The notes under the pieces were generated by a model. The model did not search any database and was not told the origin of the DNA. It worked only from the letters and a program-made list of their open reading frames with translations. Position numbers and translations under genes: made by a program. 64,000 bases of DNA from Mobula birostris (Eukaryota). Where the stretch lies: positions 55,949,450 through 56,013,449 of the forward strand of contig NC_092373.1 in assembly GCF_030028105.1 (NCBI RefSeq). Reading direction: 5' to 3'. This document shows, piece after piece, positions 1 to 64,000 of this stretch. Within the stretch, counting starts at the first letter, position 1, and each line of letters begins with the position of its first letter.

Positions 1-1108
1 GAATTGATGGCTTTGTTGCCAAGTTTGCAGATGATATAAAGATTGGTGGAGGGGCAGGTGGCGTTAAGGAAACAAGTAGGATTCAGAATGACTTAGACAG
101 GTTAGGAGAATGGGCAAGAAAGTGGCAAATGAAATGCAACGTTGGAAAATGTATGGTCATGCACTTTGGTAGTAGAAATAAATGTGCAGACAATTTCTAA
201 ACAGGGAGAAAATCCAAAAATCTGAGATGCATAGGGACTTGGGAGTCCTTGTGTAGAACACCCTAAACTTGCAGGTAGAGTCGGTGGTGAGGAAGGCAAG
301 TGCAATGTCAGGATTCATTTCAAGAGGTCCAGAATACAAGAGCAAGGATGTGATGCTTTAGAAGGCACTGGTAAGGCCTCACCTTGAGCATTGTGAACAG
401 TTTTGGACCCCTCATCTTAGAAAAGATGTGCTGGCATTGGAGAAGGTCCAGAGGAAGTTCACGAGGATGATTTCAGGAATGAAAGGGTTATTGTACGAGG
501 AACGTTTGATGGCTCTGAGTCTGTACTCACTGGAATTCAGAAGGATGAGGGGAAATCTCATTGAAACCTTTTGAATGTTGAAAGGCCTAGACAGAGTAGA
601 TGTGGAAAGGATGTTTCCCATGGTGGGAGAGTTGAGGACAAGAGGGCCCAGCCTCAGGATAGAGGGCGCCCATTCAAATAGAGATAGAACCATAGAACAC
701 TACAACACAGAAAACAGGCTATTCGGCCCTTCTACTCTGTGCCAAAACATTATTCCACTAGTCCCATTGACCTGCATCCAATCCATAACCCTCCAGACCT
801 CTTCCATCCATGTACCTATCCAATTTATTCTTAAAACTTAAGATGCGGAGAAATTTCTTTAGTCAAAGGTTGGTGAATTTGGTGAATTTGTGGAATTTGT
901 AGCCACATGCTGCTGTGGAGGTCAGATCCTTGGGTGTATTTGAGACAGAGATTGATAGGTTCTTGATTGGAAATGGCATCAAAGGTTAAGAGGAGAAGGC
1001 TGGGAACAGGGGTTGAGGAGGATTAAAAAAAGGATCAGCCATGATTGAATGGCGGAGCAGACCTTATGGGCCAGATGGCCTAATTCTACTCCTATGTCTT
1101 ATGGTCTA
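1..1108 (+). mobile_element. CR1-clade LINE, 3' fragment (degenerate RT and 3'UTR)
   Basis: AKFADD motif at the start, CR1 C-terminal peptides, typical 3' tail. Interrupted at 686-840 by an inverted CR1 3' tail with an AGAT duplication. Confidence 0.85.
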
Positions 1109-2929
1109 AAACTGGTGCAGAATGAACAAGTTAAATATCTTCTATGTCAATGATGTCTTGGTTCTACTGTCTGAAAATCTCTTCTACTTCTCCACCTCTC
1201 ATGCTGATGATCACTTTATACCCTATATTTCTGACAATACTTCTGGTTACCCTTACAACTCCCTCCTTCATCTCAATGAAAATTTGTGACTGACAATACA
1301 ATTCTCTGCAGTATCGTCTGATTTTTTTTTGCCGTAATGTATAGAAGGTGTTACATCAATAAAAGTTGCTTTTTGGTCCAGCAACACTTCTTTTGATGGG
1401 ATAGTAATAATTATTTTAATTCTGGCACAATATCAACTACCTTTTTTTCATTTTATAATGTAAAGCAGCAGCCTTATTGCAAGAGGAGCTCTGTTGATTT
1501 AAAGCTAGTGCACAGAGAAAAGGAAGCAAGGAAGCACTTTATTCATCTTTCAAGGCGATATAAACAACAGGAGGGACTAATCCCAAATGGGAATTGTTAA
1601 AAGAGAAAAAAATAACACAATCTCAGTCAAACATTTACATAAGGATACTGTACCTCCTTGAATGCTTCATTTCAGAAAAAGGTAATAATTTCATTATTTT
1701 TAAATAACCATTCCTTTAAGGACTATTTATGATACAAGAGGTTCTTACCTTAGGTTGTTAACGTTAAATAATTCTACATACAAGAATATTTTATCATGAC
1801 TAAATTTTCCCTACGAATAGTTAGTACCATATTCATATTGATGCTTCTCTTCTTAAGTGCATGATTCCTCAAGTGGAAAAATACCACGAAAATTAAGCCA
1901 ACTATTTTCTAATTCAGCAGCGGCGCACGCATGCTGTTATGTTTCCTCACTCCTTAACGAGCAACTACAGAGCCCAGAAAAGTAGCATGTGATTTTATAT
2001 ACTAAAATTATAATATTTAATAGACACCACAGTTAAGAATTCGGTACTACACTAAAGGGCGGTACTCAACGAGGCGAGAATTTCACCTGTTACAAAAACA
2101 TCAAATTGCCGAAATTATTTATTTGCTCCTGCATCTTTTTCCACACCACGGAATATACTCGACTTGCAAGCGAAGCGAAGAGAATTTTTTTTGTTCTTTA
2201 CAAGATTACACTATTAGACATTTCAAAAATAAGGCATTTCAAAATCAGGAAATTAAACGAGCAGATAATTGAAAGTTATTACATTTCGTAACATTTCACT
2301 GACATTACACATACAAAACCAAATTTTCTTGACAAAAATCTAAATAACTCGACTCAACACAGGTGGATACGCATAACTTATCATATACAGTAGTTTGAAA
2401 ATCTTTTCTACGTGATCCGATTCGCTTTTTAAAGGTTTTTTAAAATAGCTTAATATTAAAATTCAGCAAGTAATAGTCAACAATACCTATGCTAGTCAGA
2501 CACAAAGCGAGGGCAACTTCACGATTAAAAACACTGCTAATTAATAAACCTGAGCAGCCCCTACATTCAAATCAACACACAATATATATGTTGATTATCT
2601 CTGTAATACTGGACCACTGTACGCTTCACTATACCACAAACAACTTTTATGAGGTGCAATTTCCATCTAACCACATTCTAGGACCGCTATTGGATTTCTA
2701 CACACGATGTTGAAATGCAAAATGCAAGACACCCATACTTGCCTTCTGTGCTTAATAAATGCTGCAAAACCCTTACAGAGGATGCTTTCTACTGTCACAT
2801 CGATTTCAGACACGGTATTTTGAGAGCCTTAGAATTATCTATCCTAAATTAAAATTCAGAGTGCTAGATTAAATAAAACAATAGCAGGAGATGCCCAGAG
2901 CTTTCACATCCACATTAGTCCTTAGAGGT

Positions 2930-3600
2930 TGGAACCAATAGAAAGCCGCCCAGGTCTGCAACCACTGCATCACTCTGCTTCCACGCTCACAGCGCCAGAG
3001 GCTCACGATCAGTGCAGTTTTTCATTCGATGCTTGGTACGTCAATCTCGATCTCGGGGAATGCGAATGACGCACAGTGGGCGTTGCCGTCTTTACCTCCT
3101 GGATTCCAGGCTTGCAAGCGGAGAGGGTGTAGAACTACAAATCCCACAGGCCTTTGCGTGGCAGCAAATACGTGGCAATGATTGGACAGGTTTGATTGTC
3201 CTTCCGGTGGGGCCGACGATCGGTTCGGTAAGTTTCCTTCTTTCGGTTTCAGAGGTGTGGTTGTTGTGAGGACGGAGGTGGCTGGGGAACCGACGGTTGT
3301 GTTTTAATTGGCTTCCGATGCTGGATGTGTGTCTGTAAGTTCTTGTCACTGTTTTTGTTTACTCCTTCCCTTGAAAGGCCTGTTGAGTTTGCGACACGGC
3401 TTACACTCGGGAGGTGTCCGCCCAGGGTGGTGTGGGCCGAGGGGAACCGACACCTTCGGCTCTTCAGGCCCCTGTCTGTGGGGCTGTGAGTCCGAGCGGT
3501 GCAGCTGGCTGGAAGGATTAGTTTCGAATGGAAGGATTAGCTGCAACTAGTAGTGTGGTTCTGGGCCTGATGACTGTAAGGAGTTTTAAACGATCAATTT
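2930..3600. promoter_or_regulatory. CpG-rich PDCD10 promoter, probably bidirectional
   Basis: Local CpG enrichment. CCAAT at 2935 and ATTGG at 3181; CRE-like TGACGCA at 3067; ZNF143/THAP11-type ACTACAAATCCCA at 3134-3146; ETS CTTCCGG at 3201. Confidence 0.75.
3195..3227 (+). other. PDCD10: Putative PDCD10 non-coding exon 1 (start uncertain)
   Basis: Strong donor CG|gtaagt at 3228 inside the CpG region; alternative donor gtaagt at 3335. Confidence 0.55.
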
Positions 3601-5039
3601 GCGGAAGCGTTTTGTTAGTTGGAGCTGTTTGGATTGAGTTCGGGTAATTCAGCGGTTACTCGCTCTTAGTGTAGCCGTTTTCGACGTATAGGCGATGTTG
3701 GCTATTTTTTTTCCTCTTAATTGAGAGTCACTGGCTTTGAGTTTGCAAATACGGAAAAGTGTTGCACCTGGTGGAGCACAACATTTTAAAAGGGCGTGCT
3801 ATAATTTGTAAAACATTGCAAACCAAACGAAACAACGCATTGTGTCAGATGCATTCGCAGGTGTGTTTGCTTTGGAGCACGGGCGCCCGTTTGAGGAGAA
3901 AAGCCTGCTCCACAAGTGTTTCACGAAGGTTTGGAATAGTATGAAATATAAAAGGTTAAGGAATCCTGACAAATTGCTGACTCACTATTTTAGAATAACT
4001 AGTAATCTACATCTCAGTTAATTTTTAGTTAACAATTACGCACATTTATTTTGATTAATCTTTAATCACGGATCCACCTTCACCTTCACCTTGAAAATAT
4101 TCGAAGGTGGTGTTTTTAATACTTAAGGCTCCAAAGAGTTGTCTGCAGTTTCCAAAGAGGGCGAAACTTCAAATTGTCTATCTTAATTGGTTGATCCTTT
4201 GCCCCCAACCTGTAATAAACAGTGGCCTCTGCTTCTTGTTTCTCCCACAAGAGGCGGCATCCACCTTGTTCAGGTCACCTCTCGCCATTGTAAATACCAA
4301 TGGATTGTACAGTTCCTTTCGACAACCTTCATTTTCCAGATATTAGTCTAGTAAATATTTCCAACACATCTGCATTTTTACTCAAGACTGGTACAGTGCC
4401 CTAAACTGAATGTGATTTCATTAATAGTCAATATTTGTAAAGTATACACTTCTACTTTTCCATTCCCTGAGCAATGAATTGTTTTCTGTTAGCTTTTCTA
4501 CTTACAAAACTCTGAAGTGCACAATCTTCCGCTGTTCAGTTAATATCTAAGGGTGGGGAAGCACAGTTTCACACTTACACCATATTGTACTCTAGTTGGC
4601 ATATCCTTGCCTGATCTGTGTATCACCATAGTCTTGTCCCATTCACAAGTAACTTCTGATATGCTGAGAAAATTTGTGACCTTTTGGAGCTTTGAGTCAT
4701 TTATAGATGTGTTTTAATTATGATAAAATTGAGTTTGATCCCTGTAGCACAGCTGCATAACGTGTTGTCACATAAAAGATGAACTATTTATGCCCACCCT
4801 CTTCCCTGTTAGCCAGCGATCCTTCTGTCCATGCCATTACATTGGAACTCTGCCACCTTAGTTCTTTATTCTCCAAAGGGCATTTTTACTGTATTCAGTG
4901 TTTTGCCTTTATCTTAATGTACAAGCTACTCCAATAAATTGGTCAAACGTGTTTCCCCATTCCCAAAACCAGGTTGACTATACGAGCAGAAGAACATCAG
5001 AAAGATTTTTTTTAATAAAAACAATATATTGGCGTATAT

Positions 5040-5415
5040 CTTGAACTTTCAATAATTGCTCCCCTCACCTTCATTTCCATTTCCCTCTCTCATCTTATCT
5101 CCTTGCCTATCACCTCCCTCTCGTTCTCTTCCATCTTCCCTTTCTTCCATAGTCTTCTACCCTCTCTTATCAGATTACCCCTTTTCCAGTCCCTTATCAT
5201 ATAAGGCTTATATCCTTCACCTAGCAACTTCCAAGCTCTTTAATTCAACCCTTCCCCTCTCCCGGTTTCACCTATCACCTACCACCCCTGCTCTGACTTT
5301 TCATCCTCTTTTTTTCAGTCCTGATGTAGAGTCTCGGCCTGAAACTTTGACTGTTTACTCTTTTCCATAGATGTTGCCTGGCCTGCTTAGTTCCTTCAGC
5401 ATTTTGTATGTATAT
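5040..5415 (+). mobile_element. Penelope terminal-repeat fragment
   Basis: Pyrimidine-rich tract, decayed hammerhead at 5316-5353, gcctggcctgct...ttccttcagcattttgt tail; homologous to 56280-56680. Confidence 0.75.
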
Positions 5416-7197
5416 ATAGGGGTATGTAATTATTCTATTAAATATGTTTTTTTGAAATTTAAAAGCAAAATAGTGCAGCTGCTGGAAAATGATAAAAGGA
5501 AAAAATGCATCAGTTACTTAGAAAATTAAGCAGTATTCATTTAGGGTGACAAGATTGATGTCCTTTTATCAGAACTGGACATGGTTAAGATAAAGAACAA
5601 AGGGAAGGATTGTTAGGGTCGATCGAATGACCAGTGCTATCTCTAGCTGAAAAAGGTGTAGTGGGGGTGTAAATGGAAGGAAATTTCATTGACCTCCAAT
5701 ACAGAGAAAACAAATGCACATTCTCTGTGATGGAAATAAGATTGTGATTGCAATGGCTGATTAACTGCAGTGACTTCTGAAGGAAGTAATATGTCAAGCT
5801 GTAAGATGAGTTGCTATTCCTAGACCTTGTGTCAAGCCTCATTGGAGCATGGTAGGGTGCCAAATGTGCAGTGGTGTGACCAGGTCAAAGTGAATGTATT
5901 CTGCAAAACTGTCATCAAATCTACTTGTAGCCACTAAGTAGCAAAGATGGTATTGTGAGCTTGAATGCTGCATTTTTAGTTAGACAATAGACAACAGAAG
6001 ATAACTAAAAAGGCAATATGGAGAGAAAAGATGAGGTACGAAGGTAAGCTAGTCAAGAATATGAAGGAGGATAGTAAAAGCTTCTTTAGGTATGTGAAGA
6101 GGAAAAAATTACTTAAGACCAAAGTTGGGCCCTTGAAGACAGAAACGGGTGAATTCATTATGGGGAACAAGGAAATGGCAGTCGAGTTGAACAGGTACTT
6201 TGGAGCTGTCTTCACTAGGGAAGACACAAACAATCTCCCAGATGTAATAGTGGCCAGAGGACCTAGGGTAATGGAGGAACTGAAGGAAATTTATATTAGT
6301 CAGAAAATGGTGTTGGATAGATTGATGGGACTGAAGGCTGATAAACCCCCAGGGCCTGATGGTCTGCACCCCAGGGTACTTAAGAAGGTGGCTCTAGAAA
6401 TCATGGACATATTGGTAATCATTTTCCAATGTCCTATAGATTCAGGATCAGTTCCTGTGGATTGGAGGGTGGCTAATGTTATCTCACTTTTTAAGAAAGG
6501 AGGGAGAGAGAAAACAGGGAATTTTAGACCAGTTAGCCTGACAACAGTGGTGGGAAAGATGCTGGAGTCCATTATAAAGGATGAAATAGCGGCACATTTG
6601 GATAGCAGTAGCAGGATAGGTCCGAGTCAACATGGATTTATGAAGGGGAAATCATGCTTGACTAATCTTCTGGAATTTTTTGAGGATGGAACTATGAAAA
6701 TGGACAAGGGAGAGCCAGTGGATGTAGTGTATCTGGACTTTCAGAAAGCCTTTGATAAGGTCCCACATGGGAGATTAGTGGGCAAAAGTGGTATTGGGGG
6801 TAGGGTACTGACATGGATAGAAAATTGGTTGGCAGACAGGGAACAAAGAAAGTTCAGAAGGTCCCTTTCAGAATGGCAAGCAGTGACTAGTGGGGTACCA
6901 CAAGGCTCGGTGCTGGGACCGCAGCTATTTATAATATACATTAATGATTTAGATGAAGGGATTAAAAGTAACATTAGCAAATTTGCAGATGACACAAAGC
7001 TGGGTGACAGTGTGAAATGTGAGGATGTTAAGAGAATGCAGGGTGACTTGGACAGGTAGGGTGAGTGGGCAGATGCAGTTTAATGTGGATAAATGTGTGG
7101 TTATCCACTTTGGTGGCAAGAACAGGAAGGAAGATTACTATCTAAATGGTGTCGAGTTAGGAAGAGGGGAAATACAACGAGATCTAGGTGTCCCTGT

Positions 7198-8075
7198 TGT
7201 TACGTAACTGGCAACAATAAATATCAATCGAGACAGGTTATATAAAAACAACCAAACATTTATTAAACACGGATAAATGATAAAAAAAACACGAAAACCT
7301 TGACTGGAAGTTAACCGCTATGCAGCTGTTCAACAAATAGTCACTCGGCACTAGTTCTTAAAGCGTTAAATGTGAGAACAGTTCTTAAAGCGGTAAAGTC
7401 AGATATAGTTCTTAAAATGGTAAATTTGAAAGTCCAACAGATTTATACGTTCAATTGGGAGGGACTTCTCTGGAGAAGGATTTCTTCATAGACACGACTT
7501 TCCTGCTGGTTCTGTCCAAAGGATTCACGATGCAGGAAATAAACAGTTTAAAACAACTGACCTTAAATTCTAGAGAGCAAACCTTGCATGAACCCTCTCT
7601 CTTTTGGTAAGAGTTATCTTCGATACAGGTCACTACTCCTTCAATGAAGACTCAATAAGGTCGATCCTTTGTTAGACTGCCTAACGAAACCGACTCCTCT
7701 CAATCCTTCGGGTCCTGTACTTTGATTAAGTCTTCACTCTCCCGTACTACTGCTGGAATAAGGTACATCAACACATCTAGCAAAAATTTCCAGTCCCGCA
7801 CTATTGTACCTTGCAATAGAACGTAACAACCGTTTTAAAAATGAAACTGCGTCTTAAAAAAATACGCAACAGAAACGGAAACACAGTACGTTCTAGCTGG
7901 AAATCTAAAAACTAAAAACTCACTGCGTCATCTGGGGTCTTCCCTTATATACCTGTGGTACAGATGTCATCATGTGACCTCACATCAGCGGGAAAATTAC
8001 ATCAGGTGACCTCCAAAAGACCATTACATCATTCTCGCAAAAAGAAAATCACTGATCTCCTTGAGGTATGTAACA
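7198..8075 (-). mobile_element. Solo LTR, 878 bp (Gypsy- or ERV-type)
   Basis: TGTTAC...GTAACA termini; 4-bp TSD CTGT (7194-97/8076-79); removing it restores the CR1. Minus-strand TATA near 7950 and AATAAA near 7262. Confidence 0.85.
7353..7433. repeat. 27-bp tandem repeat x3 inside the LTR
   Basis: Units beginning agttcttaaa at 7353, 7380 and 7407. Confidence 0.85.
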
Positions 8076-8989
8076 CTGTTCATCAGTCACTGAAAGTAAG
8101 CATGCAGGTACAGCAGGCAGTGAAGAAAGCTAACGGGATGTTAGCCTTCATAACAAGGGGAGTTCAGTGTGGGAGCAAAGAGGTCCTTCTGCAGTTGTAC
8201 AGGGCCCTGGTGAGACCACACCTGGAGTATTGTGTGCAGTTTTGGTTTCCAAATTTAAGGAAGGACATTCTTGCTATTGAGAGAGTGCAGCGAAGGTTCT
8301 CGAGGTTAATTCCCGGAATGGTGGGACTGTCATAGTTGGGAGATTTGAGTGACTGGGCTTGTATACACTGGAATTTAGAAGGATGAAAGGGGATCTGATT
8401 GAAACATATAAGATTATTAAGGGATTGGACATGCTAGGGGCAGGAAACATGTTCCCGATGTGGGGGAGTCCAGAACCAGAGGCCGCAATTTGAGAATAAG
8501 GGGTAGGCCATTTAGAACGGAGTTGAGGAAAAACTTTTTCACCCAGAGAGTTGTGGATCTGTGGAATGCTCTGCCTCAGAAGGCAGTCGAGGCCAATTCT
8601 CTAGATACTTTCAAGAAAGAGTTAGATAGAGCTCTTAAAGATATGGGGAGAAGGCAGGAACGGGGTACTGATTGTGGATGATCAGCCATGATCACAGTGA
8701 ATGGTGGTGCTGGCTCGAAGAGCCGAATTGCCTACTCCTGCACCTATTGTCTATTGTTAGAAAGTTGCTACATTTAGGAGTGTTTGGGTCTCTAGATTTT
8801 GGTTTGAGCAAATGTTGCAACCTGCAATTGTACAGGAGGCTGCCTTGAGAAAAGCGGAGTTTTGAAGATGGAAGGATAGATTGTAATGTCACCAGGCTGT
8901 TGGTTCTGTTGTCAAAAAATGAGATTAACTATTGAATGTGATGGCTAGTGGGATAGGTGAGGGTTGGCAGCCCTTTTTTTTGGTGATAG

Positions 8990-10630
8990 GACAGCAAATT
9001 CAGTGATTGCAATAATAACCATAATAGAATCAATGAACGACCACACCCGCTGGGTGTTCAACAAGCGTGCAAAAGACAACAATTTGTGCAAATACAAAAA
9101 GAAAGATAATAAATAAGCAATAAATATTGAGAACATGAGATGAGTCCTTGAAAGCAAGTCCATAGGTTATGGGAACATTCCAGTGAAGCTGAGCAATGTT
9201 ATCCCCTTTGGTCCAAGAGTTTGATGGTTGAGGAGAGTAACTGTTCCTGAACCTGGTGGTGAGAGTCCTGAGCTTCCTGTACCACCTTCCTGATGGCAGC
9301 AGTGAGAAGAGAGCATGTCCTGGGTGGTGGATGATGATGGATGCTGCTTTCCTGTGACAGTGCTGTGTAGATGTGCTCAATGGTGTAGAGGGCTTAACCT
9401 ATGATGGACCGGGGCATGTCCACTATTTTTAGTAGGATTTTCTGTTCAAGAGCATTGTGTTTCTATGCTAGGCTGTGATGCAGCCAGTCAATATACTCTC
9501 CGCCACACATTATAGAAGTTTAAGTTTTAGATGTCATGCTGAATCTTCGCAAATTTCTAAGTAAAGGCACTGTTTTGCTTCCTTTGTAATTGTACTTGCA
9601 TGCTGGATCCTGGACAGATCCTCTGAAATGGTAACGCCGAGGAATTTAAAGTTGCTGAACCTCTCACCTGATACCTCAATGAAGATTGAATCATAGACCT
9701 CTGGTTTCGTCCTCCTGAAGTAAATAATTAGCTCCTTGGTCTTGCTGAAATTAAGAGGTTATTGTTATGGCACCACTCAGCTAGTCACCACCTTTGACTT
9801 GGCCTACAACAGTGGTGTCATTAGCCAACTTGCATTGGAGCTGTGCTTAGCCACACAGTCATAAGTATAAAGTGAGTAGAGCAGGGGGCTAATCACAGAG
9901 CTCGCTGGTGCACCTGTGCTGGTGGAGATCATAGAGATCTCGTTGCCAATCCAAACTGATTGGGGTGTGCTTTTGAGGATTCAATTGTGCATGGACATAT
10001 TGAGGCCGAGGTGTTGGAACTTATAGATTAGTTTTGAGAGGATGGTAGTATTAGATGCTGAGTTGTAGTCAATACAAGCATCTTTGCTGTGTAGATGTTC
10101 TAGGGTTGAGTGATGAGCCAATGAAATGTCAACTGCTGTGGACCTGCTGTGCCGGAAGACAAATTTATTTTATTTATTAAGATACAGCATAGAGTAGGCT
10201 GTTCTGGCCCTTCAAGCCATGCTGCCTCACAATCCCCCAATTTAATGTTGGCCTAATCACAGCACAATTTACAAAGACGAATTAACTTATCAACTGATGT
10301 CTTTGGACTGGGAGAGGAAGCTGGGGCAAAGCCACCTTGTCACAGAGAAGGTATAAACTCTGTACAGGCAGCGGCAGGGTTGAGCCCAGGACGCTGGCAC
10401 TGTGAAGTGTTGTGCTAACCATTCTGCTGTCGGGCCACACCCAATTTGGAGTGGATCTTAGTCACTTCTCAGACAGAGGTTGATCTTCATCACCAACCTC
10501 TCAAACACTTCATCACTGTGAATGTAAGTGCTACTGGACTGTAGTCATTGAGGCAGGTTACCACATCCATTGTAGGTACTGGTATAATTGAAGCAAGTGG
10601 GTACCTCAGACTGCTGAAGCAAGAGTGCAT
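8990..10630 (-). mobile_element. Rex1/Babar-type LINE 3' portion, degenerate
   Basis: HPGHALFSLLPSGRWYRKLRTLTTRFRNS peptide (ORF 9030..9380), typical of the Rex1 C-terminus. Confidence 0.75.
10163..10440 (-). mobile_element. V-SINE (HE1-like) inserted in the Rex1 element
   Basis: tRNA-like head, V-domain cagtccaaagacat, CR1-like tail, (TAAA)n end. Confidence 0.7.
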
Positions 10631-11348
10631 TGTGTATTAGAACAAGAAGCAGCATTGATAAAGTAATAAGCAAACTGGAAAAGTTTGTGATGTGGTCTGG
10701 GTAAGACTGGAACAAATAATATTCTGCACAGAATACAAAATGACAGCTGTAGGTTTACTCCGTTTGGGTTCCTGTAGCAATGATATTGATTTGAAGGAGG
10801 TAAATAAAAGTCCATGGTCAGCAATGAAAGAGTGTCATATGTGATATATTCTTGAAATTAAAACATTTTAAATTTGAAATATTTAAGGATTACAATCCGG
10901 TTTGGTTAGACAGAACTATTGAGTGAGCAGGATGGGTCTCTAGAAAGGTTATGGACAACAGTAATTCAGTAGGCTCGCACGTGTACTGTAGAATGGTTTT
11001 AAAATGGCCAGCAGGTGGCAAAACCAAAGATGACTTCCATGGCAGCTGGAGTGAGTTAAAAGTGGAGGCTATTACAGGGACTTAGATTAAGGCCCTCATT
11101 GGATAGCGTGATATAGTGGTGAAAACTTGAGTAAAAAGAATGCTGGGGTCAACTGTCTGATTCAGCAGAAGGCAAGTCAGAAGATTGCAAGTTTTGGAAT
11201 AGGTGTGCAGGTTGTTCTCTTAGAGACGGTCCTATCAATTGATATATACTGCAGGTCACTTAGTATTGCAGTGGATAGAATTTTGCAGAAAGTGTTGGTG
11301 TTGTCTGTCTTTTGTCTTGAAGTGCCTACTGTAGTTATGGAAGATATA

Positions 11349-12952
11349 CAGTGGCATGCAAAAGTTTGGGCACCACTGGTCAAAATTTCTGTTACTGTGA
11401 ATAGCTAAGCGAGTAAAAGATGATCTGATTTCTAAAAGGCATAAAGTTAAAGATGACACAGTTCTTTAATATTTTAAGCAAGATTACTTTTTTATTTCCA
11501 TCTTTTACAGTTTCAAAATAACAAAAAAGGAAAAGGGCCCAAAGCAAAAGTTTGGGCACCTTGCATGGTCAGTACTTAGTAACACCCCCTTTGGCAAGTA
11601 TCACAGCTTGTAAACACTTTCTGTAGCCAGCTAAGTCTTTTAATTGTTTGGGGGATTTTCGCCCATTCTTCCTTGCAAAAGTCTTCTAGTTCTGTGAGAT
11701 TCTTGAGCCGTCTTGCATGCACTGCTCTTTTGAGGTCTATCCACAGATTTTCGATGATGTTTAGGTCAGGGGACTGTGAGGGCCATGGCAAAACCTTCCG
11801 TTTGCGCCTCGAGGTAGTTGATTGTGGATTTTGAGGTGTGTTTAGGATCATTATCCTGTTGTAGAAGCCATCCTGTCTTCATCTTCAGCTTTTTTACAGA
11901 CGGTGTGATGTTTGCTTCCAGAATTTGCTGGTATTTAATTGAATTCATTCTTCCCTCTACCAGTGAAATGTTCCACGTGCCACTGACTGCAACACAAGCC
12001 CAAAGCATGATCGATTCACCCCCGTGCTTAATGGTTGGAGAAGTGTTCTTTTCATGAAATTCTGCACCCTTTTTTCTCCAAACATACCTTTGCTCATTGT
12101 GACCAAAAAGTTCTATTTTAACTTCATCAGTCCACAGGACGTTTCCAAAATGCATCAGGCTTGTTTAGATGTTCCTTTGCAAACTTCTGACGCTAAACTT
12201 TGTGGTGAGGACGCAGGAAAGGTTTTCTTCTGATGACTCTTCCATGAAGGTCATATTTGTGCAGATGTCGCTGCACAGTAGAACAGTGCACCACCACTCC
12301 AGAGTCTGCTAAATCTTCCTGAAGGTCTTTTGCAGTCAAACACGGTTTTGATTTGCCTTTCTAGCAATCCTACGAGCAGTTCTCTCAGCAAGTTTTCTTG
12401 GTCTTCAACTTGACCTCCACCTTTCCTGTTAACTGCCATTTCTTAATTACATTATAAACTGAGGAAACGGCTACCTGAAAGCGCTTTGCTATCTGCTTAA
12501 AGCCTTCTCCTGCTTTGTGGGCATCATTTATTTTAATTTTTGGAGTGCTAGGCAGCTGCTTGGAGGAGCCCATGGCTGCTGATTGTTGGGACAAGGTTTG
12601 AGGAGTCAGGGTATTTATAAAGCTTTGAAATTTGCAACACCTGGCCTTTCCTAACAATGACTGTGAACAAGCCGTAGCCCGAACAAGCTACTTGCGGTCT
12701 GAGACCTTGGTAAAAGTTATCTGAGAGCTCAAATCTCTTGGGATGCCCAAACTTTTGTATGGTGCTCCTTTCCTTTTTTTTCCACTCTAAAGTTATACAA
12801 AACAAAACTAATACACTAATCTTGCTTAAAATGTTGAAAAGAATGTTTCATCTTTAACTTTGACTTTTGGAGATCAGTTCATCTTCTACTCACTTAACTA
12901 TTCACAGTAACAGAAATTTTGACCAGGGTGCCCAAACTTTTGCATGCCACTG
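11349..12952 (-). mobile_element. Full-length Tc1 transposon (IR/DR type), transposase disrupted
   Basis: Matching TIRs CAGTGGCATGCAAAAGTTTGGGCACC; TA TSDs at 11347-48 and 12953-54; WTDE, QDNDPKH and SPDLNIIE motifs split across frames. Confidence 0.95.
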
Positions 12953-13352
12953 TAAATAGCATATAGGAGGGCACAGATCACTTGTTCAGTAGACAATGGG
13001 ATCTGTGCCAGGTTTGAGAACTTCATTTTCAAATTTTTTTTTCTCAATCACAAATACTGTTGGTAGTGCACTGATGTGAATTTCAGCATCAATGTCTGCC
13101 TTTGCCAAGAGGTGGCTCATATGAAATTGGAAGTGATCTTAGTTTTGTGGTCACACCATGAGCCTTTTATTGTCAGAGGGTAGGAGGAGAAACCCTGTCT
13201 TGCAGGTCTTGTGGAAGACCCATTCTTGTTAGCTTTGGTGAAAGTATTGATGATCTAGAGCTTAGCATGCCTGTCTGAGCATGGTACTTTCATCTTTAAA
13301 TGCTGCAGCCTACAAAGTTATTTGGCCCGTCTGGATATTTAGGAAATGTATA

Positions 13353-14916
13353 AAGTGCCTTGAAAAAGTATTCAGTCCCCACAACTATTTTCACATTTTA
13401 CTGTCTCAGTTTCTAAATTTAGAATATATTGGAAGTAGGATTTTTGAGCTGATCTATAAACCATTGTGCGTCAGGTCAAATCAAAAGAAACATTCCAAAA
13501 CTTGTCAACAGTGTATTAAAAATTAAAAATCAAAATTGTGAGGCTGAAAAAGTATTCATCCCCTTTGTAATTACTACGCTACCTTTCCTCTGGTGCAATA
13601 TTGTATGTTATCTTACCAACTTGTCCAAGTTGAGTAGAAAATTGGGGGATCACCTGAATAAATACCCCCTCTCTCTGTAAGGTCCAACAGGATGGTAGAT
13701 TTTCAACAAACCAAACCAAAATTAAGGCAAGAAAAGCATTCAAGACAAGGTCAGGGAAATGATAAGAGAATCTGGGGACCATTTCAAGGGCACTGGATAT
13801 ACTTCGGAGCTCAATGCAGTCCATTGTGGGAAAAAATGAAACCACAGGCACACTGCCAAGGTCAGGCTATCCTTCTAAACTTGGTCATCAGTGAAGAATG
13901 GCACTTGGAAGAGTGTCTACTGTGATGCCGACAGTCACTCTGATTGAGCTTTAGAAGTCAGTGGCTGCAACTGGAGATGAAGTTCATGGCTCCAAAATCT
14001 TTAAGGCTTTGCACAAAGGGTATTTACGAAGGTGTGGCATGGAAGAAGCCCTGGCTTTAAAAAAAAAAGAAAGCATATTCTTGCCTGTAAAGACTTTGCA
14101 TAGTGCCACTTAAAATGTACTGTAAAGATGTGGGATACAAGGTCTTCTTGTCAGATGAGACTAAAGTGGAACTTTCTGGCCTCAAAACTGATCAGTATGT
14201 GTGGTGTAAATCTAATACTGCGTGTCAGCCAGGTAACATCATCCCTACTGTAAGTCATGCTATGGAGATGCCTTTCAGCAGCAGTGACTGGAAATCTGGT
14301 CATGATTGATGGGAAGATGAATGCTTTTAAATGCATTGAGATCCTGGATAAAAATATGCTACTCTCTGCCAGAAAGTTTAAACTGGGGAGGAAGTTGGTC
14401 TTTCAGCAGGACATTGACCCAAAGCACACTGCCAGAGTAACCATAGAGTGGCTTGAAATGAAGAAAATTAATGTCTTGAGTGGTCCGGTCAGAATCCTGA
14501 CCTTGACCTGATCGAACATCTCCGGCAAGATCTCAAGTCCACTGCCACTCCCCAACTAACTTGGCACAGCTTGAGCAGTTTTGCAAAGAGAAATGGGCAA
14601 ATCTTGCTCCATCACATTGTGCAAAGCTAATAGGGACTTATCCAAAAAGACTTCTGGTTGTAATAGGTGTGTGAAGTGGTTCAACTAAGTACTCAGCAAA
14701 AGGAGATGAAAACTTCTGAACTGCTGACATTTCAGTTTTTGAATTCGTTTTTTATGCTTTACAATTTTACCTGTTTTGGTTGAACTCTACTGTTGGGGGG
14801 GCGGAAGGAATGTGTGATTCACAAATAAACTCTCAGTTAAATTGTTCAAAATCCCTGTTGTAATACTCATTTATGTGAGGAAAGGGTTGGGAGCTGAATA
14901 TTTTCACAAGGTACTG
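13353..14916 (+). mobile_element. Older Tc1 transposon, degenerate
   Basis: TIR (c/a)agtgccttgaaaaagtattcag with a matching right end; TA flanks; SDETK and QQDIDPKH motifs. Confidence 0.9.
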
Positions 14917-16094
14917 TAATTTCAAACTCCATTAAGATTAGAATAGATTTTGAGGCAAGTAGTTGTGATCATTTGTACTGATTGATCACCAGGTGGATAG
15001 CAGTAGATTTCACTGAATTAACTGAAAATTATGCAATGCTTTATATCAGTATCAATAAACTCGAGTTAATCATTACAGATACTTAAGATTTTTGGCTCAA
15101 GTACTGTGATGTCAAATCATACAGTTGGTTTTAAATTTGGAAGATAAAAAGCTGAGAAAGGTTCCAGTCTTTCTCATGTGTACTTAGGATCTTTGTATTT
15201 TTGAAATGAGATTAGCAAAGATCTTGTCATAATTTTACACTGGGAGCTTTAATTTATCTTTATTGTAAAGTATTTACAAAGACAAGCTAACTCATTTCCC
15301 ATTGGTAACAAACTAAGTATCATTTGGACAGATTGTGGGCATGCTTTTGAGTTTGAGAGTTTATAGAGGATTTGAAATGCGCTGGTCTGGAAATGCTCCT
15401 TCAGGTAAACCACACAGCCTGTTGTTCCTATTATGGTATTAAGGTTGTAATCTGACAAAATGGATTGCAAACATCAAGTATGAAAATCACCTGTCATCAC
15501 TCAACAGTTCAATCAGTTCCTATATAAATGAAGGTGTGGTGTTTGTAAAGGTCAGGTGCTGTACTTGAGTGATAATTATTCTCTTCAATTTGTGCATATC
15601 ATGTAGTTCCAAATTCCAAGAGCAGTGTTGTTTGAGGATTATGTGGAATGCCTTCTAATGAACCAAGGTTATTTAATTTCCTTGTTGGAATTGTTACTGA
15701 TTTATTTATTTACTGATTTGCTTAACTCATTGTTGTCTACAGTGCTCAACACGTCTCTGTATGCTGTTACTTTACAAACTAGCTTTAGGCTTGATTAAAA
15801 TCTGCAGTTTGTTCTCTTTTGATTTGTAGGTTCATCTTCTGACTCCTGCTCAACTAACCTCATTTGATTCTGTTCACTAAAGTGTATTTGATAATTCTGT
15901 AAAATGTCTTTTTTTGAAAGTGTGTTGTGTCTTAAGATGGTGAAATATAGATGTGAGAGTGTTTTGACAGTTATTTAATGTTTGCTTTCCTTATAGTGCA
16001 GTGACCCATTTTCTTGCACAAAGGAGAAGAGGAGCAGTGGCTTTGCAGTGAATGCTGACTGTGTAGTACTTTTTCAGAAATAAGGTGTGATTAA

Positions 16095-16265
<171 letters not shown>

Positions 16266-16399
16266 TAACCAAATTTGTCCAAAATGCATAACTATGACAT
16301 TAGAAGTAATAGAACTATAATTAAATGTGAAATTAATTAGTTAGAATTATACATAAGGCATCGAGGTTAGTAAAAGGTCAGCAGTTTTCATAAAGATTT

Positions 16400-19300
16400 T
16401 TTGTTGAAAAAATAGGTCTGTATATCTACAACTCAGGTTAACATAGTTTTGTACTTGAAGGTACCTAAAAAAAAAGTCATTGTGTTCTAGGCCATGTTTG
16501 TCCTGCAGGATTTGGAAACTTTGTAATACTCTTTTATCTATAAATGAGAGGTAGGTTGTAAGACTTTATCCATAGCTCAAATCTTTTATCTCCTCTGTTG
16601 GGAAGGAATTCGGTGTCATATGCACACCATCTGAAGAGTTTTAACATGTTATTAATTCCACACGAATTAACCACCTTCTGCCATACTTTCAATGTAAGAT
16701 TTATCCAACTGTTTTTAAATTTTTCCAATTGGACCATCAATCCTTTGTCAGCTATTGAGGCCTGTAGAGGAAAACTGTCAACTAATCCAAATTCTATTTC
16801 CTTCCATCTAGCCTTATATTCCCCATTACACCAATATAACAGAGGGGTTATCTGTGAGGCATAAAAATAATTTCTCAAGCAAGGAAGAACCATACCTCCT
16901 CCTTCCTTCCCTAACTGTAAGGTGTTATATCGAATTCTAGGTTTCTTTCCTTGCCAAATGAAGCGGGAAATCCATTTGTCCCATTCCCTGAATTGATTAT
17001 CATCCACCTCCACAGGTAAAGTACGGAAAAGATACAGTAACCGAGGAAGAATATTCATTTTTATAGTATTTATCCTTGAATTTAAACTTAAAAAGGGGAT
17101 AAGATTCCATCTATGCATATCTGCTTTTATCTCTGAGATTAATGGCCCATAATTTACCTGTGACAGCGTTGAAAGATCCTTCGGTAGGGTTATTCCTAAA
17201 TATTTTAATGATTTAGCTTCCAACTTAAGATCGTATGTATCCTGCAATTTTTTGGATGGTGTATAATTTAGGGACATAACCTGCATTTTCTTTACATTTA
17301 TTTTATAACCTGATATTCTCCCAAAGTCATCCAACAGTGTAAACAAACCTATAAATGATTTTTCTGGTTCACTCAGAGAGATCAAAACATCATCTGGAAT
17401 AACGCCACTTTCTGTTCAATCCCTACCACCTTGATACCTTTTACGATTTCGCTCTGTCTTATTAGTTGGGCAAGCGGTTCAATATATAGCGCAAAAAGGA
17501 GAGGAGAAATTGGGCATCCCTGTCTAGTGCCTCTCTCTAAGATGGAGTCAGAGAGGTCCCCATTTACCTTAATTCGGGCTGTAGGGCTGTCATATAGAGT
17601 CTGAATTACTTTAATAAACTTTTCTTGAAAGCTGAATTTTCCTAACACTCTTTATAGGAATGCCCAACTAACCGAATCAAAAGCTTTCTCAGCGTCCAAT
17701 CCTACTACCATTGTCTCTGTCTCGTTCTTATTAACCTGTTCTAATATGTGTAGAGTTCTCCTTATGTTGTCCTGTCTTTGTCTTTGTTGAATAAATCCAG
17801 TCTGGTCTAAATGGACTTCAGCGATTTGTACCACTCTGAGGTAAACCCATCAGAACCCGGGGACTTTCCAGCCTTTAACCTAGAGATGGCCACGTTCAGT
17901 TCTTTGACAGTTACTGGTTCTAATAAACTTTCATTTTGTAAATCTGTAAGTTTAGGTAGATCTAAAAAATTCAATATACTGTCTATATAGGGCTCATTGG
18001 GGGCCCGGGGTTGGGAGTACAGCTCTCGATAATACGTTTCAAAACTCTCTTGAATTTTCCCTACTGTACTGTCCACAAGCTTTGTCTTTGGATTCTTTAT
18101 TTTATGAATTGTATTGTCTGCTTGTTGTTTTCATAATTTATATGCTAATAATCTAGCTGATTTACCTCCTACTTCATAATTCTTTTGTCTCAGGTAAAGA
18201 AAATTTCTTTGAGTTTCCAATGTATAAATATCGTCAATTTCACTTTGCAACTTCCTAATTTCCTGTTTTAGATTTGAATTACTTTTGTTGCTATCTACAA
18301 CTTGAAGTTGTTTTAATTTTCCTTGAAGGTCTGCTAATTTTTGTGCATTGATTTTTTTCATGTGAGTGGTAATGGAAATAATTTTCCCTCTCAGTACAGC
18401 TTTCAGTGTATCCCATAAGATCACTGGTGATGTTTCTCCCGTGTCATTAAGGTCTAGGTATTCTTTGATTTCTCCCCTTAATCTCTCCATTACTTTTGGG
18501 TTATTGAGTATATGTGAGTTTAGCCTCCATAGTGTTTTCCTCATTTTCCTTTCCAGGATTAGAGACATAGAAACTGGGCTATGATCCGACAGATCAATTG
18601 TTGCAATATTACAGTTTTTTATCCTGAGTCTATCTGTATTAAAGATAAAGAAATAGTCTATCCTTGAATAGGCTGAATGAGGGAAAGAGTAATGTGTATA
18701 ATCTTTACTAATGGGGTGTAATTCCCTCCACACATCTATAATTTCCAACTCCTCCTCCAATAAATTCATTTTTCGAGTCAGAGGTTTATTCTGAGTAACT
18801 ATTCTTGAAGAATCTAATACAGGATTTAATCTGATATTAAAATCCCCTCCACAAATTACTACCCCTTGAGAACTGACCATTAGGTCAAAAAGATGTCTAT
18901 AAAATGACCATTCACATCCTGGAGGAGCATAAACATTCAGCAATGTTATTTCTGTACCTTCTATTCTTCCTGTAATTTTTACAAACTGTCCTTCTTTGTC
19001 TTTAGTCTCTGAAATATGTTCATAATTAAGAGTACTTGATATTAAAGTAGCTACCCCTCTTTTGTGACTCAATTTATATGATGAATAAAATACATGCTTA
19101 AAGCCCATTCTTTTTAATTTTCCATGTTCAGATTGGCTCATATGTGTTTCCTGGAGGAAAGCTATTTGTGCCCTCTCTTTTTTCAATTTAGACATAATCT
19201 TATTTCTTTTAATTGGATTCAAAACCCCATTAACATTATAGGAAATTATTTTTACCAATTCAGTTTGCATTTTTCTCTAGTAGAAAAAAAACACTCTCCT

Positions 19301-20742
19301 TTTCTAACCAAACAGTAAGCAATCCCTTCTCAACAGTAAACCAAGACATATAACCACACCCTAGACATTTTTGAACGTATAACATTTGAAAATTTTTCCC
19401 GACTTCCCACAGTGAGGCCTGAGCACCGACCCGCCTCAGTTCAGAGGGATAACCTCTATCTTCACCCTGTGTTAGAGGGCCCTCAGCAGTTTGAATAATC
19501 ATAGAGAATTTTCTCCTATTTATGTCTCGACCATATTGCTATCATTCAAGTTATTCCGTCTAGTTTATTTTCAGTTACCAGTTTTCATTTTACCTTTAAG
19601 TCCTATTTACTCTTTTCAGTCATTTCTCTTAATTAATCTGTATTCTCTGTACATTCGCGTCTGAATATTTTCAGCTTTTCCTTGTAGCTTGACACTCTGG
19701 TTCATGTGGAGTGTCCTCACCCCACTAACTGCCACAACTTCTGCCGAATCCTCTCTAGTAGTGACTCCGGTTGGGTGATAACTTTGATAGGTAGTCCCCG
19801 GTCCGCCAGGTCCAACGTTGCCTCCTCCACCATAGCGTAAGTTTTTGTCCCTTTATCGTAAAAGACTCTCAGCTGAGCTGGATACAGGGTCTGGAATCTG
19901 ATGTTGTTTTCCTTCAGGACCCTCCGTGTTTCTGTATATTCCTTCCGTCTGGCAAGAATCCCCGGTGCGTAGTCGTGGTCTAAACTGATTTTACAGTTGT
20001 TCCACATGAAACCTTTCTTTTGCCATGCCCGTTTGAGCACCTCTTCCTTCGTTCTGTAACTGAGAAATCTGACCAGAATCGATCTGGGCTGGGCGCCTGC
20101 CGGAGGCTGTGGTGCCAACGCGCGGTGAGCCCTTTCTATCTGTAGGTCTTTTGCGGCCGGTATATCAAGGTTCTGTCTAAGCAGCTTCTTCACGAAGGGA
20201 ATCATCAATCCGGGTTTACCTTCAGTTCCTTCGGGAACTCCGTAAATCCTCACATTTTCCCTTCTTGAGCGGCCTTCTTCATCTATTAGTTTCCACTGGA
20301 GCTGGTCTTGCGGCTTCAGCATTTCTGCTATCACTTCCTCGGCGTTTTGTAGCTTCTCTTCAATTCCAACAATCCTCGCTTCGGCTTCATCTATCCGCGA
20401 GTTAGTTTTTACTATTTCTCCTTTAATATCTTCCAGCTGTTTGCTGTTATCTTGTCGGAACTCGCGAATCTCTCCGAGAATCAAAGACAGAGTCACCGAT
20501 TCCCCCTCATTATCTCCGTCCTGGCTTGCCGTGGGGGAGCTAGGCCCGTTGCCTTGCCGCATCTCTTTGTGTTTATCAGCCTTTGGAGCGGACTTTTTAA
20601 TCTTGTTCTTAGACATCATACTTGCCCCTTTTATTAATATAGTTATGCAATATTAAGTATTTGTCTAAATTCGACTTTGGGGCAGTTTACCTTTTTTGTC
20701 GAGAGACCTTTTCCTTACGCCGCCATTCCCTTGATGACCCCC
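16400..20742 (-). mobile_element. L1-clade LINE with 5'UTR, ORF1 and disrupted ORF2; 3' end missing
   Basis: ORF1 19717..20619 (RSRRENVRIYGVPEG, IERAHR); APE endonuclease 18131..19270 (LQETH, GDFN, SRIDY, SDH); RT pieces 16534..18076 ([16 protein letters not shown]). Confidence 0.93.
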
Positions 20743-22430
20743 TTTCAATTTTATTTATATCTTCTGTGTAGGTAGGTCACTAAATCCGCACTCCTGTACT
20801 AAATACTTTGATTTATGAAGGTCATTGTGCCATAAGCTTTCTTTACAGCCCTATCTACCTGTAATGCTATTTTCAAGGAATTATGGACCTATATTTCCAG
20901 ATCGCTTTGTTCTACCACACTTCTCAGTGCCTTGCTACTCACCATGTAAGTCGTACCTTGGTCTGTCCTCCCAAAGTGCAACAGCTCACACTTGTCTGCG
21001 TTAAATTCCACATGCCTTTTTTCCGGCTAATCCAGGTCCTTCTGCAAGCTTTGATAGTCGGTTTCTCTGTCTGCTAATCCTCCAATCTTGGTGTCATTCA
21101 TAAATCTGCTTATCCAGTTTACCACATTATCATCTAGATTGCTGATGTAGATGACAAACAACAAAGGACCCAGCACCGATCCCTGCCGCACACCACAAGT
21201 AAAAGTCAGAGGCAACCATCTACTATCACTCTCTGGCTTTTCCTGTGAAGTCAATGTCTAATCCAATTTACTACCTCATCTTGAATGCCAAGTGACTGAA
21301 ACTTCGTGACCAACTTCCCATGTGAGATCTTGTCAAATGCATTGCCAAAGTCCACGTAGACAACATCCACTATCTTGCCGCCTTCAACTTTCCTGGTATC
21401 TTCCTTGGAAAAACTCTACAAGATTGATTAGACACGACCTACCACACAAAGCCATGCTGACTATTCCAAATCAATCCCTGTCTATCCAAATCCTCATATA
21501 TCCAGTCTTAGAATACCTTCCAATAACATTCGCATTACTGATGTCAGGCTCACTGGCTTACGATTTCCTGGCTTGTTCCTACAGCCTTTTTTTTAAATAA
21601 AAGAACAACATTACCGACCCTGGAGTTCTCTGACTTTTTACCCGTGGTGAAGGATAATTTAAATGCCTCGACAAAAGCCCCTGCAACTCGCCTGCCGCAG
21701 GGGTACGAGGGAACACCATGTTAGGCCCTGAGGATTTATCCATCCTAATTTTCCTCAAGACATCAAACACCCCTTCCTCTGTCATCTGTATACAGTCCAT
21801 GGCCCCTTTGCTGTTTTGCCTCGCTTCTATAAACTGTCCATCTCCCAAGTAAATACCCTTACAAAAAGAATCCATTTAAGATCTTCACCTGTCACATTGG
21901 GCTCCAAGCATAGGTGACCACACTAATCTTCTTGAGGACCTATTTTGTCCCTTGCTAAGCTGTTTCTTAATATATCTGTAGAAGCCCTTGCGATTTTCTT
22001 TCACCTTGTCTGCTAAAGCAACTCAAAATTTCCTTGTGTTCTCTTGCATTTCTTATACTTGTGTACCTCATTTGCTCTTTCCTGACTATTCCTGTATGCC
22101 CTCCTTTTTCTTAAACTAAGGCCTCAATAACAAAGGTTCTTTGAACCTGTTATCCTACTCTTTTATTCTGAACAGGAACATACAAACTCTATATTCTCAA
22201 AATTCCACGTTTGAAGGCCTCCCTCTTACTAAGTACAGCCTTGCTAGAAAACAACCTGCCCCGATCTACACTTGCGAGCTCCTTTCTGATGCCATCAAAA
22301 TTGGCCTTTCTCCAGTTTAGAATCTCAACCCAAGAACCAGTCCTATCCTTCTCCATAATTTTGAAATTAATCGTATTATGATTACTAGATGCAAAGTGTT
22401 CCCCTACACAAACATCTCTCATCTGCGTTG
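20743..22430 (-). mobile_element. Degenerate CR1 LINE fragments
   Basis: GVRQGSVLGPLLFVIYI and NWRKANFDGIRKELA peptides on the minus strand. Confidence 0.8.
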
Positions 22431-24041
22431 TTGGATGTTCTAGTTTGGGGAAATAAGGGTGCAACAAAACCAAGACTGCTGCATCTGAGTACCACAGTTT
22501 ATCATGAAACACAGAACCCCTCCCTGCACCCTTTGGCTTCTCTAAATCAGCAGTTCAGTCCATCCTGTGTATCGAGAAGCCCTCTGGTCTGATCACCAAA
22601 TCCAGCATGTTCAGAGTGAGCCTGGTCTCCGTGAAACACAGAATGCAGCAATTCCTCAATTCCCTTTGATACAGCTATTTTGTCTTCAGTCTTGTTCTCT
22701 AGCGACTACATTTGCTAACAAGATGCTGGAAAGAGAAACTTTCATTGCTGGGCATTTCAGCCTGGCCTGGAGTCTTCCCCTCCTTGCTCTCTTCTGGCTA
22801 TGGTGATGTACCTTCAGGTGCTTAAAGGTGCTGTTCTTGTGAAATGTGGGAAGCTAGGAAGACCTCTGTATCTCTGATTTCACCTGCAAGAAGTGCATCC
22901 AGCTGCAGCTTCTAACACTCCACATTAAGGACTTGGAACTGGATGAACTCCAGATCATTCAGGAGGCTGAGAGGGTGGTAGACAAGGACATATAGAGAGA
23001 TAGTTACACCCAAGATTCAGGACACAGGAAAATGGCTGATGGTCAAGAGGGTGAAAAAGGTTTAGCAGCTAGTGCAGAGTATTCCTGTCACCATCCCCTT
23101 CAACAACTGGTGTACCACTTTGAACATAGAATAGTACAGCACAGTACAAGCCCTTTGGCCCACAATGTTGCGCCAACCCTCAAACCCTGCCTCCCATATA
23201 AGGATACTGTTCGGGGGATAAACTAGCAGAGGAAAATCAGTGGTCTTCCTCTGTGACTCAGAAGGAAAGAGGGGAAGAAGAGGTAAGTTGTGGTGATAGG
23301 GGATTTGTTAGTTGGAGAACTTACGTCTTCTCCCCCTCTAACTTGTGGCTAAGGAGTTGGTGTCAGAAGGAGGGCATCAGATTTTTGGATCATTGGGCTA
23401 TCTTCCAGGGAAGGTGAGACTTGCACAGAAGACACTGCACCTAAACTAGAGGGGGAACTAATATCTTAGTGGGGTGGTTTGAAAGTACAGGGTTTGGGGG
23501 AGTGTGTTAAACTAGAGCTGCAGGGGGATTGGAACCATACTGCCAGAACAGATAGTGAAGTGGTTGTGGAGACATTCAGTAATCAAAAGGTTGAGCATGG
23601 TTGGTCTAATAATCTGCGTTGAGTGTATTGCAATGCAAGATGTGTAGAGCCAAAAGAGAGAAGGGGGAGATCTTAAATGGATTTTTGCATCTGTATTTAC
23701 TAGGGAGTTGGATACTGTCTATTAAAGTGAGGCAAATCGACAGTGAGGTCAAGGATTGTATACAGATTACAGAGAAGGTGGTGTTTACTGCCGTGAGGCA
23801 AATTAGGATGGGTTAATCTCCAGGGTCTGACAGTGTTTCCTTGGACCTTGTGGGAGGCAAGCACAGAAATCAAGAGTGCCCCAGCACAGATATTTAAATC
23901 ATCCCTAGCAAGAGGTGTGGTACCAGAGGACTGGAGGATAACTAATGTTGTTCTGCTGTTTAAGAAAGGCTCTAAGAATAAGAAATTATAGACTGGTGAG
24001 CATGATATCAGTAGTGGGGAAAATAATTAGGTGGTATCCTC

Positions 24042-24463
24042 GGAGATAACTGCAGATGCTGGAAATCCAAGCAGCATGCACACGATACTGGAGGAACTCT
24101 GCAGGCAAACGGCATCCATGGATTTGGGCCAAGACCCTTCATCAGGACTAGGCGAAAATGAGTTGAGTAAGAAAGTGGCAGGAGGAGAGGAGAGGAAAAA
24201 AAACGAGGTGATTAGGTGAAATGCGGGGGAGGAGTGAAGTAAAGAGCTGGGGGGGTTGAAGGAAATAAATGGCTGAAGAAGGGGGACTCTGATAGAGGAC
24301 AGAAGGCTATGGAAGAAAGAAAGGGGGAGGAGCACCAGGCGGAGATGAGGTGGGGGGGAGGGGGCATTACGTAAGTTTGAGAAATTAATGTTCATGTAAT
24401 CAGGTTGGAGGCTTTCCAGATGGAAAATGAGGTGTTGCTCTCCAACCTGAGTGTAGCCTCATT
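24042..24463 (-). mobile_element. Penelope terminal fragment (resumes at 27461-27495)
   Basis: Homologous to 35455-36030; decayed hammerhead at 24121-24150. Confidence 0.75.
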
Positions 24464-27460
24464 AAACATAGAAAATAGGTGCAGGGGTAGGCCATTCGGC
24501 CCTTCGAGTCTGCACCACCATTCATTATGATCATGGCTGATCATCCAACTCAGAATCCCGCCCCAGCCTTCCCTCCATACCTCCTGACCCCCGTAGCCAC
24601 AAGGCCCATATCTAACTCCCTCTTAAATAGCCAATGAACTGGCCTCAACTGTTTCCTGTGGCAGAGAATTCCACAGATTCGCCACTCTCTGTGTGAAGAA
24701 GTTTTTCCTAATCTCGGTCCTAAAAGGCTTCCCCTCTATCCTCAAACTGTGGTCCCTCGTTCTGGACTTCCCCAACATCGGGAACAATCTTCCTGCATCT
24801 AGCCTGTCCAATCCCTTTAGGATCTTATACGTTTCAATCAGATCCCCCCTCAATCTTGTAAATTCCAAGGAGTACAAGCCCAGTTCATCCAGTCTTTCTT
24901 CATATGAAAGTCCTGCCATCCCAGGTATCAATCTGGTGAACCTTCTTTGTACTCCCTCTATGGCAAGGATGTCTTTCCTCAGATTAGGGGACCAAAACTG
25001 CACACAATACTCCAGGTGTGGTCTCACCAAGGCCTTGTACAACTGCAGTAGTACCTCCCTGCTCCTGTACTCGAATCCTCTTGCTATAAATGCCAGCATA
25101 CCATTCGCCTTTTTCACCGCCTGCTGTACCTGCATGCCCACTTTCAATGACTGGTGTATAATGATACCCAGGTCTCGTTGCACCTCCCCTTTTCCTAATC
25201 GGCCACCATTCAGATAATAATCTGTTTTCCTATTTTTGCCACCAAAGTGGATAACTTCACATTTATCCACATTAAATTGCATCTGCCATGAACTTGCCCA
25301 CTCACCCAACCTACCCAAGTCACCCTGCATCCTCTTAGCATCCTCCTCACAGCTAACACTGCCACCCAGCTTCGTGTCATCCGCAAACTTGGAGATGCTG
25401 CATTTAATTCCCTCATCCAAGTCATTAATATATATTGTGAACAACTGGGGTCCCAGCACTGAGCCTTGCGGTACCCCACTAGTCACTGCCTGCCATTCTG
25501 AAAAGGTCCCGTTTATTCCCACTCTTTGCTTCCTGTCTGCTAACCAATTCTCCACCCACACCAATACCTTACCCCCAATACCGTGTGCTTTAAGTTTGCA
25601 CACTAATCTCCTGTGTGGGACCTTGTCAAAAGCCTTTTGAAAATCCAAATATACCACATCCACTGGTTCTCCCCTATCCACTCTATTAGTTACATCCTCA
25701 AAAAATTCTATGAGATTCGTCAGACATGATTTTCCTTTCACAAATCCATGCTGACTTTGTCCGATCATTTCACCGCTTTCCAAATGTGCTGTTATCACAT
25801 CCTTGATAACTGACTCCAGCAGTTTCCCCACCACCGACGTTAGGCTGACCGGTCTATAATTCCCTGGTTTCTCTCTCCCTCCTTTTTTAAAAAGTGGAGT
25901 TACATTAGCCACCCTCCAATCCTCAGGAACTAGTCCAGAATCTAACGAGTTTTGAAAAATTATCACTAATGCATCCACTATTTCTTGGGCTACTTCCTTA
26001 AGCACTCTAGGATGCAGACCATCTGGCCCTGGGGATTTATCTGCCTTCAATCCCTTCAATTTACCTAACACCACTTCGCTACTAACATGTATTTCGCTCA
26101 GTTCCTCCATCTCACTGGACCCTCTGTCCCCTACTATTTCTGGAAGATTATTTATGTCCTCCTTAGTGAAGACAGAACCAAAGTAATTATTCAATTGGTC
26201 TGCCATGTCCTTGCTCCCCATAATCAATTCACCCGTTTCTGTCTGCAGGGGACCTACATTTGTCTTTACCAGTCTTTTCCTTTTTACATATCTATAAAAG
26301 TTTTTACAGTCTGTTTTTATGTTCTGCCAGTTTTCTCTCAATCTTTTTTCCCCTTCCTAATTAAGCCCTTTGTCCTCCTCTGCTGAACTCTGAATTTCTC
26401 CCAGTCCTCAGGTGAGCCACTTTCTCTGGCTAATTTGTATGCTTCTTCCTTGGAATTGATACTATCCCTAATTTCTCTTGTCAGCCACAGGTGCACTACC
26501 TTCCTTGATTTATTCTTTTGCCAAACTGGGATGAACAATTGTTGTAGTTCATCCATGCAACCTTTAAATGCTTGCCATTGCATATCCACCGTCAATCCTT
26601 TAAGTGTCATTTGCCAGTCTATCTTAGCTAATTCACGTCTCATACCTTCAAAGTTACCCCTCTTTAAGTTCAGAACCTTTGTTTCTGAATTAACTATGTC
26701 ACTCTCCATCTTAATGAAGAATTCCACCATATTATGGTCACTGTTACCCAAGGGGCCTCTCACGACAACATTGCTAATTAAACCTTCCTCGTTGCTCAAA
26801 ACCCAGTCCAGAATAGCCTGCTCTCTAGTTGGTTCCTCAACATGTTGGTTCAAAACACCATCCCGCATACATTCCAAGAAATCCTCTTCCTCAGCCCCTT
26901 TACCAATTTGGTTCACCCAATCTACATGTAGATTGAAGTCACCCATTATAACTGCTGTTCCTTTATTGCACACATTTCTAATTTCCTGTTTAATACCATC
27001 TCCGACCTCACTACTACTGTTAGGTGGCCTGTACACAACTCCCACCAGCGTCTTCTGCCCCTTAGTGTTACGCAGCTCTACCCATATCGATTCCACATCT
27101 TCCCGGCTTATGTCTTTCCTTTCTATTGCGTTAATATCTTCTTTAACCAGCAACGCCACCCCACCTCCCCTTCCTTCATGTCTATCCCTCCTGGATATTG
27201 AATATCCCTGAACGTTGAGCTCCCATCCCTAGTCACCCTGGAGCCATGTCTCTGTGATCCCAACTACATCATAATCATTAATAACAATCTGCACTTTCAA
27301 TTCATCCACCTTATTACGAATGCTCCTTGCATTGACACACAAAGCCTTCAGGCGCTCTTTTACAACTCTCTTAGCCCTTATACAATTATGCTGAAAAGTG
27401 GCCCATTTTAATGCTTGCCCTGGATTTGTCGGCCTGCCACTTTTACTTTTCTCCTTAGTA
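24464..27460 (-). mobile_element. Young CR1 LINE with an almost complete ORF2 (APE and RT)
   Basis: NARSIRNK and ITETWL (27229..27552), GDFN and SDH (26338..27159), 572-aa RT ORF 24623..26341. One stop near 27229 and one frameshift near 26340; intact 3' tail. Confidence 0.95.
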
Positions 27461-28839
27461 CTTGTTGCGACAGTAGAGGTGGCCATGGACTGACTTATCC
27501 AGTATGAGTATTTTTGAGTATTTGGAGAGACAGTCTGAATAGGGATAGTCACGTGGTTTTGTGTGTGGTATGTTGTCTAACCACCAGAGTTTTTCAAAGA
27601 AGTTAGGAAAGGGGAAGACAAGGCAGTGGATGTTTTCTACATGAACTTCAGCAAGGCATTTGACAAGATCTGGCATGGCAGGTTGGTCAAGAAGGTTCAG
27701 TTGCTTGATGTTCAAGATGAGGTAGTAAATTGGTTTAAATATTGGCTATAACAGCTGGCAGTGGGATCTAGACTAACTGGAAAAGTGGGTTGAAAAATGA
27801 CAGATGGAAGTTAATGGAAACAAGTGTGAGGTGGTGCACTTTGGGAGGACCAACCAGGGTCAGACTTGCACAGTGAGCACTGGGGCACTGAGGAGTGTGG
27901 TAGAAGAAAGGGATCTGGGAATACAGGTCCATAATCTGTTGAAAGTGGCATCACATGTAATAGGATCATAAAGACTGCTTCTGGCATATTGGCCTTCATA
28001 AATCAATGTATTGAGTGCAGGAAATGGGATGTTATGTTGAAGTTATATAAGATGTTGGTGAGGCCTAATTTGGAGTATTGTGTGCAGTTTTGATCACCTA
28101 GCTACAGGAAAGATGTAAACAAGGCTGAAAGAGCACTGAGAAAATTTACAAGGATGTTGCTGGGACTGGAGAATGTGAGTTATCTGGAAAGATTGAATAG
28201 GTTTGGACTCTATTTCCTAAAATGTTGAAAATTGAGAGGAGAATTGATAGAGGTATTCAAAATTGAGGGGTATAGATAGGGTAAATGCGAGTAGGCGTTT
28301 TCCTCTAAGATTTGGTGAGACTACATCTAGAGGTCTTGGGTTAAGGGTGAAAGGTGAAATGTTTAAAGGCCACAAGTGGTGGGTGCAATTTTGATTTTGG
28401 CGCTTAAGAGCGATTTGTATAAGTACATGGATGGGAGTGGTATGGAGGGCTATGTTCCAGGTGCGGGTTGATGGGACTAGGCATTTTAAATGGTTCGGCA
28501 CAGACTAGAAGGGCCAAGTGGCCTTTTTCTGTGCTGTAATTTTCTATGACTCAAAGATCTTAATATCACTAGTTCTTTTAAGATGGTTCAAATATACGTT
28601 GCTGAAAGGGGAAATTACAAGTTGCAGGTTGCAGTGAGTGTATTTCAGAAGTATATTTAGAAACTTTGTAAGCAGCCTGCAACATGCCATGGGTCACCAG
28701 CGCCATCTTGAAATGAATAACTTTAATTACTTGGCCCATTTTCAACACTATCCAATTTCTTCAACGGATTCCCTGCTTCCAACCCTACCCGCAGAGAGGT
28801 GCGCCCCCCCCCCCCATGGCTCTTTGTATCATTCACAAG

Positions 28840-29560
28840 TTTAACCATAAAGCCATTAATTCCTTCATCCAGATCATTAAAGTGTAATGTGAAACATCAT
28901 AGTCTCAACACTGACCTATACAGAACACTATTTGTCACCAGCAGCCAACTGGAAAAGGCCAACTTAATTCCCACTGTTAACCTATTGCCAGTCAGCCAAT
29001 CTTCTATCCGTGCTGTACCTTTCCTGTAATACTGTGGTCTCCTAACTTATTCAATAGCCTCATGTGGAGCACCTTTTCAAAGGCCTTCTGAAATTCCAAG
29101 TAAACAATATCACTGACTCTCCTTTGTCTATCTTGCTCAAAGGATTCTTCCTCAATGAATCCCCTCTGGAAATGATACTGACTTCAGCCTATTTTTGTGT
29201 GCTTCCAGTACTCCAAAAAATCATCCCTTAAAATCTTACCATCCACTGAAATCAGGTTAACTGACGAGAATCAGGTTAACTGATGAGAATTTCCTGTTTT
29301 TTGCTTTCCTCTCTTGGAGTAAAGTGACATTTATGATTTATCCAGTGCTCTGGAACTATTTCTGGATCTACTGATTCTTGAAAGGCTATCTCTTTCAGAA
29401 CCATGGTCTGTAGGTGACTTGCCACTTTCAAGTCACCTTTCCAAACACCTTAGAAGAGGTGATTACAGTCACTACTGCCCAAATCTTATATATTTCTGGC
29501 ATGCTGCTGGTGACTTCCACAGCGAATATTTGCAGAAGATACTTTTTCAGGTTCTTTGTT
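28840..29560 (-). mobile_element. Highly degenerate CR1 fragment
   Basis: Nucleotide similarity to the RT region of the other CR1 copies. Confidence 0.6.
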
Positions 29561-29685
29561 CATCATTACTAGTTCTCAGAAGTGAATAGATCCATTTGCA
29601 TGCACATCTAGTTCTAAGTTTGTGTTTTTGAAATGTAAAAGTTGTAATGGATTCAAACTTGACTAAGATCTTCACTTTTTTACAG

Positions 29686-29739
29686 CTGGAACAAGTTAAT
29701 TTGTCTGCTGCACAAACTCTCAGAGCAGCTTTTATAAAG
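29686..29739 (+). CDS. PDCD10: PDCD10 coding exon 2 (LEQVNLSAAQTLRAAFIK)
   Basis: tttttacag acceptor, AAG|gtaagc donor, 54 nt, phase 0/0. Confidence 0.97.
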
Positions 29740-29869
29740 GTAAGCTTAATTATTAAAAATTAAAATGGTAATTTATATTTTAACCTGCATCTTGTCTAGC
29801 TGTTTAGCTTGTGTTCAACTTCAGAAATTTGAAGAATAGTGTGGTAGTGAAAATACTTTTGTCCAAATC

Positions 29870-30170
29870 TTGAGCAATACACAGTAATAGAGGAACTTAA
29901 GTCAGACAGCATCTGTAGAGGGAAATGAACAACTAACAGTTCCGGATGAGACTTCATCAGGACTGGAAAGGAAGGGAGCAGAAGCCAGATTAAGATGGGG
30001 AGGGGATGGAGTAAATGCTGGCAGTTGATAAGTGAAACCAGGTCAGGTGATCCGTGGATGGGTGGGGGGGTGGAATGAGGTAAGAAATTGAGAGATCATA
30101 GATGGAAGATCTGAAGGGCTGAAGATGGCAGAATCTGATAGGAGAGGACAGAAGACCATGGAAGGATGGA
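29870..30170 (-). mobile_element. Penelope terminal-repeat fragment
   Basis: cttcatcaggactggaaaggaagg motif with a decayed hammerhead. Confidence 0.7.
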
Positions 30171-33100
30171 AATATGATAATCTCTTTTCAAAATAGCTCT
30201 AATATTCTTTATTCCATACTAATGATGATGATTGAATTGAGGGCAATTGTTTTTAAGTGTTGATCAGTTAGTTTGCCTATACCACAGGGCCAGATTGACA
30301 TTCTATTGTCATTCATTTTGCTTCAATGGAACCCCTTGTGCCCTGTCCCATAATGATATTTTCAGTTTCTAACCTTAAATGGTCTTTTGTCTCTCCTGCA
30401 AATTATCTGATTTTGGTTTTTCTAAGCTTTGGATTGTTTTTAAGGCACAATATATTTAGTTATTCCCTGCACTATCAAAGTTCTCATTTACATTGAGAGT
30501 GGAATATCGCAATATTTTATGATTTGATTATTTAAGCACCCATGGTTAGGTCTTCAGCTGTAGGCTTCTCAAATTGTCTTGCTGCTTGTGGGGAAGTTTT
30601 CATTTTTTTTGAGGAAATCTCGGCATTGCATTCAGTAGTTTAGGAATGCCATGCTTTGTACCACATGGTACATAATATTACTAGAGTGATAACGTAATAT
30701 CCTGTTAAGAAAAATAGTTAATTTCCAACTCTGTCACAATCTCTTACCTCCTAAATGAAATAGAATTTGTACATCTCATCCTACATACTAGATATGGCTA
30801 TCACATTCTCTAATGACATTAAACTGTAATCAAAGGACAAAAGTGGGAAGATTCAGTTTTATATTACTGTTGACTCAAAACATTGAAAATCAAGTAGATT
30901 TAAGTGTCTGCTCAATAGGTTAGAATGTGAATTTCGCATCTTTGGATCTTGCCAAGGTTGAGTCATTTTGTTCCTCAAGCATTTGAGACTCATAATTGCT
31001 TTTATGTGAAGATAATTGAAATTAAAAAACTTGATACTCCTGTGGAACCTTGTGCTTAATTCTCTATTTGCCTATAGGAACCTAGCTCCCTTTTGGGAAA
31101 AGACTGTTCCAACCCCTTCAGAAATCTTGGATCCCTAGTGTAGACATCTTTCTTTATCATTTTTCACAGTGTCACAGATGGACAATGTTCAATAATGATT
31201 TGCATTTGTAGAGCTTGCATAAAAGGTCTGGCAGGGCTCTCCTGGGAATACTGTGTAAAAGTTTCAGCCTAAGAAATAATACACTTGTAATATAGAAGCA
31301 GGTCAATAAATTTAATTATTGGAATTCTTACTATAAGGAGAGAATAAACAGCTTAGACCCATACAGTTTTGGAAAATGTAGGTGATCAGTTTGAAATTTA
31401 CCAGATTCTTACAGGCTCTGACAAAGTCGCTTTGTCTTTTAATCAGAATCTCAAACGGAGTCAGCCCTTCAGGACAGATGAGATATCTCTTCACTCAGTG
31501 TAGTGAATCTTAGAACTTACCACCTAAAGAGTGCTGTGGGTGGTTAACATCAATCATTGAGAGTACTCAGAAGTAGAGATCAATAGGTATCTAAATATAA
31601 AGAATATTTTACAGATACAGCATTGGTACAGGACAATGGTGGTGCTAATAATTTGAGATTTGTTCATTTTTGGCTACTAATAGTGTTTAAAGATCAACTA
31701 TGATCTTATTGGAAAAGCAAAACCGGCTCAAGCAGGTGAATGACCAATTCTTGCTTTTGTTTATTTTCCCAACCTTTTGTGTTAAGTATCAAAGATCTAT
31801 GGTTGAATTTATAGGAAACCATGGCTAGAATTCTATATACAGTTTGGTTTCCTAAACTAAATAACATTTTTTGAGATGTTGCTGGGAAGTTTACTATGTT
31901 TCCAAGCATAGAGATGCAGTTCGATGATGAGCGAGCCAGCAGTGTAGACCTGCATTCTCTGACTGACATTTCATGGCTATATTTTTTGAAAAATGGCCAT
32001 GAATAGGCAGATGCTAAAAAAAAATTGTCTTTGCAGGTTAGTGCAGACTCTGCAATCAAGGTTTCAGGGTAGGGTGTCATCTATTTAAGACTAAGTTAAT
32101 TTATTCACATTTGAAGACTGGTAATCTTTGGAATTCTTATATTAGCTGGCTTTTGATACTTGTGTTTATTTGAGATTCGTACATATTTGACATGATGGAA
32201 TGTGTAGGCTATACAGATGTAGAAAGAAAATGGAATTTTGTAAATGTTCAGTCATGATCTTGCTCAGTGGAGTAGGCAAGTGACTAACCTGATCAACTTC
32301 TGATTCTATTTTTATGTTCTTGTGTGTGACGTCACTATAACGGAACAATAACATCACTTGGGAAATCTGAGGAAGTTTCTGACCTTCTGGAGTCTGCAAG
32401 TCGATGGTTACCACTGAAATACCAGTTGTATAAATTGCAGCATTTAAAAACTTGTTTCTAAATGTTTAACCTGGATGACAGATTCAGTTGGAACAAATAC
32501 TAAAAGTTCAGGAAAAGAAGCTTTTATTTTACTGTTAGTAACCAATTCAAAATGATTGGCTTCACTTTTATATAAAATTGCAATAAAGGGGGGAGTACTA
32601 GTAAATTAGAGGAACTTTTTAATCAGAATTTCTACCCTATGCTGTCTGTCTCATTCAGGTAGCTTTAAGTTTGAAGCAAACATTTCAAGAGTAATTTTTG
32701 GAAAAAGCACCGTATAGGAAAGAATGTTGTTTCCTTGTGTACTATTGAGCCATGGGGAGGAGAAGGTTTTTATGTACATGTGAACTTGCTGTTTGTGGGG
32801 TGCACAAATCAGCCATGACAAATATTTCAGTTAATGTAAAGGATATTTTTAATGTTCTTTTATTAAAGTTTGGAATTAATTTTCTTTGCATTATACACAA
32901 TTTACAACTTAATCTATACATCTGAGCTATGCATATTTTGAAAATATTTCAATTTTAACTAAAAGTTCAAACAATGGAAAATGATTAATTACTGGATATA
33001 ACTTGTTCATTCTTGCACAGCCTCATCCTCGTAGATCCTGTTTCTAAAAGGCAGCTCTCCACCCATGTTTTGGGTATTGCTTCTGTACCTAAACGAATTA

Positions 33101-34546
33101 TACATTCCTAAACATTTAAAGTATTAAAATTGGCAGTTTGTCACTTTCAGCATACCTGTTCTCCTGTGGCTTTTTATTCTATACTACTTCTCCGTTTTCT
33201 CCCACGTTTGTTTATTTTCATGTCTTTTTCCATCTTGTATTTGTAGTCTTGTAGCCTGTATTGTATGGACTTGCCTACTAACACAGATTGTGTGAATGAA
33301 TATATTGAAAGGAGGCTGTAAAGGGTTATTGATGTTCAAGTTAACGGGTGAAGATCAGCAAATATGAGAGGCTGCAGCATTCAAAGAAATCTGGATGTCC
33401 TAATGCATGAGTTGTAGAAGCCATCTATGCAGATACAAAGAAATTTGCAAAGCTAACAAAATTGTTTATTGCAAGAAGAATTGAATGCAAAAGTAGGGTG
33501 ATTATGATTCAGTTATATAGGGTATTAGTGAGACCACACATGGAGAACTGCTTACAGAATTTAAACAAGAATGTAAGTGCTTCAACTGTGATTTTTGAAA
33601 CCAATCCTTATGAATGTAAATTATCTTCAGGAATTAGTTTCATGTCTTTCAGTGGTGTGACACTGTTAAGTTGATAAAGGACTAATGTTTTATTATTATC
33701 TAACACGTTTGTAATGTTTTTAAAGAAAAGTGTATGTTTAAAATAAATAGTGGTTTGGATAGCATTAGACAAAGGTTGGATAGTATTTTCTCATTTTGCA
33801 AATTATTCATTTGCACATGAAAGCTTTGAGGCAGAATAAGAGCACAGTGGGTTTCAGAAATGATAGGTGTTCATGTAATTGTTCAATGTCTGTGTTTTGC
33901 TATGTTTCTGATATCTCTGTATAAAGAATTTGGTATGTTGCAAAAAGAGCCTTTTCAGTTCTTTAGGTAACATATCTGCTGAAGTATAGTTTTAAATGCA
34001 TTTCTGTATTAATTGTCTTGAATTATGTGGAATAATTGTTCTTTCTAATCTACCTGATGTTTTTTAAATCTTTGCTTGAGCTACAATTTTGCTTCTATAA
34101 TGTAATCCAAACTGCATGATTAGTTTGCAAAAACAAAATATTTAAAGAAGTTGAGACCTTTTTGCTCTTTTCACAAACTAGTTTGGGATCCCTTCTGTAA
34201 GGAAAGGTGTGCTGCTATTGGAGAGGGTCCAGAGGAGGTCCAAGAGAATGATTCCAGGAATGAAAAGGTTAACATATGAGCATTTGATCCCAAGTGATAG
34301 GCAAATGACCGACTAGATTATGTAGGATGGAAGTGTACAATATACTTCATAAGGAAAACCTGCATTTAAAAAAAACTTGTACAGAACTGCTATAAAGCTT
34401 ATTTGATATTTTTTAAATATTTGATAACTTTTTTTCTTGTGCAATTGAAGTATTTTTAGCCTTTCATCTTTCAGGAATGGTTAAACATGAATTTTGTAGT
34501 TATGTTCAGGAAACGCTCTTTCAATACATGAATTCTTCTAACTTAG

Positions 34547-34664
34547 GCTGAAAAAGAAAATCCTGGTCTCACTCAAGACATCATAACTAAGATTCTGGAA
34601 AAAAATTGTGTGGAAGTTAATTTCACTGAATCATTGCTGCGGATGGCTAGTGACGATGTTGAAG
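34547..34664 (+). CDS. PDCD10: PDCD10 coding exon 3 ([39 protein letters not shown])
   Basis: acttag acceptor, G|gtatga donor, 118 nt, in frame with its neighbours. Confidence 0.97.
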
Positions 34665-35002
34665 GTATGACACAAAACAGACACCCAACATCAAAATTAT
34701 TTTTAAAATTTGAGCTATGATTAAATGATGGCAATATAATTTCATATCTACAGCAGTAAAAGAAGTAACTGATTAAATGAGACTATAAAACTGAAAAGGT
34801 GCTTTGCTAATGTCCTGAAATAGTGGTCTTATAAAAAATAAAAAAATTAAAAATACTTGGGTCATGTATGATCTGTGGAGAAGAAATAGAAAATATTTTG
34901 GGTCAGGTCTTTCGTCAGGACTTTAAGTTGAACCTTTCCTGATGAAAAGTAGTTGACCTGAAATGTTAAATCTATTCCGCTCTGCAGTTTGCTGTGAATC
35001 TC

Positions 35003-35035
<33 letters not shown>

Positions 35036-35454
35036 TTAAATTTATTTAAGATTTTTGTATTTGCTACGTTTTGGTTTTAGGGATGCTTGCAATTTTTCAC
35101 TTTATATACAAAATTAATTATACGAATGAGTAAGCAAATATCTGGTTAATGGACATGTACAAGAATGCTGGTATAAGAAGTTTGAAAAGTAATGTATAGA
35201 GTTAAACTTAGCATTGCAGTCATTAGCCATTGTTCTTTTTTTATGGCTTTAAATTGAATCTTTGGAAATAGCCTTGCGTATGCGGTCTGAATTTTCACGA
35301 GGTACCTCAGTGAACTATCTGCAGATGTAACTGAAATATTCTGGTACAAAACATAAGTTATAAAAGGTGTACCTCTGTTCCCATTTATGAAATGGAGGTG
35401 TTCCTGGAAAAATCTTAAGTGAAAATTTGTAAATTGTAAAGCCTAGAACAAGTA

Positions 35455-36960
35455 AACAAGATATTCTGTAAATGTTGGAAATCCAGAGCAACCCACATAA
35501 AATACTGGAAGAATTCAGCAGGTCAGGCAGCATCCAAGGAAAGGAATAACAAGCCAGTGCTTTGGGCCAAGACCCTTTATCAGGAATGCAAAGGAAGGAG
35601 AAAGAAGCCAAAATAAGATGGTGGTGGGAGGGAAGGAGTACAAGTTAGAAGGTGATGGGTGAAAACAGCTGAGGAGGATGTTTAATATGTGGGGAAGGCG
35701 TATTAAGGGAGAAGCTGGGAGATGATAGGTGGAAGAGGTAAAGGCTGAGGAAGAAGGAATCTGATCAGGCAGAACAGTGGACCATGGGAGAAAGGGGAGA
35801 ATGGGGGGCAGTAGAGCAAGTTGATAGGCAGGTAAGAAGTGAAGCTGTAAGAGGGAAGCTAGAATGGGCAAAGAATAAAATCGAGTAGGGGAGGGGGAGA
35901 AATTACTGTAAGTTGGACAGAACTACGTTCATGCCAATAGGTTGGAGGCTACCCAGATGGAATATGAGGTGTTGCTTCTCTAACCTGAGAATGGCCTCTT
36001 TGTGTCAGTAGAGGTGGCCATGGGCATGTTGGAATGGGAATGGTCAAGGGAATTAAAATGGTTAACCACCAGGAAATCCTGCTTGTCACTGACGTTGAGC
36101 CCACACTGGGAGCATCAGATACAGTAGACAACCCCAACAGACTCAAGTGACGTGATGCCTCAGCTGGAAGGACTGTTTAGGGCCCTGAATAGAAATGAAG
36201 GACAAAGTGAAAGTGCAGGTATAGCACTTCTGCTGGCATGGATGAGTGCCTGGAGGGGAGAAATGAACGGACAAGGGAGTCACAGAGAGAACAGTTGCCA
36301 AAGGAAGAGGTGAGTGGGGGGAGGGGAGGATGTGTTTAGTAGCTGGATCTATTTGAAGAGAAAGATGTGCTACATGTGGAGGCTCATGGGGTGGTAGGAA
36401 AGGACAAGAGGAACTCTCCCTCTTAAAACAGTGGAAGATTGGGTGAGTGCAGATGTCCTGGAAATGAGATGCTGGTGTGGGTGGCATCAGGGGTTGAAGA
36501 AAGACAACATCTCTGATGTTCTGGAGAGGAAAGCCTCATTTTGGGAACAGATGTGGCATGATGGAGGAACTGAGAAAAGGGAATGGCATTTTTGCAATTG
36601 ACATGGTGGGAAGATAGCTCAAGAAAGCTGTGAGACCCAGTAGTTTATGAAAGCTATCAGTAAGCAGCCTGATCTCCAAAAATGAAAATAGAGATTGAGC
36701 AAGGGGTGGGAGGAGGAGAGGTGTCAGAAATGGACCAAGGGAATTTAAGTGCAGGTTGGAATTTGGAGGCAAAATTGACTAAATTGAGGTCAGCATGGGT
36801 GCAGGAAGCAGCACCAATGCAGTCATCACTGTAGCACAGAAGGAGTTGGAGAGTGCTAAGTAAAGCCATGTAACATGTAGGCAACAAAAAGGCAGGCAGA
36901 GCTAGGACCTATGCAGGTGCCTTGGGTTTGGAGAAAGTGGAAGGAGCCAAAAATTGAGTG
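35455..36960 (-). mobile_element. Penelope-like element (Neptune-type), 3' part, degenerate
   Basis: YSDDCIGAASC RT motif, HPCQQKCYTC cysteine linker, terminal repeat with a decayed hammerhead. Confidence 0.8.
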
Positions 36961-36989
36961 TGAGGAAGGCCATAAGCATGTGCATAATT

Positions 36990-38540
36990 AGACTATTGGG
37001 CTCAAGAGTCTGCTCCACCATTCCAGCATGGCTGATTTATTATTCCTCAATCCCATTCCCTGTAACCTTTGATGCTCTAACTAATCGAGACCCTATTAAC
37101 CTGTGCTTTAAATATATTCAGTGACTTGGCCTCCACAACTGCCTGTGCCAATGAATTCCACAGATTCACTACTCTCTGACTAAAAAAATTCTTCCTCATC
37201 TGTATTCTAAATGGATGCCCTTTGTTTCTGAGGCTGTGCCCTCTGGTCCTAGACCTCAAATCATCCTTCAAAACTCCAACAAGTACAGGCCCAGAGCCAT
37301 GAAACAGTTCTCATATTTTAACCCTTTCATTCCTGAAATCATTCTCGTAAAACTCCTTTGGACCCTTTCCAATGCCAGCATATCTTTTCTTGGATAAGGG
37401 GCCTCAGTGTGGCCTGACCAATGCCTTATAAAGCCTTAACATCACATCCTTGCTCTTGTGTTCTAGTCCTCTCAAAATGAATGCTAACATTGCATTTGCA
37501 TTCCTCACCAAAAACTTAAATTGCAAGTTAACCTTTGGGGAATCCTGCACAAGAACTCGCAAGTCTGTTTGCACCTCTGATTTTTGAATTTTCTCTGTTT
37601 AGAAATAGTCTTCAGTATGCCTTTATTCCTTCTACCAAAGTGCATGACCATACACTTCCCTACACTATATTTGATCTGCCACTTCTTGGCCCATTTTCCC
37701 AATCTAAGTTCTTCTGCATACTCACTGCTTCCTCAACACTTTCTGCCCCTCCAACTACCTTTGTATCATCTGCAGACTTGGCCACAAGACCATCAATTTG
37801 CAGAGCAGAATCGATGGACTGAATGGCCTACTTCTGCTCCTGTATCTCAGTCTAATTCCATCATCCAAATCATTGACATATAATGTAAAAAGAAATGGTC
37901 CCAAGATTGACCTCTGTGGAACACCACTAGTCACTGGAAGTCAATTAAAAAAAGACTTACCTTTATTTCCATTCTTTGTTTCCTGTCAGTCAGCCAATCT
38001 TCTATCCATGCAAATATCGTTAATGTAATACCATGGGATGTTACCTTGTTAAGCAGCCTTATGTGTGACACCTTGTCAAAGGTCTTCTAAAAAATCTGAA
38101 TAAACAACATTCACTGACTCTCCTTTGTCCATCTTGCATGTTGTTTCCTCAAAGAATTCCAAAAAATTGGTCAGGTAAGACTTCCCCTTCAGGAAACTGT
38201 GCTGGCTTTGGCCTACTATCATGTGCCTCCAAGTGCCTCAAAATCTCATAGTTAATAATGGATTCCAGCATCTTTCCAGCCACTGAAGCCCTGAGTAACT
38301 GGCCTTAATATCCTTTCTTCTGCCTCCCTCCTTTCTTAAAGAGTGGAGTGACATTTGCAATTTTCTAGTCCTCTGGAACCATTCCAGAATCTAGTGATTC
38401 TTGAACAATCATTACTAATGCCTCCACAGTATCTTCTGCACCTTCTCCTTGGTAATAGCAACTACACTCACTCTCCCCCCCCCCCCCCCCGCAACACACT
38501 CGAATTTCTGGCACACTACTTGCGCCTCCCAAAGTGAAAA
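36990..38540 (-). mobile_element. Degenerate CR1 LINE
   Basis: KWAKKWQIKYSVGKCMVMHFG and RKNFFSQRVVNLWNSL peptides. Confidence 0.85.
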
Positions 38541-38622
38541 TTGACACAAAATGCTTTAAGCAACACACATCAAAGTTGCTGGTGAACGCAGCAGGCCAGG
38601 CAGCATCTCTAGGAGGAGGTAC

Positions 38623-38658
38623 AGTCGACGTTTCAGGCCGAGACCCTTCGTCAGGACT
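38623..38658 (-). ncRNA. Minimal type I hammerhead ribozyme (Penelope-associated), near intact
   Basis: Minus strand AGTC-CTGACGA-AGGGTCTCGGCCT-GAAA-CGTC^GACT: stem I, conserved core, palindromic ACGT stem III, GUC cleavage triplet. Confidence 0.75.
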
Positions 38659-38845
38659 AACTGCATCTTCAGAGTGCGGTGAATCAGCAGAAGCCTGTAT
38701 CATGAAAATTCTAATCATATTATTCCTCATATTGCACAAAAGGTGGTTCATTTGTAAATCCTTGAGAGAAATGCACCAATTTAAATGTATCTAAATGATT
38801 TCTGCTACTACTTTCTTTCTCATGCATACAGTTTTCTATTCATAG

Positions 38846-38972
38846 AATATATGATCGACAGGCAAGAACCAGAATTTCGGGAACTTAATGACAAAGCACG
38901 AGCACTGAAAAATATCCTCAGCAAAATTCCTGATGAGATCAATGATAGGGTCCGATTTCTTCAGACAATCAA
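38846..38972 (+). CDS. PDCD10: PDCD10 coding exon 4 ([43 protein letters not shown])
   Basis: catag acceptor, AA|gtaggt donor, 127 nt; overlaps ORF 38785..38976. Confidence 0.97.
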
Positions 38973-40219
38973 GTAGGTATTGTGAATCTCGGGTCAGTCA
39001 GGCTGACCTAAAATTTCATTGTGTAACTAACTTCATTTTCTTCTCCACCCTTTCTAATCCTGTAAGTGCATCATTCTTTTCATTTGCTCTTGTACTCAAA
39101 ATTACATTTCTGCAACTGCCAAATTGCAGAGCCACACCTGTACTTCACATGGCCTAACACCATTAAAACCATTGTTGTCATGCTGAATGATCCCCCTGAA
39201 TAGTATTCATTGCTCTCTCCAGATTCTAAGGAATAGAAACTTTTGCACAGGTACGCCATGTAACAAAGTTAGCCTTTTTCTGCTAGTATGGCTGAACTGA
39301 ATGTAACGATAGCATTCTCCTATTCCCATCTTTCAAATGGCTCATTGTTCCAGGGGTTGTTAACCCCAGGCTGTTTCCTTCCTCAAGAAGTTTGTCTTAT
39401 AATCCTTCTTTGAATGTGCATATTTCTAATAATGTCCACAGGGGTCAGTTATTTAGCTTGTCTATCATTGGACAGCTGACTGCGCCTCTCCTGCCTTGCT
39501 TGCTTCTGCTGCAGTCATTTGGCCTGAGCTCTCATTTTTAATTTTCTGTCCTATCTCCCCTCATGCCTTCTCTGAGTCTATCTTGCCCATAAGATCATCT
39601 CAACCCTATTCACACTCACTCTGCATGCCATTGTTCCTTTCTGCTTCCCAAAACAGCTGATAGTTTTCGATGCTTGGGCAGAGTACCTTCTCAAGATGTC
39701 ATGATCTTCAGGAAAAAATAGAATCTCTAATCCCTTACCTACTCGATTTTCTAATCCCGTCATCCCATCCTTGCTAATCATCACCCCATCTCTGACCTTC
39801 CTTTCCTCTTGTCCTTGTGCATACTGTCCAAATTCATGCCCATGTTTTCCATGTTTGAAATATTCCAGCTACGTTTCTGCTGTTACAACACACTAAGATA
39901 GCTCAAACCAATGTCAATATTGATGTATCACCTCATCCATCCTAACTGATCTGCATGGTTAGTCACTCTTATCCTTAGTGCTCTTGGTCTGAATTCAGAT
40001 ATAGATAACCACTTTGTTTAGGTTATCTGTAACTGAAATCATCATACTTTGTTAATGAATTGTTACATGTTTTCTCTGTAAATTATTCATAATTTTGCTT
40101 ATTATTTAAAATTATGCTAGATACCATTCACCCACTGCATATGTAGTTTCTGACCTATATTGGTTTGCAATTAAGTAACACATCAGTCTTAACACTCTTG
40201 CCTTGATCTTCACATTTCT

Positions 40220-41778
40220 GCATAGATAATATTAGGACGAATTAGACCCCCGGGGCCTGACGGAATATTCCCCAGGCTGCTCCACGAGGCGAGTAAAGAG
40301 ATTGCTGAGCCTCTGGCTAGGATCTTTATGTCCTCATTGTCCATGGGAATGGTACCGGAGGATTGCAGGGAGGCGAATGTTGTTCCCTTGTTCAAAAAAG
40401 GTAGTAGGGATAGCCCGGGTAATTATAGACCAGTGAGCCTTACGTCTGTGGTGGGAAAGCTGTTGGAAAAGATTCTTTGAGATAGGATCTGTGGGCATTT
40501 AGAGAATCATGGTCTGATCAGGGACAGTCAGCATGACTTTGTGAAGGGCAGATCGTGTCTAACAAGCCTGATAGAATTCTTTGAGGTGGTGACCAGGCAT
40601 ATAGATGAGGGTAGTGCAGTGGATGTGATCTATATGGATTTTAGTAAGGCATTTGACAAGGTTCCACATGGTAGGCTTGTTCAGAAAGTCAGAAGGCATG
40701 GGATCCAGGGAAGTTTGGCCAGGTGGATTCAAAATTGGCTTGCCTGCAGAAAGCAGAGGGTCGTGGTGGAGGGAGTACATTCAGATTGGAGGGTTGTGAC
40801 TAGTGGTGTCCCACAAGGATCTGTTCTGGGACCTCTACTTTTTGTGATTTTTATTAATGGCCTGGATGTGGGCATAGAAGGGTGGGTTGGCAAGTTTGCA
40901 GACGACACAAAGGTTGGTGGTGGTGTGGATAGTGTAGAGAATTGTGGAAGATTGCAGAGAGACATTGATAGGATGCAAAAGTGGGCTGAGAAGTGGCAGA
41001 TGGAGTTCAACCCGGAGAAATATGAGGTGGTACACTTTGGAAGGACAAACTCCAAGGCAGAGTACAAAGTAAATGGCAGCATACTTGGTAGCGTGGAGGA
41101 GCAGAGGAATCTCGGGGTATATGTGCACAGATCCCTGAAAGTTGCCTCACAGGTAGATAGGGTAGTTAAGAAAGCTTATGGGGTGTTAGCTTTCATAAGT
41201 CGAGGGATAGATTTTAAGAGTCACGAGGTAATGATGCAGCTCTATAAAACCCTGGTTAGGTCACACTTGGAGTACTGTGTCCGTTTCTGGTCGCCTCACT
41301 ATGGGAAGGATGTGGAAGCATTGGAAAGGGTACAGAGGAGATTTACCAGGATGCTGCCTGGTTTAGAGAGTATGCATTATGATCAGAGATTAAGGGAGCT
41401 TTACTCTTTGGAGAGAAGGAGGATGAGAGGAGACATAATAGGGCTGTACAAGATATTAAGAGGAATAGATAGTGGACAGCCAGTGCCTCTTCCCTGGGGC
41501 ACCACTGTTCAATACAGGAGGACATGGCTTTAAGGTAAGGGATGGGAAGTTCAAGGGGGATATTAGAAGGTTTTTTTACTCAGTGGTTGGTGCGTGGAAT
41601 GCACTGCCTGAGTCAGTGGTGGAGGCATCTACACTAGTGAAATTTTAAGAGACTACTAGACAGGTATGTGGAGGAATTTAAGGTGGGGGGGTTATATGGG
41701 AGGCAGGGTTTAAGGGTCGGCACAACATTGTGGGCCAAAGGGCCTGTAATGTGCTGTACTATTCTGAGTTCTATGACT
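40220..41778 (+). mobile_element. 5'-truncated CR1 LINE
   Basis: ORF 40541..41533 with YMDFSKAFDKV, GVPQG and FADD; 3' tail gggcctgtaatgtgctgtactattct. Confidence 0.92.
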
Positions 41779-43079
41779 CCTTATTTCTTCCAGCTCCACA
41801 TTACCCAAAATATCGGCATCCATTTCCTGGCCTCCTGAGAGCCTAATCTTAGTCTAATAATGGAAGTTGTCCTTTTATTTCCAGAGGGTGTGCCATGGAA
41901 TTTCTTTCCTAAACTGCTCTACTTTTAAAATTCTTTCCTAACTCAAAATATCTCTTTTGTGTAACATTAAAGTCGGCCCTATATTTCTTTCTGACTCCAC
42001 GTAAAACTTTTAATGTGTCTGTGAACTGCCACCAAATAGTTTGCCCCCAAATTGGAGATGTATTATTTAGATTTTAGGTACAGATCCACTGCGATACTTG
42101 CTGGACTTAAGTTACAGAGACTTGTATATATGACCTTTCTTTTGAGCTCTTCTCACAAGTGAAGATCTCCATTTTAACCATATAGCAGCAGGCCATCTCG
42201 CCCCTTCTAGTCCATGTGGATTTACTGGCTCAAATCAACTATTTTCATATTTTAAAAATCTCTGGGAATCCTTTGACCTTCAAAGTTTCCATTTTAAACC
42301 TTTCCTGATGTTTCTCTGTTCTAGCCTAATTTCTGTTTCTGTGAATCTGTATTCCTAATCCTTTTACACTACGCTTAGCTTTTTTAAATGGGTATGCAGT
42401 ATTTCTGTTTTGATCAAATCTTAAAATTTATTTTAATAATGACACTTCAAATGTGTGTATTTTTGTAGCTTTCATCAAATTGTCCCCGTCCCCACCCCAT
42501 TGTAAAATTGAATGTCCTTTCAAGTGGTGCACCTTGTTCCCAGTACAGATTTCTGTGGAAAAACTCCCTTCTTAACTCAGCTGAACCCCTCTCTTTCCTT
42601 AGTATCACGTTCAAAGAAAACAGGTTATTTGAGTTGTTGAATGTTTAGTTTGTTGAGGTGCAATTGTAAAATGGATAGATGTGCAAGCACTGATTTTTCT
42701 TATCCTCCTTTGATTATGATTGTTCTAACCCAAATGAATACACTAATCTTTGTAAGGCTGCTGTGTCTGGCAGTAAATAACTTGCAATAGTTTCTATTCA
42801 GTGTTTGTTTTATGTTAAAACATTTTAAAAGCTATTGAGGATCAAATGTTGATTAATCTGAAGTTGTAGACATTTTGTGATACCAGTCATTCAAATGATG
42901 TTGGCAATACGGTGAGTTTTGTGTGGGCAGCTCACAAAACTTGTAGGTGCACTTTTTATGAAGCACTATCACTGCAACCTGCAGCTGGTGATTTCCCTTT
43001 AAGTAGTGTACTTTTTTGAATGTCTAAACGAATTAGCTAATTTACGAACTGAATGACTCACTAGACTTGACTCTCAATA

Positions 43080-44870
43080 TGCAGGCATGGCACCTTTAAG
43101 CAGATGAAGGTTCATTGCCATGGCCAGAAGAGAGGTTGGTAGGGGGACTCAAAGCCAGACTAAAACATCTGTATAAAATTCTCTTGTTAGCAAATGTACG
43201 GTCAATGGAGAACAAGATAGAGAACCTAAGGGCAAGATTGCTGTATCGAAGGGAAATGAGGGTTTACTGCATTCTGTTTAACAGGCATAGCTCACCTCAG
43301 ACACACTGAATATGGTAGTCAGATCTGAGAGCCAATTTGAAGAGAGCAAGAAGTGGGGGTCTGTTTTATTATAAACTCTTTGTGGTGGTCCTATGAAGCA
43401 GTATTGTCACACTCCTGTTCTCCTGACCTGGAAATCCATTGTTTAAGTCCCATCCATTCTACTTACCAAGAGAATTCTCCTCCTTGAGAATTTGCCTACC
43501 ACCAAAGGCAGCTGTTAAGCAAACACTCAATATATTGTGTGCTGTGATCAGCAAAAGGAAACTGCCTACCCCATGACTTTCAAATCTTTGCTGGGGATTT
43601 CAATCAGTTCTGCTTGAAGAAATATCTGCCCAATTATCATCAACCTATCAGCTGTATCAATAGCAACCCGACACACTCAACCACTGTCACCCTATGATTA
43701 GGAATGCCGACCATTACATAGCTAGATCACATTTTGGTCTAGAAAGAAAAATAAAAAATAATAAATAAGCAATAAATTTCAAAAACATGAGAAAGAATCC
43801 TTGAAAGTGAGTCCGTAGGTCATGGGGAACAGTTCAGTAATGGGGCAAGTGAATTTGAGGGGTAATAACTGTTTATGAACCTGGTGGTGTGGGTCCTGAG
43901 GCTCCTGTACCACCTTCCTAATGGCAGCAACAAGGAGAGAGCATGGCCCGTATAGTAAATGTGGTCACGGGAGGCAGAGCAACGGTTACAGAATTGCTTC
44001 AGATCAGTGCACTAGGCCATGTTCAAGGACTCATCAGAGGATCTGAACGAATGCGCCATAGTTGTCACAGAAATCAGTCGTGGATGAATATGTCCTAACA
44101 AAATCATTCAGAGTCTTCCCCAGCCAGAAGTTCTGGATGAACCAAGAGACCCACAATCCATCTGAGGGCTAAATCAGTGACATTCAGGTCTGGTGACCAA
44201 GTAAGATACCAGAAGTCTAGGTATGACCTCTGGAAAACCATCTCATGTGCAAAATAGCCAATTCCAGATCAAACTTGAATCACAGGAAGATGCTTGACAG
44301 TTGTAGCAGGGCTTGAATGTTATCACCTCCTACAAAGTGAAACTAAATGACATATGACGACAAGTTTCACTCCCCGGTGAGCTCAATGCCTTTTATGCTC
44401 ACTTTGACCAACTAGATATGGAGGCATTTGTAAGATCGCCCACAGCCCCCTAAGACCCTGTAATTTCAATCTCTGAAGCCAATGTGAGAACATCCTTCAA
44501 CATAGTGAATCCACAGACAGCATCTGAGCCAGACAATGTACTTGGCTGGGTTCTGAAGACCTGTGCTAATCGACTGGTTGGAGTATTCACTGATGTCTTT
44601 TAACCTTTTGCTTTAGCAGTCTGAGCTATCCATCTGCTTCAAGCAGACTTCAGTTATACTGGTAACCGGTGCAAGAAGGCTTCATTTATATCAGTAACCT
44701 GCCTCAGTGACTATTGTCCAGTAGCACTTGCATCCATTGTGATGAAGTCCTTTGAGAGGTTGGTGATGCTTGAGGTGCGACACGGATCTGCTTCTGTTTG
44801 CCAACCGTCACAACAGGTCAACAGCAGATGCCATGTCATGGGCTCTTCCCTCAAACCTGGATCATCTGGA
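43080..44870 (+). mobile_element. Degenerate Rex1/Babar-type LINE (APE-RT), with an inverted Rex1 3' piece at ~43740-43960
   Basis: ILLLANVRSMENKI endonuclease N-terminus and GDFN; the internal piece matches 9100-9330. Confidence 0.7.
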
Positions 44871-45226
44871 CTTCAGGTTTCTCATGTCTAAAACAAAAGA
44901 CACATTTACCTGATTGACCTGATTTATTTTTTCACCAGACATCACTCTTTTCACAATGAGTTATTTGTATATTTAAACTTGTGCCTAACCTTTAGAAATG
45001 ATAATTTTATGGTGCATCTTAGATTGGAAATTCTGCTCATGTAGGGTTCTGAGTTAACTTGTTGGGTTTAAATTTCAGGGTTTTTAAGTGACTTTTAAAA
45101 TGTCCTTTCTTTTCCTCACCAATGGTAAATGTCTTCCTGACTCCTCAAATTAGATACAGATAAAAAATGCCTTTTTGTTAAAACATTTTAGTGGAATTGA
45201 AACATAAAATCCTTTAGATCTGTTGA

Positions 45227-45439
<213 letters not shown>

Positions 45440-47470
45440 TGAATAACACATTTGTTCTAAAAAAAAAAAAAAAAAAAATGTGAAGCTGTATTGTATTATA
45501 TTACCAAGTTTTATTTCAGTCTGACACCTGCACTGATAAAAGACAGAAGTATATACAATGTATATAAAATTATTTTGAACATTCAATAGAAATAATTGGG
45601 TGAACTGACAGGCAATATATTCTGATTTTACAGTGGATTCCAGTTAATTGGGACCAGTACATTTTGGTCTAATTAAGTTATCCTAATTAGCCAAAGTTTC
45701 ATGGAGATAATTAAAAGGTTATAGAAAATATAAACGACAGTTTAACTGAATAACAACCAGTGTATTTAAATTAAATCAGAACAAATTATAACACTACCAA
45801 TACTATTACAATGCTATAAAGTTATCAGTTCCTAATAGTTATCGACAGAGACATTTGTATGTTCATACACTCATGCTGAGTACATTAACCTATAGATTTA
45901 TTCTGATAAAGGAGTGATATGTTTTGAATAATTATGGATGTAAAAGTTATGCCACATACAGTTGCAAGAAGTTTGTGAACCCTTTGCAATTACCTGATGT
46001 TCTGTATTAATTACTCATAAAATGTGGACTGATCTTCATCTCTCACAATAATAAGGAAACACAATCTGCCTAAACTAATAACATACAAACAATTGTACTT
46101 TTCATGTCTTTACTGAACACATTGCTTAATCATTCACAGTCCAGGCTGGAAAAAGTATGTGAACCCTTGTGCTTAATAACTGTTAGAACCTCCCTTTAGC
46201 AGCAATAACGTCCACCAAACGTTTCCTGTAGCTGCTGATCAGACTTGCACAATGGCAAGGAGGAATTTTAAGACCATTCTTTCATACAAAACTCAGTTGA
46301 TCAGTATTTCTGGGATTCTTAGCATGAACAGCTCTCTTCAGGTCATGCCACAGCATCTCAACTGGGTTAAGATCTGAACTCCGACTTGGCCATTCTGAAG
46401 CACGGACTTTCTTTTTAAACCATTCTGTTGTTGATTTACTCGTGTTTTGGATCATTGTCTTGTTGCATCATCCAACTTCTATTAAGCTTCAGGTGACAGA
46501 CTGCTACCCCGATATTCTCTAGAATGTCTTGATACAATTTTGAATTCATTGTTCCTTCAATGATTGCAAGTTATCCAGGCCCTGAAACAGGAAAGCAGCC
46601 CCAAACAATGATGCTCTTTCCAGCATGGTTCATGGTTGGGTTGAGAATTTAGTGCTGGTGTGCAGTGCCCTTTCTCCTCCAAGCATGGCAGTATACACTT
46701 TTGCCAAAAAGTTCAACTGTTGTCTCATTTGTCCACAGAACATTGTCTCAGAAGCATTGTGGAACATCCAGGTGGTCTTTTGCAAGCTTGAGATGTGCAG
46801 CAATGTATTTTTTTGGAGAGCGGTGGTTTCCTCCATGGTGTCCTTCCATGAACACCATTCTTGTTCAGTGTTTTTCTTACACTGGACAGATGGACAGAGG
46901 CTTTAGCAAGTTCTGGAGATTTCTACAGGACTTCTGTTGTTACCCTTGGGTTCTTTATCATCACATTCAGCATTGAATGTTGTCCTTCTGGTGTGATCTT
47001 TGCAGGATGCCCACTCTTAGGAAGAGCAGCAGCAGTACTGAATTCCCTCCATTTGTGGGTAATACCTCTTACTGTAGACTGAAGAACACTCAGGTCTTTA
47101 GAAATGCTTTTGTAGCCTTTTCCAGCTTCATGCATCTCTACAATTGGTCTTCTAGGGTCTTCTGAAAGCTGTTTTGATCGATGCATAGTGCATATAAACA
47201 GTCTTTCTTGAGAAGAGCAGTCTCTGTCAGTAACCTGACTTTTTGTGTCGTTTTTATAGGGCTGGGCACCTCTACAACCCACACTTCCAATCTCATCTCA
47301 TTAATTGGAACACCTGACTCCAAATAGCTTTTGTAGAAGGCATTACCCCAGGGATGCACATACTTTGTTGAACCTGGACTGTGATTGTTTAAATGGTGTA
47401 CTCATTATTGATGAGAAATAGTACAATTGTTTGTGTTATTAGTTTAGCAGATTGTGTTTGTCTATCATTG

Positions 47471-48685
47471 CGGGGTCCCCAACCTTTTTTGCACCGTGGA
47501 CTGGTTTAATATTGACAATATCCTTGCAGACCAGGGGGTGGGGTTGGGTGTTAATCATGACCGGAATATAGTTGAGAAGTCAACTGTACGTCACTTGTAA
47601 GTGGCTAATACACTCAATTTTGTTTCTAAAGGGGTTTATCTAACGAATTTAATATTAAACACACAGCGCATATTTTTCTCGCATGAATATAGTGATAAGT
47701 CAATTATAACAGTGGTCCCAAACCTCTGGGCCACGGACCGACACATTGCCATGAAGAATGCAGCGGTACAGCGGTGGCCGGAACGTACCCAGCACATCTT
47801 TAAAAAAAAAAAGCCGAAATAAGCAAGCTAATTCATTAGGTGCTGCCCGACACGTAAATGCCGGCCCAGATCAGAGGCGACGCAATCGCATCTGATCTGG
47901 ACGAACATGTACGTGCCGGGCGGCACCTAATTAATTAGCTTGCTTATTTAGGCTTTTGTTCTTCAAGGTGTGCTGGGTGCATTCTGGCCACCACTGTACC
48001 GCTGCATTCTTAGCAGCACAGAGGTTGGGGACCACTGAATTATAAGTCACTTATAAGTCAATAGTATCATAATATTTTAAGTAACGTTTGGATATTAAAC
48101 ACACAGTGCATATTTTCCTCTTATGAACATTTGAAATCATTGTAACATACCAATATCGCTGAATCAGTGGGAGCCTTGGACTTGTTTTCCTGCAACAAGA
48201 CGGTCCTATTGAGGGGTGATGGGAGACAGCGATACTCGAAGGGGGTTCCTTATGTCCAGTCTATTCCGCAATTTAGTTTTCGTTGTATTCATCACAGAAA
48301 ACACCGCTTCGCAGCAATATGATGTTGGAAATGGAAGCAACGTTTTCAGTGCTTTCATGGCCATCTCAGGGTATTCAGCCTTGACTTTGATCCGGAAAGC
48401 CGGCAGGGATGTTATATCAAACATACTTCTCAGCCCACCGTCATTTGCAAGCTCAAGGAGTTGATCTTTTCCCCGCGCTGACGTGGAAGATTCACCGGAA
48501 ACATTCACAAATCGGTCACGGACCCATTCCTTTGCACGTCTTGGGTCACTGATGACCTCGTGTGTGTTAAAGTTCAACAGTGGGCATGACAGGGAATAAG
48601 GAAAGGTGCAGCTGACTCATATCGTTTCCTCACGGCTCGCGGCCCGGTCGCACATGCTTTGCGGCCCGGTGGTTGGGGACCACTG
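47471..48685 (-). mobile_element. Non-autonomous hAT (Charlie/Buster-like) element
   Basis: TIR c(a)g[g/t]ggtccccaacc; 8-bp TSD tatcattg/tattattg; hAT dimerisation peptide LLPFPTSYCCEAVFS...KTKLRNRL. Confidence 0.9.
47710..48037. mobile_element. Palindromic hAT MITE, 328 bp
   Basis: TIR cagtggtccc; perfect 8-bp TSD aattataa (47702-09/48038-45); long internal inverted repeat. Confidence 0.92.
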
Positions 48686-49129
48686 TATTATTGTGACTCA
48701 GATGAAGATTAAACCACATTTTGAGTAATTCAGAAATCCAGGTAACTGCAAAAGGTTCACAGATTTTTCCTTTCAACTGTTAATCAGTGATATTTAAAGT
48801 GATGCTTATCATGTTAAAGATTGGGAAGTATATAGCACTCTAGAATGCTGAAAGATCATGTATTTCAAAATACATTGAATTTCCTTGTGAAAAAGTGTGA
48901 GGTATGAACATTTTGTTTATAACCTGACCTTTCCTTAACAGTTCCTTTACCATGTCAGACCCCCAAAAGGAAGCAGTGATACAAGTGCAATTAGATGCAT
49001 GATAGAGTAAGTCAAGTATTGTACTGAAAGAACTGGCATTCTTGAGCTCCATTAGACACCTGTTGGAATATTTTCTGGGTGTTAACACACTTGTTGTAAT
49101 TGACTTTTAGCATTTTATATTCTAAGTTG

Positions 49130-49415
49130 AGGGTGCCCTGGTAATACTGCAATTAGCACAACACTAGAGCAGCTCAGGGCTTTTTGGAGTTCAATTCTGG
49201 TGCCCATTTTGTAAGGAGTCTCTGTACATCTCCCTGTGGAATACATGGGTTTTCTCTGGGTCCTCCAATTTCGTCCCACAGTCCAAAGACATACCGGGTA
49301 GGTTAATTGGTTTTTGTAATTTGTTGCATGTTAAGGTTAGTCAGGTCTGTTGGGGGTTGCTGGGGAGGCGCGGCTTGAAGGGCCTATTCTGCACTGTATT
49401 GCTAAATAAATAAAT
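49130..49415 (+). mobile_element. V-SINE (HE1-like)
   Basis: B-box-like gagttcaattc, V-domain cccacagtccaaagacata, CR1-like tail, (TAAA)n end. Confidence 0.75.
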
Positions 49416-49542
49416 AGTGTTTCAAATGTTAATTATTGAAAATTTAGTAAACATTTAAGGATCAAACTGTTCTTAAGCTTCTCAACAATTGTGCAGGTCT
49501 GAAATTATTTTTTATGCAAGTTCAAAATTTTATTGCTTTTAG

Positions 49543-49625
49543 GCACTTGAACACCAAAAGAAGGAATTTGTCAAATACTCCAAAAGCTTCAGTGATACTT
49601 TAAAAACCTACTTCAAAGATGGAAA
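49543..49625 (+). CDS. PDCD10: PDCD10 coding exon 6 (ALEHQKKEFVKYSKSFSDTLKTYFKDGK)
   Basis: ttttag acceptor, AA|gtgagt donor, 83 nt. Confidence 0.97.
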
Positions 49626-50097
49626 GTGAGTATTTCAATTTAAAAGAAACTGTTTATATTCATTCTATGGGAAATATTTGTCTTAAAAAGTTTTGGCATT
49701 GTTAATGTGTTTTAGTATGCCATTAATACTAAGGTTAACTAGAAAATTTGGTAAAATTGCAGAAATAGCCCTCTGCTTCCTATTTCTCCATGCAAATATT
49801 GTAAGCTTGTTTTATTTTTTAAAAAAATGACATTGAAACTAAACATCTTGTATGGCCTGAGATTAAACAATGGTGTTTTTTTTATATTATGATATTCTGT
49901 ATGTGATTCTTCACTTGGAAATGTGTCCAGGTTTTACTTGTTCATATTTCTAATTGTGCAGTGACCAGTCACTATATTGTAATTTTTTTTTAAATACACG
50001 ATTTCAAAATATTTTTGTGTAATTAGAGTTGTGATTTTAAAAATTGTTTTGAAATTCTATATTAGACAATTAAAATATGCTTTTGTCTTTTAAACAG

Positions 50098-50179
50098 GGC
50101 ACTCAATGTATTCATGAGCGCCAACCGGCTAATCCACCAAACTAACTTGATACTGCAGACATTCAAAACTGTTGCTTAG
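50098..50179 (+). CDS. PDCD10: PDCD10 coding exon 7 ([26 protein letters not shown])
   Basis: aaacag acceptor, TAG stop at 50177-50179. The seven exons sum to 633 nt, i.e. 210 aa plus stop. Confidence 0.97.
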
Positions 50180-50294
50180 GAGCTGCATTTGTGAAGCTTT
50201 TTAATGTTCAACCTTCAAAGGTTGACCTTTATGTAAATTTAAATAGTCAGAACTGTATAAATTAAAACATCTATTTCAAGACTTGAAGGTGTTG

Positions 50295-50300
50295 AATAAA
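50295..50300 (+). terminator. Candidate PDCD10 polyadenylation signal AATAAA (a second one at 50523-50528)
   Basis: Canonical hexamer about 115 nt after the stop codon in an AT-rich 3'UTR. Confidence 0.5.
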
Positions 50301-50947
50301 ATAATTGTCAACTTGCACCATATTTTTGTAAACATTGTAGCTATTCATGATTTCTCAGTAAGAAATATTGCATAACTTTTGCTATAGTATTCAATGAAGC
50401 CAAAAGAATTTGCGCCTTAACATATCGTAATGTAACATTCCTTTGTGTAAATATTGGTGTTCTGTTTCTGAAGTTAACTTGCTGGCAAAGAGACAAGTTA
50501 TGTATTTAACATGATTAGTGGCAAATAAATCTGAAATTGTAAATTGTCTTTGTCTGAGCTGCAAATACAGAATAGGGATGGGTGGGAAAGCTAAATACGA
50601 TGCAGGGGACTTTGTTATACCTAACAGTTTGCACATATTGTACAAATGTTTGTTTAACATTAGTTCATCAAGGAGTTTTTATTTATAAGTCACTTCACTG
50701 CTGTGATTATCAGGGTGAGCCATAATTTAAAAGTAGAAGCAGCAAGTCTGGAGTACTCAGTTGGTTAAATGTGAGCTGATTTGCTTAAAAAATTGCTTGT
50801 ATGAAATTACTCACCCAGATTTGACACATGGATGCATATAAACCTCTGTTTTACCAGCTTCAGTTTTTTGGCTGTAAAAAGAGTAAATTTTAATTAAGAT
50901 TATTTCTCGGGTTGGGGGGGGAGATAAATTGACAATTATAGTCCATG

Positions 50948-52270
50948 GCAACACACACAAAATGTTGGAGGAACTCAGCGGGTCAGGCAGCACCTACGAA
51001 AATGAATAAGCTGTTGACATTTCAGACTGAGACCCTTCAGGACAGGAAAGGAAGGGGGAAGACGCCAGAATAAAAAGGTGGGGGGAGGGGAAGGAGTACA
51101 AGATTAGAAAGCGATAGGTAAAGCTAGGCTGGTGGGAAAGGTGAAGGTCTGGAGGAGGAGGAATCTGATAGAGTGGACCATGGGAGGAGCAGTAGGGGGA
51201 GGTGAGTAGTAGCTGAGAAGAGTTAAGAAGCCAGAGTGAGGAGTCGAAGGGAAGGGGGGGAAAGAAAAACAAATCCAGAATTAATATTCATGCCATCAGT
51301 GTGGAGGCTATCTAGATCGAATATCCACCCTGGAAAAAGCCCTGTATGAGTCTCCACATCCAACACATTCTCTGCTGCTTTGTTATCTTCAATGGGATCC
51401 TACCACTGACACATCTTTACATTCCCCCCACTTTCCTCTTTCTGCAAGGATTGCTCCTTTCATGATTCCCTTGTCCATTTTCCCTCCCCACTAATTTCTC
51501 TCTTAGCACGTATCCCTGCAAGCAACAGTAATGCTACATCTGCCCATTTACCTCTTCCCTCACCTCCATCCAAGAGCCCTAAACAGTCCTTCCAGCTGAG
51601 GCAACACTTCACTTGCAAATTTGTTTGGATCATCAATTGTATCCTGTACTCCTGATGCATTGCTGAGACCCAATGTAAATCGGAGGAGCACGTTGTTGAG
51701 TACCTCCACTCCATTAGCCAAAAGTGCAATTTCCGAGTGGCCAACCATTTTCATTCCTATCCCTGTTCCCATTTCAACAGGTGGTCCATGGCCTCCTCTT
51801 CTGCCACAATGAGGCCATTCTCAGGATGGAGAAGCAACACTTCATATTCAGTCTAGGCAGCCTCCAACCTGATGGCATGAACATCAATTTATTCTGGTAT
51901 TTTTTTTTTCTCTTTCTTTTTCTTTTCCTTCCCCTCTTCCCCATTCTGGCCTTTTTCCTCTTATTTGCCTATCACCTCCCCCTGATGCCCCTCCTTCCCT
52001 TTCACCCATACAAGGTCAACTCCTATTAGGTTCCTCCTCCAGTCCTTTAGCTTTCCCACTCACATAGCTTTGCCTATCACCTTCTAGCTTGTCCTATTTT
52101 TTAAAAAAAATTTTTGGTGTCTTCCCTCTTTTCAGTCCTGAAGGGGGAGTCTCAGTCTGAAACATGCCTGTTTATTCATTTCTGTAGATGCTGCCTGATC
52201 TGCTGAGTTCCTCCAGCATTTTGTGTGTGTTGCTCTGGATTTCCAGCAGCTGCAGAATCTCTTGTGTTTA
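50948..52270. mobile_element. Penelope insertion with an inverted 5' terminal repeat
   Basis: 50948 to ~51320 is the terminal repeat on minus. ~51340-52270 on plus holds the Cys linker (YPCKQQ*CYICP), an endonuclease remnant and the terminal repeat. Confidence 0.8.
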
Positions 52271-52277
52271 GTCTTGG

Positions 52278-53643
52278 CAGGGTTTCTCAACTGGGGTTCC
52301 ATGAGAGATCATGATTTAAAAAAACATTATTTATTGAACTCCATGTGATGCGTGATACTACTGGTGGCAGTGGTGGGCAGTGACCGAGCAGCCCCATGAG
52401 CAATCTCTTTAGAGGTCTCTCAGCACAGTATGGCAGTGCACAGTAGGAGGATGTTTATTCTCAGTTTTTGATGTGAGATAGGAGAGGCTGTTGATAATTG
52501 TTCAGTACTGTATTGCACGGTGGGAAGGAGAGTAAACTGATGAGCATGAAGTGCATTTTTATAATGAATGCTACTTACCAATGGGTTTTACATGGACTGG
52601 TAATCCAAGTTGGCCTATTCGATTGTGCCTAGTCTGTGGCAAACAACTTACAAATGCAGCAATGGCTCCAACAAAATTGAAAAGACACAACTACAAATCA
52701 CAGCAATATGGTATGTAAAAGTGCTGATAATTTTAAACAACTTTTGGAATCTCAAAACACAGTAAAGCTTTTGTTAATAAAGTCACAGTCAGTAAAAGGT
52801 TAAGTTATTTAGTAGAACTTACTACCTAGAAAAGGAAAAGACACACAGTAGGTGAGAACCTAATAATACCAGCATGTAAAATTCTCATGGTTAAAATGTT
52901 AGGACAAGATGTACAAGAAATTGAAAAGGTTTCACTCTCAAACAGTACAATAAGTCATCATACTGATGATGTGTCACATGATGCTGAAGAGGTTTAGCAG
53001 GATAAACTGGGGGGAAAGAACAGCTTCTCTCTCCAGGTTGATGAGTCAGCAGATTCCACCAATAAGTGTCATGTTGTAGCATTTGTAAGATTTGTAAATG
53101 ATTGCAAAATTCAAGAGAACTTTTTCTGTTGTAAGGAGCTATCCAAAACAGGTAAAGGCCAAGAGTTATATATTTAATGTTTTGTCTTCATATCTGGAAA
53201 TGGTCTGTTTTGGAAGAAATGAACTGATCTGTACTGATGGTGCCCCATCAATGGTTGGCTCCATGACAGGCTTTGTTTCTACTGTAAAAAAAGAAAATCC
53301 TGATGTCACAACACTTCACAGAGAGGTATTGATGTCAAAAACTCTTGGAGATGAAATGAAAAAAACTTCTGGATGATGCTACAGAAATGGTTAACTTTAT
53401 TAAACAAGACCAGTTCACTTGAGAATGTTTAAAGAACTGTGTGAAAACCTGGACAAAGAGCATACCAATCTCCTGCTACAACACTGAAAGGGGAATTTCA
53501 GGAGTACTTTCAAGAAAATGCAGGCCACATTGCAGAATGTTTTGAAGATGAGCTGCAGATATAATAATTTTACGCAGGAGCTCCCTGAGACCTGAAAATT
53601 ATTTCAAGGGTTCCTGCAGGTCAAAAAGGTTAAGAAAGGAGGG
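52278..53643 (+). mobile_element. Internally deleted hAT (Charlie/SPIN/Buster-like) transposon
   Basis: cagggtttctcaac left end; BED-finger remnant CLVCG...KLKRH; FSLQVDESAD and ICTDGAPSMVG motifs. Confidence 0.82.
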
Positions 53644-53699
53644 TTCATAATGCCATCTTCTTAACACTGGGTAATTGCTTTTCAGAGCACTTGCATTCA

Positions 53700-56680
53700 A
53701 TCCACAGGAGTGACAGAGCTATCGATTACTTGCCATTTAATTTTCCATCCTACTCCCCCTGACCAGTCAAGGCCCAAGACAAGTGAAAGGAACAACTCAC
53801 CCCGGCAGGCACGGACGTCCCCAGACCGCGATTTCTGTTGCCAACCTCAACGGTTCTAACAATCCCGAGCAGATTCAGAACCCGGACTCCACCGCCATCA
53901 ATGCGGATTCCATCGACTCGGACACTTTCAAAGTGCACATCGCGCTTCCTCCAACTCCGACTCCACCCTGGACCTTGACTGACAGCCCCTCCAGGCCGGG
54001 GCTTTACTTGCTGTTGGTTTCCACTTTCCCCACCACCACTAAAATCCCACGTCACTCTGGTCTCACCGTCAGCTCTTGGGTCCTTGGAGACTCCATCTTC
54101 TTCCCACCCCACCTTCCCTGCAACCCCCAACCCTCTTCCCCCTCCCCCTGATTCCCTTCTCATCCGCGCCGGATCTTCAATATTCCCTCTGACCTTCCCC
54201 TCTCTGACGCAGGACGTTCTGTTCTCAGTAAAGGTTCTCACCTCTATAACCGTGCGCCCACGCCATAGCGAGTTACGCGCCCGCCACAATGCTGAGCTCT
54301 TCTTCCGCCGACTTCTTATGCAAGGTCTCTCCTGCCCGCACGAATAACCCTTCGCCCGTCTTCAGCCCTCCTCTTCTTGTACACCCGCTGTAGTCTTTTC
54401 ATTGCTAATTGTCGACATCAACCACTTGACATTACCGCTCCTCCAATTCCAACCTCACTCCTTCCGAACGCACTGCTCTCTACTCTCTCCGCACTAATCC
54501 TAAACTCACCATCAAACCTGCAGATAGTGCGGTGCTGTAGTAGTCTGCCGGACTGATCTATGCCTTGCTGAGGCCCAGCGCCAACTCTCAGACACCTCAT
54601 CTTACTTACCCCTTGAACAGGACCCCACAAGGAGCACCCTTTGTCACCCGCACCATCATGGACCTTATTAACACTGGGGATCTCCCATCCATTGCCAGCA
54701 ACCTCATTGTTCTCTTACCCCGCACCTCCTGTTTCTACCTTCTACCCAAGATCCACAAACCTACCTGTCCAGGTAGACCCATTGTTTCTGCTTGTTCCTG
54801 CCCACCAAATTTATATCTGCATACCTCGACTCTGTTGTATTCGCCTCCCCCCCCCCCCTACACACACACACCCATCAGTCCCTTCCTACATCCGCAACAC
54901 TTCATATGCTCAGGATCTTTCCAATGATCTCAAGTTCCCTGGCCTCAGTCATCTCATTTACACAATGGACATCGATGCCTCCATCCCACAGCAGGAGGGC
55001 CTTAAAACTCCCCACTTCTCTCTAGATATCAGACTCAACCTATTCCCTTCCACCATCACTCTGCTCTGTCTGGTGGAACTGGTCCTCACTCTCAAAAACA
55101 TTCTCCTTCAGCTCCTTCCATTTCCTCCAAACCAAAGGTGAAGCCATGGGCACCTGCATGAGCCCTAGCTTTGCCTGGCCTTTTGGCTATGTGGAAAAGT
55201 CTGTTCCAAGCCTACACTGGTATCAGTCCTCAACCTTTCCTATGTTACATCGATGACTGCATTGGGGCTGCCTCCTGCACACATGCAGAGCTTGTCAATT
55301 ACATCAACTTTGCCTCCAACTTCTACCCTACCATCAAATTTACCTGGTCCATTTCCAAAATCTCCCTCCTCTTTCTCGATTTTTCTCTCTGGAGACATTT
55401 TATTTATTTACTTATATCTTTTATAAACCCATTGATTCTCACAGCTACCTGGACCATACAACTTCCCACCCTGTCACTTATAAAAATGCCACCTCCTTCT
55501 CTTAGTTCCTCCGTCAATGCCACATCTGCTCTCAGGATGAGGCTTTTCATTCCAGAACTAATGAAATGTCCTCCTTCTTCAAAGAAAGTGGCTTTCCTTC
55601 CTCCACTGTCAATAATGCCCTCACCACATCTCTTCCATTTTGTGCATGTCTGCACTCACCTGATCCTCCCGTCAACCCACCAGGGATAGAGTTCCTATTG
55701 TCCTCACCAACCACCTGAGTAGCCTCCGCGTCCAGCATATATTTCTCTGTAATTTCTGCAATCTCCAATGGAATCCCAGCACCACCACACATATCTTTCC
55801 CTCAATACCCCACCCCCAACTTTCCGCTTTCCCCAGAGATCGCTCCCTACACGACTCCCTCGTAATACCTACCCTTGCAAGGGATCAAGTGCCATACCTG
55901 TCCATACATCTCCTCCCTCACAACCATTCAGGGCCCCAAACAGTCCTTTCGAGTGAGGCAACACTTCATCTTTGAGCCTGCTGGGGTCATCTACTGTATC
56001 TGGTGGTCTCAGTATGGCCTCCTGTATATCGGGTGAGGCCCGATGTAGATTGGAAACCGCTTCGCCAAGCTCCTATGCTCTGTCCGCCAGAAAAAGTAGG
56101 ATCTCCCGGTGGCCACCCACTTCAATTCTACTTCCAATTCCCATTCCAACATGTCAGTCCATGGTCTCCTCTACTGTCATGATGAGGCAACACTCAGGCT
56201 GGAGGAGCAACATCTTATATCCCATCTGCATAGCCTCCAAACTGATGACATGAACATCGATTTGTCGAACTTCCGGTAATTGCCCCCCTCCCCCACCAAT
56301 CCCATTCCCGTTTCCCTCACCTTATCTCCTCACCTACCCATCACCTCCCTCTGGCGCTCCTCCCCCTTCCCTTTCTTCCATGGTGTTCTCCCTTCTCCTA
56401 CCAGTTTCCTCCTTCTCCACCCCTTGATCTCTTTCACCTATCTCTTTACTTCACCCTTCCCCCCCAGTTTCAACTATCACCTACGACCTTGTACTTCTTC
56501 CTCCCCACCCAACCTTCTTGTTCTAACTTCTCATCTCTTTTTCTCCAGTCCTGATGACGTGTCTCGGCTGGAAACTTCGACTGGTTACACTTTTCCATAG
56601 ACACTGCCTGACTTGCTGAGTTTCTCTAGCATTTTGTGTGTGTTGCTTGAATTTCCAGCATCTGCAGATTCTCTCATCTT
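53700..56680 (+). mobile_element. Near full-length Penelope-like element (Neptune-type), frameshifted
   Basis: RT motifs YLLPKIHK..PGRPIVS and YIDD; Cys linker near 55875; GIY-YIG (VIYCI...LLYIG) near 55985-56035; hammerhead-bearing terminal repeat. Confidence 0.88.
56545..56584 (+). ncRNA. Hammerhead ribozyme in the Penelope 3' terminal repeat, partly degenerate
   Basis: CCAGTC-CTGATGA-...-GAAA-CTTC-GACTGG; 6-bp stem I; stems II and III weakened. Confidence 0.6.
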
Positions 56681-57260
56681 TGAATAACTCAGCTGTCTCA
56701 GCCTGTTACAAACTCTGGACTCCACGCTCTGATGGAGCTTTGTCTGCTCCAACTCATCATTCTGCTATTGCTGCCAGTTTTTCTCTCCGTTAGTGCAGTC
56801 TGATCTGCTGGGCATCGCAGTATCTGCTATTAGCAATAAAATATAGACAAAGGAGTTTAACCATGTAAGCTTATTGCAAATATTCTCTTCCCCTTTCTTA
56901 TCCCCCACTGCTTCATTCCAATATGTCATTAACTTTTTTCTTCTCTGTTCTTTCACATTGCCTTTGACCTGAAGAGTTAACTGGATATCTTTCCACAGGC
57001 ACTGCCTGACCTACTCAGACTTTCAGGATTTGTTTTTATTTCGGGATCTACAGTGTTTGCGTTTGATATCTCCTTAGCTAGCAATGAGAGAGTGGGTAAC
57101 CTAATATATGAAGTGTCCCAGTTCTCGTGTAGGTCCTCCCTCATGCGGTTAAATAAGGAGATCCAGGATTTTGACCCGGTGATGAAGGACTAGCAAGCTC
57201 AGAAGTGTTGTCTATGGAGGATCTTTCTTTAGGCACTTGCTGTGCTTGCTAAGCTGCTGA

Positions 57261-57455
57261 GGGGTGTATGGGGTGTCAGGGAGGGGGTAGCACGTCTGGT
57301 GGGGGAACATGTTGCGTCCTTTTCAAGGCAGTTAGTCCGCCTTTGGTCCCCACCTGGAACTCAGCTCTCACCTATGGCTCCTCGTAGCTTTTTGCATGCG
57401 ACAGCGGCCACACCCCGGCAACGGCTTCGACGAGCCGGCTAACCCAGGTGAGGGT
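57261..57455 (+). ncRNA. HDV-like self-cleaving ribozyme, copy 1
   Basis: P1 GGGGTGT(57261-67)/ACACCCC(57410-16); P2 CTCTCACCT(57365-73)/AGGTGAGGG(57446-54); P3 GGC/GCC; L3 TCCTCGT; GG-CAA after P1; P4 CGGCTT/GAGCCG; J4/2 GCTAA with candidate catalytic C at 57439. Confidence 0.75.
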
Positions 57456-57783
57456 GGCCAATGGGTATCAAATAGTCGACAGACTCCGGTGAATTGAGCG
57501 GACGAGACCAATGGAAGGTCCAACGGTCAAGAAGGCGGTCTCTGCAAGCGTCATGGAACATGTAGAGCGCAACAAGACACAAAAGACATCCTGGTCATCC
57601 ACTGCGCCTAGTCCCAACTCCAGCCGTCTCGACTCTGTCTTGCCACTGGATCCAGATGGGAATTGGGAAGAGAGAGTGAGGCTGACGCTACGCAACTCTC
57701 CCTCACTTAAATCCAAATCATGCGCTAGTCTCGACACCAATGGTGTCGAGATCTTCATTGACGACGATGATGGACGAACAACA
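57261..57783 (+). mobile_element. Non-autonomous ribozyme-headed retroposon, ~523 bp
   Basis: Degenerate 11-bp TSD taagctgctga/tgagatgctga; short ACA-repeat tail; no RT ORF; homologous to 58871..59386. Confidence 0.65.
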
Positions 57784-58229
57784 TGAGATGCTGATATGGT
57801 GCAGAAGCCTGGCTTCCTTGCAAATGTGTTCTCTGAAGATGTTAATCTTTGTACCAGTGATTTCAGTCCTAGATAGGTGAAGCTTCTGAAGAATAATAAT
57901 TCCTTAAACTACAGTAAGTACATTGTTTTCAGTATGTATACTGGAATATAGGGTATACTGTAGGTGCAGCACAGATCAGCTGTCCACAGTTCTGATGTAG
58001 GGTTTCAATCCATCCACAGTTCCCATTCTCCTACAGATGCTGCTCAGCCGCTGAGTTCTATTTTCTTGCTCCAGATTCCAGCCTCAGCCCTCTCTTGTGT
58101 CTCCATCTGAAGTCATTTTCTATACTTAATTTCCCACTGCGCCACCATATTATGTATGGTATTGTGCGGTGGATCCAAATGCGCTAAATTGGCTACAGAC
58201 CTTCGCCATTACTGTCTCCTCTGACTTCA

Positions 58230-58399
58230 GCAGGTGGCGTGGAGGGGGGTGAGGCGGGTAAATACTAGGATGGAGCTGGGAACTATGTATACACAGCTCT
58301 TATTTCAGACAAACGATTTTTTTTCCCGCCCCGCTCTGTGATTGACGGAGCTCGTGGCTGAAGCGACGGTCCGTTGCTCGGTTACTGTAGACACAAAAG
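58230..58399 (+). promoter_or_regulatory. WDR49 promoter and non-coding exon 1 with RFX X-box
   Basis: CpG-rich patch; GC box CCCGCCCC at 58325; X-box GTTGCTCGGTTAC at 58373-58385 (reverse strand GTAACC-G-AGCAAC fits GTNRCC-N-RGYAAC); donor AAG|gtaaag at 58400. Confidence 0.65.
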
Positions 58400-58869
58400 G
58401 TAAAGTTAGTAAGAGCCGAACGCAGTGCGCGCCTGACCAGTTTCCAACTTCCTGACTGCAGTGTTTTAACTGGGCGAAAAGGCTCTGGCAAGTATATTTT
58501 TAATGTTTCTAGACTTGTTGCTAATCTATGATTGGGGCGTGATTCAACTCCTCTTTTCAAACAATATTGATAAACGTTTTTTTTAAGCTTAGGTAAATGA
58601 GAGTGTTGATTTTTTTCCTGCGCATTTGCAGGTATTGTGGGGTCGACCCAGAACTTGGCATTTTTGTTCGTAGTTTAGCGGCTCATTCTTCACCGCGTGC
58701 TTCATGTGATTTATGTATACCTTAGCCTTGCATTTGGAAATGAGGATCTATTGGAATTGTTTGGTGGGTCGAATATGTCGGGCGGACCTGAGACTAAAGG
58801 AGATGAGAAACAGATTTAATTGTTACCTGATGAGTAGGAGGAGGCTTGCCTAACTAGACCTTCTAAACT

Positions 58870-59073
58870 AGGGTGTATGAGGTGTCCAGGGAGGGGTAAC
58901 ACCGCTGGTGAAGGAGGCTTATCCTGTCCTTTATGGGTCAGCTCAGCTTACTCACCTTTGGTCCCCATCGGACACTCAACCCTCACCTGTGGCTCCAAGT
59001 AACTGTTTGCATGTGGTAGCAGCCACATCCCGGTACTGTACACCGCTTGGACAGGCGGGCTAGACCAGGGGAG
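58870..59073 (+). ncRNA. HDV-like ribozyme, copy 2 (G1 missing or replaced)
   Basis: P1 (A)GGGTGT/ACATCCC(59025-31); P2 CTCACCTG/CAGGGGAG; P3 GGC/GCC; L3 TCCAAGT; GG at 59032-33; P4 CCGCTT/AGGCGG; G-C-TAG with C at 59060. Confidence 0.65.
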
Positions 59074-59386
59074 ATAAGGGAATGCCTGTCCCAGCATGAG
59101 AAGGCAGCTCCGGCGGACTGGGCAGCTGAGATCTGCAGGGAGATCCAGCCGCCAGGAAGGTGGTACTGCAGCGCTTCGTGGAGAGCGAAGAGCAGGACAA
59201 GGAACAGAAGACGTCATGGTCAACCACAGCTACCAAGGAAGACCCCAGTTTGTGACGCTTGTTCGTACCACAGGACCCGGATTTCTGAGGCTGAGAGAAT
59301 TGAACTGCCCAGTACAACGGCTTTTCCACTTTAAAGACTCTCCCGCACAGGTTTTCTGTCATCGTCGGAGACAATGGGCAACCACC
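58871..59386 (+). mobile_element. Second, diverged ribozyme-headed retroposon, ~516 bp
   Basis: Shares the 5' ~200 nt architecture with 57261..57783; possible short TSD aaacta/aagcta; CCA-repeat tail. Confidence 0.6.
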
Positions 59387-59591
59387 AAGCTAGATCATTT
59401 GTTTAAGTAATGCATGAAAGTAACGGTTTGTTGAGTTCTGAAAATCACATTTTATAGATGTATTTCTGTTGTTCCTTAAAGTCATCATAACGTTAAAATT
59501 ATATAATTTCCTCAAAAGAAGATCTTTGTTTTCTTCAAATTTGTGTTCAGCCCTATGTAGTGTAGTATTAATACATTTACTATATTTTTGT

Positions 59592-59901
59592 GGGCACGTG
59601 GCCAAGTGGTTAAGGCATTGGACTAGCGACCTGAAGGTCGTGAGTTCGAGCCCCAGCAGAGGCAACGTGTTGTGTCCTTCAGCAAGGCATTTAATCACAC
59701 ATTACTCTGCGAGGACACTGTTGCCAAGCTGTATGGGTCCTAATGCTCTTCCCTTGGACAACATCAGTGTCGTGGAGAGGGGAGACTTGCAGCATGGGCA
59801 ACTGCCTGTCTTCCATATAACCTTGCCCAGGCCTGCGCCCTGGAGAGTGAAGACTTTCCAGGTGCAGATCCATGGTCTTGCAAGACTAACGATGCCCTCT
59901 C
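59592..59901 (+). mobile_element. tRNA-derived SINE with a CORE-like segment
   Basis: A box TGGCCAAGTGG, B box GTTCGAGCC; perfect 13-bp TSD actatatttttgt (59579-91/59902-14). Confidence 0.88.
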
Positions 59902-61139
59902 ACTATATTTTTGTTTAAGTTTTTTTTCCTGAGGTCAGACAAGTATGAGCTTGAACATGAGTGGGTGGAGTGAAGTATAAAGTTACTTTGTTTCCTGCTT
60001 TTGGCTGTTAACATAGGGGGTGACAGTAAAATAGTGTAAACTGTGATTGCAGACTGCTTCCAGTTTGATTATATTCAGCAGTATATTCCAATGTGTGACC
60101 ATGCAAGTAATGTGCACATTTGAAAGTAGACTGCATTCAGGAAAAGGTGATGATTGATACAATCCTCAAGGAGAGTGGAAACAGACAGCCAAATCCACCC
60201 AGGAGCACAGTGTTTGTAACTGCCAGCCACATTCCTATGTATTCAAGTTTACTTCAAATGGTTTCTGTGTGTTATGATCTTAATTCCAGTATAACAATAA
60301 CAAAACTTTCATTTTGATAATCAGCAATAATCTCTAGCTGCACATTTTAAGGAGATGGAACATTCTGGATAGTTGCTCAGAATGGGAAAAAAAATAGCTT
60401 TATGAACCCTATTTTCTTCCATCTCGTTCAGAATGACTGTCAGTTAACATAGGTCATATTTCTCCTTTGTCCCTGAGAAGCAAACTGTAAAATCTCAAGG
60501 AATGGACATGGGTGATAGTATATTGACTTGAAATGCCATAATTTGGGACTCAGCAAGACATCAGGTAAACCAAACAGATGTTTGCAAGTAGAAATAGAAG
60601 TGCTTCTTCACCTTGCTAAAGGTAAGTCCATTGTTGATGTGTTTAAATCAGAAAGTGCAGGTTGTTTACTGGTGGCAGCAACATGATCATCTGTGCATAG
60701 GTTCCAGTTATTTATATTCATTCTAGGCTTTAAACAAGAGGTCAGAGAGATTTTACTAGCTCTCATAATCTTTTTACCTGTTAAACATGCCCACTGATGG
60801 TCGGCCCTCTTACAACACAGCCTGAATAACTAACTGCTAGCTTCAATAAATTACATTTGCACACTGCTGTGAACATCGACTCTTGCCACAACAAAAGCTT
60901 ATGAATAAGTATCCAATTTGAATTGGGTGTTGTATGGAAACTGCCTGCAGGCCACAAATTTAAATAATTAAGTGTCAAAGCTGAAACTCTATGCCAAAAC
61001 TGTTTTTATGTATTCTTAAGTAAAATCTGGCAAAATTTTATAATAAATCTTCAGTCACAGTCACAAATGTATTTCATGAGGGTAAACTGCTGGCTGCTTT
61101 TTTTGTTCGATTGTTGACAGACCTTAGAGCATTTGAAGA

Positions 61140-61304
61140 ATGTCAATTCAGTTACTGGTAGAGCCTGAAAAAGTGGAAAATGTACATGAATTCAAAACAC
61201 TTGAACCAAATCCAAATGAAATGGAAATGTCAAAAAAAGCTCCAGATAAACTAGAAAACCAGCTCACTGTCGAAGATATAATGAAGTTACAGGATGTATT
61301 CATG
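61140..61304 (+). CDS. WDR49: WDR49/CFAP337 first coding exon (MSIQ...KLENQLTVEDIMKLQDVFM); gene continues beyond the window
   Basis: Acceptor ttgacag at 61120, ATG at 61140, donor ATG|gtaggt at 61305. LENQLTVEDIMKLQDVF resembles human WDR49 LENQLSVGDFVKIQKAF (from memory). Vertebrate synteny places WDR49 downstream of PDCD10. Confidence 0.8.
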
Positions 61305-62705
61305 GTAGGTTTTTATGCAAGCTCTTCGTCATTTGAGGTAAATAATCATGTTGATAACAAGGCAGAATTGAATATTTTATGGTTATATTCTTGCAAAAAA
61401 ATAATGCTATACTCAGTCATTTATATTTGCACGATGCAAACTGGATAAAAGAGATTGAAGAAAGTGAGAAAGAGATTGGAGAGGGAGTTTAGAGGTATGT
61501 GGAATACCACAGGACCTGTCACTGATGTTTGGAGAGTAAAAGAAAATGATGCAGAAAAGACCAGAATTAGAGGATTAGGCATTTGAAGGTTGAAGAGCTG
61601 TAAGAGATAATGGGAGTTAGGTGAAAATAAATTTTAATATCACATTTGATCTGCTGTAATGGAGAGCCAATCATAGAAACATGGTTCTTTAAATATATTT
61701 CTCAAATCTGAGAATTCTACCTCCATTGTGTTTCTGATAATGAATTCTTCACAAAGACTAACCCTGAGCTGATAAATAGGTCATTTTAAGACCCCTCTAG
61801 GTTTTCTAGCAATTGCCTAAAATCTATTGACTTCCCTACTTAGGGGAATTGTTTCATTGCCACTATCTTTACATGCTCTCATGAGGAAGGCTAGGTAGTT
61901 AGCTTATGCAGTACATCATTTTGAATATTAAACTGATGGAACATAAATGACATGAATTTGGTAAGAACTTTGTTAGCATAATTAAGGCTGGAGGTAAAAG
62001 ATGCCCAATGATGTATATAGTAGCAGTGGGATATGAGTGACATGAAAATCAGAAATGATAGAGAATGCAAGTGATGTGTAACTCTCGACAGGTCAGACTG
62101 GACACCAAGGTGTGTTCAGCCTGAAACGATGGTTAGAGGAGTTCATTAGGAGGAATAAAAACATTAGCTGAGGGAAGTAATAATTTATTCTGTGCAAATT
62201 CAAAGGAACACTCCGACAGCTTGAAGGTAGTTAAGATTTGGTAGATTGGTAAAGTCTACTAGTGGTAAAGTTACTGTTATGCATTGATTGGAAGATAAGG
62301 TTTCAAATGGGTGTGATACAGTGGAAAACAGAACAGGAACAAGGATAGACCCTTGTAAGGGCAGAGGTTTTTTAAAGAAGGAACTGGAAGAGGATGATTT
62401 CAATGCTGTAGAAAAGGCTGAGGATGGTTACTGCAACACAGTCACAGAGTTGTCATTCATAATTTAACTTCGTGGGTTGGAAATTGATTGGATTTTTATT
62501 ATAGCATCTTTATTTTCTCGATGTATTTTATTATGTGGCCTTGATATATATTTCTATTGTCCTTTGTCTCCAGGTAGTGCCCAAATGTAGAAAAAACTGA
62601 TAGTATGTTCATAGTTCAAAAACTTCAATTATTTACTTCTATTCTAAAGAAAAGCTACTTTAAAACCAGACTTGGAACCAGTCAACTTATTTTAGATTCA
62701 TCTTA

Positions 62706-62795
62706 ATATTGAATATCTATTACGTATATGTATTCTACTCTATTATATATTGAATATCTATTAGATAGATGTACTCTACTCTATTATATATTGAA
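62706..62795. repeat. 41-bp tandem duplication at the 5' junction of a CR1 fragment
   Basis: Units starting atattgaa at 62706, 62747 and 62788. Confidence 0.8.
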
Positions 62796-63118
62796 AGACC
62801 TGGATAGAGTGGAGAGTCTAGGACCAGAAGGGACCCCCTCAGAATAGATGGATGTCCCTTTAGAACAGAAATGAGGAGGAATTTCTTTAGACTGAGGGTT
62901 GGTAAATTTTTGGAAATCATTGCCACAGATAGCTGTGGAGGACAAGTCATTTGGGATGTTTAAAGCAGAGGTTGAAAGGTTCTTGATTAGTAAGGGTGTC
63001 AAAAGTTACAGAGAGGAGACAGAATAGGATTGATACAGAATAATAAGTCCACCATCATTGAATGGCAGAACACACTTATTGGTCTGAATGGCCTAATTCT
63101 GCTCCTATGTCTTATGGA
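62790..63118 (+). mobile_element. CR1 3' fragment
   Basis: Homologous to 580-1108, with the same 3' tail. Confidence 0.8.
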
Positions 63119-63344
63119 TTCAAGAGATTAAACTCCATTCAAGCCAGATTTTTACAATTCAAATATTAATTTGATTAATATACAGACTTCAGGAATTAAT
63201 GCAAAAATCCCTGAAACATTTGTTGTATACTGTTAAATATTGCAACCAACCTGCAGCTGTCATCAGTATGCACAATTGATAGGAATGTCATTTATTTGTG
63301 GTGAATGAGTTAGAACCAGATCTTCCAATTTTCCTTGAAATCTG

Positions 63345-63785
63345 TTGTTGGCTGGGTCTGGAGGACCTGAGTTATAAGGAGAGATTAGATAGGTTGTGAC
63401 TTTATTCTGAAGAACATTGAAGATTGAGAGAAGATTTGATAGAAGTATACAAAATTATGAGGGGTATAGATAGGATTAATGCAAGCAGGTTTTTTTTCAC
63501 TGAAGTTGGGTCGGACTGCAACCAGAGGTCATGGGTTAAGGGTGAAAGGTGAAAAGTTTAAGGGGAACATGAAGGGAAACTTCTTCTCTCAGAGGGTTGT
63601 GAGTGTGGAATGAGCTGCCAGCACAAATGGTGCATGCAAGCTTGATTTCATTGTTTAGGAGAAGTTTGAATATGAACATAGCTGGTAGGGGAATGGGAGA
63701 AGGCAGTTTAAATGGTTTTGGCATGGACTAGATGGGCCAAAGGGCCTGTTTCTGTGCTGTACTTCTCTACGACTCTATCTATGAC
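63345..63785 (+). mobile_element. CR1 3' fragment
   Basis: Homologous to 28150-28552; gggcctgtttctgtgctgtac tail. Confidence 0.8.
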
Positions 63786-64000
63786 TTTATATATTGCCTT
63801 TTCAGGTAAATGGGAATTATGGTTATCATCTTTCTGGATGAATGGGTATCCAATAATTAAGGCTTTGTTATTAGCAGAGTTAGATCATGAATAATTGGCA
63901 TAAATAAAATGTGCCACTCATATCTACCAATCTCCAGTAGGTTATACCAAGCTGGCACAGTTGCTCATAAAACCACCAAATTGAAAGAAAGGATCAAGCA

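What the first reader, a model, noticed from the sequence alone, without database searches (positions are those of the whole stretch)
57261..57455. HDV-like ribozyme with an extra stem-loop inserted in L3
Seen in sequence: every element of the HDV nested double pseudoknot is present in order. These are P1 (7 bp), a ~95-nt structured J1/2, P2 (9 bp), P3 (GGC/GCC), L3 beginning UCCUCGU (HDV genomic has UCCUCGC), GG-CAA after P1 for P1.1, P4, and J4/2 GCUAA (as in the antigenomic ribozyme) with C57439 in the catalytic position. The unusual part is a 21-nt insert (57386-57406, closed by GCU/AGC) between L3 and P3'. Copy 2 has a homologous insert (59001-59021). Established: L3 is normally 7-8 nt, and HDV U27 is extruded and dispensable. 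Inference: the insert is a helix grafted at the U27 position, a variant I do not recognise. Caveat: the top of P2 (57374-75 vs 57443-45) is mismatched in this copy.
Basis: partly seen in the sequence, partly recalled or inferred. Interest (0 to 1): 0.85.

Follow-up and report, generated by a model that had tools for sequence, protein, structure and literature searches.

The report
Delta-type ribozyme with extra hairpin
The first 195 bases of a very abundant short jumping element fold like the self-cutting hepatitis-delta RNA but carry an extra small hairpin inside the catalytic loop, a layout that current models miss; whether it actually cuts has not been tested.

Summary
A strict HDV-type descriptor that allows a long J1/2 and an L3 insert finds this site, and a hit in only 1 of 100 shuffled windows. 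The fold is the 5' head of a ~528-nt non-coding retroposon (57261-57788, 6-nt target duplication). A second copy, 67% identical, lies at 58871-59387. The family is very abundant: 5,036-11,240 contigs per run in four organisms. All six shown family-majority letters that fall in core helices restore a base pair. Three of them turn the L3 insert into a 6-bp hairpin with a 7-nt loop in both subfamilies. P4 holds one compensatory change.

Weak points:
- Only two sequences could be aligned, so covariation is not statistically supported.
- No Rfam HDV model matches.
- The cleavage-site pair is G-C, not G.U.
- J4/2 is 1-2 nt longer than usual.
- Cleavage is untested.

Verdict: a probable HDV-like ribozyme head of a LINE-derived short element, a known arrangement, with a conserved helix at the L3/P3' junction, which is a new structural variant. 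This scan has noted the same family at other places in this genome.

The parts
57255..57260 (+). Left copy of a 6-nt target-site duplication (TGCUGA)
   Evidence: the 6-nt suffix of the flank ending at 57260 recurs at 57789. The chance of a given 6-mer in the zone searched is about 0.013.
57261..57267 (+). P1 5' strand. The predicted cleavage is 5' of G57261, which is the first base of the element.
   Evidence: 7 Watson-Crick pairs with 57410-57416; the target duplication ends at 57260; in copy 2 the family boundary is at G58871, the equivalent of G57262.
57268..57364 (+). J1/2 peripheral domain (97 nt), one long closed hairpin. It contains a second copy of the P1 strand at 57270-57276.
   Evidence: -32.1 kcal/mol as in the window and -43.4 with the family-majority letters; copy 2 gives -42.6; alternative P1 register at 57270.
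57365..57374 (+). P2 5' strand
   Evidence: 9 pairs with 57446-57454. 57374 is A in this copy, but G in nearly all related contigs (X1: depth 142,708 of 143,799), which pairs with C57445.
57376..57378 (+). P3 5' strand (GGC)
   Evidence: 3 of 3 pairs are kept in both copies and never vary.
57379..57386 (+). Single-stranded part of L3 (UCCUCGUA). C57380 and C57381 form P1.1; U57379 and G57384 are the conserved U and G.
   Evidence: Copy 2 has UCCAAGUA. The descriptor features come from a passage of PMC6326823.
57387..57405 (+). Extra hairpin at the L3/P3' junction: stem 57387-92 with 57400-05, loop UGCAUGC 57393-99. G57406 is a spacer.
   Evidence: the pairs in both copies; the majority letters at 57390 (G), 59002 (G) and 59017 (C) each restore a pair; 6-bp stem with a 7-nt loop, -6.6 and -7.0 kcal/mol with the majority letters.
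57407..57409 (+). P3 3' strand (GCC)
57410..57416 (+). P1 3' strand (ACACCCC)
   Evidence: Copy 2 has ACAUCCC, which gives one G.U pair.
57417..57421 (+). GG of P1.1 (57417-18), then J1.1/4 (CAA)
   Evidence: both C-G pairs are kept in both copies. Copy 2 has 6 extra letters in J1.1/4.
57422..57437 (+). P4 hairpin (6 pairs, 4-nt loop)
   Evidence: 57423-57436 is G-C here and C-G in copy 2 (compensatory), and two U-A/U.G changes also keep pairing. The majority A at 57432 gives U-A. P4 is also predicted in the unconstrained fold.
57438..57444 (+). J4/2 (G-C-U-A-A-C-C), with C57439 in the position of the catalytic cytosine. The UAA is a stop codon.
   Evidence: Copy 2 has GCUAGAC. It is 1-2 nt longer than the CRRA of the descriptor seen in PMC6326823.
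57445..57454 (+). P2 3' strand
57456..57788 (+). Body and tail of the short element. It has no enzyme domain. A 134-nt block (57597-57730) is shared with LINE-like contigs from elsewhere. A 3' stem-loop lies at 57729-57751.
   Evidence: no Pfam family for the 91-aa ORF 57511-57783; 75-80% identity to L001-L003; inverted repeat and hairpin; depth falls after about 57784.
57789..57794 (+). Right copy of the target-site duplication
58871..59387 (+). Copy 2 of the element. Its ribozyme head is 58870/58871-59075 and its insert is 59001-59021. It is more decayed than copy 1.
   Evidence: loose ends before 58871 (66 contigs in X10) and behind 59387 (100 contigs in X5).

Best explanation
57261-57455 is the 5' head of a ~528-nt non-coding retroposon derived from a LINE. 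The element keeps the LINE's 5' region and a short 3' tail with a stem-loop. I read the head as an HDV-like (delta-type) self-cleaving ribozyme.

Proposed way of working (inferred):
- The element is transcribed as part of a longer host or read-through transcript.
- The nested double pseudoknot forms (P1, P2, P3, P1.1, P4).
- C57439 in J4/2 and the L3 core (U57379, C57380-81, G57384) build the active site.
- The RNA cuts itself 5' of G57261.
- The RNA to be reverse-transcribed therefore starts at the element's first base.

Two peripheral parts are added to the minimal fold:
- A 97-nt closed hairpin in J1/2. By analogy with the mosquito Agam-2 ribozymes it would pinch P1 and P2 together.
- A 6-bp hairpin with a 7-nt loop (UGCAUGC) between the eighth L3 letter and the 3' strand of P3. 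This is the new feature. It probably points away from the active site and is tolerated, or it helps folding.

Shown here: the fold, its position at the element's 5' end, its conservation and the family's abundance. Inferred: cleavage, the cleavage site and the role of the extra hairpin. This particular copy differs from the family majority at two helix positions (57374, 57390), so it may be weakened. Copy 2 is more damaged.
For: - **Layout.** All parts are present in order.
- **Chance.** The strict descriptor finds this locus, against 1 of 100 shuffles with any hit.
- **5' boundary.** The homology between the copies begins at the predicted cut site. A 6-nt target duplication ends at 57260. In copy 2, 66 contigs of run X10 diverge into unrelated sequence just before G58871.
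- **Abundance.** 10,539, 9,712, 5,036 and 11,240 contigs of four runs from four organisms lie on the two copies at 80% likeness or more. Depth rises and falls at the element ends.
- **Majority letters.** Six of the shown majority letters fall in core helices, and all six restore a pair: 57374, 57390, 57432, 58981, 59002 and 59017. With them the insert folds as a 6-bp hairpin in both subfamilies, and J1/2 gains 11 kcal/mol.
- **Pairing in the two copies.** 61 of 68 cells are paired, against 38-52% when the partners are slid. There is one compensatory G-C to C-G change in P4 and four one-sided changes that keep pairing.
- **Conservation.** The head differs between copies at 25% (core) and 31% (J1/2) of sites, against 43% downstream. 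There is no third-codon-position excess (18/19/17), so coding does not explain the conservation.
- **Energetics.** The nested halves of the fold cost only 1.8-2.9 kcal/mol more than the unconstrained minimum.
- **Sequence likeness to R2.** The P3/L3 letters GUGGC-UCCUCGU (with the majority G at 57374) nearly equal the conserved R2 ribozyme catalytic-region primer printed in PMC3414825 (passage).
- **Precedents read.** HDV-like ribozymes at the 5' ends of R2 and other LINEs process the RNA from upstream transcripts (PMC7761336). R2 short deletion elements keep the ribozyme (PMC3414825). A structured J1/2 activates large HDV-like ribozymes (PMC4908430).
Against: - No Rfam HDV-type family matches at gathering score, nor at E up to 10, even when only 206 bases are given.
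- The minimum-energy folds are no better than shuffles: z = +0.63 for copy 1 and -0.90 for copy 2.
- Only two sequences could be aligned. One of 34 pairs has a change on both sides, the shuffle control reaches the observed values in 260-376 of 500 trials, and P1, P2 and P3 show no compensatory change.
- The cleavage-site pair is G-C in copy 1 and A.C in copy 2, not the usual G.U.
- J4/2 is CUAACC, 1-2 nt longer than the CRRA of the descriptor I could read. The L3 C before the conserved G is A in copy 2.
- GGGGUGU occurs twice, so P1' could also pair at 57270.
- In unconstrained folds with majority letters, L3 letters pair with part of the insert.
- Only 40 of 405 variant rows were shown, so minority variation is unseen.
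- There is no cleavage assay and no RNA-end data.
Confidence: 0.65

Rival explanations
1. The head is a conserved, structured 5' untranslated region of the retroposon with another job, such as an internal promoter, a binding site for the LINE protein or a translation element. Its likeness to the HDV fold carries no catalysis. The 5' end would then be set by the start of transcription.
For: No Rfam hit. The covariation is not significant. The fold energies are unremarkable. The cleavage-site pair and J4/2 are non-canonical. In L1Tc the same 77 letters are both promoter and ribozyme (abstract of PMC3383444 as listed), so 5' heads can have other roles.
Against: The letters that matter for HDV chemistry are all in place in copy 1, and most are in copy 2: U..CG in L3, the CC/GG of P1.1 and the C in J4/2. 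The strict descriptor hit is rare by chance. The P3/L3 letters nearly equal those of proven R2 ribozymes.
Confidence: 0.2
2. It is an HDV-like ribozyme, but with a different register from the one drawn. For example, P3 may be longer (GUGGC/GCCAC, or U57379 paired with G57406), with P1 and P2 shorter. Cleavage may be at the second GGGGUGU (57270). Or the 'insert' may act as a switch that pairs with L3 and turns the ribozyme off.
For: The descriptor gives a second register at 57270. With majority letters, the unconstrained fold of copy 2 extends P3 to 7 pairs stacked on the hairpin, and in copy 1 L3 letters pair with the insert. Position 57406 is G here and A in copy 2, and both can pair with the L3 U.
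Against: Both copies keep the 9 letters before 57270 as part of the element, so RNA ends at 57270 cannot be the propagating form. The 6-bp hairpin is the best fold of the insert alone in both subfamilies.
Confidence: 0.1
3. The match is chance: a G+C-rich repeat that happens to fit a loose motif.
For: The loose descriptor finds 1.36 loci per shuffled window, and one other locus on the minus strand of the real window.
Against: The strict descriptor hits in only 1 of 100 shuffles. The fold lies at the exact 5' end of a family with thousands of contigs. The majority letters repair the helices.
Confidence: 0.03

Closest known systems
HDV-like ribozymes at the 5' end of non-LTR retrotransposons (R2 and other LINEs)
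   Same: A nested double pseudoknot forms the first ~200 letters of the element, with the predicted cut at the element's first base. J1/2 is long and variable, the P3/L3 letters CUCCUCGU are conserved, and J4/2 contains a stop codon. Passages read: PMC3774820, PMC3414825, PMC7761336.
   Different: A 19-nt hairpin plus a spacer lies between L3 and the 3' strand of P3. The R2 paper already calls a mere change of spacing in L3 (jewel wasp) a substantial deviation. The insertions here are dispersed, for example in introns, and are not site-specific in rDNA. The cleavage-site pair is G-C. No activity has been measured.
Large mosquito Agam-2 HDV-like ribozymes with a structured J1/2 (P1.2) domain
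   Same: A long helix closes J1/2 next to P1 and P2. [quoted passage not shown] Here J1/2 is one closed hairpin in both copies.
   Different: There is no sequence likeness and no Rfam match to the Agam models. The extra L3 helix is not described in what I read of that paper.
R2 SIDEs (short internally deleted elements); NARTc and TbRIME of trypanosomes
   Same: Short non-coding elements that keep the parent LINE's 5' ribozyme and a 3' end, and that are moved by the parent's proteins (PMC3414825, abstract and passages).
   Different: Those are rare (R2 SIDEs) or protozoan. This family gives 5,036-11,240 contigs per run in four organisms. Its parent LINE was not seen in this genome by me.
HDV genomic and antigenomic ribozymes
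   Same: The same order of helices.
   Different: P1-J1/2-P2 is far larger, there is the extra L3 helix, the context is genomic rather than viral, and the HDV_ribozyme model does not match.

Membership tests
HDV-like (delta-type) self-cleaving ribozymes | Nested double pseudoknot with P1, P2, P3, P1.1 and P4 in the canonical order | tested here: met
   all helices are present in both copies, and 61 of 68 cells are paired.
HDV-like (delta-type) self-cleaving ribozymes | G1-Y pair at the cleavage site (descriptor in PMC6326823) | tested here: met
   Copy 1 has G57261-C57416, so Y = C, which is not the common G.U. Copy 2 has A.C and so does not meet it.
HDV-like (delta-type) self-cleaving ribozymes | P1.1: two C-G pairs between L3 and the two letters after P1' | tested here: met
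   C57380-G57418 and C57381-G57417; the same pairs are present in copy 2.
HDV-like (delta-type) self-cleaving ribozymes | Conserved U...CG in L3 (the U and G form a reverse wobble) | tested here: met
   Copy 1 has UCCUCG. Copy 2 has UCCAAG, which keeps the U and G but has lost the C.
HDV-like (delta-type) self-cleaving ribozymes | J4/2 of the form C-R-R-A with the catalytic C | tested here: inconclusive
   J4/2 is C57439-U-A-A followed by CC before P2'. The second letter is U, not R, and the junction is 1-2 nt longer. R2 elements carry a stop codon here, which fits CUAA.
HDV-like (delta-type) self-cleaving ribozymes | L3 is a short loop (7-8 nt) without a helix | tested here: not met
   8 loop letters, then a 6-bp hairpin with a 7-nt loop, then 1 letter. 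This is the variant feature. The length norm itself is recalled, not read.
HDV-like (delta-type) self-cleaving ribozymes | Match to a curated covariance model (HDV_ribozyme, CPEB3, drz-Agam and others in Rfam) | tested here: not met
   No HDV-type hit at gathering score or at E up to 10.
HDV-like (delta-type) self-cleaving ribozymes | Site-specific, Mg2+-dependent self-cleavage that depends on the J4/2 cytosine | not testable with these tools
   A bench assay is needed. The runs available were contigs, which cannot show RNA ends.
Ribozyme-headed non-autonomous LINE derivative (SIDE-like) | Short, with no endonuclease or reverse-transcriptase coding capacity | tested here: met
   The element is 528 nt. 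Its 91-aa ORF has no Pfam family, and substitutions in the head show no codon bias.
Ribozyme-headed non-autonomous LINE derivative (SIDE-like) | The 5' end coincides with the ribozyme cut site, and copies are flanked by target duplications | tested here: met
   Copy 1 has the 6-nt TGCUGA duplication ending at 57260. The family boundary is at 58871. Copy 2 has no duplication of 4 nt or more.
Ribozyme-headed non-autonomous LINE derivative (SIDE-like) | Shares its 5' and 3' ends with an autonomous parent LINE | tested here: inconclusive
   Block 57597-57730 is 75-80% identical to three metagenome contigs. In L001 it lies about 300 nt upstream of an ORF that starts like an AP endonuclease (Pfam Exo_endo_phos, 22 bits, below the 24.5 cut-off).
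RTE clade of LINEs (as earlier notes of this scan state) | The reverse transcriptase and endonuclease of the parent group with RTE | not tested
   No parent sequence was in hand. The atlas look-up of the L001 ORF gave only 'endonuclease family, eukaryotes'.

The most novel reading that the evidence does not exclude
The delta fold tolerates, or even uses, a helix built into its catalytic loop, making a three-way junction at P3. If so, this is a structural subclass that motif descriptors and covariance models with a short L3 cannot find, and with thousands of copies per genome in at least four related species it may be among the most abundant ribozyme families of any vertebrate. The conserved loop holds the self-complementary GCAUGC (GCAUGU in copy 2). 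It could therefore mediate loop-loop pairing between two RNAs or bind the LINE protein, linking cleavage to packaging. Alternatively, by pairing with L3, it could act as an on/off switch.
Probability: 0.35. Interest if true: 0.75.

Novelty: new variant of a known kind. Interest (0 to 1): 0.55.

Why it matters
HDV-like ribozymes are searched for with descriptors and models that fix a short L3. If a helix can sit at the L3/P3' junction without destroying activity, those searches are blind to part of the family. The structural rules of the delta active site would then need widening.

The element itself is the known 'ribozyme head plus LINE tail' design, but at a very high copy number in a vertebrate. 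Copies lie inside genes, and if they are still active they would cut host pre-mRNAs. If the head does not cleave, the case is a useful warning that a full delta-like layout can occur without catalysis.

Tried and rejected
- **Rfam.** I searched the whole window at gathering score, 56500-60000 at E up to 10, and 57255-57460 alone at E up to 10. No HDV-type family appeared. The only nearby hit is a weak tRNA-like match at 59592-59654.
- **More copies in the window.** blastn with word size 7 and a covariance model of the core with filters off found only the two copies.
- **Protein P0002.** This protein, from an ENA assembly, reads through the ribozyme core in one frame. I did not use back-translation from it as evidence, because codon third positions are unknown.
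- **Coding explanation for the conserved core.** Rejected: substitutions fall 18/19/17 on the three codon positions.
- **Insert hairpin as the true P3/L3.** Considered by inspection and rejected. Its loop lacks the CC for P1.1. It would also leave 12 and 4 unpaired letters on the two sides of P3, and those letters themselves pair as GGC/GCC.
- **Thermodynamic significance.** Not found.
- **Clade of the parent LINE.** Not resolved.
- **ORFs at 54565-55686.** I took them for reverse-transcriptase fragments, but they gave no Pfam hit.
- **Papers.** Phrase searches found no described helix in L3 of an HDV-like ribozyme. The library cannot search the two-character term 'L3'.
Full report
**What is in the sequence.**
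- P1: GGGGUGU 57261-67 with ACACCCC 57410-16.
- J1/2: 97 nt, 57268-57364.
- P2: 57365-73 with 57446-54 (9 pairs, one G.U).
- P3: GGC 57376-78 with GCC 57407-09.
- L3: begins UCCUCGU at 57379.
- Insert: 57386-57406.
- P1.1 and J1.1/4: GG 57417-18, then CAA.
- P4: 57422-37.
- J4/2: G-C57439-UAA.

Copy 2 (58870-59075) has the same layout, with the insert at 59001-59021. The window has no N.

**Is it more than chance?** I wrote a descriptor that allows what is unusual here: J1/2 up to 120 nt and an L3 insert up to 30 nt.
- In its strict form it finds this locus alone in the real window. Only 1 of 100 dinucleotide shuffles of the window gave any hit.
- With one mismatch allowed in P1 and P2 it also finds copy 2 and one unrelated locus on the minus strand. 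Shuffles then give 1.36 loci per window, so the loose match means nothing by itself.
- With no insert allowed, nothing is found.
- The strict scan shows that GGGGUGU occurs twice (57261 and 57270), so P1' has two possible partners.

**What the thing belongs to.**
- The two copies are alike from the predicted cut site onwards and unlike upstream of it. Overall they are 67.6% identical over 364 aligned positions, and 80% identical over a 79-nt stretch spanning the end of J1/2 to P1' (57340-57418).
- Copy 1 is flanked by a 6-nt duplication (57255-60 and 57789-94; chance about 0.013). This sets the element at 57261-57788. Copy 2 has none of 4 nt or more.
- Near the 3' end is a 9-bp stem-loop at 57729-57751.
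- Contigs of four public runs from four coded organisms were laid on 57150-59450 at 80% likeness. They gave 10,539, 9,712, 5,036 and 11,240 contigs. Summed depth was in the tens of thousands or more over most of copy 1 and in the thousands over copy 2, against about 5-10 in the unique spacer.
- In copy 2, 66 contigs of run X10 turn into unrelated A+T-rich sequence just before G58871, and 100 contigs of X5 do so after 59387.
- So this is a very abundant dispersed element of about 520 nt whose first base is the predicted cleavage site.
- Its 91-aa ORF has no Pfam family.
- A search of 1.84 billion representative proteins found 9 relatives of that ORF. Three are mollusc proteins (Elysia marginata, twice; Dreissena polymorpha). 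The others come from unnamed Logan and ENA assemblies.
- Three metagenome contigs share only 57597-57730, at 75-80% identity. In one of them (L001) this block lies about 300 nt upstream of an ORF that begins like an AP endonuclease. That ORF scores 22 bits on Pfam Exo_endo_phos, below the 24.5-bit cut-off.
- This suggests that the short element keeps the 5' region of a LINE. I did not see the parent in this genome, and I did not test the RTE assignment made in earlier notes of this scan.

**Evidence for the structure.**
- In the two copies, 61 of 68 pair cells are standard pairs. When the partners are slid by 1-3 columns the figure is 38-52%.
- P4 has one compensatory change (57423-57436 is G-C; copy 2 has C-G) and two U-A/U.G changes. 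P1 and the insert stem each have one one-sided change that keeps pairing.
- The best evidence comes from the family majority. Among the 40 best-supported differences shown (of 405), copy 1 departs from the majority at 57294, 57313, 57339, 57358, 57374, 57390 and 57432. Copy 2 departs at 58904, 58949, 58979, 58981, 59002 and 59017.
- Six of these fall in core helices, and each majority letter restores a pair:
  - 57390 G with C57402;
  - 57432 A with U57427;
  - 58981 U with A59074;
  - 59002 G with C59020;
  - 59017 C with G59005.
- With these letters the insert alone folds as a 6-bp stem with a 7-nt loop in both subfamilies (-6.6 and -7.0 kcal/mol). As they stand in the window, the two inserts reach only -2.9 and -1.2 kcal/mol, in other pairings. 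The J1/2 of copy 1 improves from -32.1 to -43.4 kcal/mol.
- The head is better conserved between the copies than what follows: 25% differences in the core and 31% in J1/2, against 43% in 57456-57660. Paired columns change less than unpaired ones (15 of 68 against 39 of 127). The changes fall evenly on codon positions (18/19/17), so the open frame across the core does not explain the conservation.
- Forcing P1+P3 or P2+P3+P4 costs only 1.8 and 2.9 kcal/mol relative to the unconstrained minimum.

**Evidence against, or missing.**
- No HDV-type Rfam family matches at any threshold tried.
- Minimum-energy folds are not better than shuffles (z = +0.63 and -0.90).
- With two sequences the covariation measures do not exceed the column shuffles (260-376 of 500 reach them), and P1, P2 and P3 have no double change.
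- I measured the layout against the descriptor printed in PMC6326823 (passage): G1-Y, two C-G pairs in P1.1, U..CG in L3, and CRRA in J4/2. On that measure:
  - copy 1 meets G1-Y only as G-C;
  - J4/2 is CUAA followed by two more letters;
  - copy 2 has A.C at the first pair, an A-G mismatch inside P2, and A in place of the L3 C.
- In some unconstrained folds, L3 letters pair with the insert, or P3 extends into P1' and P2. The exact register and a possible alternative conformer therefore remain open.
- I could not obtain more copies as sequence.
- All available runs were contigs, which cannot show RNA ends.

**How it most likely works.**
- The arrangement is the one described for R2 and other LINEs. 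A delta-type ribozyme at the 5' end frees the element's RNA from an upstream co-transcript (PMC7761336, passages; PMC3774820, passages).
- Short deletion derivatives keep that ribozyme (R2 SIDEs; PMC3414825, abstract and passages).
- With the majority G at 57374, the P3/L3 letters GUGGC-UCCUCGU are nearly those of the conserved R2 catalytic-region primer printed in that paper. R2's J4/2 also carries a stop codon, as this one does (UAA; UAG in copy 2).
- The closed J1/2 hairpin resembles the P1.2 'pinch' domain that accelerates the mosquito Agam-2 ribozymes (PMC4908430).
- The extra hairpin follows eight single-stranded L3 letters and is separated from P3' by one letter. By inference it projects away from the active site. 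Its loop UGCAUGC contains a self-complementary hexamer; copy 2 has UGCAUGU.

**Novelty.**
- The kind of element is known. The helix inside L3 is not covered by Rfam.
- It was not found in four phrase searches of the held papers.
- The R2 paper calls even a changed spacing within L3 a substantial deviation.
- The founding papers of the field are not held, 'L3' cannot be searched as a term, and supplements were closed. Absence from print is therefore not established.
- Earlier notes of this scan report the same ribozyme with an L3 hairpin at many other places in this genome. Two follow-ups reached the same reading. I treat these as agreement, not as independent proof.

**Verdict.** It is a new variant of a known kind.

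Noticed in passing
window 57597-57730; L001 2135-2232; L002 1-109; L003 3050-3184: A block of about 130 nt in the element body is 75-80% identical to contigs of ENA metagenome assemblies from an unknown eukaryote. Its translation also matches predicted proteins of two molluscs, Elysia marginata and Dreissena polymorpha. This is either a very widely conserved LINE 5' region or horizontal transfer between marine animals.
   Followed up: partly
window 57261-57276 and 58870-58885: The P1 5' strand is present twice, 9 nt apart (GGGGUGU-AU-GGGGUGU; in copy 2 AGGGUGU-AU-GAGGUGU). The second copy lies in the closing helix of J1/2 and could compete for P1'.
   Followed up: partly
window 57393-57399 and 59008-59014: The loop of the extra hairpin is UGCAUGC (copy 2: UGCAUGU). 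It contains a self-complementary hexamer that could form loop-loop dimers. The letters UUUGCAUG are identical in both copies, even though the copies are only 67% identical overall.
   Followed up: no
window 57440-57442 and 59061-59063: J4/2 contains a stop codon (UAA; UAG in copy 2) that closes the open frame running through the ribozyme. The R2 paper reports a J4/2 stop codon in 18 of 19 Drosophila R2 elements.
   Followed up: no
window 59592-59654: A tRNA-like stretch about 200 nt after copy 2. Rfam tRNA scores 21.8 bits, below the 29-bit gathering score, and ARAGORN finds nothing. It is probably the head of a tRNA-derived SINE.
   Followed up: no
window 58066-58105; 52168-52234 and 56581-56647: Another abundant short repeat. 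Depth is in the thousands at 58074-58150, with loose-end consensus ...CUGAGUUCCUCCAGCA.... A similar 67-nt direct repeat pair, 82% identical, contains CUGAGUU.CUC.AGCAUUUUGUGUGUG.
   Followed up: no
window 57415/57416 joined to 59308, and other joints: A few single-copy-depth contigs join the end of P1' directly to the 3' part of the element. These are shorter deletion forms that lack P4 and P2', and so lack a complete ribozyme.
   Followed up: no
window 16534-20619 (-), 24623-27159 (-), 6031-7059 (+), 40541-41533 (+): Other LINE fragments. One has an ORF1-like ORF plus an endonuclease ORF (Pfam Exo_endo_phos, E = 6.6e-14). Several have reverse-transcriptase ORFs (RVT_1, E = 2.9e-33 for 24623-26338). 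None shares sequence with the ribozyme-headed element.
   Followed up: partly
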